A DNA stretch of 64,000 nucleotides from the NCBI GenBank assembly GCA_045805065.1, contig JBJMMA010000259.1:2874-66873 (forward strand). Reading direction: 5' to 3'. The DNA comes from Bdellovibrionia bacterium (GTDB taxonomy: Bacteria > Bdellovibrionota > UBA1018). Made by a program: the position numbers and the translations under genes. Positions 1-64,000 of this stretch are shown one piece after another; the first letter of the stretch is position 1, and every line of letters begins with the position of its first letter. Below the pieces are notes generated by a model. It saw only the letters and a list, made by a program, of their open reading frames with translations, was not told the DNA's origin and searched no databases.

Positions 1-824
1 GCCCACAAATCTATCTCTCCCGTACTTCTCCGAAGTATCTGATGAAGCTCTTCGAAACCGAAGTGCCTGAGATCCGTGAAGGCATCGTGGAAATCAAGCT
101 TTGCTCCCGCGAGCCAGGCGCACGCTCCAAGATCGCTGTCACCTCGAAGGACCGTGACGTGGATCCAGTCGGCGCATGCGTCGGCATGAAGGGCATTCGC
201 GTTCAGAACGTGATTCAAGAGCTCAAGGGCGAGAAGATCGACATCATTCCTTGGTCGGATAACCCAATGCTGTTTGTTCGCAGCGCATTGGCTCCAGCTG
301 AGATCTCTTCTATTCGCGTCGATGAACGTGATAAGAAGATGGAAATTATGGTCGAAGACGACCAGCTCTCACTGGCCATCGGCCGTAAGGGTCAAAACGT
401 TCGTCTGGCAGCACAGCTGACGGGTTGGAGACTCGATATCATTTCGAAGTCCAAGCTCCAAAAGCGTACTGCAGAAGCTATCTTCAACTTGCAGCACATT
501 GAAGGCGTCAACGAGACGCTCGCACAAGCCATCTACCAAGCTGGCTTCTTCAATGTCCGCCAGGTTGCGGATGCACAACTTGAAAATCTCCAGAAGATTC
601 CTGGCTACGAAAGCGCTGAAGCCGCTCAGAAGCTCAAGGAACTGGCCGCAGGTGTGGTTGAAAAGGCTGGAGATGTTCTCGCAGGTCCAAGCGCAAATGA
701 CGATAGCAAAGGCAGCTTCACCGCTGCTCCATCGTCAAACGACGCTAAGGCTCAAGCCGAGCAACGCTTGCGTGAGATGATGAAACAAGACACGGGTGGC
801 ACTTCCGGCGCTGACAAAAGCTGA
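1..824 (+). CDS. nusA: Transcription termination/antitermination factor NusA, C-terminal part (5' end lies outside the window)
   Basis: Frame is open from the window start. KH-domain-like 'GMKGIRVQNVIQEL' and 'IGRKGQNVRLAAQLTGW' segments, plus an acidic C-terminal tail. Sits immediately upstream of infB as in the conserved nusA-infB operon. Confidence 0.85.
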   Translation, partial: PQIYLSRTSPKYLMKLFETEVPEIREGIVEIKLCSREPGARSKIAVTSKDRDVDPVGACVGMKGIRVQNVIQELKGEKIDIIPWSDNPMLFVRSALAPAEISSIRVDERDKKMEIMVEDDQLSLAIGRKGQNVRLAAQLTGWRLDIISKSKLQKRTAEAIFNLQHIEGVNETLAQAIYQAGFFNVRQVADAQLENLQKIPGYESAEAAQKLKELAAGVVEKAGDVLAGPSANDDSKGSFTAAPSSNDAKAQAEQRLREMMKQDTGGTSGADKS

Positions 825-894
825 GATTACGACCCGCTAATTTTTTGGAATTGCCAATTTTAATTTGCCAATTTTAGTTTGGAGAAAAGACTGA

Positions 895-3753
895 ATGTCA
901 GAACACGAAACCGTGAAGGTCTATGAGCTTGCGAAGGAGCTGGGAATCGATTCGATTTCTTTGCTCGATAAGCTCAAAGGTCTGAACATCAATGTAAAAA
1001 ACCATATGAGCGAGCTTCGAGGAGAAGAAGCAAGCTTGGCGCGGAACTCTCTGCGCCCTTCCTCGGGATCAGCAAAGTCCGCTGCTCCCAAGAAGACCGT
1101 GACTCGCGCTCGCAAGAAGACCGAGACAACGGCAGCTGCGGCTCCAACGCCTGCGGCTGAAGCACCTACTGCTCGCGCAGCCTCTCCGATCATTCGCCGC
1201 CGCACGAAAGCGGACGGTGCCGTGACGGAAACTGTGACGCAGACTCTTCGCAATGGCTCCACTGAGCAGACGGAAACGACCGCACCAGCCGGAGGTCATT
1301 CTGCCGCTCATGAAGAGAACATGGCAGCTGAGCATGCCCACGCCGGAGCCGAAGCTTCCGTTCAGGAATTCGAAGCGCAGAACGAAACGCATGCAGCTCA
1401 TGAAGAAGCCGCTCCTTCAGAGGAAATGAATGCTTCTGAAGAAGTAGCAGCAAGCGAGAGCGATTCTGCCGCTCAAGAGGCAAATGAAGCAGCACCTGCC
1501 GCTCACGCAGGTCCAGCGCCTACTGCAAACGCAGGCGCCAATGCACCAACTTCAGCAGGTCCAGCGACCGCAGCTCCGCAACAGCCTGCGACGCCTCCTG
1601 CTCGTCCTCCGATTGCTCCGTTCAACCGCCCAGTGGCGCCTCGTCGTAGCATCCTGAAGATCGTTGAAGCATCCGCTCCTCCTCCTCGTCCAGTGATCAA
1701 GCCAGCTCCTGCTGCATCACCGATCAAACCGGTGGCAAAGCCAGGCACCGGCCCTGTGGGTGGAGATAAGGACGGCTACCGCATCATCAAGGCGACGAAA
1801 GAAAGCCTCGACCAGATGGTTGAGGAAGAAGCCGCCAAGAAGCGTGGGGGTGGCGGTAAAGAAGCTGAAATTCGTCCTGAGGACGTCCGCTTTGCCGACT
1901 ACCGTAAGAAGGAAATGGTCTTTCTTCCTAAGAAGAAGAGACTTCCTATCGGTAAAGAGATCAAGAAGACCCAGATCACCGAGAAGAGCGCTCAAAAGCG
2001 CGTGATCACGATGCAAGAAGCGATTTCCGTTCAGGATCTCGCCGCTCAGCTCAGCGTCAAGGCAGTCGATGTCATCCGTAAGCTCATGGGAATGGGCCAG
2101 ATGGCAACGATCAACCAGTCGATCGACTTCGACACGGCAACTCTCGTTGCAAACGAATACGGCTACGAAGTCCGTAACGTTGCTTACAACGAAGAAGCCC
2201 TCATCGGAGTTGGCGAAGATGCGGCTGAAGAACTTCAGCCACGTCCACCAGTCGTGACCATCATGGGTCACGTCGACCACGGCAAGACGACCCTTCTCGA
2301 TGCAATTCGTGAAGCGGATGTCGCAGGTGGCGAAGCTGGCGGGATCACGCAGCACATCGGCGCTTATACCGTTGAAAAGAACGGCAAGCTCATCACCTTC
2401 ATCGATACGCCAGGCCACGAAGCGTTCTCCGTCATGCGCGCACGTGGTGCGAACGTCACGGATATCGTGATTCTCGTCGTGTCTGCGGATGACGGCGTGA
2501 TGCCACAAACCCGTGAAGCCCTCTCACATGCGCAAGCTGCGAAGGTGCCAATCATTGTGGCCGTGAACAAGATCGACAAGCCAGGCGCAAACCCTGATAA
2601 GATCAAACAAGGCTTAGCTGAGCTCAATCTCTTGGCTGAAGACTGGGGCGGCGAAACGATGTTCGTCCAAGTTTCGGCTCTTAAGAAGTTGAACATCGAC
2701 AAGCTTCTGGATGCGATTCTTCTCCAGGCTGAAGTTCTGGACCTCAAGGCCAACCCAGCGCCACAAGCCTCGGGAACCGTCCTTGAAGCGCGCCTTGAAA
2801 AAGGCCGTGGTCCAGTGGTCAGCGTCCTGGTCAACCGCGGAACTCTCCGCGTCGGTGATCCGATTGTTTCGGGCACTTACGCTGGTAAGGTCAAGGCACT
2901 CACCGACGACAAGGGTCGCACCGTAAAGACGGCAACCCCTGGCATCGCAGTCGAGATCCTGGGCTTTGAAGGCCTGCCAAACGCAGGTGAGAAGTTCAGC
3001 GCAGCTCCGACCGATGCAGACGCACGCGAGATTGCTCAGAACCGTATCGACAAGAACCGCGCAAGAGCTAACGTGCCTACCGCTAAGGCAAGCTTGGAAG
3101 ACCTCTTTGCCAAGATCCAGACCGGAAACGTGAAGGAGCTTGAAGTGGTTCTTAAGGCTGACGTGTTCGGCTCCGTCGAAGCGATTCGCGAAAGCTTGAC
3201 GAAACTTTCGACCGAAAAGGTCAAAGTGAAAGTCATCTACGCAGCGCCAGGCGGCATCACGGAAAGCGACGTCCTTTTGGCCAGCGCTTCCGAGAACGCG
3301 ATCATCATCGGCTTCAACGTACGTCCTGAAACCAAGGCTCGCCAGCTTGCAGAAGCTGAGCATGTCGAAATCAAGTCGTACTCGATCATTTACGAGCTTC
3401 TCGATGACATCAGGAACGCGATGGTCGGTCTTCTCGATAAGAAGAAGGTCGAACGTTTCTTGGGTCGTGCGGAAGTCCGCCAGATCTTCTCCGTTCCAAA
3501 AATCGGCGTGATTGCCGGTACGGCGGTGGTCGATGGCAAGATGATCCGTGGATCCAATGTTCGCTTGTTGCGTGACAGCAAGATCGTCTACGAAGGCAAG
3601 ATGGGTTCACTCCGTCGCTTCAAAGACGACGCGAAGGAAGTTGCTACGGGATATGAATGCGGTATCGGCATTGAGAACTATAACGATCTCAAGCCGGGCG
3701 ATATCATCGAAGCATTCCAGATCGATCTGATCACTCCGGAGCTTGACTCCTAA
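895..3753 (+). CDS. infB: Translation initiation factor IF-2
   Basis: 952 aa. GTPase G1 motif '[12 protein letters not shown]' and 'DTPGHEAF'. Long Ala/Pro-rich N-terminal region typical of IF-2. Position after nusA. Confidence 0.95.
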
Positions 3754-4151
3754 TGCAAGAAACTCGACGTCAGCGGCTCCAAGCCGTGATCCTCGAAGAG
3801 TTAGCGATGGTGGTGCCACGCGAGGTGAAAGACCCTCGCGTGCCCTCCATCACCTTTACTAATGTCGAGGTCACTCCCGATGGCAGCCAGGCCACGGTGT
3901 ATGTTTCGATGCTTGGCGCATCGCAAGTGAACACCGATGATCCGGTTGCGGCCAAAGCGGCGGCGGAGAAGATGAAAGATTGCATTGATGGCCTTCAGTC
4001 GGCCGCAGGCTTTCTTCGTCGTCACCTCGCAAAGATTTTGACCGTTCGCCACATTCCGACGCTGATCTTCAAAGAAGACCGTGGATTCGAAAACACCATT
4101 CGCGTTCATGATCTTTTGAAGAAGATCTCCTCGGAAAACGAAAACAAGTAA
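3753..4151 (+). CDS. rbfA: Ribosome-binding factor A
   Basis: 132 aa. TAATG stop/start overlap with infB. N-terminal 'RRQRLQAVILEELA' is RbfA-like. Conserved infB-rbfA-truB order. Confidence 0.85.
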   Translation: MQETRRQRLQAVILEELAMVVPREVKDPRVPSITFTNVEVTPDGSQATVYVSMLGASQVNTDDPVAAKAAAEKMKDCIDGLQSAAGFLRRHLAKILTVRHIPTLIFKEDRGFENTIRVHDLLKKISSENENK

Positions 4152-4162
4152 GTCGGTTCGCC

Positions 4163-5173
4163 GTGTCTCAGAAGCCTCCAGCTGGCCCCAATGGCATGCT
4201 CTTGTTGAACAAGCCTGCAGGCGTCAGCTCCTTTGGCGTGATTGAGGCGCTTCAGCGTGAGCTTTTGGAAAAAAGCAAACGCGAGTCGCTCACAGGCCAA
4301 GGCATTAAAAAACGAGACTTGCCCAAAATGGGACACGGCGGAACGCTAGATCCATTCGCAACCGGGCTTTTGCTCGTTTGCGTGGGTCGTGGCGTGAAAC
4401 TCTCCCGTTATTTCCTGGGCTCCAATAAAACCTACGAAGGCACGATCCGTTTTGGTGAGACGACCATTCCAGGCGACCCCACGGATCCAATCAGCGAGCG
4501 CTCCGATCATCTCCCCTCTTCGCTTGAAGAGATTCGGGCCGCAGCTCACAAGTTCACGCTCCAGCCTTATTCTCAAACGCCCCCCATGCATTCAGCCAAG
4601 AAGAAGGATGGAAAGCCTCTCTATGAGCTTGCGCGCCAGGGAATTGAAATCGAGCGCGAGGCCAAGGTTTGCCAGATCTACTCGTTTGAGATTTTCAATT
4701 ATGAGAATCGCCGCGCTAACTTTCGTGTCGTTTGCAGCTCGGGCACTTATATCCGCACTCTTTCTCAAGACCTTGGAAAGCTTTTGGGAACAGTGGCGAT
4801 GCTGGATTCGCTTCATCGCTCAGGATCCGGGATTTTCAATGAGACTCGCTCTCAGACTTTGACCGAGATCCTGGAAGCCACACGCCAGGGAAAGAACTTC
4901 GATGAGCTTCCGTCCTGGGTTCATTTTGATCAGATGCTGGGTGGATATATTACGGCCGAAGCAACGCGCGACGAGGCACTGGCATTAACACAAGGAAAGC
5001 AGGCTGTGCTTTTCAATATCTTAAAGCGCGCCGAGGCTCCGCAAGATGAGCTGAGCAAGAAGGCCATCGATCCTGATCATATCGTCATCCGATGCGCTGG
5101 AAGCCTGGTTGCTGTCGCCAGCAAAGTAAATGATGTCTGGGGACTTGAGCGGGTCTTTACGGATTCTCACTAG
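4163..5173 (+). CDS. truB: tRNA pseudouridine(55) synthase TruB
   Basis: 'GHGGTLDPFATGLL' catalytic-Asp motif of TruB, with a PUA-like C-terminus. GTG start at 4163; an alternative ATG lies at 4196. Confidence 0.9.
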   Translation: MSQKPPAGPNGMLLLNKPAGVSSFGVIEALQRELLEKSKRESLTGQGIKKRDLPKMGHGGTLDPFATGLLLVCVGRGVKLSRYFLGSNKTYEGTIRFGETTIPGDPTDPISERSDHLPSSLEEIRAAAHKFTLQPYSQTPPMHSAKKKDGKPLYELARQGIEIEREAKVCQIYSFEIFNYENRRANFRVVCSSGTYIRTLSQDLGKLLGTVAMLDSLHRSGSGIFNETRSQTLTEILEATRQGKNFDELPSWVHFDQMLGGYITAEATRDEALALTQGKQAVLFNILKRAEAPQDELSKKAIDPDHIVIRCAGSLVAVASKVNDVWGLERVFTDSH

Positions 5174-5276
5174 ACTGTTCACTTGAGCCCAAATTTTTTG
5201 GAGACTCAAAAGCCAAAAAAGCAAAAGGCGCGAAAAGCTGAGCTTTCCACGCCTCACATGAAATCAATTCGTTTTT

Positions 5277-5666
5277 TTAGCGGCGAATATAAGTACCTTG
5301 GGAATCGGATAGACCGCCACGGCCCGTAACACGTATCGACGTTTCTCCGGTCTTCTCGATCTGCATTCCTGCAGCAGGACCTCCATCCATTTGAAGATCA
5401 ATATCAACCGTATCACCGGAGCAACTGATCTTGACAGAGCCACTCTCTCCGTTGGCACTTTGATGATGAGGCTGCCCGTCCGCTGCGACATAGGTAGTGC
5501 CATTATCCATAGAGTAAGAGACGACGCCGTTTTCCATTCGCGTATTCACAGAAATACTTACAGATGAGTTAGCATCAATCTGTTGAGCAAACTCCCCATT
5601 GATTTGTGGACAGGCTTGAGCAACGGAGCAACCAAGAGCAACAGCCATCACGAAATACTTCAACAT
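5277..5666 (-). CDS. Hypothetical small lipoprotein
   Basis: Signal peptide with lipobox 'AVALGC' when started at the internal Met (5666). The ORF extends to 5690. No recognisable domain. Confidence 0.45.
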   Translation of the reverse strand: MLKYFVMAVALGCSVAQACPQINGEFAQQIDANSSVSISVNTRMENGVVSYSMDNGTTYVAADGQPHHQSANGESGSVKISCSGDTVDIDLQMDGGPAAGMQIEKTGETSIRVTGRGGLSDSQGTYIRR

Positions 5667-5906
5667 TAAGAATTCCCTCAAATCATGCATTAGAGATACA
5701 TTTTGGCGCTACTGAGAGCCGGCCTGGCAAAGAGCAAAGGTTAAGCCATAGCCGCTGTTGTCCGCGCGTGATTAAACCCTCAAAACACTTAGTGCAGTTT
5801 TGCACCCGACTCAAAATCGTGTGTGATGGATTTATGCAGCTGTCAAAATGATGGTCATCAGAATCGCGCGAGTTTTTCAATATAAGCGAATCATTTTCGG
5901 CGCTTG

Positions 5907-7598
5907 TTAAGGATTTCGAATCGAACGCTCAAGAACTCGGAGTGGCTCGACCTGGAAGCCCTTTGGGGATTGCCACTTGAGCTTCACTTCATCGCCATAA
6001 ACGCCTGCGAGTCTGCGGTTCACTTCCCAGAGATCCATCTCAAGCGCCGGAATGCCGTCGATATCGGTGACAATCATTCCCTTTTTCAGGCCCGCTTTTT
6101 CAAGCTGCTGCGCAACGCTGCCGGACTTGATGGATTGAACCACCAGAGCGCGATCGCCTTTGATGTAAGTGTAGTTGAGCGTCAGGCCTGATTTGTTCTT
6201 ATACTCAGGCGCCGCAAGCTCTTCTGGAGAGTACCAAACGCGACCATGAGGCAGGTCGAAAACAATCGTCGCGGATGCCTCTCGAAGCGATTGCCTTGGA
6301 TCACGACAAAGCTTCTCAGCACCCGCAAGGGCCTTCACCCGCTCCGAGCAGACTGGCACAAGATCGCCCTTTCCGTTCTCGCGCACTTCCACCCACTGGT
6401 ATCCAGTCGGAACATGATAAGATTGGAGCGGCCAGAGATTGACCTCGTTTGGTTTCGATCCACGGAACTCGACGACATAGCGCCTCAGAAAATCGATTCC
6501 TAAAATCCCTGAGCAGCATGGAGCAACGAACTCCGGTTCATCAAAAAGCTCCGTATCAAAAAGAAGAAACCGGCTCACTGAAATCGGATAATCGCTGATG
6601 ATGGCCTTTTCAACTCTCGTGACTGCGCCAAGCCCCGTCTCACCTGCTTCAGCACCTGCGGCGATTTTCACGCGCTCTGGCTGAGCTTCTGGAATCTGGA
6701 GCCACTCAGGCGGCATGCCTTGGGACTTGAGCCAATCGGGCGAGAGAATGCTTCGAGGGGTCGCAGGATCAATGAGCATTTGCCCCAGAACACTGTTCTC
6801 ACTCACCCCGACATCCATCCGGACCGCAAACCAACCTTGCCAGCGGCGAGAAGGCGCGCGGGCAAGAGGCAGCCCTGTTGGGGTTGCGACGGCGGCAGGG
6901 GTTTCTTGAGCCATCCAAGTCTCTGAAGAGGTTGGCTTGCTCGAAGCTTTCGCCTTTTTCGCATGAGCCGATGCCGAGCAATATCCAGCCTGCTCAGCAT
7001 GTTTTCGGTCTTGCTTCCATTGATGCGGGATCACTTCGCTTGCCACACGGGCGCGCCACTCATGATCGAGCCTTGAAACCCATTCCTGAAAAACACGATC
7101 TGCCTTGGAGCGAGCTGAGCGCTCATTGACTGCGGCGACCTTGGAAAGAAGGAGCGAGAGCTTGAACTTTCCAGCGCTGAGCATCTCGTCCCAAAGCTTG
7201 GCTGCGGCTTGAGCTTCGGCACGACTCCCTTCAGCGGTTGCAAATACAGGATCCGGGGCCTTCTCTGAGCAGGGAAATTGAGCAAGCGTATCGTACCAAG
7301 GACCTGGGCCTTTGAGATAAATCGTTGAGTTGCCACTGATCGCTCCGCCTTGGACGCCGATCAGGCCCCCGGGAAGTTTTCTGCCGGCCCAATCCGGAAT
7401 GTTGATTTTGCGGCTCACGATCCAGCGACGAAGCTGGGGATTGGGCTGTGCGGGATCCAGCGATGCGATTTTCTCGATCGTCAGCGGCTCTGACGAAGTC
7501 TCAGTCGTGGTCTGAAGCGAGACCTCAAAGTTTTTAGGTAAAGCTGCGGCCTGTGCTGTCGTTGTCAGTGAAAAAATCGCGAGGACTAAACCCATCAT
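5907..7598 (-). CDS. Secreted protein with a degenerate retropepsin-like (clan AA) domain and a PDZ-like C-terminus
   Basis: N-terminal signal peptide 'MMGLVLAIFSLTTTAQA'. The 'GILGIDFLRRYVVEF' block resembles retropepsin-like aspartyl protease domains, but 'DPATP' stands where the catalytic DTGAS is expected. C-terminal 'GMIVTDIDGIPA...' is PDZ-like. The start codon overlaps the hflX stop (ATGA). Confidence 0.55.
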   Translation of the reverse strand: MMGLVLAIFSLTTTAQAAALPKNFEVSLQTTTETSSEPLTIEKIASLDPAQPNPQLRRWIVSRKINIPDWAGRKLPGGLIGVQGGAISGNSTIYLKGPGPWYDTLAQFPCSEKAPDPVFATAEGSRAEAQAAAKLWDEMLSAGKFKLSLLLSKVAAVNERSARSKADRVFQEWVSRLDHEWRARVASEVIPHQWKQDRKHAEQAGYCSASAHAKKAKASSKPTSSETWMAQETPAAVATPTGLPLARAPSRRWQGWFAVRMDVGVSENSVLGQMLIDPATPRSILSPDWLKSQGMPPEWLQIPEAQPERVKIAAGAEAGETGLGAVTRVEKAIISDYPISVSRFLLFDTELFDEPEFVAPCCSGILGIDFLRRYVVEFRGSKPNEVNLWPLQSYHVPTGYQWVEVRENGKGDLVPVCSERVKALAGAEKLCRDPRQSLREASATIVFDLPHGRVWYSPEELAAPEYKNKSGLTLNYTYIKGDRALVVQSIKSGSVAQQLEKAGLKKGMIVTDIDGIPALEMDLWEVNRRLAGVYGDEVKLKWQSPKGFQVEPLRVLERSIRNP

Positions 7599-8944
7599 AA
7601 GCGGTATTTCTCAAGTTTGAGTTTTTGAGCCCAACCCTTTTCGATTCTGAGTCGGTAGAACGTCCCCTTCTCCAGATGGCGGCTCACTTCAATGCTTCCA
7701 TGAGCGTGGAGCATGGCCTCCAGACGGCTCTCAGAATAAGGCACAACAAGCTCGATGACTTCGAGATTTTTTCTGAAATGCTCGAGGATCAAGTCCCGAA
7801 GCCTGATGACATCGTCACGATTGAGCGCCGAGACCATCACAGCGCCTGGGTACATGAGTTTTGCTCGGTTCTTTTCGCCAGGACCTTTGAGCTGGTCAGC
7901 TTTATTGAGAACCGTGATGCGTGGTTTTTCATCCACTTTAAGATCTTTTAAAATCTGCTCAGTCACTTCGACTTGCTCGCGCCCCTGGGCATGGCTTGCG
8001 TCCACGACGTGCAAGAGAAGATCAGCTTCCTCCAGCTCTTCCAAAGTGGATCGAAACGATGCAACAAGAGAAGGAGGAAGTTTATTGATAAATCCTACGG
8101 TATCAATCGCGACGATCGGCGGATGGCTGTTCGGATCAAGAGTCCTCACGCTTGCATCGAGAGTTGCAAAGAGTTTGTTCTCAGCCAAAACATTGCTTTG
8201 AGTGAGCGCATTGAGGAGCGTCGACTTTCCAGCGTTTGTGTAACCCACGAGTGCCACCTTCAGGACATCCTGTCGCCCAGCGCGCTGAACTTGGCGCTCT
8301 TTTTCGATATCCTTGAGGCGTTGCTGTAAAACAGAGATGCGCTTCTTGATGAGACGACGATCGACTTCGATCTGCTTTTCACCCATTCCGCGGGCTGCCG
8401 TGCCGCCGCCTCGTTGGCGCTCAAAGTGCGTCCAGAAATGTGTCAGACGAGGAAGAAGATATTGAAGTCGCGCCAGGGAAACTTGAGTTTTGGATTCCTT
8501 GGTTCGTGCGTGCTGCGAGAAGATTTCGATAATCACGCCGGGACGATCCAGAACAGGTTTTCCGATCACCTTCTCCAAGTTTCTCAACTGATTGGGAGAA
8601 AGTTCCATGTCAAAAATCACTGAATCAGCCTCATGACGCGTAACGGCTGCTTTGATTTCGTCGATTTTGCCTGCTCCGATATAAGTCGCAGGATTAATTT
8701 TTCGCACCGAGGCAACGACTTGATCGAGCGGAAGTGCTCCCAAGGTCAAGAGAAGCTGATCCAGCTCGTCGACAGATTCTGACTCTAAGCCTACTGAAAT
8801 GACGCGAAGCTGAGGTGAAGCGACTTGCTCGGGCGTGTGCCCTGAGCTTTTTTTGGCAGTTTTTGGGGCTGCGGACGCATTTTCGCTCCGGCTTACCGCT
8901 TTGCGTTTGGGGGATGGAAGCAGGGAGTCATCATTTTCCAGCAC
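7595..8944 (-). CDS. hflX: GTPase HflX
   Basis: 'VALVGYTNAGKSTLLNALT' G1 motif and an HflX N-domain 'DSVIFDMELSPNQLRNLEK'. The track ORF runs to 9172 but then overlaps the divergent aminotransferase gene. An in-frame GTG at 8944 is preceded by 'AAAGAGG' 5 nt upstream, so the start is called there. Confidence 0.8.
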   Translation of the reverse strand: MLENDDSLLPSPKRKAVSRSENASAAPKTAKKSSGHTPEQVASPQLRVISVGLESESVDELDQLLLTLGALPLDQVVASVRKINPATYIGAGKIDEIKAAVTRHEADSVIFDMELSPNQLRNLEKVIGKPVLDRPGVIIEIFSQHARTKESKTQVSLARLQYLLPRLTHFWTHFERQRGGGTAARGMGEKQIEVDRRLIKKRISVLQQRLKDIEKERQVQRAGRQDVLKVALVGYTNAGKSTLLNALTQSNVLAENKLFATLDASVRTLDPNSHPPIVAIDTVGFINKLPPSLVASFRSTLEELEEADLLLHVVDASHAQGREQVEVTEQILKDLKVDEKPRITVLNKADQLKGPGEKNRAKLMYPGAVMVSALNRDDVIRLRDLILEHFRKNLEVIELVVPYSESRLEAMLHAHGSIEVSRHLEKGTFYRLRIEKGWAQKLKLEKYRL

Positions 8945-8998
8945 GATGTCCTCTTTTTCCTGTTTTAAGCTCCTAAAATCAACAGTTAAGATGCAGCA

Positions 8999-9940
8999 AT
9001 GAGCGTTGAAAAAACTGCCCTGCCTAAAAACATCCTCGTGAACGTCAACGGAGAGTTCTATAGCGCCGATGATGCCAAAGTTTCGGTCTTTGATCGAAGC
9101 TATATCTATGGCGATAGCCTCTATGAGGTAGCCCGCACCTACGGCGGCTATTTCTTTGAGCTGGATGGCCACCTCAAAAGGCTCGGCAAATCAGCCGAGC
9201 TCTGCCACATGGTTTTAGGGCAAAGCCTGGAGACCTATCATAACGAGATTATGAGGACCCTGGCTGCATGGAAGAAAATGGCCGGCAACCAAAAGCGTGA
9301 AGCTTATTGCCGGATCATCGTCAGCCGGGGCGAAGGCCGAATCGGCTTTGGTCTTCCCTGCCTGACGTCTCCCACGCTCTTTACGATTATCGTTCAAGCG
9401 CTTGAGCCGCCTACGGCCGAGCAGTTTCAAAAGGGCTTTAACTTCCAGGTCTCCAAGCGCTTGAGAAATAACCCAAAGGCTTTGGATCCGGCCATGAAAT
9501 CCGGAAACTACCTCAATAGCCTTCTCGCTTACCTTGAGGCAGCTTCTGAGAACTATGACGATGCCCTGCTTTGCAATGCCGATGGACATGTGACTGAAGG
9601 CACAACCTTCAACATCTTCTACATCCGTCGTGGCATCATCGCGACGCCACCTCTGGATATCGGGATACTGGACGGGATCACCCGCCGCGAAGTCATTCAG
9701 ATGTGCCGTGACTCAGGCATTGAGGTCCGCGAAGTCCGATTCCCTAAAGAGCGCCTTTATGAAGCGGATGAAGTTTTCATGACAAGCTCCATTAAGGAAA
9801 TCTTTCCCGTGACCCGGATTGATGGGCGCAAGATCGGAAACGGAACGCCGGGAAAACTCACTCGCAAGCTGCACAATCAGTTCAACGAGCTGATCGCCGA
9901 ACGCACTCAGCGTGAGAACTCACGCAGGAGCACGACTTGA
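8999..9940 (+). CDS. Fold-type IV PLP aminotransferase (branched-chain or D-amino-acid aminotransferase family)
   Basis: N-terminal 'NGEFYSADDAKVSVFDRSYIYGDSLYE' is typical of class IV aminotransferases. 313 aa. Confidence 0.75.
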   Translation: MSVEKTALPKNILVNVNGEFYSADDAKVSVFDRSYIYGDSLYEVARTYGGYFFELDGHLKRLGKSAELCHMVLGQSLETYHNEIMRTLAAWKKMAGNQKREAYCRIIVSRGEGRIGFGLPCLTSPTLFTIIVQALEPPTAEQFQKGFNFQVSKRLRNNPKALDPAMKSGNYLNSLLAYLEAASENYDDALLCNADGHVTEGTTFNIFYIRRGIIATPPLDIGILDGITRREVIQMCRDSGIEVREVRFPKERLYEADEVFMTSSIKEIFPVTRIDGRKIGNGTPGKLTRKLHNQFNELIAERTQRENSRRSTT

Positions 9941-10797
9941 AAAGCAAACGTAAGCAGCCCCAAAAGTTTCCAAAGAGCCCGCCGTTGAACCAGATTGCAG
10001 CCACAGCGGTGCAAGCTGCTCATGCCGCAGGCGCGGTGCTGGCAAAGCATTACGGAAGAAAGCTCAAGATTCGCGAAAAACTGGGCGCGGGCCTGGTGAC
10101 CAATGCGGATCTTGAGGCCGAGGACGCGGCTCTGCGCATTCTCAAGCGGAAGTTTCCGGACTTCGGGACCCTGACAGAGGAATCCCCTCCTGAGATGCCG
10201 CGTGATCATGGAAGGTGGATCCTGGATCCTCTGGATGGAACGACGAACTTTGTTCACGGCTTTCCGATGTTCTGCGTCTCGCTTGCGGCCGAATGGTCAG
10301 GCCAGCTGGTCGTGGGCGTCGTTTATCATCCGATTTTCAAAGAGACCTATCTTGCCATTAAAGGCAAAGGCGCCAAAGTGAACGGCGTGAAGATGAAGGT
10401 CTCCACCACTTCAAAGATCTCGGACTCGCTTTTGACCACGGGCTTTACCTACCGAAGAAACGAGATCCTTCATCAGGAAATGGAAGCCTTTGAAAGGCTC
10501 AGCGGGATTGCGCGCGCGATCCGCCGCCCGGGAAGCGCGGCCTTGGACCTGGCTTACACCGCTCGCGGCGTTTTTGACGGTTTCTGGGAAAGAAAGCTCT
10601 CCCCGTGGGATATGGCCGCGGGAGCCCTTTTAGTCCAGGAAGCGGGTGGGATTGTCACTGATTTCAAGAGCAATCCGTTTCAGCCTGAGTTTCGCGAGAT
10701 TCTAGCCTCCACTCCGCATCTTCACTCTCAACTTCTTCAGGCGGTGGCGCCAGAATATTGTCAGCTCCCGCCCCCTGGCACTTCGATCTCAGACTAA
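9937..10797 (+). CDS. suhB: Inositol monophosphatase family protein (SuhB-like)
   Basis: 'WILDPLDGTTNFVHGFP' IMPase metal-binding motif. ATGA overlap with the upstream gene. Confidence 0.8.
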   Translation: MKSKRKQPQKFPKSPPLNQIAATAVQAAHAAGAVLAKHYGRKLKIREKLGAGLVTNADLEAEDAALRILKRKFPDFGTLTEESPPEMPRDHGRWILDPLDGTTNFVHGFPMFCVSLAAEWSGQLVVGVVYHPIFKETYLAIKGKGAKVNGVKMKVSTTSKISDSLLTTGFTYRRNEILHQEMEAFERLSGIARAIRRPGSAALDLAYTARGVFDGFWERKLSPWDMAAGALLVQEAGGIVTDFKSNPFQPEFREILASTPHLHSQLLQAVAPEYCQLPPPGTSISD

Positions 10798-10845
10798 CTT
10801 TGACAGGGGCCAAAACCCTCTTTAGACTTTTAAGGTGAGGTTACC

Positions 10846-11946
10846 ATGTCTTCATGGATCTACATCTTATCCAAGTTCACGCCTGAAGCCTTGTTATTTG
10901 AGGCTTTGCTGATTTGCGTTCTGGTCTCAAGCTACGCAGCCTTCTGGGTTTTGCGTAAGCGCAGATTTGGCGCCATTGAAGACGAAGTGCCTGCATCGGT
11001 CGTGAAGGTTTACCTGAACGAGCTGATTGGCGAAGCCGAAGACATGCGCACGCAACTCTTCGGCCTGCTCTCAGGCCACGCTCCGCGCCCACGTCACGCT
11101 CACGCTGATGCTCATATTTCTAGCCCATCCTTTGTTGTCTCGGGCGATGCTGCTGAAAAACTCACGGCATTGGAGCAGAAGATGGCCGAACAAGCCGCCG
11201 CCATGGAACGCATCATGAGCGAGAAAGCCAAGCTTGAAAAAGAGCTCAATGATGCTCGCGCAAATGGCGCGGCAGCAGGCGGTGCCAGTGCGGGTGGCGA
11301 AGACGTTCAAAAACTTCAGGAGAAATGCCAGAGCCTTGAAGCTCGCCTGGCCGAATACAGCGTCATCGAAGATGACCTGGCAAATTTGAAGCGCTTGCAG
11401 CAAGAGAACGCTCAGTTGAAGACTCAGCTGGCAAGCGGTGGCGCAGGCGCCACGGCCGCAGGTCCTGCCGTTCCAGCTACCCCTGCAGCGACTGCTGCTC
11501 CATCTACTCCGGCCGCAGCAGAACCCGAAGCCGCTCCAGCTCCTGCCGAAGCAGCACCTGCTCCTGCAGCAGAAGCAGCGCCAGCAACCCCTGCAGATCC
11601 AGAAGCCGCAGCTGCCGCAGCAGCCGTTGCTGCAGCCACCGCCGCTGACGCACCTAGCTCAACCGTCATGGACCAGGACGCAATCCAGGCCATGCTGGAC
11701 TCTGCCGGCACGGCTCCTTCTACTCCTGCCGCTGCTCCTGCACCAAGCGCCGCGTCCAACGAATTTGAAGGCCTGGTTGACGAAGTGGAAAAGAGCTTGC
11801 AACCGAATGCTCCTGCTCCCGCAGCGGCCGCAACTCCTGCAGCTCCGGCTCAAGCAGAAACCAAAGCTGAAAAAACCCCAGAGAAAGTTCCAGAGAAATC
11901 CGATGAAGACCTCATTGCTGAGTTCGAAAAAATGCTTAACAGCTAA
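10846..11946 (+). CDS. Membrane-anchored coiled-coil protein with an Ala/Pro-rich low-complexity tail
   Basis: N-terminal TM helix 'ALLFEALLICVLVSSYAAFWVL'. A coiled-coil central part precedes about 150 aa of A/P/E-rich repeats. The alternative-frame ORFs at 11424..11759(-) and 11438..(+) are frame artefacts of this repeat. Confidence 0.6.
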   Translation: MSSWIYILSKFTPEALLFEALLICVLVSSYAAFWVLRKRRFGAIEDEVPASVVKVYLNELIGEAEDMRTQLFGLLSGHAPRPRHAHADAHISSPSFVVSGDAAEKLTALEQKMAEQAAAMERIMSEKAKLEKELNDARANGAAAGGASAGGEDVQKLQEKCQSLEARLAEYSVIEDDLANLKRLQQENAQLKTQLASGGAGATAAGPAVPATPAATAAPSTPAAAEPEAAPAPAEAAPAPAAEAAPATPADPEAAAAAAAVAAATAADAPSSTVMDQDAIQAMLDSAGTAPSTPAAAPAPSAASNEFEGLVDEVEKSLQPNAPAPAAAATPAAPAQAETKAEKTPEKVPEKSDEDLIAEFEKMLNS

Positions 11947-12727
11947 GGCCGTTGCAGTCCTGCTCGCACTGTCCTCTTTTTCGTCGATTTCGACTTTTGC
12001 TGCCAACACTTACATCGCGCCTTCCCAGGCGACATTGGTTCAGGACATCAACACCAACCCCGATGTCGATTTCGAAGCGCTTCTTCAGCGCTGGACGAAT
12101 CAATACGGAAGCCTCGCCAGTCAGCCCCTGCTTTCCATTGCGAAAGACAAACGCAACTCCGATCGTCAGCGCTACATTGCAGTGATGGGTGCAGCAAAGC
12201 TTGGCGGACCCGCCGTTGCTGAAAAGCTTGTTCCCCTTCTCAAGGACAAAGTCTGGTTGATCCGTAGCGCCACTCTCAGAGCATTGGCAGCGCTCAAAGA
12301 TCCTGCAACTGCTCAGGCGGTTTTGCCTCTATTGAAAGACCCAGCTCTTGTGGTTCGCGTTGAAGCTGTCGAAACCGTAAAAGTCCTCAAGCCTGAAGGG
12401 GGCGCTCAAGCCCTGATCTCGGTTCTCCAAAGCCAGGACAACTATCGTTTTGGAAAAGCCCAATGGGTTCCACAACGCGCTCTTTCAGCGCTTGTGGTTC
12501 TTCATGACTTCTCGGTCGTGCCTTACCTTCGCCCGCTTCTGGACCATCAGAAGGATCCAGAGCTTCAACGCCAGACGATTTTTGCCCTTCAGATGCTGAC
12601 CGGAATCGACAAAGACTCCAAGCTTGCGCTCAACGCGCAGGTCGAGACCTGGAAGAAAATCCTGGCAGGCGACCGCACCCCGGTCGTCACCAGCTCAGCG
12701 CACAGCGAACCTAAGCCTATTCATTGA
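11903..12727 (+). CDS. Secreted HEAT-repeat (PBS-lyase-like) protein
   Basis: The ATG at 11903 gives the signal peptide 'MKTSLLSSKKCLTAKAVAVLLALSSFSSISTFA'. Repeated 'LLKDKVWLIRSATLRALAALKDP' and 'LLKDPALVVRVEAVETV' HEAT-like units follow. The 5' part of the listed 429-aa ORF is the wrong frame of the upstream A/P-rich repeat. Confidence 0.55.
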   Translation: MKTSLLSSKKCLTAKAVAVLLALSSFSSISTFAANTYIAPSQATLVQDINTNPDVDFEALLQRWTNQYGSLASQPLLSIAKDKRNSDRQRYIAVMGAAKLGGPAVAEKLVPLLKDKVWLIRSATLRALAALKDPATAQAVLPLLKDPALVVRVEAVETVKVLKPEGGAQALISVLQSQDNYRFGKAQWVPQRALSALVVLHDFSVVPYLRPLLDHQKDPELQRQTIFALQMLTGIDKDSKLALNAQVETWKKILAGDRTPVVTSSAHSEPKPIH

Positions 12728-12739
12728 GCGCGATAGCGC

Positions 12740-14026
12740 TCATGACTCAATGAATCTCCGGATTTGAAGCCAGCTATCTTCAGCGGCAAACGCATCGCCT
12801 TCATCGGTTCCACCGTTTTTAAATCCACTCTTCTCAACCGGATGAAGCATGTCATGAGCCGTGGCTGGGAAATATGGCAGCGGAATGCCGTGACCGGCAT
12901 TAGGGTACCTGAGATGGCGAACCTGATCTCCTTTGCCATGCGCCTGCATTCGCTCCACGACGCGATCGGAGAACCATGACGATGGCCAGGTCTGATCATC
13001 CTCGCCTGAAATCAGAAGCATTCTTCCATTGAATTTCTCGACCGCAATCGCTGCCTCCTGACACTGCTGCCCCATGAGTCGGATCGCTTTTTCAAAAAGC
13101 GGCGTGAGTGCGAGATAGCCCCCCTTTTTGCGAAGCGCTTCAAACTCCGCCTGAATCTCCTGAAGCGCAAGCATCGGGACATGGCAAAGTGGCGATCCTT
13201 GATAGATCCACGAAGGCGCTCCCTGCGCCCAAACGACATGGGATGGAACGCGGGCAACGACCTGGTGTATCTCACCGGGGTAAAGGCTTGCCAGGATCAG
13301 CGAAAGCTCACCTCCACGAGATCCTCCCATGACGGTGATCTTGGCGTGATCATTTCCCGCACGAGCCTTCAGCCAGCGCAGTGCCTTTTCAAAATACTCG
13401 ATTTCGATACCGGCAAGAAGCGGCGGCCGTCCGGGATACGCAAAATAAGCCAATGCCATGGACGGAATTCCACGAGACGCAAGAAGGGCTGCGGCACGTC
13501 TCGAAAAATCCATTCCTCCCCCTGACCCACCAAAGATCAGCGCCAGGGGATGATTCTTCAGATCGCTCCCTTTTTTGAAATAGAACTCGGCCGCGAGACC
13601 CGGGCCTGATGATGCCTCAAGCTTTTCAACGACAACGTCAGAGTCGATCAGAGTGCGAGTAAATTGTCGCTCCAGCAAAAGAGCTCCCTGCTCGTCTTCG
13701 ATCTCCAGGCGATACTCCAGCGGCGAGAGTCCGCGCTTTTGAAATACCAAGCCCTCACCCGCCTCACGCTGAGGACGCATGGACCAAAAGAGCCCCATCG
13801 GATGCGCGCGATCATAAGAGCCTGCTTCAGGTTGCGCACGCGAGAGCTTCATTCTTCCTTCTTCTGGAGAAATCTCAAAGCGAGCCTGGCTCTGCCAGGT
13901 CACCTGGGCATCGTCCTGTACAGCCAGCTTAAGCGTGACACGCGAGCCTGGAGTCAGTCCCTGCACCGTCAGGTTCACCAGAGAATCCATCAGCGACAAA
14001 TCCGGAAGTCCTGTAAGGGTGATCAT
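12740..14026 (-). CDS. Acyl-CoA thioesterase / BAAT-family (bile acid-CoA:amino acid N-acyltransferase-like) alpha/beta hydrolase
   Basis: 428 aa. 'GGSGGGMDFS' and nucleophile-elbow 'MGGSRGGELSL' are characteristic of the BAAT C-terminal domain. Confidence 0.65.
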   Translation of the reverse strand: MITLTGLPDLSLMDSLVNLTVQGLTPGSRVTLKLAVQDDAQVTWQSQARFEISPEEGRMKLSRAQPEAGSYDRAHPMGLFWSMRPQREAGEGLVFQKRGLSPLEYRLEIEDEQGALLLERQFTRTLIDSDVVVEKLEASSGPGLAAEFYFKKGSDLKNHPLALIFGGSGGGMDFSRRAAALLASRGIPSMALAYFAYPGRPPLLAGIEIEYFEKALRWLKARAGNDHAKITVMGGSRGGELSLILASLYPGEIHQVVARVPSHVVWAQGAPSWIYQGSPLCHVPMLALQEIQAEFEALRKKGGYLALTPLFEKAIRLMGQQCQEAAIAVEKFNGRMLLISGEDDQTWPSSWFSDRVVERMQAHGKGDQVRHLRYPNAGHGIPLPYFPATAHDMLHPVEKSGFKNGGTDEGDAFAAEDSWLQIRRFIES

Positions 14027-14042
14027 TTTCGTTAATCCAAAC

Positions 14043-14078
14043 TAAAAACCCCGAGAAGGCTCTCCTTCCCGGGGTTTC
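14043..14078 (-). terminator. Rho-independent terminator downstream of the DsbA-like gene
   Basis: Minus-strand hairpin 'AAACCCCGGG...CGGGGTTT' followed by a TTTTT run. Confidence 0.5.
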
Positions 14079-14109
14079 TTATACCATATGGTCTCGAATC
14101 GATCGGCTA

Positions 14110-15210
14110 TTACTTCTTAGCGGTCAACTCTTCGTCGATGATTTCGGAGAAGCTCTCAACAGGCAATGCGCCGTTGATCAGCTGGCCGTTGACGAAGAAC
14201 GTTGGCGTGGAGCGGACTCCCATCTTTTCGCCGTAAGCCATGTCGGCTGCCACTTGAGCGGAGTACTTCTTCGCCTTGTAGCATTCTTCGAACTTGGCCT
14301 GATCTGCGCCAGCTTCCTTGGCGAACTTAGCCAAGTTTGCATCGTCGAGCTTGTCTTGGTTCTTGAAGAGGATGTCATGATACTTCCAGAACTTGTCCAT
14401 GCCTTGCTCGTTCACGCAAAGAGAAGCTTCTGCGGATTGGCGAGCTTGAGGGTGCATGGTCGGAGGAAGCGGGAACTGACGGAAAGCGAGCTTGATCTTG
14501 TTTCCGTACTTCTTCTTGAGCTCATGAACGCGCTCAGCACCTTGTGCGCAGTATGGGCATTGGAAGTCGGAGAACTCAATGATCGTGACCTTTGCGTTTT
14601 CGCCGCCAAACCATGGACCATTGCCTGCTTCAACAGGAACCACCATCTTTGGCTTTTGGAAGTAAACTTCCACTGGGTTGTTCTTGGTTGCCTTGGCAAT
14701 GTAAGCCTGAAGAAGGTCTTGCTTCTTCATTTGCTGCAAGTAACCCATGATGCGTTCCTTGAGCTGAGGCGTGAGCTGGCTTTCTGGAACGTTCTTTTCC
14801 TTCACGAACTTCTTGTAATCGGAGTCGGAAACCTTCACGTCGCCGACGACTTTCTTGTTGATATAGTCGTCGAGGCTCATGTTGGCCTTCTTGGCTTCAT
14901 CACCGATCATCTTCTCGACGATCAAGCGATTGAGGCGCTCCATCTTGAGGTCGTATTCCTTCTTCTTCAAGTCGAAGAAGTCCATCTTGTCGTCGCCAAT
15001 GAGCTCTTCTTCGGTCACGTTCTGACCGTTGATCTTGGCAACCACGCCTGGAGCCGGAGCATTGTCCTTGGTGACAATATTTGGCTTGGTCTTGGCTTGC
15101 GATCCAGTGCAGCCGGTAACAACAACGGCCGTAGATGCAGCCACGAGAATCGTGACCAGCGAGAGAGTGTGTTTCTTGAAAATCGAATTCTGAATCTGCG
15201 AATTAAGCAA
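14110..15210 (-). CDS. DsbA-family thiol:disulfide oxidoreductase lipoprotein with an N-terminal chaperone-like domain
   Basis: Lipobox 'VVTGC'. Thioredoxin active site 'FSDFQCPYCAQ' in the C-terminal half. Confidence 0.7.
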   Translation of the reverse strand: MLNSQIQNSIFKKHTLSLVTILVAASTAVVVTGCTGSQAKTKPNIVTKDNAPAPGVVAKINGQNVTEEELIGDDKMDFFDLKKKEYDLKMERLNRLIVEKMIGDEAKKANMSLDDYINKKVVGDVKVSDSDYKKFVKEKNVPESQLTPQLKERIMGYLQQMKKQDLLQAYIAKATKNNPVEVYFQKPKMVVPVEAGNGPWFGGENAKVTIIEFSDFQCPYCAQGAERVHELKKKYGNKIKLAFRQFPLPPTMHPQARQSAEASLCVNEQGMDKFWKYHDILFKNQDKLDDANLAKFAKEAGADQAKFEECYKAKKYSAQVAADMAYGEKMGVRSTPTFFVNGQLINGALPVESFSEIIDEELTAKK

Positions 15211-15278
15211 CTTCGGCCTCCTTAGTTCGGCTCCAAATCAAGCTAAGACAACAGCGTGAAATATTTTAAAAACTGGCT

Positions 15279-15638
15279 TTATCGTAATTCCTGACCACAG
15301 CGTATGCAATGCAAAACTCGCTTGCTTGCCCGACGACGTCGGTAAACCAAAACGATTCCGAGAACAAATTGCACGACGCACCATGACCAAATCCAAGCTC
15401 GATGCGCCTGAATTTTATCTGAGTAAATCAAAAACAGAACAAAGCTGAGCCCGAACAGAATCTGCGTCACTACCGGGTAGGGATACGCAGGACGTGAAAC
15501 AAGCTCTCCTCCTTTGTCTTCACCATATTTGGCAAGACAAGAAGGACAAGGATCGCCTTCGGCATATCTACCGGTCAGTTTAGAACGTGCGGACAAGGTC
15601 ATGCACGCGTACCACGCCTTTCCAACATCCGTTCTCAT
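15279..15638 (-). CDS. Hypothetical zinc-ribbon membrane protein
   Basis: Two CxxC pairs (CPSC and CIRC) flank two hydrophobic helices. Overlaps the 3' end of the kpsF-like gene by 23-59 nt depending on start. Weak call. Confidence 0.3.
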   Translation of the reverse strand: MRTDVGKAWYACMTLSARSKLTGRYAEGDPCPSCLAKYGEDKGGELVSRPAYPYPVVTQILFGLSFVLFLIYSDKIQAHRAWIWSWCVVQFVLGIVLVYRRRRASKRVLHCIRCGQELR

Positions 15639-16599
15639 CCACGACTGGAATCACACTGATCTGCCTTGGACGATTCTCCATCAGTTCTAATGCCGTCTTC
15701 GCCATCATTTCTGGCGAAGCCGTCACAGGGGATCTTGTCATGACTTCCCCTGCTTTCATCATGAAAAATTTTTCACGGTGTTGAAGCGCGCGACGAATGT
15801 CTCCGTCCGTGATGATTCCCAAAAGCTTCTCACCTTGAACCACAAGGACCGCACCGAGGCGTTTTTGAGTGGATGCAACGACCACTTCATCCATCGAAGC
15901 CTGATCACTGACGCACGCGACCGCATCGCCTTGATGCATCACATCAGAGACTCGAAGATTGAGGCGATTCCCGAGTGAGCCTCCGGGATGATTCTGAGCA
16001 AAGGCTTGAGCGTCAAATCCTCGCCACTGCATCAGCGCCAGAGCCAGGGCATCCCCTAAGGCAAGAGCCAGGGTCGTGCTTGAAGTGGGCGCTAAGTTAT
16101 GAGGACAAGCCTCCTGCTCCACAAACCCGTCGAGCCAGACGTCGGATTGTTGAGCAAGCTTGGATTGGCGGTTTCCGCAAAGGGCAATCACTGGAACTTT
16201 TAGGCTCTTGAAAGAAGGGATCAGTCGAACCAGCTCCTCGGTATTTCCGGTATAGCTGAGCGCTAAAACCACATCTCCCACCTGAACCAGACCTAAATCT
16301 CCGTGCAATCCTTCGGTGGGGTGGAGGTAAACAGCCAGGCTTCCCGTGCTGCAGAAAGTAGCTGCGATTTTCTGGCCGATTTTGCCGGACTTTCCGACTC
16401 CCGCGATCACGATCTTGTTTCCGCGCGCAAGAGCCTGCTGCATGAGTTCCAGGGCTTTTTGAATTCCTTCTTCGGCTCCCTTTTGCTCAAGCCTTTTTGC
16501 ACAGGCCAGAAGCGCTTGTCCTTCGCATTCCAGGACGCGGCGGACCTCACCTGCCAGATCTTTTGGCAACTCTTTTGGCCAGTCTTTCGATGTGCTCAT
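15580..16599 (-). CDS. kdsD: Arabinose-5-phosphate isomerase (KpsF/GutQ/KdsD family; SIS plus CBS pair)
   Basis: The SIS domain 'IVIAGVGKSGKIGQKIAATF' is followed by two CBS motifs. Start taken at the internal ATG 16599 ('MSTSKDWPKE'). The ORF extends to 16680. Confidence 0.8.
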   Translation of the reverse strand: MSTSKDWPKELPKDLAGEVRRVLECEGQALLACAKRLEQKGAEEGIQKALELMQQALARGNKIVIAGVGKSGKIGQKIAATFCSTGSLAVYLHPTEGLHGDLGLVQVGDVVLALSYTGNTEELVRLIPSFKSLKVPVIALCGNRQSKLAQQSDVWLDGFVEQEACPHNLAPTSSTTLALALGDALALALMQWRGFDAQAFAQNHPGGSLGNRLNLRVSDVMHQGDAVACVSDQASMDEVVVASTQKRLGAVLVVQGEKLLGIITDGDIRRALQHREKFFMMKAGEVMTRSPVTASPEMMAKTALELMENRPRQISVIPVVDENGCWKGVVRVHDLVRTF

Positions 16600-16694
16600 A
16601 AAATGTTCATCGCATAAGTTAATGGAAACAAAAAGGTACTCCAGCAGGAATTGCACATTTTGACAGACTCCCTGACCCAAGCGACAATAGAAGC

Positions 16695-17261
16695 ATGAAG
16701 CAAGGTCAGGCTCTTCTGCGCGCTCTTTTATTGGTCGTTTTACCCTCCCTTGCCCTGCTCCCCCTGCTCTCAGGTTGCATGAGCGCTTACCGGAAAAGCG
16801 TCGGGGTGGACAATGTCGGACAAGTCTATAGCCGCCGCTATGTCACCGACCTGAATACCGCCTGGCAGGCCTGTCTTGAGGCCATGAAGTCCAACCCTCT
16901 CGACGTGAAAAACACCCAATCGGGCTATATTCAGACCAAATGGGTCGATAACACCGAGCAGAGAAACTTTGTCGACTCGTTTGGCGACGCAAACGCGACG
17001 CTCAAGGCCCAGTTTCGCTTCAAGGTGAATGTGGCCAGCACCTTCTATAATGGCGAGCCTGTTGTCAAAATCACCGTCACCAAGGATCAGATGGTCCAAT
17101 ATGACGTCCTGGAAGGCTGGCGCTATGTGGAGACGGACTCGATCGATGAGAACACCCTTCTTTACCGCATCGGCAGGCTCATCTATTTTCGCATGAAGAT
17201 CGCAAAGCTTGAGGAAGAGCGAATCAATCGCGAGACCAAGAACATGGATCTTTCGAAGTAA
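16695..17261 (+). CDS. Hypothetical lipoprotein
   Basis: Signal peptide with lipobox 'LLSGC'. No recognisable catalytic motif. Confidence 0.5.
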   Translation: MKQGQALLRALLLVVLPSLALLPLLSGCMSAYRKSVGVDNVGQVYSRRYVTDLNTAWQACLEAMKSNPLDVKNTQSGYIQTKWVDNTEQRNFVDSFGDANATLKAQFRFKVNVASTFYNGEPVVKITVTKDQMVQYDVLEGWRYVETDSIDENTLLYRIGRLIYFRMKIAKLEEERINRETKNMDLSK

Positions 17262-17373
17262 TGGCAAAGTAATGGCAAAGTAGGCATTCTTTGCCCAATG
17301 CCCTGTTTTTCCCGCGTTTCGCTTCAATTTCTCTTCATTACTTCTTCAATCTATATGCGATAATAATTGAAGT

Positions 17374-19131
17374 ATGAGTTCGATTTCTACCACGGACGGC
17401 GGATATCAGTACTACCAACGCAAGCTCAGCGATCTCGAGTCGGAGATGCGCGACGAGGCCAAGCGCTCTCGCGAACATTACGACGAGCGTGCCGACGCGC
17501 TTGAAAAGAAGTCGACGCAGAACGTGCGTGACTACGAAAAGAAATCTGATGAAGCCGTGAATGATGTTCGTGAGAACTCCTCTGCTCAGATGGACAAGGA
17601 GCGCGAGGCCGCACGTGCGGATGTCGAGCGCGCAAGAGCCGCAACCTACGACAAGTACGGTCGCTCGCAATCTGAGATCGCTTTCCACAAAAAGCGCGCT
17701 GACGACGCGATTCAACAGATGCAAGAGCAGATGGACTCACAAAAGCCGAAGTTTGATCGCGCGATCGAAAGCGCCTCGGCCAAGACCACTCTGGGCGCTG
17801 CTGAACGCCTGAGAAAAAACGCCGACCAGGAACACGAAAGCCGCACTCGCGAGACCACGGAGCTTCGGCAATCGATCGATAGCCTGCTTGAAAACGAAAG
17901 AGCCTACGGCAAGGAAAAAGGCCAGGGCTCGGTCGACGCTCGCCGTGAGATTGAGAACGAATCCCGCACTCGCGAGTTCGTCATGCGCAACCAGTACGAG
18001 AACGACCTTCAGCAGCAACAGCACAAGAGCGTTCAGACTGAGCACGACCTGATTCAATCGCATCAGCAGGACATGCACGATCGCGACACTCAATTCGCCA
18101 AAGACCTCCACCGCATGACTCAGCAGCATCAGGACGACATGCGCACCCTCTCTGAGAGCACCGAGCACGTCGTCAATCAGGTGCGTGACATGGCTCGCCA
18201 ACAGGCCGTTCACGCGCAAGAATCCATGGATCGCCAAGCTACCAGCATGCAGCGTGACAACCAGGAATCCCTCACCCGCCAGGCTGAGACTTTCCGACAC
18301 GAAAAACAGCTTCAGCGCGAGGAAGATCAGAGCACGATTCACCACCTGGAGAGCGAGATCAAAGGACACATCACCTCAGGTGATCCATCCTGGGTCGCCC
18401 CGGCAGCCGAAGCCAGAATGCGTGACAACTTCATGAAGGAGTTCACCAAGAAACAAGACGCCGAGATCACTCGCAACAAAGAGAAGACCGATAGCCTCCA
18501 CAAGGAATATTCAAAGCGCCTGGCCGATGTCGTCGAAGCATCAGATACGCGCATCATGACCGCAGAAGCCGATCACCGCTCCAGCGAGTATCTTCAACAG
18601 CAGACTTTGATGAACCATGTCGATGAAATCAAATCCACGCAGGAGCGAATGCTTCGTGACAAGGACTATCAAGCAAACCGCCAGATGGAGTCCCTGAATC
18701 ACAACTACAGCAATGACTTGGAGCGGCAGCGTCGCGAGTATGAAGGCGTCATCAACCAGCTGAAGTCCGACTACAGCCAAAAGATGACCGACGTGCGTCA
18801 ACAAGCCGACTTTAACGCAAAATTAGCGCAGCGCAACTTTGCGTCCCAGCAGTATGAAATCTCCAAGTCTTACGAGCGCAAGCTCGAGGAACAAAAGACT
18901 TCTTACGAAGATGCCCTCTCCAACCTCAAGGAACAGCTTGCAACGCATCAACATGAGGCCGAGCGCCGTACCCGCCAGCTATTAGATGACCAAGCCAAGG
19001 GCTATGAGCAAAAAATCGCTCAAATGGAGTACCAAACTAAGGAGCGAGAGCGTACTATCAGTGACAACTACCAGGACCAAATTGAAAAGTTGAAACGATC
19101 GAATGCTCTCCTCATCCAACGGAAATCTTAG
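17374..19131 (+). CDS. Highly charged, entirely polar coiled-coil/disordered protein (585 aa)
   Basis: A 1.76-kb ORF with a protein-like E/R/D/Q/K-rich composition and no hydrophobic segment. No signal peptide. Confidence 0.6.
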   Translation: MSSISTTDGGYQYYQRKLSDLESEMRDEAKRSREHYDERADALEKKSTQNVRDYEKKSDEAVNDVRENSSAQMDKEREAARADVERARAATYDKYGRSQSEIAFHKKRADDAIQQMQEQMDSQKPKFDRAIESASAKTTLGAAERLRKNADQEHESRTRETTELRQSIDSLLENERAYGKEKGQGSVDARREIENESRTREFVMRNQYENDLQQQQHKSVQTEHDLIQSHQQDMHDRDTQFAKDLHRMTQQHQDDMRTLSESTEHVVNQVRDMARQQAVHAQESMDRQATSMQRDNQESLTRQAETFRHEKQLQREEDQSTIHHLESEIKGHITSGDPSWVAPAAEARMRDNFMKEFTKKQDAEITRNKEKTDSLHKEYSKRLADVVEASDTRIMTAEADHRSSEYLQQQTLMNHVDEIKSTQERMLRDKDYQANRQMESLNHNYSNDLERQRREYEGVINQLKSDYSQKMTDVRQQADFNAKLAQRNFASQQYEISKSYERKLEEQKTSYEDALSNLKEQLATHQHEAERRTRQLLDDQAKGYEQKIAQMEYQTKERERTISDNYQDQIEKLKRSNALLIQRKS

Positions 19132-20587
19132 AAAAGTAAAAATCGTCTGTACCCTGGGCCCCTCCACTTCCACACTGGAGCAGATCAGCCAGCTGATCGA
19201 ATCCGGAATGGACGTAGCGCGCTTGAACTTCAGCCACGGCACTCACGAGTTTCACCGCGGCCTGATTCAAAACATTCGCGAAGCCTCTCGCCGCCACGGA
19301 AAGCCAGTGGCGATCATGCAAGATCTTCAAGGCCCGAAACTCCGCGCCGGCGTTCTTCCCAAAGCTGGAATCGAGCTCAAGGCGGGAGATGTCCTTCTTC
19401 TCCATCCAGAAGGATCAACGCCGAAGACTTCCACTCAAGGAAAGATCGCGCTTCCGATCTCCGCCGAGATCGCAGCACCGATTTCCGCTGACGTTCAGCC
19501 TGGCAGCCGCATCCTCTTTGACGATGGAAAGATCGCCACTCGCGTCTCCTCCGTCAATCCCCCTGAGATTATCGTTGAAGTCGAAGTCGGAGGACGCCTC
19601 ACGAGCAATAAGGGAATGAATCTTCCCGGCACCCCTCTTTCTTTGCCATGTTTAACGGACAAGGACTTGGCTGACCTCACCTTTGGCTTGGCCGAAGGCG
19701 TCGATGCAGTCGCCCTCTCCTTTGTTCGCACCGTTCAAGACGTCGAGATCTTGAAAGACAAGATCCGCAAGCAATCCAATGAACATCCGATTGTCGTTTC
19801 CAAGATCGAGCGCGAAGAGGCGATCGAATCCATGGAAGCCATCATGGAAGTTTCTGATGCCCTCATGGTCGCACGCGGTGACTTGGCCGTGGAAATCGGG
19901 GCTGAACGCGTTCCAACGGTTCAAAAGCAACTCATTCACGGCTGCAACGAGCTGGGCGTGCCGATCATCACGGCAACCCAGATGCTTGAGTCCATGATCT
20001 CCTCCCCGACTCCTACGCGCGCAGAAGCCAGCGACGTCGCAAACGCCGTTTTTGACGGAACCGACGCCGTCATGCTCTCCGCCGAAACCGCATCAGGCCA
20101 GTATCCATTTGAGACGGTTCGCACGATGGCCAGAATCATCATCGATGCAGAACGCTCACGCGATAACTTCTCACGCCATCGTGACAATATGGCATTACCA
20201 GGCTCCGTAGTGGACGCCATCGAGCACAGCGCAGCAGGCATTGCCAAGCAAGTGGGCGCGGTTGCGATCGCTTGCCTCACCCACTCCGGAATGGCCGCAC
20301 GCACTCTCGCTAAATATCGCCCAACGACCCCAATCGTTGCGATCATGGACAATGAACCGAACCTTCGTAAGCTTGCCTTTGTCTGGGGCGTACGTGGTGC
20401 GATCATTCCAAAGATTGTCTCAACCGACGATCTTTTTGCGATGGTCGAAAAAGTGCTTCAAACGAATGGCTGGGCTGAGGCCGAGGACCTGGTTGTGGTT
20501 ACCGCGGGCATTCCTACCCTTCGTCGCGGCACAACCAATATGGTGAAAGTGCATCGTATTGGCGCAAACGCTGACCGCGCCCGGTAA
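19103..20587 (+). CDS. pyk: Pyruvate kinase
   Basis: 'KIVCTLGPST' N-terminus, 'MVARGDLAVEIG' and 'TQMLESM' PK motifs. 494 aa. Confidence 0.9.
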   Translation: MLSSSNGNLRKVKIVCTLGPSTSTLEQISQLIESGMDVARLNFSHGTHEFHRGLIQNIREASRRHGKPVAIMQDLQGPKLRAGVLPKAGIELKAGDVLLLHPEGSTPKTSTQGKIALPISAEIAAPISADVQPGSRILFDDGKIATRVSSVNPPEIIVEVEVGGRLTSNKGMNLPGTPLSLPCLTDKDLADLTFGLAEGVDAVALSFVRTVQDVEILKDKIRKQSNEHPIVVSKIEREEAIESMEAIMEVSDALMVARGDLAVEIGAERVPTVQKQLIHGCNELGVPIITATQMLESMISSPTPTRAEASDVANAVFDGTDAVMLSAETASGQYPFETVRTMARIIIDAERSRDNFSRHRDNMALPGSVVDAIEHSAAGIAKQVGAVAIACLTHSGMAARTLAKYRPTTPIVAIMDNEPNLRKLAFVWGVRGAIIPKIVSTDDLFAMVEKVLQTNGWAEAEDLVVVTAGIPTLRRGTTNMVKVHRIGANADRAR

Positions 20588-20614
20588 GCCCTCTAGCCTC
20601 CGGCACCCGCACCA

Positions 20615-21838
20615 TTAATTTACAAGCGAAGGATACTGAGCGCGAATCCGCTGAATTCGGAGCTCCAGGCGTCGCGCTTCCTCGCGCACGTCCGCTCTTT
20701 GGTCATAGCTTCGCGAAGTCTTCAGTTGCTGCAGAAGAGTCTCGCAGTAGCTCAGCTCAAGCTGGATCATCTGAGCGAACTTTTCAATTCCGGTGGAATA
20801 ATAAGCCAGCTTGTTGCCCTTGCCCGCGATGCTTTCTTCCAGGGCACTGCGGTTCACCAGCTCGCCCGTTTGCAAATTGAAAATTCTGTAGTTTTCACGT
20901 GATGACTGCGTATGGAAAGGCTCGTAAGGAAGATTGTAGCGATTGCGATACCGGATGACAGCCGAGATCTCAGCTGCGAATGCATCCACCTCTCCGCCTT
21001 GTCTTTCCATATTCCAAAGGCTGTAGTCGTTTGCGTCCTTGAAAATCAGAAGTTCATTGAGATTTTCTGACTTCATCCGGCGCAATGAGCCCAGAACGTG
21101 CGTCAACTCGTGAATGATCGTTGCATACAAGTCGATCATCTCGGACTTGGGATTGAGGCTGACGACAACACTGAGCCGTACACCCGGATTCGGATCTGGA
21201 ATGAACATGCCTTCGGGATCCAAAGCTGGCCAGCCCGCGAGAACGGACCGAGGGCTCGCGCGATCCGTGATGATCATGGAAACACCGTTTTCAAACGCAT
21301 TGCGCGGATTAATAAAGGTCACAAGCTCGCGAAGACTGGATTTCCCGGTCTCGCTCAATACTGCCGTAATCAGAGCATTGGCTTGCTCATCATCGGCAAG
21401 AGCGTCTTCAATTCTGGCAAAAGACTCAGGATCGCTCACATCAAATCTCTCATGTGACTTGAAGATCGCAGGAGGATAGCCTGCTCTTCTGGCAAATACG
21501 ATCGAACTGCGCTGCTCAGGTTGCGCCTGAGTCTCGGATGGAACCACGGATGGCGTTACGGACGCCACTGCTGCTGGCTGAGCGGACTCTTGTCCTGACA
21601 GAACCATCTCCTGCACAGCAAGCGCTTGATTCAGGTTTCCCGCTTCTCGGGATGGCTCAACGTTCCGGGCGCGAAACAACGAAGAGAGCGCTCCTCGAAA
21701 CGAGGAGAAAAAGCCTCCGCTTTCCGAGGAATTCATCGCATACGCGGGAACCGATCCCATTTGGATCAAAAGAACCAGACCAGTTACCGACTTTGAACGG
21801 AGCCAAGATGTTTTCACTGCCACAAGAACAACCTCCAC
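20615..21838 (-). CDS. Secreted protein with an HExxH zinc-metallopeptidase-like motif
   Basis: Hydrophobic N-terminus. 'IIHELTHVLG' HExxH motif. No wider family recognised. Confidence 0.45.
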   Translation of the reverse strand: MEVVLVAVKTSWLRSKSVTGLVLLIQMGSVPAYAMNSSESGGFFSSFRGALSSLFRARNVEPSREAGNLNQALAVQEMVLSGQESAQPAAVASVTPSVVPSETQAQPEQRSSIVFARRAGYPPAIFKSHERFDVSDPESFARIEDALADDEQANALITAVLSETGKSSLRELVTFINPRNAFENGVSMIITDRASPRSVLAGWPALDPEGMFIPDPNPGVRLSVVVSLNPKSEMIDLYATIIHELTHVLGSLRRMKSENLNELLIFKDANDYSLWNMERQGGEVDAFAAEISAVIRYRNRYNLPYEPFHTQSSRENYRIFNLQTGELVNRSALEESIAGKGNKLAYYSTGIEKFAQMIQLELSYCETLLQQLKTSRSYDQRADVREEARRLELRIQRIRAQYPSLVN

Positions 21839-21957
21839 AGGCCCTTACCCGGCGACTTTTATATAATGTCTGACTTCTTTTGTCTACTATTAGATAGTAA
21901 TTTTTACAATTGCGCGTGATATTCATGAGTTAGCCCCCCGCCCTGAGGCCGTGCACG

Positions 21958-21973
21958 ACTCCGCCGGCGGAGT
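21958..21973. promoter_or_regulatory. Perfect 16-bp palindrome ACTCCGCCGGCGGAGT, copy 1, 45 nt upstream of mutS
   Basis: Read directly from the sequence. Lies in a divergent intergenic region. Same core as copies at 33061..33074 and 53629..53644. Confidence 0.4.
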
Positions 21974-22018
21974 TTCTTTCTTGATGCACACTCACTCGGG
22001 TGCTAGTCCGGAAAGTCT

Positions 22019-24799
22019 ATGGCGCAGCAGATCGATCTCGAGAATCAGAGCCCTTCTCAGACCCCGTCCCAGACCCCATTAATGAAGCAGTACTGGGATC
22101 TGAAAAAGCAGGCGGGCGATGCCCTTCTTCTTTTCAGAATGGGTGATTTCTATGAACTGTTTGGAGACGACGCGGTTGAGGCCGCTCGCATTCTCGACAT
22201 CACGCTGACCTCGCGCGATAAGAACAAGGCGAACCCGATGCCCATGGCAGGAGTTCCCCACCACAGCGTGCAGGGCTACCTGCAGAGACTTTTGAAAGCT
22301 GGCAAAAAAGTCGCGATCGGCGAGCAGATTGAAGACCCGGCTACCGTCGTGGGCAAGGCGATTGTGAAGCGCGATATTGTTCGCACCTTTACGCCTGGAA
22401 TCCAGTTTGAATCGGAAGGATCGGAAGCCCACTATCTGGCAATCCTCGTTCCTACTTCTTTTGTCCGTGGCGATAAGAGCGACACCTGGAATCTGGCTTG
22501 CCTCGACGCCTCAACGGGTGAAGCGTTAGTCAGTGAGCCTATGAGCGCTCAAGCCGCGGCCACTGAATTGGGACTGTTACCGGTTCGCCATCTCTTGACG
22601 ATCAGCGATCAGTCGCTTCCGGAGCTCTTGAGTCACGCCGTATCGGCCCTGACCGCAAACCAGGTTTTGATCGAAGAGATTCCAGCCAACTATCTTTCGC
22701 TCATTCAGGCGCGCGAGATCCTCAAAAAGAACTATGGCCTGGACCAGCTGGGCGCCTTCATCTCAACAGACGAGGGAATCATCGCTTTAGGAATCCTGGT
22801 CATCTACGCCGCACGCTCGCAAAAACAAGAGCGCTTGCAGCACTTGAGACTTCCTTCTCCTTTGCGCAAACCCAAGACTTTGGTGCTGGGACCGCGCGTC
22901 CCGCAACACTTGGATTTGGTGCCGGCTCAAGAAGGAACCCCTCACCTTTATGGTCTCATCAATCACACACGCTCAGCTCTGGGCGCGCGCCAACTCAAAC
23001 GCTGGCTCCTCTCTCCTTTAAAGGACTCCAAGGAGATCGCTGCCAGGCAGGACGCGGTTCGCGAGATCCTGAGAAGCGATAGCCGCGAGCGCCTCTCGCA
23101 AGAGCTTGCGGATGTTTACGATCTTGAGCGCATCTTGGGTCGCGTGAATACGGGACTTGCCAACCCACGCGACACTTTGCAGCTCGGACGCTCCATCCGC
23201 GCGCTTTCTCAGATGTCTGGCTATTTGAGCTCTTACAAAGCGCCGCTTCTGAAGAACATGGCCGAAAGCTTTGCCCAGGCCTCAAGCGCTCTTCAAGACT
23301 TGGGCAAGAGAATCGTCGACAATCAGCGCGAAGAAGCTCCACTGACCGCGCGCGATGGTGAAATCTTCAGCCGCGGCACCTCTCCGGATCTCGATCATCT
23401 GATTGATCTTACGGAGAACGGTCAGCGCTGGCTCGTGGATCTTGAAACGCGCGAGCGTGAAGCCACGGGCATCACTTCCCTTAAAGTGCGCTACAACCGC
23501 GTCTTTGGATACTATCTTGAAGTGACTTCAGCGCACCTCAAAAACGTTCCTGCGCATTACCAGCGCAAGCAGACGATGGTGGGTGCTGAGCGTTTCTTTA
23601 CGGAAGAGCTGAAAAAGTTTGAAGAAGAGATTCTCACTGCCTCGTCTCGCCAAAAATCCCTGGAGCAGCAGCTCTTCGAAGATCTCTTGAAGTCGATTCA
23701 GGAACAAACTTCAGCGATCATGGAAGCCGCCCGCGTTTTGGGTGAGCTCGATGCGCTGGTCTCGCTCTCGCGCCTGGCCGATGAAGCAGGATGGTCTTTC
23801 CCTGAAATTGATGACTCCCTTGAGATGACCATCATGAACGGCCGTCACCCGCTCGTGGATCGAAACAGCGGCGGTGGATTTGTTCCAAATGATCTGAAAC
23901 TCTCGGATCAAACGCGCCTGACTCTGATGATCACTGGCCCGAACATGGGCGGTAAATCGACCGTCATGCGCCAGGTGGCGCTCATCGTGATTTTGGGACA
24001 AATGGGTGCGCCCGTTCCTGCCAGTGAAGCTCGCTGGGGTTCGGTCTCCTCCTTATATACCCGTATCGGCGCACACGACGCGATCGCCCGCGGCCAATCG
24101 ACTTTCATGGTCGAGATGAGCGAGCTTGCGCATATTCTTCATTACGCGGATTCGCGCTCCCTGATCATTCTCGATGAAATCGGCCGCGGCACGAGCACCT
24201 ATGACGGAATGAGTGTGGCTTGGGCAACGCTGGAGTGGATCTGCCAGAAGATCAAGGCTCGCACTCTTTTTGCGACCCACTATCATGAGCTCACGCGTCT
24301 GACGACGCAGCTTCCACTTCTTGCCAATGCCCATATGGCAGTGGAGAGCGAGAAGACCGGCAAGAGTTCGAATCTTCGCTTCCTTTATAAGCTCAAAGAA
24401 GGTCCAACCAACGAGAGCTTCGGTGTTCACGTCGCGCAGATCGCAGGACTTCCACGCCCGGTGATTGATCGCGCCTGGAAAGTGCTCGATGAACTGGAGA
24501 ACGGAAACGCTCACCCGCAAGCTGCACAGCTTTCGCTTTTTGATTTAGCAGCTCAGGCTGAGCCTGAACAAGAACCTCAAATTGAAACTCAGCCTGAACC
24601 TAAAAAGGAAGAGGAACTCGAGCGACTTGCGATTCTCGAAGATTTAAAAAACCTCAACCTCAACGCAATGACCCCGCTTCAAGCACTCAACGAGCTGGCA
24701 AGACTTCAGGATAAGTATCGCGAATCTGACGAAGGGTTTTCTGCAGGGATCCGCCAACAGCAACCTCAGGATGCTGGATCGAAATCCATCGCAAACTAG
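22019..24799 (+). CDS. mutS: DNA mismatch repair protein MutS
   Basis: 926 aa. Walker A 'TGPNMGGKST'. 'STFMVEMSE' and 'DEIGRGTSTYDG' MutS motifs. Confidence 0.95.
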   Translation: MAQQIDLENQSPSQTPSQTPLMKQYWDLKKQAGDALLLFRMGDFYELFGDDAVEAARILDITLTSRDKNKANPMPMAGVPHHSVQGYLQRLLKAGKKVAIGEQIEDPATVVGKAIVKRDIVRTFTPGIQFESEGSEAHYLAILVPTSFVRGDKSDTWNLACLDASTGEALVSEPMSAQAAATELGLLPVRHLLTISDQSLPELLSHAVSALTANQVLIEEIPANYLSLIQAREILKKNYGLDQLGAFISTDEGIIALGILVIYAARSQKQERLQHLRLPSPLRKPKTLVLGPRVPQHLDLVPAQEGTPHLYGLINHTRSALGARQLKRWLLSPLKDSKEIAARQDAVREILRSDSRERLSQELADVYDLERILGRVNTGLANPRDTLQLGRSIRALSQMSGYLSSYKAPLLKNMAESFAQASSALQDLGKRIVDNQREEAPLTARDGEIFSRGTSPDLDHLIDLTENGQRWLVDLETREREATGITSLKVRYNRVFGYYLEVTSAHLKNVPAHYQRKQTMVGAERFFTEELKKFEEEILTASSRQKSLEQQLFEDLLKSIQEQTSAIMEAARVLGELDALVSLSRLADEAGWSFPEIDDSLEMTIMNGRHPLVDRNSGGGFVPNDLKLSDQTRLTLMITGPNMGGKSTVMRQVALIVILGQMGAPVPASEARWGSVSSLYTRIGAHDAIARGQSTFMVEMSELAHILHYADSRSLIILDEIGRGTSTYDGMSVAWATLEWICQKIKARTLFATHYHELTRLTTQLPLLANAHMAVESEKTGKSSNLRFLYKLKEGPTNESFGVHVAQIAGLPRPVIDRAWKVLDELENGNAHPQAAQLSLFDLAAQAEPEQEPQIETQPEPKKEEELERLAILEDLKNLNLNAMTPLQALNELARLQDKYRESDEGFSAGIRQQQPQDAGSKSIAN

Positions 24800-25808
24800 C
24801 GCCATCTGACTCTGAAGCGCTCAGTACAGAAGATGAGATCGCCAGCTTAGTCATCCATACATGCGCCGTGCGTGTGATTTTGTGACGAGTGACGATAAGC
24901 TTGCTCTCGACTTTGCCCACGCGAGCGAGTTTTGTTTTGGCAACGGGTGATTCCTCGGGAAAATCCCAAAGCCCCGCCCGCCACTCGCCGGGACGCCTGA
25001 GTGCCAGAAGCATGCGTCCTTTTGAGTCAAAGATGCAATGCACTTCCTCTTTCACCGCAAGCCACTCTTTAGGCTTTTTCTTCGGCGGATAGGCCTCTTC
25101 TTCGGAGTTCTGATGTGCGCGGCACATGGACGCGATCGGGCACAAAAGGCATTTCGGTTTTTTCGGCGTGCAGACCGTCGCACCGAGCTCCATCATGGCT
25201 TGATTGAGAACGCTTGGGCGCACTCCCTGCTCATGGGCGCGCTCGACAAAAACTTTTGAGAGTCGCCACAGACGATTCTTGTAAGCTGCATCTCCTCCCG
25301 CGCGTGAAACGCGACGTACGCGCGAGAGCACACGCTCAACGTTTCCATCCAGGATGGATTCGGGTTGATTGAGCGCGATCGAGAGAATTGCGCCTGCCGT
25401 ATAAGGACCTACTCCCGGAACATCAAGCCAGCCTTCGCGAGTACGAGGAAATCCACCTGCTGCCACGATCTGGCGAGCAGCTTTATGAATATTGCGCGCT
25501 CGCGAGTAATAACCCAAGCCTGCCCAATGCAGGAGCACGTCTTCCTCAGGCGCGGCTGCCAACGTCTCAACGGATGGAAAGCGCGAAACAAAGCGCTCAA
25601 AGTAAGGAATGACGGTAATGACCTGAGTTTGCTGCAGCATGATCTCTGAGATCCACACGCGGTAAAGCGTGGGTTCATCACGCCACGGTAAGACACGTTT
25701 TTGACGCTCAAACCATTCACCGAGCTGATTCAGCTCCTTTAATTGCTTTAGCTGCTTAAGCGGGCTTCTACCCTTTGCTCCTCTTGCCATTCCCGCTGTT
25801 TCTCCCAT
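24687..25808 (-). CDS. mutY: A/G-specific adenine DNA glycosylase MutY
   Basis: HhH-GPD 'VWISEIMLQQTQV' with a C-terminal NUDIX-like domain. The C-terminal residues read 'CTPKKPKCLLCPIASMC' and may correspond to the Fe-S cysteine cluster. Its 3' end overlaps the mutS 3' end by 113 nt. Confidence 0.8.
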   Translation of the reverse strand: MGETAGMARGAKGRSPLKQLKQLKELNQLGEWFERQKRVLPWRDEPTLYRVWISEIMLQQTQVITVIPYFERFVSRFPSVETLAAAPEEDVLLHWAGLGYYSRARNIHKAARQIVAAGGFPRTREGWLDVPGVGPYTAGAILSIALNQPESILDGNVERVLSRVRRVSRAGGDAAYKNRLWRLSKVFVERAHEQGVRPSVLNQAMMELGATVCTPKKPKCLLCPIASMCRAHQNSEEEAYPPKKKPKEWLAVKEEVHCIFDSKGRMLLALRRPGEWRAGLWDFPEESPVAKTKLARVGKVESKLIVTRHKITRTAHVWMTKLAISSSVLSASESDGASLRWISIQHPEVAVGGSLQKTLRQIRDTYPEVLPAR

Positions 25809-25821
25809 AAGCTGAAATTCG

Positions 25822-26679
25822 GTGGCAAGAACGATCTTTCACGGCATCTTTATAAACTTAGTGGGACTTACCTTGAGCTCGGCTCTTTTTGGGCCGCTTG
25901 CCGTCTCATCCGCATGGGCTGCAAAACCCAAGCATCCTTTTAAGGTCGTGATTGATCCGGGCCATGGTGGAAATGATCATGGCACCACTCAACTCATCGG
26001 AAACGCCGAAGTGATGGAAAAGCAGCTCACTCTGGCGCTTGCGCAAGAGACTGCGCGCATTCTTCGCGCCAAAGGCGTAGTGACGATTCTCACCCGCACC
26101 GAGGATAAAGACGTAGCCCTGGGGGCTCGCACCGCGCTTGCCAATCGCCTGAAGGCCGATGTCTTTCTCTCCATTCACATGAACTCCACTGACACTCCCA
26201 TGGTGGTCGGGGCCGAAGGGATTGAGACATTTATTCTGAACAACACCACAGACGCGACATCCAAGCGCCTGGCCCACCTTGAAAACTCCGTCCTCAGCCC
26301 TGAAGAGCGCGCTGCTGCCGAATCCCCAGAGCAACTGGATGTGGCGCTGATCCTGAGAGACTTGCGGCTGGATGCCAATCTTTCTGAGAGTAAACGCCTG
26401 GCCTGCATCGTTCAGGATCATCTGATCGGTACGGCCAAAGCAAAACCGCGCAATCGCGGCGTCAGACAGGCCCTCTTCCACGTTCTCTTAGGCGCTGAAA
26501 TGCCCAGCATCCTGGTTGAGGCGGGCTTTCTATCCAATCCTCGCGATCGTGAAACCATGCAGTCGCCGAAGAGCCGCCACGCTCTGGGAGTCGCTCTCGC
26601 ACGCGCGATCATGAGCTTCCGGGACACTCGTGGCACGGGTCAGGCTCAACTGACATTGAGCAGATGTAAAGTTCATTGA
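25822..26679 (+). CDS. N-acetylmuramoyl-L-alanine amidase (Amidase_3 family)
   Basis: Signal peptide. 'VVIDPGHGGNDHGT' and 'FLSIHMNS' Ami-type motifs. Confidence 0.85.
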   Translation: MARTIFHGIFINLVGLTLSSALFGPLAVSSAWAAKPKHPFKVVIDPGHGGNDHGTTQLIGNAEVMEKQLTLALAQETARILRAKGVVTILTRTEDKDVALGARTALANRLKADVFLSIHMNSTDTPMVVGAEGIETFILNNTTDATSKRLAHLENSVLSPEERAAAESPEQLDVALILRDLRLDANLSESKRLACIVQDHLIGTAKAKPRNRGVRQALFHVLLGAEMPSILVEAGFLSNPRDRETMQSPKSRHALGVALARAIMSFRDTRGTGQAQLTLSRCKVH

Positions 26680-26871
26680 CAGTTCTTGCCTGAGGGCAAG
26701 TAACCATCAATCCTATTCGTTTACTTTTAACTCCATTCTTTTCATATACTTACAAAATGACACACCGATGCGTCGACTTTGACGCACCTGGCATTCGACT
26801 TGCTCTAATCCCTCCCGAGAGAGCTGAAGTGACGAGGGTCACGTAGAGTAGAACCCCTCGCACGCAAAACG

Positions 26872-27540
26872 TTGTTAGTGGAGGTAGTTATGAAAACGAA
26901 AAAGTTGGCCATTGCCCTGGCCATGAGTACGATCTCGCTCCTGACAGGATGCGGATCCAGCGGCGGTAGTCCCGCACCGGTAGCAGGAAACATCATCGGT
27001 TACACCCAACAGTGCACGCCGACAGGCTGTGTGCAGGTTCCAATCTATGGCGGAACCGGTGGTTGCGTTCCTCTTTCATCACCGATTTACTTTGCAGGCT
27101 CAGGACAAATCTTAGGAAATGTCCTGGCAGCAGGCACGATTCCTAACTACGGAACGTATGGTAGCTTAGGAATCTCCACCTCACCGGTTTCCCAGGTGGG
27201 GGGCCAGGTCTATACAAGTCCTTCGGGATTGCAGATCAGCGTCGCCAGCTCCTACGCAGGAGCTCAGACGTCGGTATCGGGTAGCTTGCAACTCAGCCAG
27301 GCCGCCCAATACAACATCTCATTGGCAGCCCAAAGTGGGGCTTACCCGAGTTATAACAATGCATCCTATACACCCTGGGGCAACTCTTCGTACTACGGAG
27401 GCGGTTACACCAGCAGCAGCGCCTGTGTGAGCGGTATCGCTCTCCAGCTTGCTCCTTACACGAGCGTGAACGGTGTCTACGGATACGCCTATCTTTACCT
27501 GAACAATACTCAGCACGGATACATCCTCCAGCTGTACTGA
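26872..27540 (+). CDS. Gly/Ser/Tyr-rich low-complexity lipoprotein
   Basis: Lipobox 'LLTGC'. The mature part is G/S/Y/Q-rich and ends with a Tyr-rich C-terminus 'VYGYAYLYL'. Confidence 0.5.
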   Translation: MLVEVVMKTKKLAIALAMSTISLLTGCGSSGGSPAPVAGNIIGYTQQCTPTGCVQVPIYGGTGGCVPLSSPIYFAGSGQILGNVLAAGTIPNYGTYGSLGISTSPVSQVGGQVYTSPSGLQISVASSYAGAQTSVSGSLQLSQAAQYNISLAAQSGAYPSYNNASYTPWGNSSYYGGGYTSSSACVSGIALQLAPYTSVNGVYGYAYLYLNNTQHGYILQLY

Positions 27541-27705
27541 TCTGAGTTAAGTTCTGAAAAAACTATCTCCCTCTCCAAAGGGTCCGTCTTCTAGCGGTAG
27601 CGGTATCAAGCGGAAGTAGAAGCAGAAGCAGTATGAAGTTGCACGACGGAACCACAAGGCAGCCCAACCGGTAACACGGGGCAGATGTTGCCGACTTGGG
27701 CGAAA

Positions 27706-27744
27706 GGGGTAAGCGCTTCCTCAAAAAGGGAACGCTTACCCCTT
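27706..27744 (+). terminator. Hairpin (terminator-like) inside the 5' extension of the recombinase ORF
   Basis: Inverted repeat 'AGGGGTAAGCGCTTCC-tcaaaaag-GGAACGCTTACCCCT' followed by 'TTCCTT'. Confidence 0.35.
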
Positions 27745-27777
27745 CCTTATTACATAGCGCCAGTTAAAATAAGAGAA

Positions 27778-28710
27778 GTGAGCGCATCCCCGCAAACAAA
27801 CGTTCTGATCTACTGGATCAAATCCTTTCTTGAGGCCCGCCGCATCGATCGCGGGGCAAGCGATCGGACGATCGAGGCCTATAAGCGGGACCTGGAACAG
27901 TTTGCAAGCTCCCTCCCCGAAGGACTTGCGCCGGAAAAGATTTCCGCAAGCCATCTTCAGGATTACATCACAAAGCTTCATCATGATCAGCAGAAGCCCG
28001 CATCCATTGCTCGAAAGATCAGTGCTTTGAGACAGTTCTTCAAATTCTGCTGTCTTGAGCGGCGTCTGCTGGAAAACCCTGCTGAGAATCTCGAGTCTCC
28101 CAAGCAAGGTCAGAGACTTCCTAAAAATCTCTCGACCGATGAAGTCGGAAAACTTCTATCAGCCGCAGACACAGGGCTCACTTACTTGAACGAGACAAAC
28201 GCCGATGCCTTGCGCGCTCGCGATCGGGCGATTCTTTATCTGCTTTACGCAACGGGGCTTCGCATCTCAGAACTCACGAGCCTCACCCCTCACGATATTG
28301 ACCTTCAAATGGGTTATCTCCGGGTCAAGGGAAAGGGCGGCAAAGAACGCATCGCCCCTTTTGCCACGGTTGCCGGCGATCATCTGAGAAACTGGATGGA
28401 GAATCATCGCGCGACCCTAAAGCCCGCAACCGATCATGTTTTTATCAACCATCGCGGATTTGCCCTAACGCGCCAATCCGTCTGGAAAACTTTGAAAGAA
28501 CTGGCCCTTCAGGCTGGAGTCTCCACAACTCTTTCTCCTCACAAACTCAGGCATTCCTTTGCGACGCATCTTCTTCAGTCAGGAATGAATCTGCGCTCCC
28601 TTCAAATGCTGCTTGGTCACTCGGATCTTTCCACTACTCAGATCTATGCCCATGTGACGCCTGAACATCTTAAAAGCGCTCATAAGAAGTATCACCCTCG
28701 GGGCGAATAA
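27778..28710 (+). CDS. Tyrosine site-specific recombinase, XerC/XerD family
   Basis: C-terminal 'HKLRHSFATHLLQSGMNLRSLQMLLGHSDLSTTQIYAHV' with catalytic Tyr. N-terminal 'AYKRDL' SAM-like domain. Start placed at the in-frame GTG 27778 after the hairpin. The ORF is open from 27685. Confidence 0.75.
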   Translation: MSASPQTNVLIYWIKSFLEARRIDRGASDRTIEAYKRDLEQFASSLPEGLAPEKISASHLQDYITKLHHDQQKPASIARKISALRQFFKFCCLERRLLENPAENLESPKQGQRLPKNLSTDEVGKLLSAADTGLTYLNETNADALRARDRAILYLLYATGLRISELTSLTPHDIDLQMGYLRVKGKGGKERIAPFATVAGDHLRNWMENHRATLKPATDHVFINHRGFALTRQSVWKTLKELALQAGVSTTLSPHKLRHSFATHLLQSGMNLRSLQMLLGHSDLSTTQIYAHVTPEHLKSAHKKYHPRGE

Positions 28711-28770
28711 AGTCAGGACCCGTTTTAAATCCTGTGCTAGAACCATAACTCATAGACTCATTGAGGACTT

Positions 28771-29457
28771 ATGGGAGAATCACTCGCACAAAACATCCAG
28801 CTGCTTTCCGTACAATTCGTGCCTTTCGTGATGGCCGTTGTCTTTCACGAATATGCCCACGGATTTATTGCCAGCCGCTGGGGTGATAAGACGGCCAAAG
28901 AGAACGGCCGATTGACTCTTAATCCAGTCCCCCATATTGATCCACTGGGAACCCTGGTCTTTCCGATTCTCATGATGCTCTCGGGCACTCACTTCCTTTT
29001 TGGATGGGCCAAGCCCGTGCCGATTGATCCACGCCGCTTTCGCAAATTTCGCCCAGGTCTTTTCTGGGTTTCGTTCGCGGGCCCTGGAATGAATTTTCTT
29101 CTGGCATTGCTTTCGGCTGCAAGCTTTTGCGCCATCCAGCGCTGGATGCCTCAGGACTTCTTCTTTTTCGAGCCTTTGATCACGATGTGCTACGTCTCGA
29201 TCACGCTCAACTATGCGCTGGGATTCTTCAATCTGATCCCTGTGCCCCCACTGGATGGCAGCAAGGTCATTGAATCCGTTCTGCCGCTTCATCTGGCGCG
29301 CAAATACGAATCTTTGTCTCGATACGGAATGCTGATTTTGATGGCCCTGCTTTTTACGGGCGCCTTGAACGTGATCGGCACTCCCATTCGCATCGCTTCA
29401 CGTTTGACCTTGGGCCTGATGGCCCATGCTTTTCATCTTCCTGAGGTTGCTCTATGA
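28771..29457 (+). CDS. Peptidase M50 family (site-2 protease-like) membrane metalloprotease
   Basis: 'VFHEYAHGFIA' HExxH in a TM helix and 'FNLIPVPPLDGSKV' M50 motif. 228 aa. Confidence 0.65.
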   Translation: MGESLAQNIQLLSVQFVPFVMAVVFHEYAHGFIASRWGDKTAKENGRLTLNPVPHIDPLGTLVFPILMMLSGTHFLFGWAKPVPIDPRRFRKFRPGLFWVSFAGPGMNFLLALLSAASFCAIQRWMPQDFFFFEPLITMCYVSITLNYALGFFNLIPVPPLDGSKVIESVLPLHLARKYESLSRYGMLILMALLFTGALNVIGTPIRIASRLTLGLMAHAFHLPEVAL

Positions 29458-30452
29458 ATAAGCCTGTCATGCTCTCTGCGGTTCAGCCTTCCAAGAATCT
29501 CACGCTTGGAAATTATCTGGGCGCTTTGAAAAACTGGGTGAAGCTTCAAGACGAGAACGATTGCATCTTCTTTGCGGTCGACATGCACTCCATCACCGTT
29601 CGTCAGGACCCGAAAGAGCTTCGCCAATGGACGTATGAGGCGATCGCGACTTACATTGCCTGCGGAATCGATCCTGAGAAATCGCTTTTGTTCGTTCAAT
29701 CGCACGTTCCTGCTCACGCGGAGCTTGCCTGGGTTTTAACGACCTTCAGTTACATGGGCGAGCTCAACCGCATGACGCAGTTCAAAGATAAAAGCGCCAA
29801 ACAGGGTCAGAACATTCCTGCGGGCCTTTTCACCTATCCGGTTTTGATGGCGTCCGACATTCTTCTTTATCAAACCAAGAAAGTCCCGGTCGGCGAAGAC
29901 CAAAAACAGCACGTCGAGCTCACGCGCGATCTTGCGGGCCGGATGAACAATCTCTTTGGAGATGATCTGTTCACGATGCCTGAGCCCTATATTCCGCCTG
30001 TCGGCGCTCGCATCATGAGCTTGCAAGACCCGACGGCTAAAATGTCGAAGTCGGATCCTGATCCGAATTCTGCGATTTATCTGAGCGATTCGGATGATGT
30101 GATTCGCAAGAAATTGAAACGCGCCGTGACCGACTCAGGTACTGAGATCACTTTGGACGACGCAAAACCCGGCGTTAAAAATCTGATCATGATTCAGGCC
30201 GCGATCACCGGCAAAAAGCCCGAGGAAATCGTCGCTTCGTACGCTGGCAAAATGTATGGCCATCTCAAGGTTGAAACTGGCGACATCGTTGCTGCCGCCG
30301 TGGGCCCGATTCGCGATCGCGTTCGCGAGATCCTGGCCGACCCAGGCTATTTGGATGGCATTCTCAAGCGCGGCGCCGAGCGTGCCCGTGAGCGCGCAGA
30401 GCCTACACTGCGCAAGGTTTACGATCGGATTGGTTTTATTCCTGTTCGGTAA
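29454..30452 (+). CDS. trpS: Tryptophan--tRNA ligase
   Basis: 'KMSKSDP' class I signature. The N-terminal 'TLGNYLGA' corresponds to HIGH. 332 aa. Confidence 0.9.
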   Translation: MNKPVMLSAVQPSKNLTLGNYLGALKNWVKLQDENDCIFFAVDMHSITVRQDPKELRQWTYEAIATYIACGIDPEKSLLFVQSHVPAHAELAWVLTTFSYMGELNRMTQFKDKSAKQGQNIPAGLFTYPVLMASDILLYQTKKVPVGEDQKQHVELTRDLAGRMNNLFGDDLFTMPEPYIPPVGARIMSLQDPTAKMSKSDPDPNSAIYLSDSDDVIRKKLKRAVTDSGTEITLDDAKPGVKNLIMIQAAITGKKPEEIVASYAGKMYGHLKVETGDIVAAAVGPIRDRVREILADPGYLDGILKRGAERARERAEPTLRKVYDRIGFIPVR

Positions 30453-30625
30453 ACCGACCGCTTTATCCAGCTGAATTAGCCCATTTAGTCTATTTTCAAC
30501 TGTCTAAGTGTAATTTGCTTGCCCTAAGTAGAAACAATCAGCACCCTGTGTTTATTTGACACATCCTATTCCCGGATAGGCCTGTTAGACTGAGACTATT
30601 CATCAAAAGTCGAATTAGGCGGGGA

Positions 30626-32566
30626 TTGCAATCACAGGGGGCACGTATGAGATTTCATTCTTTTTTGATGGCTGTAGCACTTTTAGGCGCACAGACCGCG
30701 TTTGGGGACGTCTGCAGCAAAGTATCCGAGAACCAGGTCGCACAATTGACCTGTCCTGCGGGTCAAACTATTACGAACATTGGTTTTGCGAGTTACGGGA
30801 CCCCCTCCGGCGCATGCGGCAGCTATAGTGTCAGCAGTTGCAACTCCAGCACCTCCAAGAGCGTCGTGCAATCGGCGTGTGTAGGCAAAGCGTCTTGCCA
30901 AGTCAGTGCTTCGAATTCCTTGTTTGGCGATCCTTGCAGTGGCATCACGAAATCTCTTGCCATTCAAGCCGTATGTTCGGCTCCTTCAACCTCAAACGCC
31001 TGCACGAGTGTGGCCGAAAGTCAGTCCGCGGCACTCACTTGTCCATCAGGAAAGGTCATTTCAAGCATTACCTTTGCGAGTTACGGGACCCCAACTGGCT
31101 CGTGCGGCAGCTTTGCAGTGAGCAGCTGTAACGCAAGCACCTCGAAGAGCGTTGTGCAATCGGCATGTGTAGGCAAAGCATCCTGCCAACTCAGCGCTTC
31201 AAATTCCTTGTTTGGCGACCCTTGCAGTGGCGTAGGCAAAAGGCTTTCTGTCCAGGCAGTTTGTTCTTCAGTGGTTCCAAAACCAAGCCCTAGTCCAAGT
31301 CCGACTGTGACTCCAAAGCCTACTCCGACGCCTACTCCATCGCCTACGCCGACTGCGACTCCGCTTCCAGCCGTGGGCTCAAATGTCGTCGTACCTAGCG
31401 CGATCGCTATCCCAGCCTCGACGCTTGCCTTGCCAAGTGGCATCGCCAACGGATCATCTGCTTCAAGCCCAACCGTTGTCAGTCTGCAATGCGGACAAGT
31501 TTATCGGGGAACGCTTGATCTCAGCTACAAATCCTACATCTCCGTGAAAGTCGCAGGTACCTGTGGCAAGCCGACCATCATTCCTGCATCCAATTCACAA
31601 GTCGGGATTAATGCTGTTGGCGCAAACACCATCAAGATCAGCGGCATCAAAATCCAGGGCGCATCTCAAGGGATCAACGTGAACAATGCGAAAACCATCA
31701 GCATTGATAACGTGGATATCTTGAACAGCTCCAACGCCGGGATTTTTTGCAGCGGTGTGAATGGCATGACTGTTTCGAACAGCAGTATCAGTAACAGCGG
31801 CGTCACGGGTGTCGACAGCCTGGGCGCGGTCAGCAACGCGACGATCACTAACACGACGGTTTATAATACCAGCAAAGGTAGCGGCGGCGCAGGTGGCGTC
31901 GGCATCTACTTCTATAACGGTACTAACAACCGGATCGATCACGTATCTGTCAGCAACTCTGCTTATCACGGAATTGTCTCTCTTGAGACAACCAATTCCT
32001 ATGTGACGAACAGCATAGCTCAAAATAGCTGCACAGGTCCTGATAAGGATTGTGGCGCAATCTACACGGCACAGAAAGCCACGCCACATGCCGGTCTTAA
32101 TCTGATCATCGACAACAACAAAGTGGTCACCAGTGGAGGCAGCGGCATCTACCTCGATGACTATGCCAATGGCGTGACCGTCTCATACAACGACGTCTCC
32201 GGATGTTCAGACGGGATGATATTGCACAATGGATACAACAACAATATCCATCACAATAAGATCGCCAACAGCGCGGTTGCTCACGTCACCATGGGCCAGG
32301 ACACTGGAACCATGCACGACAACGTGTTCACGTATAACGCGATGAACTCCACTCATGGCGAATACGGTTACCGACTTGAAACCGGAACCAACCTGAGCAC
32401 CTTTGCCCGGTATGACAACAACACCTACCAGAGCACCAATGTGAGCCACTTTGGCCGCCTCTGGCAGGGTGGCTCGAGCCCTGGCATCGACGCCAGCTAC
32501 AGCGCCTGGAAATCAACCTACATGCCAGGTCAGGATGCTCACTCAACGATGAACGGTGCCCAATAA
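30626..32566 (+). CDS. Secreted protein with two tandem SUEL-type (galactoside/rhamnose-binding) lectin domains, a Pro/Thr/Ser linker and a right-handed parallel beta-helix domain
   Basis: Signal peptide. A ~115-aa repeat occurs twice with 'ASYGTP.G.CGS..VSSCN.S.SKSVVQSACVGKASCQ.SASNSLFGDPCSG', matching the SUEL/Gal_Lectin cysteine pattern. Linker 'PKPSPSPSPTVTPKPTPTPTPSPTPTATP'. C-terminal 'NSS/NSG/NTT' repeat rungs are typical of pectin-lyase-fold beta-helices. Confidence 0.75.
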   Translation: MQSQGARMRFHSFLMAVALLGAQTAFGDVCSKVSENQVAQLTCPAGQTITNIGFASYGTPSGACGSYSVSSCNSSTSKSVVQSACVGKASCQVSASNSLFGDPCSGITKSLAIQAVCSAPSTSNACTSVAESQSAALTCPSGKVISSITFASYGTPTGSCGSFAVSSCNASTSKSVVQSACVGKASCQLSASNSLFGDPCSGVGKRLSVQAVCSSVVPKPSPSPSPTVTPKPTPTPTPSPTPTATPLPAVGSNVVVPSAIAIPASTLALPSGIANGSSASSPTVVSLQCGQVYRGTLDLSYKSYISVKVAGTCGKPTIIPASNSQVGINAVGANTIKISGIKIQGASQGINVNNAKTISIDNVDILNSSNAGIFCSGVNGMTVSNSSISNSGVTGVDSLGAVSNATITNTTVYNTSKGSGGAGGVGIYFYNGTNNRIDHVSVSNSAYHGIVSLETTNSYVTNSIAQNSCTGPDKDCGAIYTAQKATPHAGLNLIIDNNKVVTSGGSGIYLDDYANGVTVSYNDVSGCSDGMILHNGYNNNIHHNKIANSAVAHVTMGQDTGTMHDNVFTYNAMNSTHGEYGYRLETGTNLSTFARYDNNTYQSTNVSHFGRLWQGGSSPGIDASYSAWKSTYMPGQDAHSTMNGAQ

Positions 32567-32607
32567 CTTAGGCTCCTGATCTAGACATCGACACTAAGGA
32601 GAGGCGC

Positions 32608-32655
32608 TTGAAGTGATTGAAACCACTTTGAGCGCCTCACTCTTTTTGAGCTTGT
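32608..32655 (+). terminator. Hairpin terminator after the lectin/beta-helix gene
   Basis: Imperfect inverted repeat 'GAGGCGCTTGAAGTG...CACTTTGAGCGCCTC' followed by 'ACTCTTTTT'. Confidence 0.4.
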
Positions 32656-32701
32656 GAGTTCTCAGAGTGAGAATGGTTCAACAAGTTTTTTAATCAAGAA
32701 G

Positions 32702-32968
32702 TCAGCCGCGTTTTCGGACCAGCTTTTCGTAGGGCGGCAAGTTAATTTGCTCTTTAAGGGCTTCCTGATAGGCTTCTTCCAAGTGCCACGAGGTCTTTTC
32801 ATAGGAGAAAAGGAGCTCACAAAGACCGGCAGTATCCTCCGCATCAGGAGAAGCCTCGTCGAGCTCCTTTTTAAGCACGTCGATCATGTGATCGACAGCT
32901 TGGATAATCATGACCAAGTCATTTCCTCTAATCATCGGCATTGAAGTTCCTTTCTTCACCCGTCCCAA
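32702..32968 (-). CDS. Hypothetical small charged protein
   Basis: An 88-aa ORF with a helical, charged composition. No homology recognised. Confidence 0.3.
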   Translation of the reverse strand: MGRVKKGTSMPMIRGNDLVMIIQAVDHMIDVLKKELDEASPDAEDTAGLCELLFSYEKTSWHLEEAYQEALKEQINLPPYEKLVRKRG

Positions 32969-33060
32969 TAGTCATTAGGATGGACGGAAGAATCAGTTTA
33001 GTCATCCATAAACCAGAGTAACTGGGCTCACCCAACACTCAAAGCCGGTAAGGCGCGTCG

Positions 33061-33074
33061 CTCCGCCGGCGGAG
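33061..33074. promoter_or_regulatory. Palindrome core CTCCGCCGGCGGAG, copy 2, about 105 nt upstream of the AlkD-like gene
   Basis: Seen directly. Lies in a divergent intergenic region. Confidence 0.4.
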
Positions 33075-33179
33075 TCAACTCAGGCTCCTTTGCCGGACTC
33101 ATAATCGTCAGCAGGCTTTTCTCAAGCTCGGAGAACAAACGATGCTGCCCTTTTTCGCGCATTAGAATAAAGACTGATT

Positions 33180-33872
33180 ATGCCCACCTCCAAACTCCTC
33201 AGCGAGCTCCGCCGTGAGCTCAAAAAAGCTGCGGTCCCCGCGAAGGCGCCTGAGATGCAGGCCTATATGAAATCCAAGATGCCTTATCACGGCGTACAGA
33301 CGCCGATGAGGCGGCTGATCTGCAAGCAGCTTTTCAAAAACGTTGAATTCAAAAACGCCCGGGAATGGGAGACGGAAGTTCGAGCAATCTGGGAAGGCGC
33401 TCGCTTTCGTGAAGAACGATACTGCGCGCTCCAGCTTTGCAGCCACAAAAGCGCCGACGAATTTCAAACCCCCAAAGCTTTGAAACTTTACGAGGATCTC
33501 ATCGTGGATGGCGCCTGGTGGGATTATGTGGATACGCTGGCAGCCGACCGAGTCGGAAATCTTCTGGAGCGCTACCCTGCTGACATCAAACCACTGATGC
33601 TCCAATGGAGCCGCTCGGCCGACATGTGGAAAAGGCGCACTTCGATTATTTGTCAGCTTGGCTTTGGTTTAAAAACTGATCTTAAGCTGCTTTATGCGTG
33701 CATTGAGCCCTCGTTGGGATCAAAAGAATTCTTCCTCCAAAAAGCGATCGGCTGGGCAATAAGACAATATGCCTGGAAGGACCCAAAAGAGGTCAAACGC
33801 TACGTGGCCCAAAACGAAGATCGACTTGCACCTCTCAGCCGTCGTGAGGCTCTGAAAAATCTGAATCGCTAG
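33180..33872 (+). CDS. DNA alkylation repair protein (AlkC/AlkD-like HEAT-repeat glycosylase family)
   Basis: 'MQAYMKSKMPYHGVQTPMRRLI' and 'DGAWWDYVDTLAADRVGNLL' match the DNA_alkylation family pattern. 230 aa. Confidence 0.65.
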   Translation: MPTSKLLSELRRELKKAAVPAKAPEMQAYMKSKMPYHGVQTPMRRLICKQLFKNVEFKNAREWETEVRAIWEGARFREERYCALQLCSHKSADEFQTPKALKLYEDLIVDGAWWDYVDTLAADRVGNLLERYPADIKPLMLQWSRSADMWKRRTSIICQLGFGLKTDLKLLYACIEPSLGSKEFFLQKAIGWAIRQYAWKDPKEVKRYVAQNEDRLAPLSRREALKNLNR

Positions 33873-34077
33873 CCGAGCACTGAGGCTCTCAGAACCCATA
33901 TCGCATTGCAGCGAACGAGCTATTGAGTGTGAATTTATTCAGTTTTACGACGATTTTAAGATGAAAATGAGGCTGATTTTCCAAAATGGCCCCAGAGTCA
34001 AAACACTAAATTTATTTTGAAATTCTGAACCGGAACCCTTGCCTATATTGCCCACTTGGTTATGATCCGAGGCTCAT

Positions 34078-35070
34078 ATGGCATCTCGGCTTCCGATTAC
34101 AGTACGCCTAGAGAGCTTCGAAGGCCCTCTGGATCTTTTGCTTTATCTGATCCAAAGCCACGAGCTCGATATTTCGAAGATCTCGATTTCGAGGATCACG
34201 GACCAGTATCTCGCCTACGTGCGATTGATGCAGGAACTGAACTTCGATACCGCCAGTGAGTTTTTGGTCATGGCTGCAACTCTTCTTCACTGGAAGAGCA
34301 AAGCCGTGCTCCCGCAAGAGGACAAGCAGGACCAGGCCGGCGCGAATGCGGAAGACGGCCTCCTCAGCCAGGAAGACCTGATCCGACAATTGCTCGAGCA
34401 TCAACGCTTCAAGCAAGCTGGCCAGGACCTGGCGCAGCTCCCATTGCTGGGCGAAGATATTTTCACTCGTCCTACCCGCCGCCCTCCAGTTGAGAAAGTC
34501 TGGAAGGAAATGAACCTGACTGACCTCACCCTGGCTTATCAGGACATGCTGGTCCGTCAGCGCAAGCGTACGACGATTCTTCGCAAGGAAACCGTTTCTC
34601 TTGCGAGCAAGATTGTTGAGTTTCGCGATAAGCTCAAGGTTGGAAAGCTTTCTGAGTTCCGTGAGCTTCTTTCCGCTGCACCTTCCAAGCCTGAGATTGT
34701 TGCGGCCTTCCTGGCAACGCTCGAGCTTTCCCGCCTGAAAAAGATGCGCGTCCATCAAGAGATGACCTACGCGCCGATCTGGCTGGAGCTTCTTGAGTCG
34801 CTCAAGAACTTTGACGAGAATATGGCCGATGGATTTAGCAATCCAAACCCGCAGCCTAAAGAAGAAGGCGCGACAGAAATCAATCCAGAACAAGCTGAGG
34901 CGCTTCTCGCATCGGCTGAACTTTCAAAAGCTCAGCCGGGTAACCCTCAAGCACGTCCTGAAGACGATCGTCGTGCCGCCATGGACCTCTCCGGTGAAGT
35001 GGAATTTAACCCGCTGGCAGAGTTGGACGCTCAAATGGGCGGAAACTCCGATCTCGTGCGTAGAAACTGA
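34078..35070 (+). CDS. scpA: Segregation and condensation protein A
   Basis: 'FEGPLDLLLYLIQSHELDISKISISRITDQYL' is an ScpA N-terminus. Followed by scpB. Confidence 0.85.
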   Translation: MASRLPITVRLESFEGPLDLLLYLIQSHELDISKISISRITDQYLAYVRLMQELNFDTASEFLVMAATLLHWKSKAVLPQEDKQDQAGANAEDGLLSQEDLIRQLLEHQRFKQAGQDLAQLPLLGEDIFTRPTRRPPVEKVWKEMNLTDLTLAYQDMLVRQRKRTTILRKETVSLASKIVEFRDKLKVGKLSEFRELLSAAPSKPEIVAAFLATLELSRLKKMRVHQEMTYAPIWLELLESLKNFDENMADGFSNPNPQPKEEGATEINPEQAEALLASAELSKAQPGNPQARPEDDRRAAMDLSGEVEFNPLAELDAQMGGNSDLVRRN

Positions 35071-35084
35071 GCAGGAACGATTTT

Positions 35085-36692
35085 ATGACCGAAAAAGAAA
35101 ACAACCATCTCGACTCGGAACAAAACTCTCAAGACATGAGCGCTCCAGAAGATGCGCCCCAACATTCTGAAAAGAAGCAGAACGACGACGGCGTCTCTTA
35201 CGTCTCTTTGATTTCTGACCCCTATGGCTTCACCAACAATGAAGTTTCGGAAGCTCAAGACAGCTCCGAGCCATTGAACCTCGATGAGCCCCAAGATGAG
35301 TTCGAAGATGATTTTGAAGACGACGAAGACACCGGCATGAATATGTCCGAGTCTGCATCCGAAGACGATGAAACCGAAGTTTCCGCCATCAGCATGGCCG
35401 ATCTTCGTGCCCAGGCCCAAGCAGAAACAGCAGCTCAGTCTGAGTCTGATTCCGCCATTGAATCGTTTGAAGTCGACACGGAAGAGTTCGTTGCCGCTGA
35501 AGACAACGGCGCTCTCGATCGCCTCGCCGGCGCAATCACTGAGCAAACTGAAAAAGACCGCATCGAAGCTGAAGAGCTTGTCGCAAAAGCCGCAGAAGCT
35601 TTGGCTGATTGGACTCCAGATGCAGACGCAAAAGCTGCCATGGAATCCGCCAATCAACTCGCGTCTCAAATTGCTGAAGACCAAGCCCTTCAAGCAGAGC
35701 TTGCCAAGGAAGCTGAAGAAGCCGAACAAATCGACCCAGCTCTGGCTGCTGCTCTCCCCCAACGTGGCGAAGACGGAAGCCTGGATCTGAACGAACTTCA
35801 ATCCGCCATCGAAGCCATCCTCTTCATGGTCGATAAGCCAATTTCCATGGCTCGTATCCACGAGATGCTCGGCCCGGATTTTGAGCTCAATCTCTTCCAA
35901 GAAGCGATGTCAGCTCTCATGGATCGCTATCAATCCACCGCTCATGGCGTGGAAATCGTCCAAGTCGCCAACGGCTATCAGTTCCGCACCAAGGCGGGCC
36001 GCGCAGCACTTGTGAAGAAGCTTGCCAAAGTTCAAACGCAACGCCTCTCCAGCGGCGCGATGGAATCGCTTGCGATCATCGCTTATCGTCAGCCTGTTCT
36101 GAAGGACGATATCGACAAGATCCGCGGCGTGGACTCCTCTTACTTCATTCGTCAGCTTCTGGATAAGAAGCTCATTCACATCTCGGGTCGTTCGGAACTC
36201 GTGGGTCGCCCACTCCTCTATTCAACCACGGATGAATTCCTCTCGCTCTTTAACCTCAAAGATCTTTCGGCAATGCCATCGCTCCGCGAGATTGAGCAGA
36301 TGATTCCTGCGTCTCAGTCCCAAAACCCAGAGGATGAAGATCCTCGCGTGAAGGAAATGCGCAAGCTCGTTGGCCAGATGAAGTCTGATACCAGCGTCTC
36401 GCTCATTTACGACGCTCGCGAAGACGAGAAGATTCTCAAGGACATCAAGGAGCGCGTTGGCTCGATCGCAACGACGACACCTTATCTTGAGCAGCAGAAG
36501 GAAATCGAAAAGCAGACTGCAGAAGCTGCTAAGCATGGCATGACCCTCGAAGAATGGGGTGCCGCTCAAGCTGCTGCCGCTGCCGCGAAGGAAGCTGAAA
36601 AGGCCGCTGCAAAAGCTGGATCTGAAGAAGCTCCTGAAATGCTTCCAGAAGCAGCTCCTTCCGAGACCCCAGCTGAAGTTCCTCACCACTAA
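35085..36692 (+). CDS. scpB: Segregation and condensation protein B with long acidic N- and C-terminal extensions
   Basis: ScpB core 'LQSAIEAILFMVDKPIS ... ESLAIIAYRQPVLKDDIDKIRGVDSSYFIRQLLDKKLI' begins near residue 237. The preceding ~236 aa are D/E/S-rich low complexity. Confidence 0.8.
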   Translation: MTEKENNHLDSEQNSQDMSAPEDAPQHSEKKQNDDGVSYVSLISDPYGFTNNEVSEAQDSSEPLNLDEPQDEFEDDFEDDEDTGMNMSESASEDDETEVSAISMADLRAQAQAETAAQSESDSAIESFEVDTEEFVAAEDNGALDRLAGAITEQTEKDRIEAEELVAKAAEALADWTPDADAKAAMESANQLASQIAEDQALQAELAKEAEEAEQIDPALAAALPQRGEDGSLDLNELQSAIEAILFMVDKPISMARIHEMLGPDFELNLFQEAMSALMDRYQSTAHGVEIVQVANGYQFRTKAGRAALVKKLAKVQTQRLSSGAMESLAIIAYRQPVLKDDIDKIRGVDSSYFIRQLLDKKLIHISGRSELVGRPLLYSTTDEFLSLFNLKDLSAMPSLREIEQMIPASQSQNPEDEDPRVKEMRKLVGQMKSDTSVSLIYDAREDEKILKDIKERVGSIATTTPYLEQQKEIEKQTAEAAKHGMTLEEWGAAQAAAAAAKEAEKAAAKAGSEEAPEMLPEAAPSETPAEVPHH

Positions 36693-36811
36693 GCGGGAAC
36701 TTAAAACCGCGGCTGCCTGGGCTTTAGGGATTGCGTTTTACGCCATCCTCAGGCATTAATGCGGCATATCATTTTACCGGAACGGCGGGAGCTGTCCCAA
36801 AGGAGCCCTAC

Positions 36812-37876
36812 ATGGCACAAGAACGCGTACAGAAGATCTTAGCTCAAGCAGGCATTGCCTCTCGCCGTAAGGCTGAGGAAATGATTCAACTCGGCGAAGT
36901 CACGATTAACGGAAAGCTCGCAAAACTCGGCGATAAAGCCGATCTGGCCACCGACTCAATTAAAGTTCGTGGAAAGCTTCTTCACACCAAGGAAGCCCCT
37001 GTTTACATCGCTCTCTACAAGCCCAGGGGCGCGATCTCCGCGATGTCGGATCCTGATGGCCGCCCTTCCCTCACGGAAGTTCTCCAAGGCAAGGTCAAGC
37101 AGCGCGTTTATCCGATTGGTCGTCTGGACTTCTCGAGCGAAGGCCTGATTCTGATGACCAATGACGGTGCCTTTGCTGAAAAACTTCAAAAGATGGAAGG
37201 TGTGCCTCGCGTTTACCACATCAAGGTTCGCGGCCGTCCTGATCCATCCATGATTGCACGCCTCGAAAAAGGCGCGCGTCTGGGCAATCGCCTGATCAAG
37301 CCTCACTCCATTCGCCTGGCTGAAGAGCTTGCCAACAAAGTTCGCATTGAAATCGTCCTTACCGAAGCAGGTGCTGTGGACGTGAAGACTCTCTTTGAGC
37401 AAAAAGGTTTCCTGGTAGAGAGCATTCGTCGGACTGCGATCGGACAAATCACTCTTCGCGGACTGAAGCCCGCTGAGTTCCGCTACCTCAAGCCTTCACA
37501 AGTGGAAGCGCTCCTCACCAATCCTGAGCTTGGCCTCAAGAATATTCCTGATGATGGACGCCCTCAGCCTGAAGGACAAGGCTTCCATTATCGCCGCCCA
37601 GAAGGTGAGCGAAGCGCCACGCTCGCAGGTAGACGCGAAGCTGCCACCGGTGCACAACGTGAGACAGGCGATAAGCCCGCACTTCCACGTCCAAGAGCTG
37701 CCGTTTCTGGCGCGTCCAAGGCACCAAAGCCAAGAAGCGCATCAGCTGGAGCTAGCAGTGGCGGTCCAAAGCCCTTTGTAAAGCCAAGAGCGGCTGGTTC
37801 AAAGCCAAGCTTTGGAGGACGCGGCGCACCAAAAAGCGGCATCCGTGTCGCACGAAAAAAGAGCACTCGCGGCTAA
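36812..37876 (+). CDS. rluB: 23S rRNA pseudouridine synthase RluB (RsuA family) with a basic C-terminal tail
   Basis: S4 domain 'RVQKILAQAGIASRRKAEEMI' and catalytic 'RLDFSSEGLILMTNDG'. ATG 36812 is preceded by 'AAAGGAG'. The ORF extends to 36731. Confidence 0.85.
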   Translation: MAQERVQKILAQAGIASRRKAEEMIQLGEVTINGKLAKLGDKADLATDSIKVRGKLLHTKEAPVYIALYKPRGAISAMSDPDGRPSLTEVLQGKVKQRVYPIGRLDFSSEGLILMTNDGAFAEKLQKMEGVPRVYHIKVRGRPDPSMIARLEKGARLGNRLIKPHSIRLAEELANKVRIEIVLTEAGAVDVKTLFEQKGFLVESIRRTAIGQITLRGLKPAEFRYLKPSQVEALLTNPELGLKNIPDDGRPQPEGQGFHYRRPEGERSATLAGRREAATGAQRETGDKPALPRPRAAVSGASKAPKPRSASAGASSGGPKPFVKPRAAGSKPSFGGRGAPKSGIRVARKKSTRG

Positions 37877-37901
37877 TTTCTGATAAACATCCCCCCGCAA
37901 C

Positions 37902-39539
37902 ATGATGGGGTGGAAGAAACTATCGATTAGCAAAAAGCTCACGTTCATCGTGGGTCTCATGGCCTTTCTGATTGCCGGCGAATTGCTTGCGCTTGCATTC
38001 TCCATGAACGTGCTATCAGCAGTCCGCGCGTTTGTTGAGGGCGAAGGCGATTGGTCCAAGGCGCAGAAAAACGCGATCTTCGATCTGCAGCACTACGCCC
38101 TCACGCACAGCGAATCCGATTACCAGGAGTTCCTCAGCGAGTTCACGGTGTCCGAGGGCGATCAGATGGCCCGCACGGAGCTGATGAAGCCCCTCCCGAA
38201 CATGGACATCGTCCGAAAGGGATTGATTCAGGGCCATGTGCATCCGGATGACATCGACTCAGTCGTCAAGCTGATCCGACACTTCTATTGGGTAAGCTAC
38301 TTGGATCAAGCCATTCAATACTGGCACCGGGGCGATGATCTGATGGCTGCGCTCAAGGATGCAGGAGCGCAGTACCGCGACACGCTCTCCAAGCATCCTC
38401 CGGAAAAAAAGAAGCTGGAGGAAATCGCGGCCCATATTCGCACCATCAATCGTGAGCTTACGGTCCTGGAAGAAAACTTTTCCACCGCCTTGGGTGAAGG
38501 TTCGCGCTGGCTTGAGCACATTGTCCTGTCGCTGCTCTTTGCCGCCGTTCTGTCGATTGAATCCATTGGCCTGACTCTCACCTATCTCACCAGCCGTCGC
38601 ATCACGCGGGGATTGGCAAAGCTCAATGAGGCTGCCCAACGGATCGGTCAGGGAGATTTTGATCATAAGCTGAAGATCACTTCTCACGACGAGATCGGAA
38701 GGCTCAAGGAATCCATCAATCAGATGGGCACGCTCCTGTCCGGCACCTATCAAACGCTCGAGAGACGCGTTCAGGAGCGAACGCTTGAGCTCTCCAAGCT
38801 TGCGGAAGAGAACTCGCAGCTTTACGAAAAAACCAAGGACGCACTCGAATCGCGCGATGAATTTCTCTCCATTGCATCACACGAGCTCAAAACCCCGCTC
38901 AGCGGCATGTATCTTCAGCTTCAGCTGATGCGAAAGCTTCTTCCTCAGGTGCCTCCTTCGGAGACAACCGATAAGTACAAACGCCTTCTTGAAGGCTCCA
39001 TCAAACAGACGGAGATGCTGAACGGTCTCGTCGAGGAGCTTCTGGATCTCACCCGCATCCGCGCCGGCAAGCTCGAACTGCGGAAGCAAGAGTGCGACCT
39101 CAAACCCATTCTGGACAAATCCCTCACCCAGCTTTCTTTGGACATCACCCGAAGCAAGAGCCCGTTGAGCGTCGATGCGGATTCCAAAGTGGTTGGAAAT
39201 TTTGACCCTCTGAGAATGAGTCAGCTCATGACCAATCTCATTTCCAATGCCGTGAAATACGGCGCAGGCAAGCCGATTGAGGTTTCGCTCCGCTCGCTCA
39301 AGAGCATGGCCGAGTTTCAGGTCAAAGACCAAGGCCTTGGGATTCCTGAGGAAAAGCAGAAAGCGATTTTCGAGCGCTTTGAGCGCGCCGATCTGACGAA
39401 GGAAATCTCAGGACTTGGCCTGGGGCTCTACATCACCAAACAACTGATCGAAGCTCATGGCGGCAAAATCCAGGTTGAAAGCCAGGTGGGCCAGGGCTCG
39501 GTGTTTAAGGTCCTTCTTCCGCTCGACGCTGTGCAGTAA
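37902..39539 (+). CDS. Membrane sensor histidine kinase
   Basis: N-terminal TM helix, a HAMP-like segment, H-box 'SIASHELKTPLSG' and G-boxes 'GLGLGLYITKQLIEAHGG'. Confidence 0.8.
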   Translation: MMGWKKLSISKKLTFIVGLMAFLIAGELLALAFSMNVLSAVRAFVEGEGDWSKAQKNAIFDLQHYALTHSESDYQEFLSEFTVSEGDQMARTELMKPLPNMDIVRKGLIQGHVHPDDIDSVVKLIRHFYWVSYLDQAIQYWHRGDDLMAALKDAGAQYRDTLSKHPPEKKKLEEIAAHIRTINRELTVLEENFSTALGEGSRWLEHIVLSLLFAAVLSIESIGLTLTYLTSRRITRGLAKLNEAAQRIGQGDFDHKLKITSHDEIGRLKESINQMGTLLSGTYQTLERRVQERTLELSKLAEENSQLYEKTKDALESRDEFLSIASHELKTPLSGMYLQLQLMRKLLPQVPPSETTDKYKRLLEGSIKQTEMLNGLVEELLDLTRIRAGKLELRKQECDLKPILDKSLTQLSLDITRSKSPLSVDADSKVVGNFDPLRMSQLMTNLISNAVKYGAGKPIEVSLRSLKSMAEFQVKDQGLGIPEEKQKAIFERFERADLTKEISGLGLGLYITKQLIEAHGGKIQVESQVGQGSVFKVLLPLDAVQ

Positions 39540-39666
39540 TGCATTAATCTCAAGAATGCTGTTTTTCGAATTGACTAAAGGCAGCCTAAAGGACTAAGTT
39601 CTCGGAGCTTCCTCACTGGCAAAAGCCGTTTTAAAGACAGCTTTGAAAATGAGCAAGCAGTTATGT

Positions 39667-39743
<77 letters not shown>

Positions 39744-39761
39744 TTAAAGCAAAAGTAAAAA

Positions 39762-39796
39762 GGGCCTGACTCAATGTCAGGCCCTTTTTCGTTTTT
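39762..39796 (+). terminator. Rho-independent terminator after tRNA-fMet
   Basis: Perfect hairpin 'GGGCCTGAC-tcaat-GTCAGGCCC' followed by 'TTTTTCGTTTTT'. Confidence 0.65.
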
Positions 39797-39940
39797 AGAA
39801 GCACGAACGCTGCAACCGTTTTTCAGCAGCCATGCTTCCAGGGTTCGTTTCTTCACTCCGACCCAGCTATCTTTACAAGGACGCCTGTCCTACTTACCTA
39901 TTCATTTGCATGTCACGCACCTTGCAGCAACGACGAGTAG

Positions 39941-41290
39941 ATGAAACCGCACGTAGTAGTCGTGGGAGGAGGCTTTGCAGGGCTCTCTGCAGTGCGCAGG
40001 CTGGCAGGCGCTCCGGTTCGAATTACGCTGATAGACAAGCACAACTATCACCTGTTCCGCCCGCTGACTTATCAAATTGCAACCGGCCTTCTTTCTGAAG
40101 ACGAAGTCGCCGCACCCTTGCGTTCCGTATTTAGCCGGCAATCCAATGCCGAAGTGCTTATGGCCGAGGTGACGGCGATCGACACAAAAAGCAAATCGGT
40201 GCGTCTTGATTTCGGCGAGCTTCACTACGACTTCCTTATTCTCGCGACTGGAATTCAATACAACTACTTTGGTCACGAGCAATGGAAAGAGTTGGCACCA
40301 GGGCTCGACTCTGTTGCCGATGCAGACAAGATCCGAGGAAAGATTCTGTCTGCCTTCGAAGCCGCAGAGAGAATTGCAACAACGAGCGAGAGCAAACCAG
40401 ATGCTATCGAACAATGGTTAACCTTCATCATCGTGGGCGGCGGAACTGCCGGCGTTGAGATGGCTGGAACCATCGCGGAATTGGCGCGGTTCGCGCTGGC
40501 TCGCGACTTTCGGCACATTGATCTGCATAAAGCTCGAATCCTGCTCTTTGAAGCGGGGCCACGTATTCTCCCTACTTTCCCCGAAGCCCTCTCCAATAAG
40601 GCTCATCGACATCTGGAGCGCTTGGGCGTTACCGTCCAAACGAGTAGCAGAGTGGAGCAGGTGCAACCTCAAGGGATTACAGTCAACGATAAACAGATCC
40701 TCAGCCACACCGTGCTGTGGTGTGCGGGCGTATTGGCTTCGCCTGCCGCAGACTGGCTAGGTGCCGAAAAAGGCCGATCAGGAAGAGTCAAAGTTAATCC
40801 GGACCTCTCGGTCCCCGGCCATCCGGACGTTTTTGTCATTGGAGACACGGCGGAGGTGATCGCCGAATCGCGCAATCTCTTCGGCATTAAAGCTGAGAAA
40901 CCTGGTCCAATGCCTGGCGTGGCTCAGCCGGCGATTCAGGAAGGCAAGTACGTAGCCAACGTGATTCGCAGCCGCGTCGCTCAACGTCCTGCACCAGGCC
41001 CGTTCTGGTATTGGAATAAGGGAAATTTAGCGGTCGTTGGCCGAGGTTTCGCGATTGCTGATCTGGGCTTCCTCAAATCTGCGGGGTTCGCTGCTTGGTT
41101 GCTTTGGTCAGGAGTACACATTTATTTTCTTATCGGCTTTGGGAAACGCATCTTGGTTTTTTCACGCTGGGCGATTTCGTTTCTCACGCGTCGTCGAGCA
41201 GTAAGAATCTATCCTTTGGGTCAATCTGAAGCCGAGAGGCTCAATACCTCTGAGCCTCCCGTTCCCAAGGAACACCGCAGAGCCGCATAG
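39941..41290 (+). CDS. ndh: Type II NADH dehydrogenase (NDH-2) / FAD-dependent pyridine nucleotide-disulfide oxidoreductase
   Basis: 'VVVVGGGFAGLSA' and 'IIVGGGTAGVEMAG' dinucleotide-binding motifs, with a C-terminal membrane-anchoring helix. Confidence 0.75.
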   Translation: MKPHVVVVGGGFAGLSAVRRLAGAPVRITLIDKHNYHLFRPLTYQIATGLLSEDEVAAPLRSVFSRQSNAEVLMAEVTAIDTKSKSVRLDFGELHYDFLILATGIQYNYFGHEQWKELAPGLDSVADADKIRGKILSAFEAAERIATTSESKPDAIEQWLTFIIVGGGTAGVEMAGTIAELARFALARDFRHIDLHKARILLFEAGPRILPTFPEALSNKAHRHLERLGVTVQTSSRVEQVQPQGITVNDKQILSHTVLWCAGVLASPAADWLGAEKGRSGRVKVNPDLSVPGHPDVFVIGDTAEVIAESRNLFGIKAEKPGPMPGVAQPAIQEGKYVANVIRSRVAQRPAPGPFWYWNKGNLAVVGRGFAIADLGFLKSAGFAAWLLWSGVHIYFLIGFGKRILVFSRWAISFLTRRRAVRIYPLGQSEAERLNTSEPPVPKEHRRAA

Positions 41291-41318
41291 ACTTGTCCCT
41301 ACCTAGGCCTAGCTAGGA

Positions 41319-42092
41319 CTACGCCGTTTTTTTCATCTCTCCGCGCCGAGGCAGGTGGTTCACCCATTCCGCAAAACGAGTTCGACCAATTCGCGCATCA
41401 CTGCCTGGGACCAGAGATTGATCATTCAATACATCGCCCCAAAAGGGGGAGAGAGGATCGACAACTACCTTGCGGGTGTCTCCAATCGCGCTCAAGTACC
41501 TCTGAACAAACTCTGCGAGCCCCGCTCGATCGGGTCCGCCGATTTCAACCGTGCGATTCAGTGGTGCTCCTAATGTGAAGTCCGACAGAATGGCAGCGAC
41601 ATCATCAGAAAAGATCGGCTGAAAAGCTGCCGGTGACACGCGAATATCCTCGCCTGCACTCCCGGGCTCAGCAAAACTTTCCAAAAATTCGAAAAATTGC
41701 GTTGAGCGAACAATCGAGTAAGGAGTCTTTGCCGATTTGATGAGCGCCTCTTGCGCTAACTTTGCTCGATAATAGCCGTTATTCCGCGATCGTTCGATGC
41801 CGACAATCGAAAGAGCGACATGATGCTTCACATCGGCAATCGCCTCCGCCGCGAGGAGATTACGTCCCGAAGTCGTGAAAAACTCCATAGCGGCTTTGTC
41901 TTCAAATGAAGGCGAATTCGAGACGTCGATGACGATCTGAGCGCCGGAGAGTGCCTGTGCCAGTCCCTCTCCAGTGATCGTATTGACGCCGGAAAGAGGA
42001 GACGCAGCCAATACTTCGTGCCCTTTTTTCCTGAGCCGATTGACAAGATTTGATCCAATCCGTCCACTGCCACCGATGACTACTATCTTCAA
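41319..42092 (-). CDS. NAD(P)-binding SDR / NmrA-like oxidoreductase
   Basis: 'MKIVVIGGSGRIGSNLVNRL' Rossmann N-terminus. TTG start with strong SD 'AAGGAG' 8 nt upstream. Confidence 0.65.
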   Translation of the reverse strand: MKIVVIGGSGRIGSNLVNRLRKKGHEVLAASPLSGVNTITGEGLAQALSGAQIVIDVSNSPSFEDKAAMEFFTTSGRNLLAAEAIADVKHHVALSIVGIERSRNNGYYRAKLAQEALIKSAKTPYSIVRSTQFFEFLESFAEPGSAGEDIRVSPAAFQPIFSDDVAAILSDFTLGAPLNRTVEIGGPDRAGLAEFVQRYLSAIGDTRKVVVDPLSPFWGDVLNDQSLVPGSDARIGRTRFAEWVNHLPRRGEMKKTA

Positions 42093-42113
42093 TTGCTTGA
42101 CTCCTTTCAGTTT

Positions 42114-42140
42114 GGCTCATAACCCAAAGGTCGTAGGTTC
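42114..42140 (+). repeat. 27-nt internal fragment of tRNA-fMet (anticodon stem/loop to T-stem)
   Basis: 'GGCTCATAACCCAAAGGTCGTAGGTTC' is identical to 39696..39722 of the tRNA. It lies between the MEDS kinase stop and the SDR gene start. Confidence 0.5.
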
Positions 42141-42147
42141 TTCGGGT

Positions 42148-43458
42148 TCATGCCGCCCGTTGAGCCATCACTAGCGGAAGCTCCAGGAAGTATCGAATGT
42201 CCAAAGTCGGCATGCGCTCTGCTCGGAGTTTTCCTCCGTGCTGAGAAATGATCCCGGTCGCAAGGGTCCACCACAGCTCCCATCGATCTCGATTCACGTC
42301 CCATGGCGCCTTGCCCTTGAAGTGAATGTCGATCAACACATAAGGCCCTTCCACAACCGAGATGAAAATCGGGCTTTCCGCGTCAGCGGAAGCCATACCT
42401 GACCTCAACAAAACTTCAAATGCCCTGCTCAAGGATTTCTCGTCCCAATGGCCTATGATCCCTCGAGGACAGCTCAAAACAAACCGTCCTTTCTCAGATG
42501 CGCTCAAGCTCCGCACCAGATTATCCAGCAAATCATGCAGATCCAGATCCATGAGCTTGAACGGCATCGGATTGTCGGAAAGAATTTTGTTCAAGTCGAG
42601 CAAATCTTGAATGAGGACATCCGCCTTCTGAACCGCGAAAACGCTCCGATTCGTCAACTCATGTACCTGCTCATTGCCAGGGAACTTCCGAGTCAATAGC
42701 TGAGCACTCAAGAGAGCGGCCCCGAGCGGATTTCGGATATCATGAGTCAGTGATGAGACGAATTGCCTGCGAAGCCTTCGCTCCCGGGTCAGCGATTCGA
42801 TATATTGCTGTGATTCCTTGATCCGATTCTCAAGCGCCACATTGATCCGGTTGATCTCGGCTTTGGCTTGCTTAAGCTGAGGGACCTCAATCATCTCCCA
42901 CCGCCCTCTCCTGACAGCAATCGCGAACTCGTGCGTGCCCGTCACATCCAGGACCTTGTCCGCTCCACAGGACTTGGTCGCGTAACTGCACATGACGACC
43001 AAAGGACGGTTGACAATCAAGCGGTTGAGCTCCCTTTCGCACTGGCAGATGTAACTCCAATCATTCTCTGCCTGCCAGATGACATTGTCGTTCAACCGCA
43101 TGCCGACATAGCCCCGCTCTAACGCCTGCTTGAGCTTGGCATCCAGCGACTTCATGATCTCCTGGCCGTCGCATCTCCCACTCTTCGCGGGCGGGCTCAG
43201 ACTCTGAACGAACTCGATATTGCGTGCTTTCAAGTGCTCATCCAGGTTCGGCATAACTGACTTCAGGCTGCCTAAGGCCAGTTCCTCCGTTACGGGTCCA
43301 CCGATCACCCAAAGACAATACTCGCCGCTCTCCAAGCCGACTTTAAAATAGGGTACGAGCACCCCAAGCAGGTCAGCGCTCGTCTCGTAAAACTGACAGA
43401 AATGCGTGCCCCAAGAGATATCACCGACGGCCGCTATTCCGCTCTTCCTTAGATTCAT
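42148..43458 (-). CDS. Cytoplasmic sensor histidine kinase with an N-terminal MEDS-like (DcmR-type) sensory domain
   Basis: N-terminal 'WGTHFCQFYETSADLL' resembles the MEDS domain signature. H-box 'LTHDIRNPLGA' plus an HATPase_c domain. No TM segment. Confidence 0.65.
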   Translation of the reverse strand: MNLRKSGIAAVGDISWGTHFCQFYETSADLLGVLVPYFKVGLESGEYCLWVIGGPVTEELALGSLKSVMPNLDEHLKARNIEFVQSLSPPAKSGRCDGQEIMKSLDAKLKQALERGYVGMRLNDNVIWQAENDWSYICQCERELNRLIVNRPLVVMCSYATKSCGADKVLDVTGTHEFAIAVRRGRWEMIEVPQLKQAKAEINRINVALENRIKESQQYIESLTRERRLRRQFVSSLTHDIRNPLGAALLSAQLLTRKFPGNEQVHELTNRSVFAVQKADVLIQDLLDLNKILSDNPMPFKLMDLDLHDLLDNLVRSLSASEKGRFVLSCPRGIIGHWDEKSLSRAFEVLLRSGMASADAESPIFISVVEGPYVLIDIHFKGKAPWDVNRDRWELWWTLATGIISQHGGKLRAERMPTLDIRYFLELPLVMAQRAA

Positions 43459-43549
43459 TGCAGTTTTCGCCCTTCATCAATCGAAAATTGCATCTGCAAT
43501 GCCACGATCGCAAATGAAGGATACCAACAGACAAGAGCGTCACTTGCTC

Positions 43550-44563
43550 CTACGCCGCGTGGGCGCCAACTGCATCTTCCCGCGCAAAAACGTCTTTCAG
43601 CATCTGACAGGTGAATTCGATCGCCGCCCGCACCGCCGGCGTGTCCGCGATCGCGTTGAGCAGCATGAAGTCGTGAATCGTGCCGGCCATGCGTAACGCC
43701 GTGACCTCCACGTCCGCGTTCATCAGTTTGTGTGCATAAGCTTCGCCCTCATCGCGAAGCACGTCGTTCTCATCCGTGATTAGAAGCGTCTTCGGCAAAT
43801 CCCTCAATAGCTCTGAAGAGGCCCGCATGGGCGATGCGAGCGGATTTTGGCGGGCCGTCTCGTCCGGCAGATAGGCATTCCAGAACCATTTCATCGCTTC
43901 GCGGGTCAGCCAGGGGCCGTCGGCGAACTCCCGGTAGGAAGGAGTATCGAAGTCCGAGTCGGTGACGGGGTACAACAGACACTGGAAAAGAATTCGAGGC
44001 CCGCCCCGCTCTTTCGCCATCATCGCCAACGTCGCCGCCATGTTTCCGCCTGCGCTTTCACCGACGACCGCAAGCCGGGACGGGTCGATCGCAAGCTTCG
44101 TGCTTTGTTCGGAAATGTACCTCATGACCGCATAGGCCTCTTCGATCTGCGTCGGAAACCGCGCCTCGGGCGCGGGAGTGTAGTTCACGAAAACCACCAC
44201 GGATTCGGATCCGACCGCGATCTCTCGGATCAGGCGGTCGTGCGTTTCCTGGTTCCCCAGGACCCACCCACCGCCATGGGTATAAAGGACGACTGGCAGC
44301 GCATCTTTCCGTCTGTCAGGCCGTTCGTCAGGCTGCCCCTCTGGCCTGACAATCCGGACCGAGACTTTGCCAGATGGTCCCACCGGAAGTACCTCGTCCC
44401 GAGCATCGACAGGCAGCTTTCGCACCTTGGCTTCGGCCTGAGCACGATTGAGCACTTCGCGCGCCTGTTCATAGGTCAGTTGATAAATCGGTGGCCCTCC
44501 CAGAGCCTCCAAACCTTGAATGAATTTTCGGGTGTTCGATTCGAGCATCTTCCACTCCTTCAT
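43550..44563 (-). CDS. Alpha/beta hydrolase (HSL/arylesterase-like esterase)
   Basis: Oxyanion 'HGGGW' and nucleophile 'GESAGG' motifs. Confidence 0.75.
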   Translation of the reverse strand: MKEWKMLESNTRKFIQGLEALGGPPIYQLTYEQAREVLNRAQAEAKVRKLPVDARDEVLPVGPSGKVSVRIVRPEGQPDERPDRRKDALPVVLYTHGGGWVLGNQETHDRLIREIAVGSESVVVFVNYTPAPEARFPTQIEEAYAVMRYISEQSTKLAIDPSRLAVVGESAGGNMAATLAMMAKERGGPRILFQCLLYPVTDSDFDTPSYREFADGPWLTREAMKWFWNAYLPDETARQNPLASPMRASSELLRDLPKTLLITDENDVLRDEGEAYAHKLMNADVEVTALRMAGTIHDFMLLNAIADTPAVRAAIEFTCQMLKDVFAREDAVGAHAA

Positions 44564-44746
44564 GTGGCCGCCTTTCTGTTTCAGAAGCTCGGAAGGAGTT
44601 TGTTCACCTTATGTGCCATGCGAAATGAAATAGATCGACTGAACCGAGGATTGCCGAGCACCTGAATGTATTCGCCCCACCGGAAAAGGCATCTTACCTG
44701 CAGAAATAGACGTGGCCGTAACATGGCCTTGACGTCCGGAGGACGA

Positions 44747-45646
44747 ATGCAAGCACCTGACCTTCGAAAAGTCCTGACTGATGCTGACACTCAGGGGATC
44801 GCCATTGCCCACTTCAACGTGTCAGATCTTGTGTTTCTCAAGGCGGTGTTCTCGTCCGCGCAAGAGCTGAACGTACCGATTCTGGTCGGAGTCTCCGATG
44901 GGGAACGCAAATTCATCGGCGTGCGCCAGATTTCGGCCCTCGTGCAAAGCCTGAGGGACGAATTCAGCTTCCCCATTTTTCTGAATGCGGATCACACGCA
45001 CTCGCTATCCGGCGTCATTGACGCCGCGAACGCGGGCTTCGATCTGATCGTGTTTGATGCCTCGGCCCTGTCATTGGAAGAAAACATCAAACGTACTCGC
45101 GAAGCGGTCGAGGCCGCCAAGTCGATCAACCCAGCCATTTTGATCGAGGGAGAACTCGGCAATATCGGGACTGGATCGTCCATTCACGACAACGTCCCGG
45201 AATCTTCCAAAAATCTGACGGATGCCACCGATGCCAAAAGATTCGTCGAGGCTACCGGAATCGACCTCCTCTCCCCAGCAGTAGGCACCATGCATGGGAT
45301 GCTGCAATCCATGCTCAAAGGACAACAGAAAAAGCATTTGAACATAAGCAGGATCGAGGAAATAAAACGCGCGACTCGGATCCCCCTCACCCTCCATGGA
45401 GGCTCCGGAACTGATGACGAGGATTTTCGGAAGGCCATTTCCGCCGGAATCACCGTCGTGCACATCAACACCGAGCTCCGGGTGGCGTGGAGGCGCGGCC
45501 TCGAGCAAGGGCTGACGGATCAGCCTCAGGAGATCGTGCCCTACAAAGTTCTCCAACCGGCGTTGGATTCCGTGAAGCAGGTCGCGCGCGCTCGCATGGA
45601 GCTTTTCAGCGGAACCGGAAACTCAGTGAGCCGAGCCGTGGCATAG
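44747..45646 (+). CDS. Class II fructose/tagatose-bisphosphate aldolase
   Basis: 'LNADHTHS', 'AVGTMHG' and 'LTLHGGSG' class II aldolase motifs. Start placed at the internal ATG ('MQAPDLRKVL'). The ORF is open from 44666. Confidence 0.8.
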   Translation: MQAPDLRKVLTDADTQGIAIAHFNVSDLVFLKAVFSSAQELNVPILVGVSDGERKFIGVRQISALVQSLRDEFSFPIFLNADHTHSLSGVIDAANAGFDLIVFDASALSLEENIKRTREAVEAAKSINPAILIEGELGNIGTGSSIHDNVPESSKNLTDATDAKRFVEATGIDLLSPAVGTMHGMLQSMLKGQQKKHLNISRIEEIKRATRIPLTLHGGSGTDDEDFRKAISAGITVVHINTELRVAWRRGLEQGLTDQPQEIVPYKVLQPALDSVKQVARARMELFSGTGNSVSRAVA

Positions 45647-45689
45647 TCAGTTCCAACGGAATAGCTCTTGCTCTCATGCTTGCATTGAA

Positions 45690-46169
45690 ATGAGCACCAT
45701 CCAGGCGAGCGTCACTATCCAGCGACCAGTGGAACACGTCTTTCGTTTCTATCAGGACTTCAGAAATCTCCCCCGATTTCTCGGAGACGTGATGTCCATC
45801 AAGCCCACAGGACCGGGAACCGCGAAGTGGACAATTCAAGGCCCGCTGGGAATGCGTGTGCATTGGACGACTCGCGTGACTGAGTTGCGTCCCAATGAGC
45901 TGATCCGGTACCAAACCCTCGGCATTCCCGGGCTCAGCACGGTTTGGGAGATCCGTTTCTCATCAGGAGCGCATCCGGAGGAGACGAAGGTTCGGGAGGT
46001 GATGAAAACACCTTTTGGACGACTGACGCGCGGGGTCCTGACGTTGATCGGAAAGCCTCCCGCCAAAGAGATCGCTTCGAATCTGCACCGCTTGAAAGAG
46101 CTGCTGGAACAAGGAAACGTTACCGACCTTAGCCATTCCGTTCGGGGGAAATTCGATCGTCATGCCTAA
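45690..46169 (+). CDS. SRPBCC (polyketide-cyclase/START-like) family protein
   Basis: 159 aa. N-terminal 'VTIQRPVEHVFRFYQDFRNLPRF' is typical of the polyketide_cyc2/SRPBCC fold. Confidence 0.55.
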   Translation: MSTIQASVTIQRPVEHVFRFYQDFRNLPRFLGDVMSIKPTGPGTAKWTIQGPLGMRVHWTTRVTELRPNELIRYQTLGIPGLSTVWEIRFSSGAHPEETKVREVMKTPFGRLTRGVLTLIGKPPAKEIASNLHRLKELLEQGNVTDLSHSVRGKFDRHA

Positions 46170-46290
46170 ACAGAATGGCAAAACGCGATTGCTCCTTTAC
46201 GGAGCTTACGGGTACACGGGTCGTCTGGCTTCCGAGCTGGCAGCGTCCCGCAAAATCGATCTAGTGCTCGCCGGAGGCAAGCCAAGCCAC
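46162..46290 (+). pseudogene. 5' fragment of a saccharopine-dehydrogenase-like NAD(P)-binding gene, truncated
   Basis: 'TRLLLYGAYGYTGRLASELAASRKIDLVLAGG' is an SDH-like N-terminus. After about 42 aa the sequence loses protein-like character. Lies about 320 nt before the att-like repeat. Confidence 0.4.
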
Positions 46291-46616
46291 GTAAGACCCG
46301 CAAATCTAGCGCCGCGCGCCTTCCAGGATCGAGGAAGCTACACTACGCCTTATCAGAGCATAGGCTGTGCGCCGCTGGTTCAAGACCGCGTTGCCTAGCG
46401 ACACCAGGGCCTGTCCAATCGGGTTTCCGCGGACCGCTGAAGTGAATAGCTCGGCGATCAACCGATCGGAGCTGTCCTTCCTAGTGGATGGATTCTTCGG
46501 GTCATCGTGCATCTGGATACCTCTCCTGGAGAGGCTCATTCCCTTTTTGAAAATATATCCGGTAGGGACAGAGCGTTTATCGATGAACTCTGCTACCTCG
46601 AAGTTAAGTAAAAAAT

Positions 46617-46700
46617 CCAAAGGGAAAAATCCAGCCCCCGCTACCATTCAAGCAAAAGATAAAAGGGACAGTCCACTGGACTGTCCCTTTTTGTTTTTAA
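46617..46700 (+). repeat. Diverged direct repeat of the tRNA-fMet 3' end plus terminator (attR-like junction)
   Basis: 'AAATCCAGCCCCCGCTACCATTCAAGCAAAAGATAAAAGGG' aligns with 39723..39761 with 3 mismatches. A different perfect hairpin 'GGGACAGTCC-actg-GACTGTCCC' and 'TTTTTGTTTTTAAAGCACG' follow, paralleling 39762..39804. Confidence 0.6.
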
Positions 46701-46756
46701 AGCACGTATGTCTTAACTAAGTAAAACTGAGCTTCTTAGCTAACGAGTGGCGAGGA

Positions 46757-48130
46757 TTAATTCATTGGCGGAGGATTCGACAAGAACTCAGTCATTGTCG
46801 CACCTTGATCCTTGTTCGGCACGATTAAGGTGGCCGTACGCCAGTTCGGCGTCGCCAGGAGATAACGACCGTTACCTAAGCCCGGCGCATAACCCAGACT
46901 CCACCCCGTGGTAGGGGTAGGATAATAATCAGCCCCTGTGTCGATCACGTACTTGGCGACGCTGCGATCATCTGGCTTGGACGAATCAGCAACGACAAGC
47001 CTCGTATCCACAGCCACGAAAACCGCTCTTACGTCCGCAGGATTTGGAATCCCTTTGCCCCCGCTCGAGGAGGAGCTGCCGTAGCCGTGCTCGAAGTAAG
47101 GATAGGCAGGGCGAAAGGAAACGCCACCGTCGGATTCTACTTTTCGGTCAGGCGTGCCCGCGCTGGCGAATGGGTACTTCCACAGGCCAGTGTCCGGAGC
47201 CGTGACTTGGTTCCATTGCGACCACTTGCGCGTCGAATTGGAGAGAATGTAAACTCTAAGATTTTTGATTTCTACACGCGTGTTGGTCGCGGCGTTTCCT
47301 TGAGCCTCGTACAGCGTGTACCATGCGAGCAATCCGCTACACCAGGTAGGACGCTCCCCCGTCCACCAAGATGGGATTGAGCTTCCGGCTGGTGAGTACT
47401 GCGTGATCACAGGATTGTACTGCCAGTCGAACGAAGGATTGATCACCAGCGCCTCGCTTGGAGACGACATGTCTTTCACCACTTGGTCGATTGTCAGCCC
47501 AGTTGAGGAAGTCGACGAAGGCGTTGGACTTGGCTTTACAGTCGGTGTCGGACTTGGACTTGGCTTCGGAGTCACAGTTGGACTCGGGCTCGGAATTGGC
47601 GCGGCTCCACTTGCAAAGCTCCATTTCTGATTGGCACCGGCGCCGCAATCATAGAGAATCACCGGCGTTCCATTTGCGGAATTATTTGCGGCGACATCCA
47701 TGCAGCGTCCACTCGATGCACTCACAAGCCTTCCGTTCGAGAGTGACCATTTTTGAGTTACTGAATTGTTGCAGGTCTTGGAGACGATGGGATTCAAGTT
47801 GGCGCCAGTGCCCTTGATGTCCAGGCAAAGATTGCCAGCACCAGCAAAGCTCTTCAGCTGTCCTGAGGAGTTCAGAACGAAAGACTGATTGCTTCCGCCG
47901 TTACAACTCCAGATCTCAAGCGCCGCGCCAGAAGCAGTGCTGTTAGCAGTGACATCTAAGCATATATTGGTTCCAAGGCTGCTCTTCACTGCCCCTGATG
48001 CTACGGTCGTGACTGCCGCAGCTTTGGCTGGATGGGCGGAGGCGATCAATGCAAGAGCAAGTCCTCCCGACCAGGGCGCAACTCGCTTTAAAAATGCTCT
48101 ACTCTTAATCGCTCTACAGGTTTTCATTTC
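46757..48130 (-). CDS. Secreted ricin-B (beta-trefoil) lectin domain protein with a Pro/Thr/Ser linker and an unknown C-terminal domain
   Basis: Signal peptide from the internal Met 48130. QxW repeats 'NQSFVL', 'TQKWSL', 'NQKWSF' lie around 'CLD' motifs. Linker 'PSPSPTVTPKPSPSPTPTVKPSPTPSS'. The ORF extends to 48178. Confidence 0.7.
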   Translation of the reverse strand, partial: EMKTCRAIKSRAFLKRVAPWSGGLALALIASAHPAKAAAVTTVASGAVKSSLGTNICLDVTANSTASGAALEIWSCNGGSNQSFVLNSSGQLKSFAGAGNLCLDIKGTGANLNPIVSKTCNNSVTQKWSLSNGRLVSASSGRCMDVAANNSANGTPVILYDCGAGANQKWSFASGAAPIPSPSPTVTPKPSPSPTPTVKPSPTPSSTSSTGLTIDQVVKDMSSPSEALVINPSFDWQYNPVITQYSPAGSSIPSWWTGERPTWCSGLLAWYTLYEAQGNAATNTRVEIKNLRVYILSNSTRKWSQWNQVTAPDTGLWKYPFASAGTPDRKVESDGGVSFRPAYPYFEHGYGSSSSSGGKGIPNPADVRAVFVAVDTRLVVADSSKPDDRSVAKYVIDTGADYYPTPTTGWSLGYAPGLGNGRYLLATPNWRTATLIVPNKDQGATMTEFLSNPPPMN

Positions 48131-48440
48131 ATTCCCCCGACAGGAACTGTCTATTCCGTTCCTTATTATCGCACCCAAGCTACAGTAATATCAGCTGTGT
48201 CTCTATCGACCAGTCTCGAAGACGCATAAATTCGCTGAACTTTCGCGAATTAAAGTCAATCTGTATACGCACATAGGCAATGAAATGTTTTGCATCAAAT
48301 CGAGCACCCTCTCCTTGCTCAATAGACGTTGTATAACCGATATCGGACCCCAATCTGACGAGGCCTCGGTGCCTTGCTGGGCCGCTCGCCCCCTTTTCAT
48401 CGCATGATTACCCCCTTGCATCGTGTGGTAGAATAGACGC

Positions 48441-49082
48441 ATGCATACGCAACTTGATCTGCAAGATTTCAAAACGTCTCATCCAGTAACAACTCTTTTC
48501 AGACGCACGCTCATTACCGGAGCAAGTGTCAGCGCCGATTTTTGCGCACCTAGCCCTGGCAAGCGGCTAGGCTGGAAATACGGCGGAAAAGACAGCGTTG
48601 TGACATTGGCTCGGGGAGGTACGCCGGGCCGTGAAACCATTCGACGATTGACTCACGATGACATCGCGGATCGGACAATCGTGATTGCCATCGATTTCTT
48701 CTTCTGGGATTCGACCTCCCATTTGCTCGATGCAAGCCTCACCGCTCTTCAAGACCTCATTGAGTTGTGCAGAAAGCCGGGAGTTCCGCTAATCTTGGGC
48801 GACATTCCGCATCTTCTTCCAGGAATGCAGCCGGGTCGTGCCAAACTAAACGCTGCGATCCACGCAGCAGCCAAGGCATCCAGTCATTGCTCTGTCATGG
48901 AACTCGATGAGCTTCACCGACAAGTGCTTTGTGAGGGAATCGAATTCGGAGGGCGCCGGTATCGACTGACTGATCTTGCGCCCGATGGTTTGCACTTAGC
49001 TGAGGTGGCAGGAAATTATGTAGCTGAACGGCTTTTGGCTACAGTAACCAGGGATTTCACAAAGCTTGCACAACTGGGATAA
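48441..49082 (+). CDS. SGNH/GDSL-like hydrolase
   Basis: Block V-like 'PDGLHLAEVAGNYVAERL' (DxxH) and an N-terminal 'ITGASVSADF' variant of block I. Confidence 0.45.
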   Translation: MHTQLDLQDFKTSHPVTTLFRRTLITGASVSADFCAPSPGKRLGWKYGGKDSVVTLARGGTPGRETIRRLTHDDIADRTIVIAIDFFFWDSTSHLLDASLTALQDLIELCRKPGVPLILGDIPHLLPGMQPGRAKLNAAIHAAAKASSHCSVMELDELHRQVLCEGIEFGGRRYRLTDLAPDGLHLAEVAGNYVAERLLATVTRDFTKLAQLG

Positions 49083-49102
49083 AAGATTCAGGGGTTTTTG
49101 TT

Positions 49103-51004
49103 CTATTGGGTTGAGCCACCTTGTAAAAAGAGCGACTGAAGGCGATTCATCAGCTGAGGGTTATCGATGCCACCGGGCCGGCTCACGCAGCTCTTTATCT
49201 TGTCACGATTGGAAATCTCAGCTTTGATCAAATCACAAGTCTTTTGCCTTTCTCTTGTACTGAGGGGCAACGATAAGCTCATTAATGCCTCTATCCTGAC
49301 CTCGGGCTCATCTTTCGTTTTCTCCACTAAGCATTCAAATTGCGTCTCCCCTAATTCAGGACCGGCAGTTTGGATCTGACTTGAGATCTTTGAAACAGAG
49401 CACGGCCCTTCTAACAGGTTTATCGCTTTTTCCTGAGGATCGTTTTCGACTGCGTCTTTTCTAAGGCGACTCAACATTAGCCAGGTGTTCTTGCGTAGCA
49501 CTGGCCTGCACACCGCTGGGTCTGGTTCTCTCATACATCGCTTGAAGGAAATGCCAGCCACCCATTCCAGCTTAGATTTTTGGATCTCACTCAACGGCCT
49601 TTTGAGATCCTTAATCTCATCCTGTCGATATCGAATCAATGTTTCAATGTTCGATTTGTATCCATAGTCTTTGGGTCGAGTTAATTCGCCGAACCAAGAT
49701 ACCAAGTCTTCATTGCTCCGTGCGTGGCGTATCTTTTTGATCTCAGCATTTAAATTCTCAATTTGCGTATTTATTTCCGTCGGAGTCAGGGCATGAATGG
49801 CGGCGATGACTTCACTCTTTGACTTTTCCAACGCTTCGTCCATCAATTTTTCAACACGTTTTACATTTTCATCATTACAACCTACGAAAGATTCGATTGT
49901 CCTCAGATATCGACTCTGGGAATCCAGCTCTGAACGAGCGTACTCAAATACTGCAAAATGGGTCGCCTTAGTTGCAAGGCTTAACACGTCGGGCGCTTGA
50001 GAAACGAAAGCATTGCAGGGCGAGACAATCTCGTTTCGCTCTGGAGGTCCCAGACAATAGTCGGCCAAGGTCAGATCGAAAGAGCTTTGAGGCAGAATGA
50101 GATATTGCTTAGCTCGCTCCGAGTTGTAAACCGACGACTTCATGACATCGAATAAAGCCAGTGTTCCCTCTTGGTAATGCTTTCTCGCGTTCGAATGCGC
50201 ATCGAGAAAAGACATCCCTTTTTCTAATTCCTTATTGAGATACAGAAGGTAGGAATTTGAATGATTGAGTTGAAGACACTCGGGACGATTATCGCAATTT
50301 TTCTGCTCAATTGCAGACGGAACACCTTTGTAGGCTTCAGGATCGGAAGGCTTTTCATAGTGAATCGAGACTAAACCAACCTGACTTCCAGAGGTTGAGC
50401 TGAACACCTGCACACCTGGAATGTCGGATACTGCGCGTATGGCATTTCCGCCAAAGCACGACAGCGTATTCAAATTAACACGGCCGTTGGGATTCTTCGT
50501 TTTATACTCGAGCAAAGACTTCCGAAGATCGCCTAGTCCAAAAAATTCCACATTTTCAGTAGAAGGAACGAATGCATAAGCAAATCGTACCGGTCCGTTC
50601 ACTTCTTCATTGTCTGTTAACTGGCTCGATAATTCGTCCTGTCGCAGGTAGCTTCTTGGAAAACGACCAGGATCTCCCTCAAGGGGCGATGATTTATCCG
50701 CTTGGTAAACTGTCCCATGAGAATAAATGTGAATGTCCAGTCGATCCACGCCGACTTGATCCGCGATCAACTTCCGCAGTTTCTCCGCGTTATCTCCAGG
50801 CGAGGCCCTGAACTGGATGACCTCATAGCCTTTCTTATAATAGCTCATGGAAGTGAGGTACGCAGAGTGGGCAAAATTCGATTTTAAGTTTCGGTCGTCG
50901 CCCCCATCGACGACAATGGCGACTTTTCGCCCCGCCGTCGCATATTGCGGAAAGCTTACTGTCAAAGCTGTTAAAGCGAGAACAAAAGACCGTAAGCGGT
51001 TCAT
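49103..51004 (-). CDS. Secreted protein with an N-terminal caspase-like (clan CD cysteine peptidase) domain and a large helical C-terminal region
   Basis: Signal peptide. 'KVAIVVDGGDD', a His-Gly dyad 'HIYSHGT' and a candidate catalytic Cys 'LNTLSCFGGNA', in the order seen in caspase/legumain/clostripain-type folds. Confidence 0.5.
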   Translation of the reverse strand: MNRLRSFVLALTALTVSFPQYATAGRKVAIVVDGGDDRNLKSNFAHSAYLTSMSYYKKGYEVIQFRASPGDNAEKLRKLIADQVGVDRLDIHIYSHGTVYQADKSSPLEGDPGRFPRSYLRQDELSSQLTDNEEVNGPVRFAYAFVPSTENVEFFGLGDLRKSLLEYKTKNPNGRVNLNTLSCFGGNAIRAVSDIPGVQVFSSTSGSQVGLVSIHYEKPSDPEAYKGVPSAIEQKNCDNRPECLQLNHSNSYLLYLNKELEKGMSFLDAHSNARKHYQEGTLALFDVMKSSVYNSERAKQYLILPQSSFDLTLADYCLGPPERNEIVSPCNAFVSQAPDVLSLATKATHFAVFEYARSELDSQSRYLRTIESFVGCNDENVKRVEKLMDEALEKSKSEVIAAIHALTPTEINTQIENLNAEIKKIRHARSNEDLVSWFGELTRPKDYGYKSNIETLIRYRQDEIKDLKRPLSEIQKSKLEWVAGISFKRCMREPDPAVCRPVLRKNTWLMLSRLRKDAVENDPQEKAINLLEGPCSVSKISSQIQTAGPELGETQFECLVEKTKDEPEVRIEALMSLSLPLSTRERQKTCDLIKAEISNRDKIKSCVSRPGGIDNPQLMNRLQSLFLQGGSTQ

Positions 51005-51225
51005 GAAGCTACCCTCTGCACGACAAGCGCAGACCCCTCGATTGCTTATCGGAAAAATCGGCAGCTCCCTTAATAGCCTTTAAAATCATGTATCTGCGAG
51101 CGGTGATCTATTGACACGACTGAGCTAGCGACATTTTTTCTACGCTGCCTTCCGCAGATCTCCATCCGGCCCCTGGAGACGCGGCCACAGGTGGAGCAGA
51201 TTCTTTGAGTGGTCGAACCGGCGAC

Positions 51226-51747
51226 TCAACCTGCTGGTCGCAACAATTCTCCCTCGGCCTTTGTATAAATTAACTTTCGCGTGTCAAAATGATTCGCCTC
51301 AAGCCGACGCAGGACTTTGGACAATACCGCTTTTGGCATCCTGGGCTTACGACTCAAAATCCAGAGGTATTTCCGACTCGGCTCGCTGACTACCGAATAC
51401 GAGTAATCAGAAGCAAGATCGATGATCCAATAATCTCCGCGCCCAATTTCCAGCCAGCGCAAAAAACCAGGAACAAAACTTACCTTCAACTTGGCGTGGG
51501 TTCGCAAGTCTGCAACCTCGGCCACTCCCTCCACCGTCTTAAGTCATCGTGTATTCAGCCGTGGCATCGGTGCAGTCTTTCTGAAAAGAATTCGGAAATC
51601 GAGCGATCTCGTACCACTTGCCCAAGTAGCGCGAGAGATCGACCGAAGGAACTGTTTCCAGCTCCGGGGCATCATCGGGTTTTGCACACTACAGGCAACT
51701 GTGATATCGGAATAAAGCGCGCCTGACAGCCCAAAAGCAAGCGCCAT
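51226..51747 (-). pseudogene. blc: Bacterial lipocalin (Blc-like outer-membrane lipoprotein) gene with a -1 frameshift just after the lipobox
   Basis: Frame A (51544..51747) gives the signal peptide and lipobox 'ITVACS'. Frame B gives 'PELETVPSVDLSRYLGKWYEIARF...AKLKVSFVPGF...YLWILSRKP', the lipocalin SCR1/SCR2/SCR3 motifs, continuous to 51226. The frames switch near 51687. A stop (TAG) in frame B lies inside the lipobox codons. Confidence 0.55.
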
Positions 51748-51784
51748 TCAAAGAGGTTCTCCTATTGCACCGCGAATTAAAACC

Positions 51785-53041
51785 ATGGCGCCATCCGTAA
51801 AGCAGGACGAAAAACTCCACTCTCACATAGAAGATCTCCGCGGGACAAGCCGACTTGCCATTGAAGCAACTCAAGGCGTTTGTGATCTTATTGAAGCCAT
51901 GCATGAGACGGTCGCTAAGGGGCCCTACTTGTTAGGAAATCCACTTCAACGCCCAACGCGTACGATCAATCAAATGGTTTACGGAAGCATCCGTTGCGTA
52001 ACAAACCTTGTAGGAGCAAGTATCGATGGTGTCCTCGGAAGACTCACACGGCTTATCGGTCCGGGTCATAGAGTCTCCCGCTCCTCTCAGGAAGATGCCG
52101 TACTTGCAGTGCTCAATGGAGTCCTGGGCGACTATCTGCAGGAGACCGGTAATCCTCTAGCCATCCCGATGCAGCTACGGCACACCGGCGCTCCTCTTGT
52201 GCTCGAGCCAAAGGCGTTGCATGCGGCATTACCGAAGGCAGGCCCCAAACTCCTCCTTTTGGTCCATGGCTCGTGCCTGAGTGACCGACAATGGTCTCGA
52301 CAAGGGCATGATCACGGGGCGGAGCTCGCGCGCGACTTGGGATACACGCCGATATATCTGCACTACAACACCGGCCTCCACATTTCGACTAACGGTCGCA
52401 CGCTCGCCACACTCCTTGATCAGCTTGTCACAGCGTGGCCTGTGCCCCTGGAAGAAATCGCCATTTTATCCCACAGCATGGGAGGGCTCGTGGCTCGTAG
52501 CGCTTGTCACATTGCAGAGGAGCAAAACTATCTCTGGCGAAGGAAGTTACGCGTGGCGATCTTTCTTGGGACACCTCACCAGGGAGCACCGCTTGAGCGT
52601 GTGGGCAACTGGATCGACCATCTCTTAGTCATCAACCGTTACAGTGCCCCTTTCGCGCGGCTTGGTAAAATCCGCAGCGCCGGCGTAACTGACATGCGCC
52701 ATGGCAACGTGTTGGACGAACACTGGCAAGGCCGCGACCGCTTTGCTCATGGCCGCGACACCCGTACACCTTTGCCACTACCAACGAATATTTCCTGCTA
52801 CACGATCGCCGCAACAAAGGGCCCCAAAGGAACGGGAAAGCTACGAAGCGACGGCATTGTCCCCGTGAACAGCGCACTTGGCATGCATAAGTTGGCAAAG
52901 CATAGCCTTGTCTTCCCAGAAACACACCAATGGATCGCCTACGGAACAAGCCATCTCGATCTGCTCAACCGCCACGAAGTCTATACAACGGTCCGGAAAT
53001 GGCTCGAAGCACCCAAGCCAGCAAGCCTACCCAGTGGATGA
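51785..53041 (+). CDS. Alpha/beta hydrolase, lipase-like (PGAP1/EstA-like)
   Basis: 'LLLLVHGS' and nucleophile elbow 'ILSHSMGGLVAR'. Confidence 0.55.
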   Translation: MAPSVKQDEKLHSHIEDLRGTSRLAIEATQGVCDLIEAMHETVAKGPYLLGNPLQRPTRTINQMVYGSIRCVTNLVGASIDGVLGRLTRLIGPGHRVSRSSQEDAVLAVLNGVLGDYLQETGNPLAIPMQLRHTGAPLVLEPKALHAALPKAGPKLLLLVHGSCLSDRQWSRQGHDHGAELARDLGYTPIYLHYNTGLHISTNGRTLATLLDQLVTAWPVPLEEIAILSHSMGGLVARSACHIAEEQNYLWRRKLRVAIFLGTPHQGAPLERVGNWIDHLLVINRYSAPFARLGKIRSAGVTDMRHGNVLDEHWQGRDRFAHGRDTRTPLPLPTNISCYTIAATKGPKGTGKLRSDGIVPVNSALGMHKLAKHSLVFPETHQWIAYGTSHLDLLNRHEVYTTVRKWLEAPKPASLPSG

Positions 53042-53452
53042 GAGTAATCCTTCAGCCTTCTGCAGCTGACTTTCAGCAACTTTCGGCTGGTTCTTGTTCA
53101 AAGCCTGCTCCGCGTTTCCGAGCTGCTTGTCCGCACTGGAGAACGGCGAGGCGCCTGCCTTGCCCCCCGTCATTCCTTCGACCTGCCCTACTCCGGAGCC
53201 GGACTTCAGGGCTTTCAGGTTCTCACGAGCGCTGCTGATATCGGTTTTCGCGGTCGCGTAGTCTTTTTTGCCAATATTGCTCCGAGCCGATTTGATGTTG
53301 TTGAGCGCGTTCTTGGCTGCTGAGCTCATGTCCTGACTACCGGCCTGCCCTTTTGCGCCAGGGACCTCCGGCAACTGGGGCTGCGCATTTGCCGCAGTTC
53401 CGCCGAGCACAAGCATGAATGCGGCTAGAAGCACGTGTAATTGAAACTTCAT
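53027..53452 (-). CDS. Small secreted Lys/Ala/Ser-rich protein
   Basis: Signal peptide 'MKFQLHVLLAAFMLVLGGTAANA'. The mature part is a low-complexity helical repeat. Confidence 0.45.
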   Translation of the reverse strand: MKFQLHVLLAAFMLVLGGTAANAQPQLPEVPGAKGQAGSQDMSSAAKNALNNIKSARSNIGKKDYATAKTDISSARENLKALKSGSGVGQVEGMTGGKAGASPFSSADKQLGNAEQALNKNQPKVAESQLQKAEGLLSSTG

Positions 53453-53574
53453 ATGACATCACTCCCTCTTCTCGGGTGAGTTGCAAGATCTGGCGCCACC
53501 ACAATGGCGCGCGACCAAAACCTCAGATCACTGCTCAGGCCTTGAACCGGCTTGCAGCACGCTTGAAAGGCGGC

Positions 53575-53612
53575 TTTTTTGTCTTAAGCACGTGCTTCTT
53601 AGCTAAGTACTT
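53575..53612. repeat. Junction motif 'TTTTTTGTCTTAAGCACGTGCTTCTTAGCTAAGTA', related to the sequence following the att-like repeats
   Basis: Aligns at about 30 of 38 nt with 46679..46716. 'GCTTCTTAGCTAA' also occurs at 46721. 'TTACAAGGAC' at 53658 also occurs at 39880. Contains the palindrome AAGCACGTGCTT. Confidence 0.35.
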
Positions 53613-53628
53613 CTGCGCTTTCTAGTGA

Positions 53629-53644
53629 ACTCCGCCGGCGGAGT
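53629..53644. promoter_or_regulatory. Perfect 16-bp palindrome ACTCCGCCGGCGGAGT, copy 3, between the divergent small secreted protein gene and the class 3 lipase gene
   Basis: Seen directly. Identical to the copy at 21958..21973. Confidence 0.4.
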
Positions 53645-53858
53645 GACGACTTTTACAAGGACAAAAGCGAATACTCTGACGTTCGATCTTGTCACCACAA
53701 TCTGAAACCTCCACCAGGGTGTGTTCTGTCCCGGTAAGCTATAAAATCAAACACATCTGAAGCATTTCACTGCGTCTTGCGGGACCCATCTATTTTGTGC
53801 AGTATAAAGAGATAAACTATAAACATCAGGATTTATTGTCACGCCACCGCGGGATAGG

Positions 53859-55061
53859 TTGAACGTCATGAATGGGCGCGCTTTAATGGATTGGTCCAAA
53901 GTTTTAGTTTTTTCATCGCTACTTTTGTCAAACAACGCTCTGTCTGGAGAATGCTTTCGCCAAGTGCCAACCTTCGGTTTTAGCAATTTCAATGATCTTG
54001 CCAATAGCATCGGCGATGCAAAAAGTGAGTTGACCTCCTTTCTACCGGACAAAAAGCTGAGCCGTGATCAGATCGACAGGTTGGCCGCCGAAGCTTCTGA
54101 CGTTGTATACAACCTGTTCAAAACTGCGGGTGACAACCCCGCCAATTCATCACGTATTTTTCCAAACGACGCGATCGTGCCAGTGGATCATTTTACTTCA
54201 GCAGCTGCGCTTGTGGGTGCTCCCATGGGTTATCGAATCGCCGCGAGCTGGAACGATAATGCTCAAAACGAAGCCAAGCGAGGCGTTTTTACCGCGCTTT
54301 ATGAGCCCAATACTTATGGTCAGCCAGTGATATTCGCCTTTAAAGGAACAGTGACACGTGACGATTGGAAAGAAGACCTCTTCCATCAAGGCGGAACTCA
54401 GCTGCAATCGGTTTTTCGAATGCTGAGCCCACGCAATTCGGCCGGCGCGACCGTCTACAAAAGTCTGCTAAAACGCCTGGAGAGTGGGCAAGACGTTTTG
54501 ATCACTGGACATAGTCTGGGCGGTGGCCTTGCTCAAGCCACTGCTTACTTGTTGCAAAAAGATCTCGACGACTATCGCCGTCACGAAATCGCCCAAGGAA
54601 GAGAGCCAAAACCGGGTAATCTTCATCTTGTGACTTTTAACGCACTCGGTGGTCAGCGGACGCTGAAGGTATTTGCTAAGGCCTTCCCTAAAGATCGAGA
54701 GATCACCCCGATCCTCTATAAGGGTACCCGCCTCGAATCCAGTCCAATCGACTCTCAAATCGACGACGCGGCAGTGCTCTCTCTTCAGCCGCGTAACTAT
54801 GCTTATCCAGGCGATCCAGTATCTCCACTTTTCGATCACATTGGTCCAAAATTGATCGTCTCGAAAAAGGAGCCAAAGCGAAAAGTAACGGGCATTGCCG
54901 AAGCATCCGCCCACATGTATACCGCGCTCGGTCGGTTAAGACTTGCAGGAGGGTTTGCGCCAAGCGTTCTGAACTCAATTCACGACAAAGTCTCAGAAGC
55001 CGTCTACGACCATAGCATCAAGCTCATTCGCACGGCGATCGACTCTGATTTCAGACCTTAA
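53859..55061 (+). CDS. Secreted class 3 lipase family protein
   Basis: Signal peptide. 'LITGHSLGGGLAQA' matches the Lipase_3 nucleophile motif GHSLGG. Confidence 0.75.
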   Translation: MNVMNGRALMDWSKVLVFSSLLLSNNALSGECFRQVPTFGFSNFNDLANSIGDAKSELTSFLPDKKLSRDQIDRLAAEASDVVYNLFKTAGDNPANSSRIFPNDAIVPVDHFTSAAALVGAPMGYRIAASWNDNAQNEAKRGVFTALYEPNTYGQPVIFAFKGTVTRDDWKEDLFHQGGTQLQSVFRMLSPRNSAGATVYKSLLKRLESGQDVLITGHSLGGGLAQATAYLLQKDLDDYRRHEIAQGREPKPGNLHLVTFNALGGQRTLKVFAKAFPKDREITPILYKGTRLESSPIDSQIDDAAVLSLQPRNYAYPGDPVSPLFDHIGPKLIVSKKEPKRKVTGIAEASAHMYTALGRLRLAGGFAPSVLNSIHDKVSEAVYDHSIKLIRTAIDSDFRP

Positions 55062-55090
55062 CTAAAGGATAGAGACCATCGACACTTTGT

Positions 55091-55480
55091 CTAGAAAACC
55101 ATTTGATCGGCACAGGCCTTCTTTGCGTAAGCAACCAGATCCTGCATCTGAAATGGCTTTTGAAAAAAGAAATCGGCGTTTAAACGGCGGGAGATCTCTT
55201 GAATCTCTGCCGCTCCAGATATCACGCAGATTTTAGGCACCCGAAGGCTCAACTGTGCGGCTAAAGACTTCAGGCCATCCACGAAGTCCTGTGCTGACAT
55301 GGCTTCCGTGTATAAGTCTAAAAGCACCAGGTCCGCCCAAATGCCAGGATTCTCGGATGCACTCTTCAGCGCAATGCCACCCTCTGCAAAGGCGCTCACC
55401 TCGAAACTTTCAAATGCGAGAAGGCTTGTTAGGCAATCTCGAATCACATCGTTGTCTTCCACAATCCAGATCTTATTCAT
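55091..55480 (-). CDS. Stand-alone receiver-domain response regulator
   Basis: 'KIWIVEDNDVIRD', 'LVLLDL' and 'ICVISGA' receiver features. The ATG at 55480 overlaps the kinase stop (ATGAATAA). The ORF extends to 55549. Confidence 0.7.
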   Translation of the reverse strand: MNKIWIVEDNDVIRDCLTSLLAFESFEVSAFAEGGIALKSASENPGIWADLVLLDLYTEAMSAQDFVDGLKSLAAQLSLRVPKICVISGAAEIQEISRRLNADFFFQKPFQMQDLVAYAKKACADQMVF

Positions 55481-58112
55481 GTGAAAACTCACCTTGAATT
55501 GGAGAGCGAGGCATTCGCACGCTGAAAACCGAGCCCTTGCCAAGAGCACTATTCACTGAAATCACTCCCCCATGTGCCCGGACAATCTCACGGCTGATAT
55601 AAAGCCCGAGCCCAAGTCCGGAGATCTTCTCGTAGGACACATTTCGCTCAAATCTTTCAAAGATTCGCTCCTGATCTTCAGGGTCAATTCCAATGCCTTG
55701 ATCCTCAAAATGCACTGAAACTTCCTTTTCGTCTGCCTCGACCCTGAAACGAATAGGCTTGCCTGAGCCATACTTCACCGCATTGATCAATAGATTGGTA
55801 AAGACCTGTTCCATCTGGATAGGATCCCATTGAACGGCAGGATCAGAATCCGAAGAAAGATTTAAAGTCTCATACGGGCCTTTTAAGTAGTGCTTGTTTT
55901 TTTCGATGATGGATTGAAGCAGACTCATCACACCCAACGAGCTTCTTTCGAGCGTCAATCTGCCCTGGTCGATTTTAGAGAGATCGAACATGCCATTGAT
56001 GAGCTTTGTCAGATGATCGATCTGTCGACTCATCGACTGTAGAGAGGCCTTGGCCGAGGCTTCAGTGATCTTCATTTGCGCCAATTGAATTTGCAGTGCC
56101 AGCGCCGTGAGTGGCGTTCTGAGCTCATGAGATGCATCGGCAATGAACTGGTCTCTGAGCGTACGTGCTTTTTGAAACCTGAGGCTCGCTTCTTCAGCCA
56201 GTCGCAAAGCGTTTTGCAAATGAGCGTTTTTCTCAGTGATCTCTTCTGTCAGCTGAACAAGACTGCCCTGCTGTGTCTTAAGTTCTCGCTGGAGAAGCTC
56301 TCGTGAGCGTTTCACTTCCATCCAGTTATGGATGCGCGCAATGAGCTCTTCTGGAGAAAAAGGTTTCAACTGAAAGTCCTGCGCTCCCCGCTGCAAGAGC
56401 TCGCTTCGAAGCTGATCATCTGCTTTTGCGGTCAACACGATCACAGGGATATCAGCCAGCTCAGCGTGTCCGCGTACGGACTTGAGCAGGTCCTCACCAC
56501 TCACCTCTGGCATCATGAGATCGGTCAGGATCACGTCTGGTCTGCATGAAAGAGCTGCTTGAAGCGCTTGGCGACCATCAAATGCCGTTTCAATGTTCCA
56601 ATGCGGACTTAGAATGCGGCGAAGAAAACCACTCATCTCGACGTTATCTTCAACCACAAGAAGCGTTCCAGCTTTAGAATGCGAGGTGGTTCCTGGAAAC
56701 GCTTCTTGATCTAAGTCAGCCAAATCATCCAAATACGGGTTGAACTCTTGAGGACCAGAAGCCTCCTCAACCGCTACGCCGGTAGGCGCACGTAAAGGCA
56801 GCACCACTCTGAATTCTGCTCCGCCCTCGGGCGAATCACCGACCGTAATCGCTCCTCGATGAAGCTCAATACAATCTTTTGCGATGGCGAGACCCAGCCC
56901 GGTACCTCCGTGCTTTCGGTTTGAGCTTTCCTCTAGCTGAAAGAACCGTTCAAAGATCTGAGTCCGCAGATGCAGTGGAACCCCGGGACCGCTATCGCTG
57001 ATTTTCAATATCAACTCAGGCGTGGCTCCCTGCTCTTTATCTTGAGTCAGTTGAGCCAGCTGGGCGGACACACGGATTGTCCCCCCGCGCGGCGTAAACT
57101 TGAAAGCGTTGGACAGGAGATTTGTCAGGAAGCGGTCGAACTGGGCTGGATCCACCTCGCCTGTCAATGAATCCGGAAGCGCGAGCTCAAATCGATAGCC
57201 GCGTTCTTGCGCCAAGTGCTCAAAGCGAGAAGCAGATGACCTGATCAGTGCTGAAAGCTCTATCCGCTGATAATGCAACGATGCGGTCCCGTTATCTCCC
57301 TTGGCCGCGTCTAAAAGATCATTCACGTGACGGAGCAGGACCTGGACATTTCGTTCGATGGTTTTAAGCTCGATTCGAGAGCTTTCGGACACACCTTGAA
57401 ATGAAAGAAGTCTGCGCGCAGGACCCAAAATCAAAGCCAAAGGTGTTCTAAGCTCATGACTGACATTCGCAAAAAAACGCGTCCGGATCTGGAGCAGCTT
57501 GGAGATCTCGTCCTTGGCTTGTTCAATCTCGATGAGCTGCTGAAAGCTCTGTCGTCTCAGGCGCTCATAAATTCCGCTAAATAGAATTGAGATGACCCCG
57601 ACTGCAGCAAGAACGAAAAGATTTACAAAAAATATGTGGGGTTGATCGATTCTGAAGCCGGCGTGAGCCAGCATCATCACAACATAGATCACAAACACCG
57701 CTGATACTTTCACGGCCATTTGTGCGACTGACCATGGGAAGAAATCTGCCAGAACTAACAGCACGATCAATCCGGTGTAATAATTGCTGGTATAGCCTCC
57801 CAGGACAATGCACTCCAGACTCAAACTGACTGCACCAATGCAGAATAGTATGAAAACTGTGAGATACGGTGTTCCGAGGGGTCTTTGCGTTCGAATCATC
57901 ACCCAGCGAGCGACAAGATAAATGGCGGCAGTCGCGAATCGAATGAGAGCAAGCTCAGAGAGTTTCTCAGGATAGACAATAAAGTCCAACGTGAGAAAAA
58001 AGGGATACATGATGATCCCGACAAGAAGTGCCGTCAAAGTAGCGGAATGGGCGATCTTGTTCTTTTGCTCAAGATAGGATCTTTCGATCAACGGAGTCCA
58101 GACTACGGCCAT
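55473..58112 (-). CDS. Hybrid sensor histidine kinase: multi-TM sensor, kinase core 1, receiver, kinase core 2
   Basis: About 6 N-terminal TM helices. H-box 'VSHELRTPLALILG' with 'GGTGLGLAIAKDCIELHRG'. Receiver 'LLVVEDNVEMSGF...DVILTDLMMPEVSG'. A second H-box 'ASHELRTPLTALAL' with 'GLGLGLYISREIVRAHGG'. Confidence 0.8.
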   Translation of the reverse strand: MAVVWTPLIERSYLEQKNKIAHSATLTALLVGIIMYPFFLTLDFIVYPEKLSELALIRFATAAIYLVARWVMIRTQRPLGTPYLTVFILFCIGAVSLSLECIVLGGYTSNYYTGLIVLLVLADFFPWSVAQMAVKVSAVFVIYVVMMLAHAGFRIDQPHIFFVNLFVLAAVGVISILFSGIYERLRRQSFQQLIEIEQAKDEISKLLQIRTRFFANVSHELRTPLALILGPARRLLSFQGVSESSRIELKTIERNVQVLLRHVNDLLDAAKGDNGTASLHYQRIELSALIRSSASRFEHLAQERGYRFELALPDSLTGEVDPAQFDRFLTNLLSNAFKFTPRGGTIRVSAQLAQLTQDKEQGATPELILKISDSGPGVPLHLRTQIFERFFQLEESSNRKHGGTGLGLAIAKDCIELHRGAITVGDSPEGGAEFRVVLPLRAPTGVAVEEASGPQEFNPYLDDLADLDQEAFPGTTSHSKAGTLLVVEDNVEMSGFLRRILSPHWNIETAFDGRQALQAALSCRPDVILTDLMMPEVSGEDLLKSVRGHAELADIPVIVLTAKADDQLRSELLQRGAQDFQLKPFSPEELIARIHNWMEVKRSRELLQRELKTQQGSLVQLTEEITEKNAHLQNALRLAEEASLRFQKARTLRDQFIADASHELRTPLTALALQIQLAQMKITEASAKASLQSMSRQIDHLTKLINGMFDLSKIDQGRLTLERSSLGVMSLLQSIIEKNKHYLKGPYETLNLSSDSDPAVQWDPIQMEQVFTNLLINAVKYGSGKPIRFRVEADEKEVSVHFEDQGIGIDPEDQERIFERFERNVSYEKISGLGLGLYISREIVRAHGGVISVNSALGKGSVFSVRMPRSPIQGEFSHE

Positions 58113-58445
58113 GCCGCGCTATGTATATGCCCTTCTCCCCCTCTTGTCAGCGAATTTCGTTACATTTCAGGGCTCTCAGTGGGCAATCCCCTGATGCGAC
58201 TTGTGTCCTTCCGCGAACATCTAGAACTCGATCAAAAGAACCCTAAGCACTTGCACAATAAGACGGATCTTCCGAGACTCCAGTAAATTCATTGATAACT
58301 ATGCCCAAGCGCCGACTTGAGCTGAGGGATTGATTCGAAGGGCCGCGAAGATGGCACATTTCTCAAAATGCGCCATCTTCGCGACAGACTGCCTGAATTG
58401 ACTTTCTTGAATTGCAGCCATATGGAAAAGTCCAAAACCTAAACT

Positions 58446-59252
58446 ATGCGCTCAAGTGAAACCAGGCCTTCTGCCAGAACTTTAACAAAGCCTTCAAAGG
58501 AATTCGTCGATCTGCTGGAAGACGAGTTCGCACGAAGAAGCAAGCGCAACCCATCGTACTCACTTCGCGCCTTCGCAAAATCCTTGGGGGTGCATCATTA
58601 TACGCTTTCAAGAATACTCAAGGAGCGACGGCCGCTGACTCTGAAGATGATTCAGAAGCTGGTATCCAAGCTCAAGATGGAACCTGAAACGGTCCAGCAA
58701 TTTCTCACTCAGTCCCGTGAGCGAAAAAGAAAACTTCCTCATTTTGAACCGCTCGAGCTTGATAAATATCAAGTCATTCACGATTGGTATCATACCGCGA
58801 TTTTTGAGCTCGTCACGGTCAAGGGATTTCAACCTACACCCGAGTGGATATCGGAGCGTCTCAACATCTCCCAACCCATTGCTGCAAGTGCTATCGACCG
58901 ATTGTTCAGGGTAGGGCTTTTGACCCAGGATAAAAACGGGAAATGGATTCAAACCTCCGCGAACATCACGACGACGCAAAATGATTTTACGACCCAAGCG
59001 CTGCGTGCTCGGCAAAAGCAAGTCCTCGAGCTCGGCATCCGCGCAGTCGATGAAATTTCTTACGAGATGCGCGTTCAGGGCGCCACAACCATAGCGATGA
59101 ACAGCAAACGCCTGCCCGAAGTTCGCAAAAGAGTGCATCAATTTCGAAAGCAACTCTGCTCGATTCTGCAAAAAGACAAAGAGCGCGATGTCGTCTATGA
59201 GCTTGTGACCTCATTTTATCCCATGACGGCTGTCAAAGGATCCAAGAAATGA
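58446..59252 (+). CDS. HTH DNA-binding protein resembling the TIGR02147 paralogous family
   Basis: N-terminal HTH 'SYSLRAFAKSLGVHHYTLSRILKERRPLTLKMIQKLVSKL'. 268 aa. Family assignment is from memory of the family description, not a search. Confidence 0.5.
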   Translation: MRSSETRPSARTLTKPSKEFVDLLEDEFARRSKRNPSYSLRAFAKSLGVHHYTLSRILKERRPLTLKMIQKLVSKLKMEPETVQQFLTQSRERKRKLPHFEPLELDKYQVIHDWYHTAIFELVTVKGFQPTPEWISERLNISQPIAASAIDRLFRVGLLTQDKNGKWIQTSANITTTQNDFTTQALRARQKQVLELGIRAVDEISYEMRVQGATTIAMNSKRLPEVRKRVHQFRKQLCSILQKDKERDVVYELVTSFYPMTAVKGSKK

Positions 59253-60328
59253 AAAATCTCTTCATCTTAACGGCCTTTATTTTGAATTTATTTTTCACTC
59301 CACGCTTGTCGATTGCCGGAGCGGATACTCATGGCGGCGGCTCGATTGTCTGCCGTGATCGCAACGGGATGATCAAGACGGATCCACTTTCTGTTGAGCT
59401 ATTAGATCTGTGGGAAGCGGAAGCGGTTTTCAAGTATCATGTTGTAAGGACAAATGAGCCTTGGGAAGTGCAAGCCAAAGAAGCAATCGAGAAACTGCGG
59501 CTATGGGACTTCGATTTGGTTTCCGAAGCCGTGCCTTATCTTGGAATTCCGCTGTGGAATGATGCGGATATTCAGCACGAACGCGAGGCCATTAACAGAC
59601 ATGTTCCGTATCGAGATTTGGTTATCGTCGACATTCAAGACCCGCGAGCTGGAGGGATGGGGATAGGCATCGCTTCTCCGAACGACACGAGAGCTGGTTT
59701 CACGAAGAAAGGCTGCGCGCTCGAAGGCGCCGCGACTTTCAACGATGCTAAAAACTATCTGATCGTCGACACGGAGATCGTCTCCAAAATGGCTCCAACC
59801 GATTACGCAGCCTTGAGAGTTCATGAGGCGGTGTACCGCGCTCTTCGAACTTTGAAGGGAGTGACGGATTCTTTGTTGGCCCGGGCGATTACCGGAATGC
59901 TTTTTACCACTGAGCCTTTACTGAACGGATCCGCAAATGCGATTCCACCCGAAGCTAAAGTTTGTAGTTCGAGAAATGGCGACTATGTATTTTCGCTCTT
60001 TCCGAAAGAAGAAAAGCTCTTTCTACAATTCAAGGTGATGCGTGGCTTGCCGGTGATCGATTCGTCCTACTCCGAAATTCCTGCGACGTCCGACCGGTTC
60101 GCCGCAACTGACAGTTCAAATCGGATCAGAGCTGCAATGGAAGAGATGCTTCTAGGGAACAATCCTACTTTCTTCATCGGTCCGCATAACGGCGAATGGC
60201 GAGATGACTGCTTAAGCGTGTCCAAGCGAGCTGCATCAAATGAGCGCCATCCCTGGAATGCGAGCGACGATCGCGTTTGTTTTGGCAAAGTGGAAACTTC
60301 GCTTTCGTCAGCTATTTATTGCTATTAA
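59249..60328 (+). CDS. Hypothetical secreted protein
   Basis: Signal peptide 'MKNLFILTAFILNLFFTPRLSIAGA'. ATGA overlap with the upstream regulator gene. No motif recognised. Confidence 0.5.
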   Translation: MKNLFILTAFILNLFFTPRLSIAGADTHGGGSIVCRDRNGMIKTDPLSVELLDLWEAEAVFKYHVVRTNEPWEVQAKEAIEKLRLWDFDLVSEAVPYLGIPLWNDADIQHEREAINRHVPYRDLVIVDIQDPRAGGMGIGIASPNDTRAGFTKKGCALEGAATFNDAKNYLIVDTEIVSKMAPTDYAALRVHEAVYRALRTLKGVTDSLLARAITGMLFTTEPLLNGSANAIPPEAKVCSSRNGDYVFSLFPKEEKLFLQFKVMRGLPVIDSSYSEIPATSDRFAATDSSNRIRAAMEEMLLGNNPTFFIGPHNGEWRDDCLSVSKRAASNERHPWNASDDRVCFGKVETSLSSAIYCY

Positions 60329-60561
60329 GATCTGCAGATTTAAGCCGGCACAACTCTTCAGTTGTGCCGGTTTTTTCGCAAATTTGCCTCGTATTTTTCA
60401 ATAGATAGCGTGTATCTAGGCTTTCGCGCTCTCTTTGAAATGTACATAATTAGTCAGCCAATGAAACAATTGAGTCACATCACGCAAATAGTACGTACGA
60501 CGGGTTGACTCACATTCTTCGATACAACTCCACTCCGTCATAAAGCGTTTGGGTTGTTTCT

Positions 60562-62637
60562 ATGAAGACATTAAAACTCGATTGGAGCGAGCTTTCATCC
60601 GATTCACGAGGCTTTGGCCTGGTTGAAATCATGATTGCTGCAGGCATCGGAAGCGTTGTGATGCTCTCGATGTCATCGATGATGACATCGATGAATCAGT
60701 CACTTCGCGGCACAAGAACTCTTTCTTCGCGCGATCAATTATACACCCGATTCGGTCGCGAAGCGGCCAACCCCACCTCGCTGGGACAAAGTCTCACCTT
60801 CGTCGGTACGACGGCATTCCCGGCAAATGGTCCGGGAAGCATGATGGATAAATGCGTGAATGGCGGCACGCCAAATGGTTGTGTCGCACGCAATTCCACC
60901 ACTTATGCTCCCATCAGCTATGGCTTCACCCTGACTGATGCATTAGGAAATCCTGTTGCAGGCCCAGACACCGCGAACGCGGCCGTCTATGACACGATGG
61001 GCGCAGCCTGCGGAAGCGCATCAACAACATCACCGTCGATCAACTGCCCAGTGATTGCTTACACTTCCTTTGTACCAGTCTGTCCTGGCGCTACGCCCGC
61101 CGCCAGTGTGCAATGTGATCGCGCTACGAGCATCATCGTCACTTACACTCTGGAACAGCGAAGCGGCATCTCGATTCCAGCCGGCACAACCTTTGCGGTT
61201 TTTAAACCCATGGCGGGAACGGTCACAACAGCGATCCCCTTTCCTGCCACAGGAACAACAGGCGTTGGAAATTTTCTCGCCAAATGGGTGTCTAACACGC
61301 AACTGAGCTCAAGTCAGGTTTACGAGGACCCCATCAATCAATACATCGGCCTGGGTACTACCACGCCTTTGTCCAAGCTGACGATTCAAGACACGAGAAC
61401 TGATACTGCAGCAAGCGCTCAGGGCGTATCCTTGATCTCCAGCCAGCAGGTGAATCCCTCGACAACCAGTAACACGCAATTTTCCGCAGGTCTTTTCATG
61501 TCGAAAGGCGTCTCCAATGTGAATCTTATGAGAGGGATCTCCTCGCTTGCAGGAATTGCGAACTGGTCGGCGCCTACTGCTACTACGCACTCCATTTACG
61601 GCACGGAGGGAGTGGCTCTAAATACATCGACGGGCGTGGCCGACTCGGCTTTTGGAGTGGCGGGAACAATCCGAAATCAAGCGGGTGGATCGATTAACTT
61701 TGCAAAAGGGGTCGGCGGATATGTGTACAACGATTCCACAGGGACGATCACAAATGCCTATGCAGGGCATTTCCAAATCAACCCTCCTCAGTCACCTCCT
61801 CTCACCGGCAATCCAATTGTCAATGCTTACGGTGTCTATATTGATCGGATCGATAATGCGACTAACAAGTGGGCGCTTTATTCTAACGACAGCAGTGCAC
61901 CTAGTTATATCGCTGGAACTTTAACGATTGGTCCGACGGGCGCATATAACGGCGCTGCGAGCCGTTTATACGTTGGAGCGGATGGCACCACGGGCCGATC
62001 CATAAATGCAGCAGGTACCATTAACGCTTCGGGCGCAGATTTCGCGGAGTGGGTCGATTGGAAGAAAGGACCTAAGCCCGAAATGGGTTCAGTCGTTTTA
62101 TATAAGGGAATTTACGTCGTTGTTTCATCAGAAAAAACAGCGGCGTTTGTTGGTAACGACAAAAAGGATTTGAGTAGATCCATCCTGGTCGCCTTCGCAG
62201 GCCAACTCCCCGTATTGATCCGAGGCCCAATTCACGTCGGTGATTTGGTGATTGGAAATGGAGATGGAACAGCCAAAGCAGTTGCTAGAAAAGACGTCAC
62301 GATCGACATGGCTCAAAAAACCGTAGGCACGGCGTGGGAGACGTCAAATGACCCTGCCGTAAAAAGAGTAAACGTCGCCGTAGGACTTGGCTTAAACGGT
62401 GGTGGCGTACGGGATATAGCTTCGCTTTCAGCTGATGTTCAAAAAGGCAAAGCCGAGAATGAAAAGCTGAAGCAAGAAAACGTCGCTTTGGCCAAAGAGC
62501 TCGGCGATCTTAAATCGCGTTTAGATCAAATCGAGAACTCACTCAAGGCCCGCGCAGATTCATCCTATTGGAAAGTTGCCCGAAGTGAAATTTTCAAATT
62601 CACTCAGACGCTAGCTCTATGCTCAGGAGGGACTTAA
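60562..62637 (+). CDS. Large (691 aa) protein with a type IV prepilin-like N-terminal cleavage/methylation segment, a Thr/Ser/Gly-rich beta-rich body and a C-terminal coiled coil
   Basis: '...SDSRG|[18 protein letters not shown]' fits the prepilin G/F-x-x-x-E(+5) pattern followed by a hydrophobic helix. C-terminal heptad-like '[30 protein letters not shown]'. Confidence 0.6.
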
Positions 62638-62638
62638 T

Positions 62639-64000
62639 ATGGAAAAGCTTTTTTCGAAAAGCTCTTTCATAGGTGAATCCCGCGGGTTGGCCATTTTAAC
62701 CTGCGCACTTACCCTCTTTCATTCTTCTCACGCAGCGTTCGCATTTTCAGAAAATGCGCAGACCTTTACGTATCAGGGCCAATTGCTCGACAGCCTGGGC
62801 AGTCCCCTTCTCGATCACACTGTTTCGATTGTTCTTTCGATCTACAATCCGGCCAAGACCTGTCTTCTCTATCAAGAGAGCCAGACCGTCGACACTTATG
62901 CGACCGATGGCATGTATTCGGTTCAAGTCGGACAATCCACAACTTCGGGAGGAAAACGCACTGCGAACGATCCGGGTTTGAGAATGGCAGCCATCTTCAG
63001 AAACGATGGCTCACAAGTCCGCTCCGCGGGCGCAACCTGTTCAGGCGGCTACATCGCATCACCCGGTGATGCGCGTCTCATGCAGGTGCAAATCACGCCA
63101 AGCTCCACCGGTGTTGCAGTCACTCTTTCGCCTGATGAAACCATTGATTCAGTTCCACAAGCCTGGTCCGCTGAAACCTTTCAGGGCATTACGCTTGGAA
63201 ATTTTATTCAGCTCTCAGGTTCTGATGCAGTTATTCCCTCGGGCAATGGCTTGAAAGTGAATGGAGCTGAAGTCATCGACTCAAACGGAAATTGGGTGGG
63301 ATCAAACTCAGGTCTCGTGGGCCCTACCGGTGCTACCGGAGTTGCTGGTGCAACGGGAGCGGTCGGACCTACAGGTGCTTCTGGTGCAACGGGAGCCACT
63401 GGCGCAGTTGGCCCAACTGGCATAACTGGACCTGCTGGCGCGGCTGGCGCTACCGGTCCAACTGGACCAGCAGGTTCCGTTGGTGCGACGGGTGCGACGG
63501 GCGTTACTGGCGCGACGGGCGCAACAGGAACGAATGGCACGAACGGTACCAATGGAGCTACCGGCGCGACGGGTGCCACCGGCGCAACAGGAGCTACAGG
63601 CACCAATGGCACTAACGGTACCAATGGTGCAACAGGTGCCACTGGAGCCACCGGAGTTACGGGAGCAACTGGCACTAACGGTTCAAATGGAGCTACCGGT
63701 GTCACTGGCGCAACCGGTGCATCAGGAACGAATGGTACCAACGGCTCAAATGGCGCTACCGGTGCGACAGGTGCGACTGGAACCACCGGGGCTACGGGAG
63801 CAACAGGCGCTACTGGAACGAACGGTACAAATGGAATCAACGGCGCTACTGGAGCAACCGGTATCACTGGCGCGACGGGTGCTACCGGCGCAACAGGAGC
63901 CACAGGCACCAATGGTGTAACTGGAGCCACCGGCACTACTGGCGCGACAGGTCCTACCGGAGTTACTGGTGCGACTGGTCCTACAGGAACGAATGGTACT
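62639..64000 (+). CDS. Secreted collagen-like (Gly-X-Y triple-helix repeat) protein, 3' end beyond the window
   Basis: ATG 62639 is preceded by 'AGGAGGG' 7 nt upstream and lies 1 nt after the upstream stop. Signal peptide '[35 protein letters not shown]'. A ~190-aa N-terminal domain follows. From about 63320 there are more than 225 residues of uninterrupted G-X-Y (GPT/GAT/GTN...). Not in the ORF track because no stop occurs before the window end. Confidence 0.75.

Follow-up and report, generated by a model that had tools for sequence, protein, structure and literature searches.

Introduction

Att-flanked island remnants that lack recombination and transfer modules are known from the ICESt1/ICESt3 literature as CIMEs (cis-mobilizable elements). 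The other closely comparable systems are the tRNA islands of the Islander/TIGER type, with tandem accretion as credited to Pavlovic et al. 2004 (pmid 15073287) in PMC5812530, and the Asn-tDNA hotspots of Klebsiella (PMC4891358). Where among these does a 6.9-kb block of strain-specific accessory genes from an uncultured Bdellovibrionia bacterium belong? The block lies at 46.7-53.6 kb in the 64,000-nucleotide stretch of a MAG contig analysed here, which we call the window and whose coordinates are used throughout.

Like tRNA islands and tandem arrays, the block sits on the 3' side of a tRNA gene, with pseudo-tRNA 3' fragments downstream and blocks arranged in series; gene content differs between close relatives and composition is atypical. 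Unlike tRNA islands, the region has no integrase in or beside any of its blocks, terminator tail and flank instead of tRNA sequence make up the distal repeat of the block, identity between the repeats is 74-82% and not near-complete, and no empty site was observed. Like CIMEs, the block is cargo-only DNA between att-like direct repeats, beside other blocks and devoid of mobility genes of its own. Unlike CIMEs, it has no cognate integrase-bearing element in the window, its repeats are degenerate, and any mobilisation here is hypothetical. As an island the feature is of an ordinary kind: a decayed, mosaic, integrase-less remnant at a tRNA hotspot.

Results

The tRNA-Met locus is a variability hotspot

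The locus is anchored by an intact tRNA gene, identified by ARAGORN and Rfam (RF00005, 61 bits) and the sole match in an Rfam scan of 38-56 kb.

39667..39743, plus strand, intact tRNA-Met (CAT), the hotspot anchor

A 1:72 mismatch and an anticodon stem with GGG/CCC, both noted by eye in this tRNA, are features of the initiator type. The tRNAs at the same syntenic position in L006, L009, L010, L011, L013 and L083 match it at 97-100% identity. Four related lineages (L006, L010/L011, L013 and L083) have the left flank in common, ScpA-ScpB-RluB-(kinase)-tRNA-Met, and past the tRNA their gene content is unrelated. The cargo behind RluB-(HK)-tRNA-Met includes an integrase fragment and an rve transposase in L013, and a serine-recombinase fragment in L010/L011. 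Since a shared left flank is followed by unrelated cargo in four lineages, the tRNA-Met locus is a real variability hotspot. The contig of L081 stops about 0.1 kb beyond RluB, those of the other fetched relatives end 0.2-7.8 kb past the tRNA, and those of more distant relatives stop 0.1-1.6 kb after RluB and do not cover the right side. When compared with GTDB species genomes, the left-flank kinase found only distant matches, and the lineage is absent among the species representatives. Look-ups of exact window proteins for their genomic context gave no record.

No integrase, tyrosine or serine recombinase, transposase, excisionase or conjugation gene was found in 39.7-64 kb (Pfam, ORFs of interest of at least 60 aa). 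The sole tyrosine recombinase in the window, at 27685-28710, is a syntenic Xer-type core gene. PADLOC defence models gave no match.

Pseudo-tRNA pieces and terminator tails behind the tRNA

The pseudo-tRNA pieces were located by repeat search, blastn and gapped alignment, and the hairpins of copies A and B by terminator scan, on both strands for copy B.

39757..39805, plus strand, copy A: strong terminator hairpin, T-run and AAGCACG
42110..42140, plus strand, pseudo-tRNA fragment, tRNA positions 27-57, 30 of 31 identical
46627..46646, plus strand, pseudo-tRNA 3' end, tRNA positions 58-77, 19 of 20 identical
46661..46691, no strand assigned, copy B hairpin, a strong bidirectional terminator
46688..46745, plus strand, junction motif B: T-run, AAGCACGT and, twice at a spacing of 23 nt, TCTTARCTAA(GT/CG)A
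53560..53630, plus strand, copy C: weak 5-bp hairpin, T-run, then AAGCACGTGCTT and TCTTAGCTAAGTA, palindromes in this copy

In gapped alignment the fragment at 42110 has a degenerate continuation to about 42160, and the fragment divides the 39.7-46.7 kb region in two. The left end of the block abuts the fragment at 46627, which may extend in degenerate form back to about 46593, and the terminator behind it. The T-stem allele of this fragment is CCAGC, that of the L006 lineage, and the window's own tRNA has CCTGC; a foreign allele is expected on exchange of the tRNA 3' end. Together, the two remnants show repeated events.

Copy A folds at -26.6 kcal/mol (z -6.0) and the copy B hairpin at -27.7 kcal/mol (z -6.8). 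Their stem sequences differ, and the B hairpin can, according to the scan, also terminate the minus-strand ricin-lectin gene. The tails of A and B align with a score of 14.5, reached by 0 of 2000 shuffles. All three copies share the order hairpin, T-run, AAGCACG; relatives keep the T-run behind their own hairpins, not the AAGCACG. Copy C coincides with a drop in GC from 0.56 to 0.47 and sits in a divergent promoter region in which no gene ends. A terminator has no function there, and copy C is therefore vestigial. A tRNA remnant near copy C was considered and rejected: no tRNA similarity above chance exists on either side of it, in 53453-53575 or in 53610-53860. What is repeated is thus terminator tail and downstream flank, not a tRNA att core.

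A decayed direct repeat brackets the block

According to the original prediction, sequence at the 46.7-kb junction recurs at 53.6 kb. The quoted strings are all in place (AAGCACGTATGTCTTAACTAAGTA at 46700-46723, GCTTCTTAGCTAA at 46731-46743, AAGCACGTGCTTCTTAGCTAAGTA at 53586-53609), and the recurrence was confirmed. Local alignment of 46688-46745 with 53576-53630 scores 26, a value reached by 0 of 2000 shuffles, against a background of 8.3 (sd 1.5) for the B query over the whole window; the next best match, at 14.5, is the tRNA-proximal copy at 39.8 kb. The repeat is in direct orientation, and its copies share 74% identity over 57 nt. At three mismatches or fewer, the 24-nt pattern AAGCACGTNNNNCTTANCTAAGTA is found in the window only at the 46.7- and 53.6-kb sites (0.00 expected). 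Within junction motif B, the two repeated copies are TCTTARCTAAGTA-like. Self-comparison of the region had been proposed as a check, and in an all-against-all self-BLAST B-C is the third-best non-coding, non-low-complexity pair, behind two tRNA-remnant pairs. The B-C similarity is beyond chance; the repeat is real but decayed, and its two copies may represent att sites. The B/C motif is absent from viral contigs and from 85 fetched loci. A match to AAGCACGT near the end of L006 was discarded as a chance coding match.

A second link had been drawn between the 39.8- and 53.66-kb boundaries through the shared string TTACAAGGAC, present at 39873 and 53653. With 102 of 2000 shuffles reaching its score (p≈0.05) and 3457 distinct 10-mers recurring in the window, this match is due to chance. 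The 53.6-kb site is also not among the top matches of the 39.8-kb flank query.

Genes of the block

Signal peptides were called with a heuristic.

46757..48178, minus strand, secreted ricin-B lectin protein (Pfam PF00652, 9.4e-25, residues 61-186)
48441..49082, plus strand, 213-aa protein, no family, no signal peptide
49103..51004, minus strand, 633-aa secreted protein, its family rare and not modelled in Pfam
51226..51760, minus strand, Blc-type lipocalin pseudogene (Pfam PF08212, 1.8e-24; three-frame translation)
51785..53041, plus strand, PGAP1-like α/β-hydrolase, 418 aa, no signal peptide (Pfam PF07819, 6e-9)
53027..53452, minus strand, 141-aa small secreted protein, no assigned function (weak sub-threshold YfdX match)

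The cargo is a loose accessory gene set, neither an operon nor a defined system. The ricin-lectin, caspase-like, lipocalin and α/β-hydrolase assignments of the original prediction were right. The lectin protein, whose likely start is an internal Met near 48130, continues into a Pro/Ser/Thr linker and a C-terminal domain of about 250 aa, for which we found no Pfam match and no detectable family. Its PDB sequence matches, CBM13 modules of xylanases and galactosidases, cover the ricin domain only. The lipocalin, predicted as frameshifted, is a multiply broken pseudogene, as judged from Pfam and the reading frames. Its lipoprotein signal, N-terminal lipocalin part and C-terminal part lie in three different frames, a segment is missing, an internal stop follows ...AEYTMT, and the Pfam match spans profile positions 55-145 only. 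Full-length homologues of the α/β-hydrolase, at 31-44% identity, occur on Photobacterium, Acinetobacter and Tsukamurella replicons; the protein is intracellular-looking. An HSMGG nucleophile elbow can be seen in it by eye.

The call of an SGNH hydrolase for the 213-aa protein is unverified: searches of Pfam, NCBIfam and PDB sequences gave no match, and an AF2 single-sequence model reached a pLDDT of 44, too low for use. SGNH-like motifs, GASVS (block I-like) and DGLH (block V-like), were noted in this protein by eye only. The 213-, 418- and 141-aa proteins are singletons at 90% identity. Signal peptides are present in only three of the five intact block proteins and absent from the 213- and 418-aa proteins. 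To speak of a secreted hydrolytic toolkit is an overstatement; a prey-degrading role for the block genes is speculation.

A predicted secreted clan CD peptidase of a rare family

The one notable gene of the block encodes the 633-aa protein, a predicted secreted clan CD cysteine peptidase of a rare, undescribed family. Its gene is low in GC (46.5%). An N-terminal domain of about 200 aa has the caspase/legumain fold, with the α/β/α arrangement of the caspase-haemoglobinase fold, and is followed by a helical, Cys-containing C-terminal domain of about 400 aa. We compared the protein with the clan CD peptidases legumain (C13), caspases and metacaspases (C14), GPI transamidase, gingipain (C25), clostripain (C11) and CHAT. 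Shared with these is an invariant His-Gly, then an invariant Cys, each behind a hydrophobic β-strand. Across 25 family sequences H96 and C183 never vary, and G97 is conserved in at least 90%; hydrophobic β-strands at 86-94 and 175-181 precede H96 and C183, respectively, and the residues form a putative His-Gly/Cys dyad. Like legumain, gingipains and clostripain, the protein is predicted to be secreted.

It differs from the described clan CD families in its C-terminal domain and in matching no model at the sequence level. Pfam and NCBIfam gave no match even at E values of 1-10, PDB sequences none with either the single sequence or the 25-sequence profile, and by sequence the protein is not a member of Peptidase_C13, C14, C11, C25 or CHAT. 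No counterpart above 34% identity was found anywhere. Among 1.84 billion proteins the family has no more than about 35 representatives; those with names come from Bacteriovorax MAGs, and as far as members are named the family is restricted to Bdellovibrionota. The closest homologue has no shared neighbours, which argues against a conserved operon. On a far-reaching reading, the gene would found a new clan CD family (signal peptide, legumain-like domain with the His-Gly/Cys dyad, disulfide-rich helical domain). Its members would occur in predatory Bdellovibrionota alone, act on prey as secreted effectors and be carried in att-scar-bounded cassettes that lack an integrase and are swapped at the tRNA-Met hotspot with the help of a recombinase in trans; taken as a whole, we consider this combination unlikely.

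Composition, the right edge and the origin of the block

Under a core codon-usage model built on only 27 genes, all from this window, the block genes have the lowest synonymous-codon likelihood in the window. Five of the six have z values between -2.3 and -3.5, and the 141-aa gene has -1.6 (core range -1.8 to +2.5). GC steps occur at 48.1, 51.1 and 53.5 kb. In composition the block is no single unit but a mosaic of three or more pieces.

How firm is its right edge? A further secreted enzyme, recognised by Pfam (PF01764) and the signal-peptide heuristic, is encoded just outside the claimed block:

53859..55061, plus strand, class-3 lipase with signal peptide

In the right flank (53.9-62.6 kb), too, the genes are singletons, have atypical codon usage and are without close relatives in metagenome contigs. 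Scans of metagenome contigs with the right-flank lipase and hybrid kinase gave no orthologue (at most 37% identity) and did not locate a point at which synteny resumes. Neither an empty site nor resumed synteny was observed among the fetched relatives. In the presence/absence comparison across strains that was proposed along with the prediction, content differs in the four lineages that share the left flank, and the right flank was recovered in none. Because the right-flank genes are equally unique and atypical, synteny does not validate the claimed right boundary, and the right edge of the block is unproven.

We favour, with somewhat better than even confidence, the view that repeated insertions 3' of tRNA-Met built up a composite accessory region, now decayed, of which 46.7-53.6 kb forms the distal part. 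Each insertion would have brought or displaced a module of tRNA 3' end, terminator hairpin, T-run and AAGCACG..., leaving behind the three terminator-tail copies at 39.8, 46.7 and 53.6 kb and the two pseudo-tRNA pieces at 42.1 and 46.6 kb. The 46.7/53.6-kb pair would be diverged direct repeats on either side of the block, in the manner of att-like scars. The recombinase responsible would since have been lost, and the cargo would later have decayed, as in the lipocalin pseudogene, and been reshuffled into its compositional pieces. From these features we infer an origin by site-specific recombination and this order of events. The significant B-C repeat, shared tails, pseudo-tRNAs, hotspot, composition, uniqueness and decay favour an accreted island. 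Against it count the absence of mobility genes and of a tRNA repeat at the right end, the 74% identity of B and C, the unique right flank, and the possibility of a mis-join at a conserved tRNA in a MAG contig. Of the serial accretion originally proposed, the hotspot and the pseudo-tRNAs stand, but the missing integrase, the missing right-end tRNA repeat and the mosaic block do not fit it.

It is possible, if less probable, that there is no discrete second island, and that the sequence from tRNA-Met to beyond 62.6 kb is one large and old mosaic accessory region that grew by many small gains, losses and rearrangements, with the 53.6-kb copy as one of several internal scars and no unit's right border. 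The equally unique and atypical right flank, the secreted lipase next to the block, the GC and codon-usage pieces within it and the lack of mobility genes would all suit such a history, as would the pseudo-tRNA at 42110, which shows that the supposed first island is composite too. It accounts less well for the direct orientation of the B-C repeat, for its coincidence with the sharp GC step at 53.5 kb, and for block genes that are more atypical in codon usage than those of the right flank.

A cis-element unrelated to integration, for instance a transcription-factor operator or part of a terminator/UTR module, is an improbable source of the B/C sequence. Copy C does contain two overlapping perfect palindromes, AAGCACGTGCTT and CTTAGCTAAG, within the divergent promoter region, and B has two tandem, half-degenerate copies 23 nt apart. 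However, the motif occurs at only two loci in 64 kb and at none of the 85 fetched loci, the B copy lies in a 3' UTR and not in a promoter, and the similarity takes in the terminator T-run in the same order as in the tRNA-proximal copy A. Slightly less probable still is an assembly artefact in which the 77-nt tRNA served as the join of a chimeric MAG contig, with everything right of 39.74 kb from another strain or species: four lineages from related samples have the tRNA at 100% identity, contigs of relatives end near the site, and GC and codon usage shift right of the tRNA, but the two pseudo-tRNA-Met remnants and the tail copies mark the right-hand DNA as native beside tRNA-Met in a related genome, the 633-aa family has its named members in Bdellovibrionota, and no mis-join would affect the B-C repeat or the gene content.

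Discussion

In this uncultured Bdellovibrionia clade, the tRNA-Met locus downstream of scpAB-rluB is documented as a hypervariable hotspot of insertion, where copies of the tRNA terminator tail allow integrase-less remnants to be recognised. The finding is of use for the annotation of these MAGs and calls for caution over contig breaks at the tRNA-Met site. Of more use is a by-product, a rare family of secreted peptidases with a legumain/caspase fold that no model covers and whose named members so far come only from Bdellovibrionota. The 633-aa family is a candidate predation-related protease and could qualify as a new family in Pfam or MEROPS.

A tRNA-Met gene marks a hotspot of variable gene content

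The window is chromosomal and comes from a contig of an uncultured member of the Bdellovibrionia. Its core genes left of the variable region comprise infB, mutS, a Xer-type recombinase gene, trpS, scpA, scpB, rluB and a HAMP histidine kinase gene, and the single tRNA gene of the window is tRNA-Met (CAT) at 39667-39743. By eye, this tRNA combines a C1 x U72 mismatch with three G-C anticodon-stem pairs. Because these are initiator-type features, the hotspot may be at a tRNA-fMet gene.

Is the DNA beyond this tRNA variable among relatives? Related metagenome contigs were collected through RluB homologues of 73–87% identity. L006/L009, L010/L011, L013 and L083 all show the order ScpA-ScpB-RluB-(HK)-tRNA-Met, with left-side proteins 78–98% identical to those of the window. 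Completely different genes follow the tRNA in each, and none of the window proteins right of the tRNA has a match in these loci.

Genes right of tRNA-Met in related contigs
L006: acetyltransferases and a MazG/HAD set
L010/L011: acetyltransferases, M23 peptidase, GntR aminotransferase and a serine-recombinase fragment (L010 12736-12993, L011 9541-9798) ~6 kb downstream of the tRNA
L013: integrase fragment and rve transposase directly after the tRNA, 11572-12885
L083: small unknown genes

Contig L081 stops ~0.1 kb past RluB, and L085, from a more distant relative, 1.6 kb past it. A shared left flank and tRNA followed by unrelated cargo identify a bona fide hotspot, in agreement with the original prediction; hotspots at tDNA have been described (PMC4891358). 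All right-side proteins for which a look-up was available are singletons at 90% identity. Searches of the metagenome contigs yielded neither a right-hand limit of the variable DNA nor a close relative of the lipase and hybrid kinase encoded just right of 53.6 kb.

The window and L006 also differ further left, between a β-helix/SUEL-lectin gene and a DNA-alkylation-repair gene. Their inserts there are unrelated: that of the window (32575-33078) measures ~0.5 kb, whereas that of L006 (4774-6158) measures ~1.4 kb and encodes an HNH endonuclease. The flanks are 84–87% identical.

Junction sites share a diverged repeat

Three junction sites were compared: A, which follows the intact tRNA at 39.8 kb; B at 46.7 kb; and C at 53.6 kb. 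The stretch between B and C is referred to as the block, that from 39.7 to 46.7 kb as the first island. In both A and B, the 20 nt at the tRNA 3' end are followed by a spacer, a strong terminator hairpin, a T-run and then AAGCACG. They align over 83 columns at 82% identity; the hairpin stems differ, and each is self-complementary. Relatives keep the hairpin and T-run after the tRNA and lack AAGCACG, so the three AAGCACG copies are specific to the window locus. The tRNA 3' remnant at B (46627-46646) has the T-stem allele CCAGC, as does the tRNA of L006 (12844-12863), the closest relative, whereas the intact tRNA of the window has CCTGC. An L006-type allele is expected at B if insertion exchanged the tRNA 3' end, and the mismatch points to such a swap at integration. 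A pseudo-tRNA-Met piece (42110-42140, degenerate on to 42160), flanked by an NmrA-like gene and the gene of a MEDS-HisKA kinase, matches tRNA positions 27-57 at 30 of 31 nucleotides; it shows the first island to be composite as well, with at least two insertions. Site C contains a weak 5-bp hairpin, a T-run, AAGCACGT and the TCTTAGCTAAGTA motif; tRNA-like sequence was not detectable on either side of it. The genes on either side of C are transcribed away from it, so that a terminator would serve no purpose there, and C looks vestigial.

All strings quoted in the original prediction are present at their positions, and the recurrence of the B sequence at C is real. Segments 46688-46745 and 53576-53630 give a local alignment score of 26, with 74% identity over 57 columns and a single gap of 2 nt. 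Scored against every other 260-nt window of either strand, the B query averages 8.3 (sd 1.5). The next best match is copy A, at 14.5, and 0 of 2000 shuffles reached 26. In an all-against-all self-BLAST, every pair scoring above B–C is explained by tandem repeats, paralogous domains, low-complexity linkers, hairpins or tRNA remnants. Within the window, the pattern AAGCACGTNNNNCTTANCTAAGTA with up to 3 mismatches occurs at B and C only (0.00 expected), and the 13-mer TCTTAGCTAAGTA with up to 2 mismatches has 5 matches versus 0.49 expected, including a pair spaced by 23 nt in B and a palindromic one in C. Could the B/C sequence simply be a regulatory palindrome? The palindromic copy in C would suit this explanation, which we consider very improbable. 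The proposed link of 39.8 and 53.66 kb through TTACAAGGAC proved uninformative: 102 of 2000 shuffles equal it, 3457 different 10-mers recur within the window, and 53.6 kb is absent from the best matches of the 39.8-kb flank in a search of the window.

A different palindrome, ACTCCGCCGGCGGAGT, is perfect over 16 nt and has three copies in the window (21958-21973, 33060-33075, 53629-53644; 0.02 expected), all of them intergenic and one at the edge of the insert at 32575-33078. It is also found in L006 (4896-4913, 5912-5929) and the related contig L007 (553-570). Across the window and related metagenome contigs the sites have nothing in common but the palindrome, their flanks being unrelated. An operator, a REP-like element and a recombination site are all conceivable.

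Composition and mobility genes

Synonymous-codon likelihood was calculated per gene with a model built from 27 core genes of the window.

Codon usage (z) and GC content
Core genes: z -1.8 to +2.5
39.9-46.2 kb: z -1.0 to -2.2, GC about 0.55
Block, 46.7-53.5 kb, five genes: z -2.3 to -3.5
Block, 141-aa gene: z -1.6, GC 0.57
Right flank, 53.9-62.6 kb: z -1.3 to -2.1, GC about 0.50

Within the block, GC is heterogeneous: 0.54 in the lectin gene, 0.52 in the 213-aa gene, 0.47 in the 633-aa gene, 0.50 in the lipocalin gene and 0.56–0.57 in the last two. At 53.5 kb it drops abruptly to 0.47, which puts C on a compositional boundary. By these measures the block is foreign-looking yet mosaic.

Pfam searches of every substantial ORF between 39.9 and 64 kb found no mobility genes, and defence-system models gave no match. 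Outside the block, Pfam returned oxidoreductases, a MEDS kinase, an esterase, a class II aldolase, an SRPBCC protein, a lipase, a response regulator, a hybrid kinase, a TIGR02147-type regulator and unknowns. The window's only integrase-family gene (27685-28710) is a core Xer-type gene, since in all relatives, too, the M50 peptidase gene and trpS come after it.

The 691-aa product of 60562-62637, 'FtsB family' in the NCBI annotation, starts with a prepilin-type methylation motif and ends in a coiled coil; the long part in between is rich in Gly, Thr and Ser. It may be a surface protein of fibre or pseudopilin-like type. An imperfect tandem repeat of considerable length occupies 63200-64000; the minus-strand ORF within it (63208-63936) encodes low-complexity sequence of the PVAPVAP type and is perhaps not a genuine gene.

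Origin of the block

How did the block arise? We lean modestly towards a composite accessory region on the 3' side of tRNA-Met, of which the block would be the distal, decayed part. Serial insertions would each have left one copy of the terminator tail, B and C would be diverged att-like scars bracketing the block, and the responsible recombinase would have been lost or would act in trans; decay and reshuffling would have come later. So read, the history of the block matches tandem accretion and CIME-type remnants (Pavlovic et al. 2004, as cited in PMC5812530), and the block belongs to a well-known kind of feature. Of the serial accretion at a tRNA originally proposed, the hotspot and the B–C repeat hold. 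Unlike an integrase-mediated tRNA island, the block has neither a tRNA-derived distal repeat nor an integrase, both of which were searched for; as these two island-defining features are absent, we describe it as working like, or deriving from, such an island rather than as a mapped one. One large mosaic accessory region with no discrete second unit, which the mosaic composition would fit and the B–C repeat would speak against, is possible, if on the unlikely side. It is very improbable that the MAG contig is chimeric, with its join at the tRNA, and such a join would leave the B–C repeat and the gene content unaffected.

Gene content of the block

46757-48178, minus: ricin-B lectin protein; signal peptide from an internal Met, ricin-B lectin domain, Pro/Ser/Thr linker
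48441-49082, plus: 213-aa protein, no signal peptide
49103-51004, minus: 633-aa protein, signal peptide
51226-51760, minus: Blc-type lipocalin, broken (three frames, internal stop, segment missing)
51785-53041, plus: PGAP1-like α/β-hydrolase, no signal peptide
53027-53452, minus: small secreted protein of unknown function

The ricin lectin, the broken lipocalin and the α/β-hydrolase were called correctly in the original prediction. The α/β-hydrolase has full-length homologues (31–44% identity) in γ-proteobacterial and actinobacterial replicons. GASVS and DGLH, two motifs recognised by eye, are all that speaks for the SGNH call on the 213-aa protein, which has no match in Pfam, NCBIfam or PDB sequences. 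No family was detectable for the 250-aa C-terminal domain of the lectin protein. To speak of a 'secreted hydrolytic toolkit' goes too far: of the five intact products, three look secreted and two show evidence of being hydrolases, and a link to predation is speculative. Just outside the block, another secreted protein, a class-3 lipase, is encoded.

The linker DNA of the lectin gene (47496-47599) is 64–80% similar, in inverse orientation, to that of the SUEL-lectin/β-helix gene (31277-31379), which may be only low-complexity convergence.

The 633-aa protein represents a clan-CD peptidase family

Among 5.8 billion clustered proteins the 633-aa protein matches only itself; an exhaustive HMMER search of 1.84 billion representatives found 35 relatives (best 34% identity), and those with names are from Bacteriovorax MAGs only. 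The closest homologue (L084 8001-10097) has a different neighbourhood, in which genes for a trypsin-like peptidase and a resolvase adjoin it. No Pfam or NCBIfam model and no PDB sequence matches the protein, including when searched with the family profile. In an alignment of 25 family sequences H96, G156 and C183 are invariant and G97 is nearly so. An alignment-based AlphaFold model is good (pLDDT 80.8, pTM 0.80) and places His-Gly and Cys after successive β-strands, as in clan CD, which confirms the predicted caspase-like peptidase at the level of fold and dyad. The family appears to be undescribed, and it is mostly from this unmodelled clan-CD peptidase family that the block derives its interest.

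Follow-up and report, generated by a model that had tools for sequence, protein, structure and literature searches.

The predator Bdellovibrio recognises its prey with about 21 phage-like mosaic adhesive trimer (MAT) fibres (Caulton et al. 2024, PMC10769870). That study left the anchor of these fibres on the cell open and considered that MAT adhesion might be linked to type IV pili. Trimers of the large minor pilins CofB and TcpB, located at the pilus tip, start filament assembly and mediate adhesion or docking (PMC6048534, PMC5207764). In the predator Myxococcus xanthus, the minor-pilin tips of the Kil (Tad) pilus are interchangeable (PMC12075869); like the R64 PilV shufflon adhesins, they serve recognition of different target cells. 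The PilD peptidase of Bdellovibrio processes pilins of two systems that are encoded elsewhere on the chromosome (bioRxiv 10.64898/2026.07.08.737194). Here we describe a Bdellovibrionia gene that very probably joins a type IV pilin head to a MAT-type fibre.

The locus lies in a 64,000-nt stretch of contig JBJMMA010000259.1 (GCA_045805065.1, Bdellovibrionia bacterium; positions 2,874-66,873, forward strand), which was analysed as a whole and is called the window below. Four co-oriented open reading frames, g1 to g4, were located at 58446-59252, 59249-60328, 60562-62637 and from 62639 past the window end at 64000; these and all other features given here are on the + strand. The coordinates agree with a previous sequence-only reading as to the common orientation of the genes and the ATGA overlap of 4 nt between g1 and g2. 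They disagree with its tight packing of all four, since 233 bp separate g2 from g3 and include a hairpin with a T-run. This intrinsic-terminator-like element (60342-60379) lies directly 3' of the g2 stop codon. Its 14-bp stem (arms 60342-60355 and 60360-60373, 93% complementary) folds with -28.2 kcal/mol (z = -6.1), none of 200 shuffled sequences being as good, and it is kept in L005, the locus of the closest relative. The hairpin is absent from the list given by a consensus terminator scan. Its position after g2 indicates that there are two transcription units, g1-g2 and g3-g4, barring read-through. A direct repeat upstream of g3 (TTGAGTCACAT and TTGACTCACAT, 35 nt apart, 60470-60515) is a possible promoter or operator candidate for g3, and both copies are largely kept in the intergenic region of L005 (90% identical). 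A sigma-70 promoter scan found none upstream of g3, and its count was no better than that for shuffled sequence. The window is housekeeping chromosome with nusA, infB, truB, mutS, pyk, trpS and scpAB, and no phage structural genes were found in its 64 kb. A prophage tail-fibre remnant was ruled out on these two grounds.

The product of g3 is a 691-aa mosaic of three modules. Its first 17 residues (60562-60612) form a leader peptide recognised as a class III signal by N_methyl matches and an invariant G17. The pilin module that follows (aa 18-232, 60613-61257) has a hydrophobic alpha1-N segment (Glu at +5), a long alpha1 helix and a head built on a beta-sheet, which contains six conserved cysteines. 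In the 31-sequence family alignment (A3), G17 (G-1) is invariant, E22 (E+5) is at least 90% conserved and all six cysteines are conserved; G-1 and E+5 are kept even in members only 27% identical to g3. Pfam N_methyl (PF07963) matched 25 of the 31 family members with a best E-value of 2.5e-8. The score of g3 was 21.6 bits over the full length, narrowly above the GA of 21.2, and 23.4 bits for the N-domain alone. Judged by these matches and this conservation, the prepilin-type N-terminus noticed in the sequence-only reading is a genuine class III (prepilin) signal that the family has kept. The borderline N_methyl score of g3 was counted against the best explanation given below.

An AlphaFold model of aa 1-238 (pLDDT 89.5) showed a 51-residue helix at residues 19-69 and strands between residues 120 and 224. 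A Foldseek search with the N-domain model against the PDB gave no match with E < 1, and the full g3 profile, searched against PDB sequences, returned coiled-coil peptides only and no pilin match. The sequence-only reading had proposed a search for a prepilin peptidase; neither this gene nor type IV pilus or T2SS machinery genes were found in the 64-kb window. The homologue loci examined gave no prepilin peptidase either, and pilus/T2SS machinery genes were absent from loci L001-L007 and L020-L022. Orphan pilins exist, so that a neighbourhood of pilus machinery genes is not strictly defining for a pilin.

Downstream of the head, a fibre shaft of tail-fibre/MAT type (aa ~233-492, 61258-62037) was recognised from homology to the MAT_N-bearing protein P0034 and from profile matches. 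Residues 256-682 of g3 are 39% identical to P0034 over 486 alignment columns, and the profile matches many long fibre proteins. The model of the full-length monomer was poor (pLDDT 50.6), with a low-confidence shaft, and its Foldseek matches are meaningless. The next segment (aa 493-~622, 62038-62427) was assigned as a Peptidase_G2-like intramolecular chaperone (IMC) on the basis of homologue and profile matches. PF11962 was matched by 14 of 21 homologues of this module (best E-value 2.4e-8), and the module profile matched the chaperone domain (D4) of the Dpo31 tailspike (6.7e-6) and phi29 gp12 (3gqh, 2.5e-3). The g3 segment itself gave no match to PF11962 at E <= 0.01; this shortfall was also counted against the best explanation. 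D493, A495 and E496 are invariant in the module alignment (A4), and the released phi29 gp12 domain (3gqh chain) begins at the Asp aligned with the invariant D493. Self-cleavage of g3 is predicted just before Asp493.

Residues 457-664 of g3 are 53-63% identical to the C-termini of eight MAT-type fibre proteins (P0016, P0030, P0031, P0032, P0033, P0034, P0040 and P0044), of which seven match Bdello_MAT_N, six of them above the cutoff. No match to Bdello_MAT_N (NF053851) was found in g3 at E <= 1. With a pilin module instead of this domain, g3 shares modules with MAT fibres and is not a member of the MAT family. The coiled coil which the sequence-only reading placed at the end of g3 was recovered (aa ~616-665, 62407-62556), both as a helix at residues 616-665 of the model and by DivIC/FtsB-type matches. 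It explains the NCBI name of the protein, "FtsB family". An FtsB/DivIC cell-division protein was ruled out, as the match is confined to the terminal coiled coil, and the database misannotation is thereby corrected. By homology, g3 counts as a tail-fibre/MAT-type fibre in its own right, with a putative self-cleaving chaperone, a point which the sequence-only reading had overlooked.

The pilin head of g3 is carried by about 50 clusters (50% identity) in which the C-termini are swapped, being of S74, G2-like, collagen or Cys-rich type. The proteins P0010-P0014 have a g3-type pilin head and shaft joined to S74. Most family members have a short leader with Phe at +1 and are T4a/pseudopilin-like; one has a weak Shufflon_N match. 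In a scan of GTDB genomes only the C-terminal module of g3 was matched, and the N-terminal pattern of its close family was found in no species-representative genome. Seven other pilin-head contexts were examined. The gene is solitary in each, surrounded by metabolic genes, and neither a MAT gene nor a collagen-like or g1-like one was found as a neighbour.

The 5' 454 codons of g4 (62639 to the window end at 64000, where the gene runs off) encode a signal peptide, a MAT_N domain (aa 30-191, 62726-63211; NF053851, 93.5 bits, cutoff 60) and a collagen-like stalk (aa 225 onward, 63311-64000; PF01391, 119.5 bits). The Gly-X-Y repeat is uninterrupted: Gly leads each of the 76 triplets that follow one another between aa 225 and the window end. 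The secreted Gly-X-Y protein of the sequence-only reading was thus confirmed, and g4 is a member of the MAT fibre family. A homologue search with its N-domain gave fragments only; the L005 ortholog is 74% identical. At the coupling junction between g3 and g4 (62625-62641), an AGGAGG at 62625-62630 is followed by the g3 TAA at 62635-62637 and, after 1 nt, by the g4 ATG at 62639, as expected from the 1-nt gap with a strong Shine-Dalgarno sequence reported before. The 1-nt spacing is kept in L005. The sequence-only reading took pseudopilin anchor and collagen fibre as a functional pair; this was not supported, as the pairing was seen again only in L005, a 77%-identical relative. A tandem pair of adhesin genes is the best reading of g3-g4.

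The first gene, g1, encodes a 268-aa helix-turn-helix protein of the TIGR02147/DUF4423 type. The assignment as a TIGR02147 regulator, made before from the sequence, was borne out by scores of 135.1 bits against TIGR02147 (cutoff 50) and 138.1 bits against PF14394 (DUF4423; cutoff 30). In Pseudobdellovibrio HCB154 (L010), a MAT fibre gene is immediately followed by a relative of g1 with 24% identity. The second gene encodes a secreted protein of 359 aa with a signal-peptide-like N-terminus; it belongs to an unknown family and had no match in Pfam, NCBIfam, PHROG or the PDB. Among the loci fetched, only L005 has a g2 ortholog (84% identical), next to a g1 ortholog (82% identical), and the order g1-g2-g3-g4 was seen again there only. 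The g1-g2 unit is a neighbour of g3-g4, and its role in fibre regulation is unproven.

We propose that g3 is a modular minor pilin displaying a trimeric tail-fibre adhesin at the tip of a type IV filament, which we consider somewhat probable. This estimate blends two parts. The architecture, in which one protein combines a pilin head with a MAT-type fibre and a G2-like chaperone, is well supported and very likely to be correct. Display of the g3 trimer at the filament tip is a tentative proposal with slightly less than even chances, and pilus display and trimerisation are both inferred. The prepilin peptidase of the cell (PilD) would cut the 17-residue leader after Gly17, leaving an N-methylated Phe18 and the Glu at +5. 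From its predicted fold and conservation, the head (aa 18-232), with three disulfides, would be held in the inner membrane by alpha1-N. Three chains would then trimerise from the C-terminus, folding of the shaft being aided by the Peptidase_G2-like IMC and the coiled coil, after which the chaperone would cut itself off before Asp493, as suggested by homology with phi29 gp12 and Dpo31. The trimer of pilin heads may prime or cap a type IV filament, with a function like that of trimeric CofB and TcpB at pilus tips, and the fibre (aa 233-492) would be shown at the tip as a prey or surface adhesin. In this scheme g4 would be a separate, co-transcribed and Sec-dependent MAT fibre with a collagen-like stalk. 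Passage of a bulky trimeric shaft through a secretin channel may be difficult, and was counted as a doubt on tip display.

The prepilin-like N-terminus might instead serve as a membrane anchor or export signal only, for example on a T2SS-like route, so that g3 would never be polymerised and the fibre would act in the periplasm or after release. This alternative seems unlikely. Conservation of G-1 and E+5 down to 27% identity is the signature of filament-assembling pilins and not of a plain anchor. The disulfide-bonded pilin-like head is kept while everything downstream of it is swapped, which suggests that the head is the attachment module. It was also considered whether a g3 trimer at the tip of a pilus or pseudopilus binds, and possibly exports, the co-operonic g4 by way of its MAT_N domain. 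Here the Sec-secreted g4 would have in the g3 cap its missing receptor or exporter at the cell surface, with parallels in CofB anchoring CofJ and TcpB anchoring TcpF; a secreted protein of the same operon does dock on the CofB trimer (PMC6048534). The translational coupling of g3 and g4, with its conserved 1-nt gap, fits such docking. Docking would also provide a partner for the MAT N-domain, none being known, and would agree with the suggested link between MAT adhesion and type IV pili (PMC10769870). However, the seven other pilin-head contexts have no adjacent MAT_N gene, g3 retains no obvious docking domain after chaperone cleavage, and MAT genes far outnumber pilin-type genes. Tandem MAT genes are found as well (L008), so the adjacency of g3 and g4 may be mere clustering of adhesin genes. 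Docking of g4 on g3 is very unlikely on balance; if true, it would reveal how the predator attaches MAT fibres to its surface.

The sequence-only reading had joined all four genes in a single apparatus, which as a regulated surface-fibre system would have g1 controlling g3-g4 and g2 as an accessory. A strong terminator after g2 splits the region, and g1 and g2 are missing from every g3-homologue locus other than L005. The gene order kept in L005 favours a joint system, but L005 is from a close relative (77-84% identity) and the shared order carries little weight. The TIGR02147-like gene adjoining a MAT gene in Pseudobdellovibrio points the same way, although such a neighbour is present at just one of five other fibre loci. 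The joint reading could also draw on the conserved repeats 5' of g3 as a possible operator. Since the pilin-head genes of the seven other contexts stand alone as well, we give this reading little chance; the four genes are not one unit and not one conserved system. A surface-fibre or prey-attachment role for the locus, as first suggested, is reasonable.

In the reading of g3 as a modular minor pilin, a phage-tail-fibre-like adhesin stalk would stand in for the body of a Bdellovibrionia pilin, and a collagen-like MAT fibre is encoded beside it. MAT-type shafts and self-cleaving chaperones appear also to be fused to a type IV pilin head in uncultured Bdellovibrionia (g3 and about 50 clusters), a hint that pili may directly carry some of the prey-binding fibres. 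From sequence and model, g3 would connect pili and tail-fibre adhesins in a physical, concrete and testable way. It is possible that predators diversify their pilus tips by swapping of modules as in phage host-range genes, and that the "pilin-S74 peptidase" architecture catalogued in 2021 may be re-read as a tail-fibre adhesin.

Compared with known systems, g3 resembles CofB (ETEC CFA/III) and TcpB (V. cholerae TCP) in being a large, putative minor pilin with domains behind the head that would homotrimerise, as the beta-rich domains of CofB and TcpB do (PMC6048534, PMC5207764). The likeness is functional and architectural only and does not extend to sequence homology. The genes of CofB and TcpB form part of type IVb pilus operons, while the window around g3 contains no pilus operon, and a self-cleaving chaperone is absent from both CofB and TcpB. 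The concept of a variable tip on a constant pilin part is common to g3, the Kil pilus (PMC12075869) and PilV. The classes of pilus differ, the Kil and PilV systems contain no tail-fibre or chaperone module, and the Kil tips are multi-protein complexes. The tail spikes and fibres of phages (phi29 gp12 with Peptidase_G2, K1F and T5 pb1 with S74; PMC4690869) have a C-terminal module homologous to that of g3 behind a fibre shaft, and an invariant Asp/Glu motif marks the point where cleavage is expected. Unlike phage fibres, g3 is a chromosomal bacterial gene without phage context and is fused to a pilin.

The sequence-only reading regarded the combination as not a described system, but module-grafted pilins were catalogued in 2021 (PMC8179133) and the collagen-like gene falls into the MAT family described in 2024 (PMC10769870). 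The modular type IV pilins (Raynaud et al. 2021, PMC8179133), such as PilB and PilC of S. sanguinis, likewise consist of a pilin module and a grafted module presumed to be tip-exposed. One catalogued architecture, IPR012902-IPR030392 (pilin-S74), is exactly that of the S74-type relatives of g3. In that survey S74 was read as a "peptidase" and not as a tail-fibre chaperone, with no tie to MAT fibres or predators. Unlike the catalogued pilin-S74, the G2-like version of g3 escapes standard domain scans and bears an FtsB-like name at NCBI. Also among the closest systems are the MAT fibres of Bdellovibrio bacteriovorus, whose defining N-domain (NF053851) is present in g4. The word "collagen" is absent from the main text of PMC10769870, so that a collagen stalk like that of g4 was not described there. 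MAT fibres have a Sec signal and an "invariable" beta-rich N-domain of ~130 aa, both replaced in g3 by a class III signal and a pilin head, and their chaperone is S74 where that of g3 is G2-like. Their shaft and C-terminal chaperone/coiled coil are homologous to those of g3 (39-63% identity), and MAT fibres and the g3 family follow the same mosaic logic, in which C-terminal modules including S74 are swapped.

As judged from its sequence, g3 (60562-62637, plus strand, 691 aa) is a three-part mosaic composed of a pilin module (aa 1-232), a shaft (aa ~233-492) and a C-terminal module (aa 493-665). An identical protein at NCBI, MFL5815911.1 from a Bdellovibrionia MAG, is named 'FtsB family cell division protein'. 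This FtsB-family identity is a misannotation, as the name stems only from the terminal leucine-zipper-like coiled coil.

The sequence-only reading had assigned a prepilin-type N-terminus to g3. The N_methyl model was passed narrowly (21.6 vs 21.2 bits), and family evidence settled the assignment. About 50 clusters (50% identity) have the N-domain of g3 in common according to an exhaustive profile search. The pilin module was aligned in 31 sequences, with members down to 27% identity to g3. In this alignment G17 (−1) never varied, six cysteines did so rarely or not at all, and E22 (+5) was conserved to 90% or more; N_methyl matched 25 of the 31 members (best E-value 2.5e-8). The model of the N-domain built on the alignment was confident (pLDDT 89.5, pTM 0.77) and has the layout of a pilin, a beta-sheet preceded by an N-terminal helix of 51 residues. 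As far as in silico evidence can go, both the class III signal of g3 and its pilin-like head are established; the latter represents a new sub-family of pilins.

The shaft is homologous to P0034, which carries the N-terminal domain (MAT_N, 135.7 bits) of the mosaic adhesive trimer (MAT) fibres of Bdellovibrio; aa 256-682 of g3 were 39% identical to this protein. The C-terminal module is Peptidase_G2-like and homologous to long fibre proteins, eight of which had C-termini 53-63% identical to aa 457-664 of g3. Bdello_MAT_N matched seven of the eight scanned carriers of the module, in six above the cutoff. Among the scanned carriers is a protein of 1732 aa encoded by the complete Pseudobdellovibrio sp. 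HCB154 genome; its module was 63% identical to that of g3. Pfam Peptidase_G2 ('IMC autoproteolytic cleavage domain') matched 14 of 21 module homologues (best E-value 2.4e-8); the window's own g3 module alone gave no match to it. The module profile matched tailspike Dpo31 in its cleaved chaperone domain (6.7e-6) and also the appendage of phi29, gp12 (2.5e-3). D493, A495 and E496 were invariant, and the Asp aligned to D493 is the exact first residue of the released phi29 domain (3gqh). By this homology and the invariance of D493, g3 should cut itself before D493, shedding chaperone and coiled coil. At another locus (L012), tandem paralogues (7350-8567 and 8568-9794) encode signal-peptide proteins of 405 and 408 aa with a G2-like module at the end.

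In P0010-P0014 the pilin head and shaft are retained, with an S74 chaperone at the end; in further members of the pilin-head family, collagen repeats or Cys-rich domains form the C-terminus. Judged by accession number, which is no proof, the MAG that encodes MFL5815911.1 may contain at least two more paralogues, P0006 (MFL5813728.1) and P0012 (MFL5814058.1). S74-type relatives have, immediately upstream, a gene for a small membrane protein that includes a HAMP-like segment (L006, 7528-8004); it has a 4-nt overlap with the pilin-fibre start. P0027 has a HAMP-segment membrane protein (aa 1-165) in frame with the pilin-fibre protein, either through gene calling or as a real fusion. A further tandem paralogue pair, adjacent N_methyl proteins of 380 and 387 aa, the second with the pilin head domain, was encoded at L020 (6862-9164). 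At L022 (5090-6944 and 9129-10514) and L021 (9228-10679), genes for a PMT_2 glycosyltransferase and an MBOAT acyltransferase, respectively, come after distant pilin-head genes, and these enzymes could modify the pilin. At L022, PqqD-like and radical-SAM/SPASM genes also flank a lone gene for a 139-aa protein with an S74 domain.

By its domain matches, g4 (plus strand, from 62639 past the window end at 64000, 454 codons visible) is of a known kind, an ordinary MAT member. Its aa 30-191 matched NF053851 'Bdello_MAT_N' (93.5 bits, cutoff 60), the domain by which MAT fibres are defined in B. bacteriovorus (Caulton et al. 2024, PMC10769870). All 76 triplets between aa 225 and the edge of the window were Gly-X-Y, mostly GAT and GTN (Pfam Collagen, 119.5 bits). 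Since the word 'collagen' is absent from the main text of the MAT paper, this collagen-like stalk is a variation on the described family. Two ORFs, 63208-63936 (minus strand, 242-aa PVAPVAP repeat) and 63480-63920 (plus strand, other frame, 146 aa), were rejected as genes, being shadows of the g4 repeat.

The first gene, g1 (58446-59252, plus strand, 268 aa), encodes the expected TIGR02147/DUF4423 HTH protein (135 and 138 bits). The product of g2 (59249-60328, plus strand, 359 aa) has a signal peptide and no match in Pfam, NCBIfam, PHROGs or PDB. The described tight packing of the four genes held for g1/g2, with their ATGA overlap, and for g3/g4, where a strong SD, AGGAGG (62625-62630), is followed by TAA (62635-62637), 1 nt and ATG (62639). 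It did not hold for g2/g3, which are separated by 233 bp. A hairpin with a 14-bp stem and then a T-run begins 14 nt past the g2 stop (−28.2 kcal/mol, z = −6.1; 0 of 200 shuffles fold equally well). The hairpin is kept in L005, the sole syntenic relative, and all 233 bp were 90% identical to their counterpart there. With this hairpin in the gap, the region reads from its nucleotide sequence as two units, g1-g2 and g3-g4. Upstream of g3, a direct repeat, TTGAGTCACAT (60470-60480) and TTGACTCACAT (60505-60515), spaced by 35 nt, adjoins a CAATTG-centred palindrome (60462-60477). The divergent intergenic region 5' of g1, with a minus-strand hybrid histidine kinase gene (55473-58112) on its other side, contains an inverted repeat (58344-58383; 18-nt arms, 94% complementary, 4-nt loop). 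A classical terminator was rejected, as there is no T-run on either strand; the repeat may be an operator or RNA element.

The proposal that all four genes form a single apparatus was not borne out: the hairpin splits the region, and the order g1-g2-g3-g4 is kept only in the closest relative, L005 (P0002, 77% identical to g3; g4 74% identical; 1-nt g3/g4 gap unchanged). Homologues 46-65% identical (L001/L002, L003/L004, L006, L007) stand alone among metabolic genes, as do the more distant pilin-head genes (L020-L022); no MAT_N neighbour, g1-like neighbour or pilus machinery was found at these loci. The gene for the 1732-aa HCB154 fibre is followed after 37 nt by a TIGR02147/DUF4423-like gene (L010, 8604-9395) with 24% identity to g1. 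This hints at a possible loose, recurrent association of fibre genes with the TIGR02147 regulator family; a TIGR02147-type neighbour was present in only one of five other fibre loci. The AGGAGG and 1-nt gap are coupling signals between g3 and g4. CofB, a trimeric tip pilin that starts assembly, also anchors a secreted protein from the same operon (PMC6048534), and by analogy there is a small chance that g4 docks on g3 in a CofB/CofJ-like manner. Tandem MAT genes are seen as well (L008), and clustering of adhesin genes is the simplest account of why g3 and g4 are neighbours.

In the mechanism that we propose, PilD would process the class III signal of g3, and the protein would trimerise, nucleated from its C-terminus, and cleave itself before D493. 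The three pilin heads would enter a type IV filament as cap or primer, and the fibre would thereby be shown at the filament tip and bind prey or a surface. These steps have precedents in the trimeric tip pilin CofB (PMC6048534), in modular pilins (PMC8179133), in the Kil pilus of Myxococcus (PMC12075869) and in Bdellovibrio PilD. Less probably, the N-terminus of g3 could be a non-polymerising anchor or export signal. Against the filament proposal, no type IV pilus, T2SS or prepilin peptidase genes were found within the 64-kb window, in which phage genes were not found either. Bdellovibrio PilD serves two pilin systems whose genes lie elsewhere on the chromosome (bioRxiv 10.64898/2026.07.08.737194), and an orphan pilin gene is therefore no problem. 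The remaining window is ordinary chromosome (nusA, infB, rbfA, truB, hflX, mutS, pyk, trpS, scpAB), and also encodes histidine kinases, lipases and lectin-domain proteins. Four large ORFs (30626-32566, 46757-48178, 49103-51004 and 17374-19131) encode a 646-aa SUEL-lectin and beta-helix protein, a 473-aa ricin-B lectin protein and two proteins (633 and 585 aa) without Pfam match. These may be secreted or glycan-binding and may be part of the predator's surface or hydrolytic repertoire.

Full-text literature searches found no paper linking pilins to tail-fibre or MAT modules in predators. The components of g3 (MAT fibres, modular pilins, G2/S74 chaperones) are all of known kinds, and g1, g4 and the collagen stalk are ordinary members of such kinds. 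Modular pilins are widespread, and the pilin-S74 architecture has been catalogued and interpreted as 'peptidase' (PMC8179133); this combination is already in InterPro-based surveys. The Kil pilus of Myxococcus has interchangeable tips against different prey (PMC12075869). With the g3 family, phage-like prey-recognition fibres can be tied to type IV filaments directly and testably, although we infer all functional steps of this tie. The N-terminal anchor of MATs is invariable according to Caulton et al. (PMC10769870); the g3 family has the module swapping that defines MATs, but with a different anchor at the N-terminus.

Follow-up and report, generated by a model that had tools for sequence, protein, structure and literature searches.

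A collagen-stalked fibre gene, probably of the MAT family, in an uncultured Bdellovibrionia bacterium

Close to the end of the window (the whole 64,000-nucleotide stretch of contig that was analysed, from an uncultured Bdellovibrionia bacterium) an open frame begins with what looks like a secretion signal, passes through a globular segment, enters a collagen-like repeat and is still open where the DNA stops. What kind of protein does it encode? Is it a generic collagen-like adhesin, a phage tail fibre lodged in a chromosome, a repeat in decay, or a member of the MAT (mosaic adhesive trimer) family? This family was defined in Bdellovibrio bacteriovorus HD100 (Caulton et al. 2024, PMC10769870), where 21 MAT proteins have been characterised, 13 of them ending in a Peptidase_S74 chaperone-protease and 8 in other domains. 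Their stalks are beta-helical, and the main text makes no mention of collagen; of their tips, that of Bd2439 binds Proteus glycans and that of Bd2740 has a solved C-type lectin fold (PMC10769870). The evidence set out below points to the frame being the N-terminal 454 residues of a MAT-family chimeric fibre, a reading to which we give a probability of a little under four in five (0.78).

The open frame and its N-terminal domain

By translation, the frame comprises 454 codons (62639-64000, forward strand) and is unclosed at base 64000. But where does it start? ATG 62639-62641 is the first start after an in-frame TAG at 62612-62614, and so there is no earlier one. It is preceded by a Shine-Dalgarno sequence (Table 1), and the positional ortholog in another genome (locus L010) has GGGAGGG in the matching place. 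The signal peptide was called by reading the sequence, from a charged n-region, a hydrophobic core and the junction A-F-A/F-S-E, where the slash marks the predicted cleavage site; a junction of the form AxA/[FY][SA]EN is present in all close homologs. The signal peptide also contains the letters LTC, whose Cys is retained in the L010 ortholog. A lipoprotein reading of this motif was rejected, as more distant homologs have no Cys and conserve the AxA junction instead.

A preliminary description of this DNA had proposed a secreted collagen-like protein of the surface-fibre type, starting at ATG 62639 with a signal peptide, continuing with a globular domain of ~190 residues and then carrying Gly at every third position for more than 225 residues up to the window end. 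This outline stands. The start and the signal peptide are borne out by the AGGAGGG ribosome-binding site, the AFA/FSE site and its conservation in close homologs; residues 36-224 are non-repetitive and 189 residues long; and 77 unbroken triplets fill residues 225-453. The proposed type of protein is supported as well, with the globular domain now recognised as Bdello_MAT_N (NF053851). The description was also right that the frame is absent from the six-frame list on account of running off the window, the ORF listing omitting such ORFs, and that two listed ORFs in its place, an antisense one with PVAPV repeats and one on the same strand, are out-of-frame artefacts: both exist, and neither is found in the protein collection. 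In the relative at locus L001, an antisense artefact ORF likewise lies opposite the collagen tract.

Table 1. Features of the fibre locus, with mutS, by position in the window
Feature	Position	Strand	Basis or remark
mutS	22019-24799		
Intrinsic terminator after the 359-aa gene	60345..60376	+	Hairpin -22.5 kcal/mol, z = -7.9, then six U
Upstream 691-aa prepilin-type chimeric fibre, MFL5815911.1	60562..62637	+	Pfam N_methyl, 21.6 bits vs 21.2
Shine-Dalgarno AGGAGGG	62625..62631	+	Direct reading; 7 nt 5' of ATG
Start codon and predicted Sec signal peptide, residues 1-35, AFA/FSE	62639..62743	+	Translation
MAT N-terminal domain, residues 36-191, beta-rich, presumed fibre attachment end	62744..63211	+	NF053851
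Antisense PVAPV ORF, 242 aa, collagen-repeat artefact, no gene	63208..63936	-	Absent from protein collection
Connector between N-domain and collagen, residues 192-224	63212..63310	+	Near-invariant NG.xVID..G.WxG motif in alignment
Out-of-frame ORF, shadow of the collagen repeat	63292..63615	+	Absent from protein collection
Collagen-like, predicted triple-helix stalk, 77 Gly-X-Y triplets, open at window end	63311..64000	+	Translation, Pfam PF01391

What is the N-terminal domain? Residues 30-191 match positions 5-159 of the 162 in the NCBIfam profile NF053851 (Bdello_MAT_N) with 93.5 bits, against a cutoff of 60 bits, and this is the only above-cutoff match of the non-repetitive N-domain in Pfam and NCBIfam. 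The window contains one such domain. An AlphaFold2 model of it is mostly beta-strand (mean pLDDT 64, core strands 80-90), and no homologue was found in the PDB either by sequence or by fold (Foldseek at E <= 0.001 with the pLDDT 64 model); MAT N-domains are themselves described as having no PDB homologue (PMC10769870). MAT proteins are recognised by a conserved beta-rich N-domain of ~130 aa lying directly after the signal peptide and by the presence of multiple paralogs in a Bdellovibrio-like genome. Here the NF053851 match, the model and the AFA/FSE site agree on the first, and a paralog (P0001, locus tag ACJ763_16305) lies elsewhere in the same MAG. Further marks of the family are a long trimeric stalk, an adhesive tip at the C-terminus that varies and may or may not be of the S74 kind, and display on the predator surface with a change of location as prey is invaded.

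How widely is this domain shared? A profile built from it and its relatives matches 16,413 representatives when E is at most 0.001, of which 303 reach E <= 1e-30. Among the best 150 of the 16,413, the domain starts no more than ~115 residues from the N-terminus, mostly at residue 7-60, of proteins of roughly 160-2,700 aa. All seven of the Bdellovibrionia-type relatives that were tested, the positional ortholog included, score 81-116 bits on NF053851; collagen-like proteins of Myxococcota score 33-37 bits and have only the first ~75 positions in common. Compared with the Myxococcota forms, the alignment shows in the N-domain a 35-residue insertion with two Cys. The motif of the connector that follows the domain is found in the Myxococcota collagen-like proteins too, and the profile positions that represent the connector (~165-188) are matched almost exclusively by collagen-bearing members. 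The N-domain is under purifying selection, with dN/dS of 0.17 at dS 0.86 against the L010 positional ortholog and of 0.07 against the L001 relative.

The collagen stalk and the tips of its relatives

Beyond the connector the frame is collagen-like as far as it can be read. Assignment to Pfam Collagen asks for at least 20 Gly-X-Y triplets and a score at or above the gathering threshold; the 77 triplets here are free of interruption and score 119.5 bits against a cutoff of 27.2 (PF01391, E = 4.8e-35). Among them are 35 GAT, 13 GTN and 6 GPT. The composition is unusual: Ala dominates at X and Thr or Asn at Y, and the whole tract holds just 8 Pro and not one charged side chain. Collagen repeats form trimers, and a collagen helix rises by ~0.286 nm per residue, from which the length of this stalk would be at least ~66 nm. 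With 8 Pro and no charges, the stability of such a triple helix is uncertain unless glycosylation or flanking trimerisation domains contribute to it. One may speculate that stability depends on glycosylation of the Thr residues or on the flanking domains.

Is the repeat prone to changes in length, as the preliminary description had added? Over evolutionary time this part of the claim stands: a clean indel of 27 collagen residues (9 triplets) separates the close orthologs P0003 and P0004, which are ~89% identical outside the gap, and the shortest stalk in the family has 9 triplets, the longest at least 77. Stalk length does change in evolution, and the collagen stalk of the window is the longest among the relatives examined. 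The part that does not stand is slippage. The repeat units are 60-77% identical with all synonymous codons in use, and no exact direct repeat exceeds 17 nt, compared with a maximum of 16.6 +/- 2.3 nt in synonymous-codon shuffles. The repeat DNA is therefore codon-scrambled, with direct repeats at shuffle expectation, which makes rapid slippage unlikely; on these grounds a slippage-prone contingency locus was considered and rejected.

What would stand at the far end of the stalk? The close relatives, whose N-domains are 57-76% identical to that of the window, give an idea of it. They have in common the signal-peptide junction, the N-domain and a connector of the form NG.xVID..G.WVG; after the connector come 9-72 collagen triplets, then a motif "SPW..SG...YYT.GNVGIGT" and, after that, C-termini unrelated to one another. 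One beta-rich tip is common to P0001, P0002 and P0154, and a second, different tip to P0003, P0006 and P0007. Four proteins (P0156, P0157, P0159 and P0179) combine MAT_N and Collagen with a Peptidase_S74 domain bearing SDxxxK motifs, P0158 joins MAT_N to S74 through a long non-collagen stalk, and P0160 carries MAT_N with a C-terminal C-type lectin domain. Among the best 150 family representatives, at least 10 Gly-X-Y triplets occur in 17, and an S74-like motif lies near the C-terminus of 41. Collagen is thus a minority yet recurring stalk module in the MAT family. For the tip of the paralog P0001 (model pLDDT 61), the sole notable fold match in the PDB is a phage capsid spike, 9ny6_C, at E = 0.03; this likeness of a predicted model is weak and may be taken as a lead only.

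The missing end was also sought in other genomes. A scan of GTDB genomes yielded a 74%-identical relative (L001) whose contig ends inside the collagen after at least 77 triplets, and the syntenic contig of L010 breaks 4 triplets into its collagen. A scan of JGI metagenomes yielded L006, a MAT gene full of frameshifts whose stalk is not collagen, the other matches being distant relatives. Neither scan returned a closer ortholog with a complete 3' end. As the L001 and L010 contigs both end in collagen tracts, long tracts evidently break short-read assemblies. Long collagen-stalked MAT proteins may possibly form a sizeable hidden class, under-represented since short-read assemblies break in their repeats.

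The upstream gene and the chromosomal setting

The MAT gene is not alone. The TAA stop of a gene for a 691-aa protein lies 1 nt before ATG 62639, and no promoter-like or terminator-like site was found between the two. From this arrangement, the MAT gene is read as co-transcribed and translationally coupled with its upstream neighbour. What is the neighbour? The 691-aa protein has a prepilin cleavage/methylation motif (RG/FGLVEIM), a body rich in Thr, Ser and Gly that contains an "IGLGTTTP..L" motif, a C-terminal coiled coil and, around SGADFAEW, a weak Peptidase_G2-like segment that scores 13.6 bits, below the cutoff. Its relatives are annotated as prepilin-type, some of them with Peptidase_S74. 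One, P0324, keeps the first ~480 residues (46% identity to the 691-aa protein) and has Peptidase_S74 at its C-terminal end. As P0324 keeps the pilin-like part but ends in S74, these proteins form a second chimeric-fibre family, in which a pilin N-terminus replaces MAT_N. PGAP names the 691-aa protein "FtsB family cell division protein"; this name probably reflects the coiled coil alone.

How far does the unit extend, and is it conserved? The strong terminator that follows the 359-aa gene sets the 5' limit of a two-gene fibre operon. Its stem is kept in L010 although both arms carry several substitutions there. L010 conserves a four-gene order (DUF4423 regulator, 359-aa gene, pilin-like fibre, MAT fibre) and also keeps the MEKLFSK start and the TAAtATG junction. 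The idea of the upstream gene as a universal MAT partner was nevertheless rejected, as P0003 in locus L005 has an unrelated upstream gene. In L001 the upstream gene is divergent, and for more distant pilin-like homologs the next gene encodes a PAS kinase or an aldo-keto reductase. The pairing of pilin-like and MAT genes is thus not kept around more distant homologs of either gene and is specific to a lineage.

The wider setting is unremarkable. At the left edge of the window lie a nusA fragment and infB, followed by mutS, scpB, histidine kinases and one tRNA-Met. The encoded MutS is 100% identical to MFL5815878.1 of a Bdellovibrionia MAG, and the neighbouring products are MFL5815901-911 (ACJ763 locus tags). 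The window is ordinary chromosome.

What kind of fibre, and what it may do

Is the gene intact? The rival that survives best, though it is still unlikely, holds that this copy is decayed or mis-assembled, its frame being shifted or stopped early, or its repeat collapsed, past base 64000, and makes no full fibre. One observation speaks for it beside the family's habit of breaking short-read assemblies in collagen tracts (after at least 77 triplets in L001, after 4 in L010). No protein at least 75% identical to the N-domain was found in the collection of 5.8 billion proteins, which does hold seven of the eight neighbouring products of the same contig. With the neighbours present and this product missing, the record may treat the gene as a pseudogene or as an unusable partial, or may have left it uncalled. 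The idea that the depositors annotated an antisense or out-of-frame ORF in its place was considered and rejected, none of those ORFs being in the collection. Against decay, the 1,362 nt of the frame contain no stop and the Gly periodicity of the collagen tract is unbroken; the ribosome-binding site is strong and the translational coupling predicted here is conserved in a second genome (L010); the N-domain evolves under strong purifying selection, measured at dS 0.86; and a contig end within a repeat is an assembly limit, not gene decay. Taken together, purifying selection, conserved coupling and unbroken periodicity argue, at the level of sequence, for a working gene whose C-terminus lies beyond the window.

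Could it be a working gene for something else? Some homologs are named just "collagen-like protein" by NCBI, and there are partial NCBIfam matches to three known collagen-like adhesins, which suits a generic adhesin like Scl1/Scl2, Lcl or BclA, serving attachment to a host or substrate and the formation of biofilm with no link to MAT. These matches lie in the repeat region only and fall 4-5 fold under the equivalog cutoffs: 103.3 bits vs 500 for Lcl (NF046116), 97.5 bits vs 325 for Scl2/SclB (NF038329) and 87.9 bits vs 400 for Scl1/SclA (NF038330). The N-domain matches MAT_N above cutoff and nothing else, and in a Gram-negative Bdellovibrionia host an LPXTG/sortase anchor would be unexpected, so that we regard a generic adhesin as very unlikely. 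A phage or prophage tail-fibre gene within the chromosome is the least credible reading of all, for although the whole frame matches 31 PHROG families, mostly of tail fibres and with E down to 2e-48, MAT relatives carry a phage-type Peptidase_S74 chaperone and the P0001 tip model has its weak phage-spike match, the PHROG matches lie mainly in the collagen region and residues 1-224 alone match no PHROG family, a tblastn search of 50,697 phage records with the connector gave no match, the protein carries a predicted Sec signal peptide, the seven neighbouring proteins tested match no PHROG structural, packaging or lysis family (one family of unknown function and HTH regulators only), and the locus is flanked by genes for housekeeping and signalling. 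The above-cutoff NF053851 match of the N-domain therefore places the protein with the MAT chimeric fibres, and not with Scl/Lcl-type adhesins or phage tail fibres.

How does this candidate MAT fibre compare with known systems? Like the MAT proteins of HD100 (Bd2133, Bd3182, Bd2439, Bd2734 and Bd2740), it has a signal peptide followed by a conserved beta-rich N-domain, comes from a Bdellovibrionota host with more than one paralog per genome, would have a stalk of a trimer-forming kind and has relatives whose swapped tips include Peptidase_S74 and a C-type lectin domain. Unlike them, it has a collagen stalk of at least 77 Gly-X-Y triplets in place of beta-helix modules, its complete collagen-stalked relatives measure ~400-750 aa vs ~1,000 aa, and its gene is coupled to one for a prepilin-type fibre. 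A MAT-type protein with collagen-like sequence had been recorded before: A0A7Y5J594, from a Saprospiraceae bacterium, is the sole collagen entry of Supplementary Table S3 (PMC10769870). As far as the table entry goes, that protein comes from Bacteroidota and has a "Collagen-like" tip, whereas here collagen forms the stalk before separate tips. A literature search returned no paper linking collagen-like proteins with Bdellovibrio.

Scl1/Scl2 and Legionella Lcl resemble the protein in being secreted and in joining a globular domain at the N-terminus to a triple-helix stalk of Gly-X-Y repeats, but they have no homology to it outside the repeat. Scl proteins bind their ligands through a variable globular head at the N-terminus and are anchored by the C-terminus. 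MAT polarity is the opposite, the anchor being N-terminal and conserved, the tip C-terminal and variable. The collagen tail fibres of phages with S74 domains resemble the four S74-bearing relatives, in which a collagen-like segment is likewise joined to an S74 chaperone at the C-terminus; the protein of the window differs from them in being cellular and predicted to be exported by Sec, in having an N-domain absent from the phage families searched, and in showing no prophage context among the neighbours tested.

How would such a fibre work? By analogy with the characterised MAT proteins of B. bacteriovorus and from collagen biophysics, three chains would, after Sec export, wind together into a triple helix of at least ~66 nm, with folding probably nucleated from the C-terminal tip or from an S74 chaperone domain, as in other collagens and S74 fibres. 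The conserved N-domain would hold the fibre on the predator surface, and the variable tip, beyond the window, would bind prey or other cells at a surface epitope that is probably a glycan. What would the N-domain be held by? The interplay of pili and adhesins was raised as a question by the authors who defined the MAT family (PMC10769870). Because the gene pair is so tightly coupled, a physical partnership of MAT and pilin-like proteins can be proposed, in which MAT N-domains could be held by a surface filament that resembles a type IV pilus or a pseudopilus and carries the 691-aa protein at its tip or along its length; we consider this particular arrangement a long shot.

What does the finding mean for these bacteria? 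For the means by which Bdellovibrio-like predators recognise many kinds of prey, no better candidates are at hand today than MAT fibres. A collagen-stalked MAT gene does not overturn current understanding. It adds to a known family the combination of MAT with a collagen stalk in Bdellovibrionota, a MAT-type protein with collagen-like sequence having been glimpsed before in A0A7Y5J594, and the coupling to a prepilin-type fibre is a small lead on how MAT fibres may be mounted on the cell. Such genes are cut short in metagenomes assembled from short reads, which biases catalogues of predator adhesins toward short-stalk members. The MAT family of uncultured Bdellovibrionia would use collagen triple-helix stalks as well, with the same tip-swapping logic as in the characterised members.

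Relatives of the N-terminal domain

How far does the architecture of the mosaic adhesive trimer (MAT) collagen fibre extend beyond this contig? Three Myxococcota collagen-like proteins (P0010, P0011 and P0017) have the first ~75 positions of the MAT N-domain in common with it, and they also carry the connector NG.xVID..G.WVG immediately before the collagen (alignment A1). In the same alignment they are without the 35-residue, two-Cys insertion, and their scores fall below the Bdello_MAT_N cutoff. Two predatory phyla thus have the module of N-domain, connector and collagen. A metagenome contig (L006, positions 1-1845; JGI Ga0137405_1417692) matches the end of the N-domain at 87% identity, beyond which it encodes a non-collagen stalk of GNVGIGT repeats that switches among the three frames; either the assembly is full of errors or this MAT gene has decayed. 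In two independent assemblies, that of a 74%-identical relative (L001, 10001-11307) and that of the syntenic contig L010 (9642-10337), the contig stops within a MAT-family collagen tract, and therefore databases are probably poor in complete MAT proteins whose collagen stalks are long.

The fibre gene cluster

The MAT gene is preceded by a gene for a prepilin-type fibre in which a weak Peptidase_G2-like segment (SGADFAEW) is found. Its relative P0324 has the first ~480 residues in common with it and ends in Peptidase_S74. The 691-aa protein thus belongs to a second family of chimeric fibres, in which the N-terminus is that of a pilin in place of MAT_N. No description of such a family was found in the MAT paper (Caulton et al. 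2024, PMC10769870). PGAP calls the protein ‘FtsB family cell division protein’, apparently a wrong name that it owes to its coiled coil.

Both fibre genes belong to a four-gene cluster with a DUF4423/TIGR02147 HTH regulator and a 359-aa protein of unknown function, whose genes overlap by 4 nt. The cluster is syntenic with L010 (a Logan contig from SRR23478507; 5476-10337) at 77-87% nucleotide identity. The 185 nt that separate the pilin-like gene from the terminator are 81% identical to L010, against only ~49% at synonymous positions in the adjacent MAT N-domain, which suggests a conserved regulatory sequence (promoter or operator, or 5' UTR); no sigma-70-type promoter was detected there on the + strand.

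Other genes of the window

Features of the window and their coordinates
Feature	Position	Strand	Remarks
nusA fragment	1-824	+	first base within gene
infB	895-3753		after nusA fragment
Carbohydrate-binding protein	30626-32566	+	two SUEL/rhamnose-binding lectin domains, right-handed beta-helix
Carbohydrate-binding protein	46757-48178	-	ricin-B lectin domain
PGAP1-like alpha/beta hydrolase	51785-53041	+	near fibre cluster
Class-3 lipase-like protein	53859-55061	+	near fibre cluster
Hybrid sensor kinase, 879 aa	55473-58112	-	two HisKA/HATPase_c modules either side of receiver domain
Four-gene cluster	58446-62637 and onward
Candidate regulatory stretch	60377-60561
Prepilin-type fibre, 691 aa	60562-62637	+	type IV prepilin cleavage/methylation N-terminus, tail-fibre-like body, C-terminal coiled coil

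At the left edge, base 3 already lies in an open frame (+3) that resembles the S1 region of NusA (LFETEVPEIREGIVEIK); ORF 42-824 of the list is thus no more than the nusA tail. The hybrid sensor kinase has a tandem-kinase architecture, and its gene lies immediately upstream of that of the DUF4423 regulator, in divergent orientation. The hydrolase and the lipase-like protein are candidate secreted hydrolases. Both carbohydrate-binding proteins are likely secreted and may be among the proteins with which the organism recognises or degrades cell surfaces.
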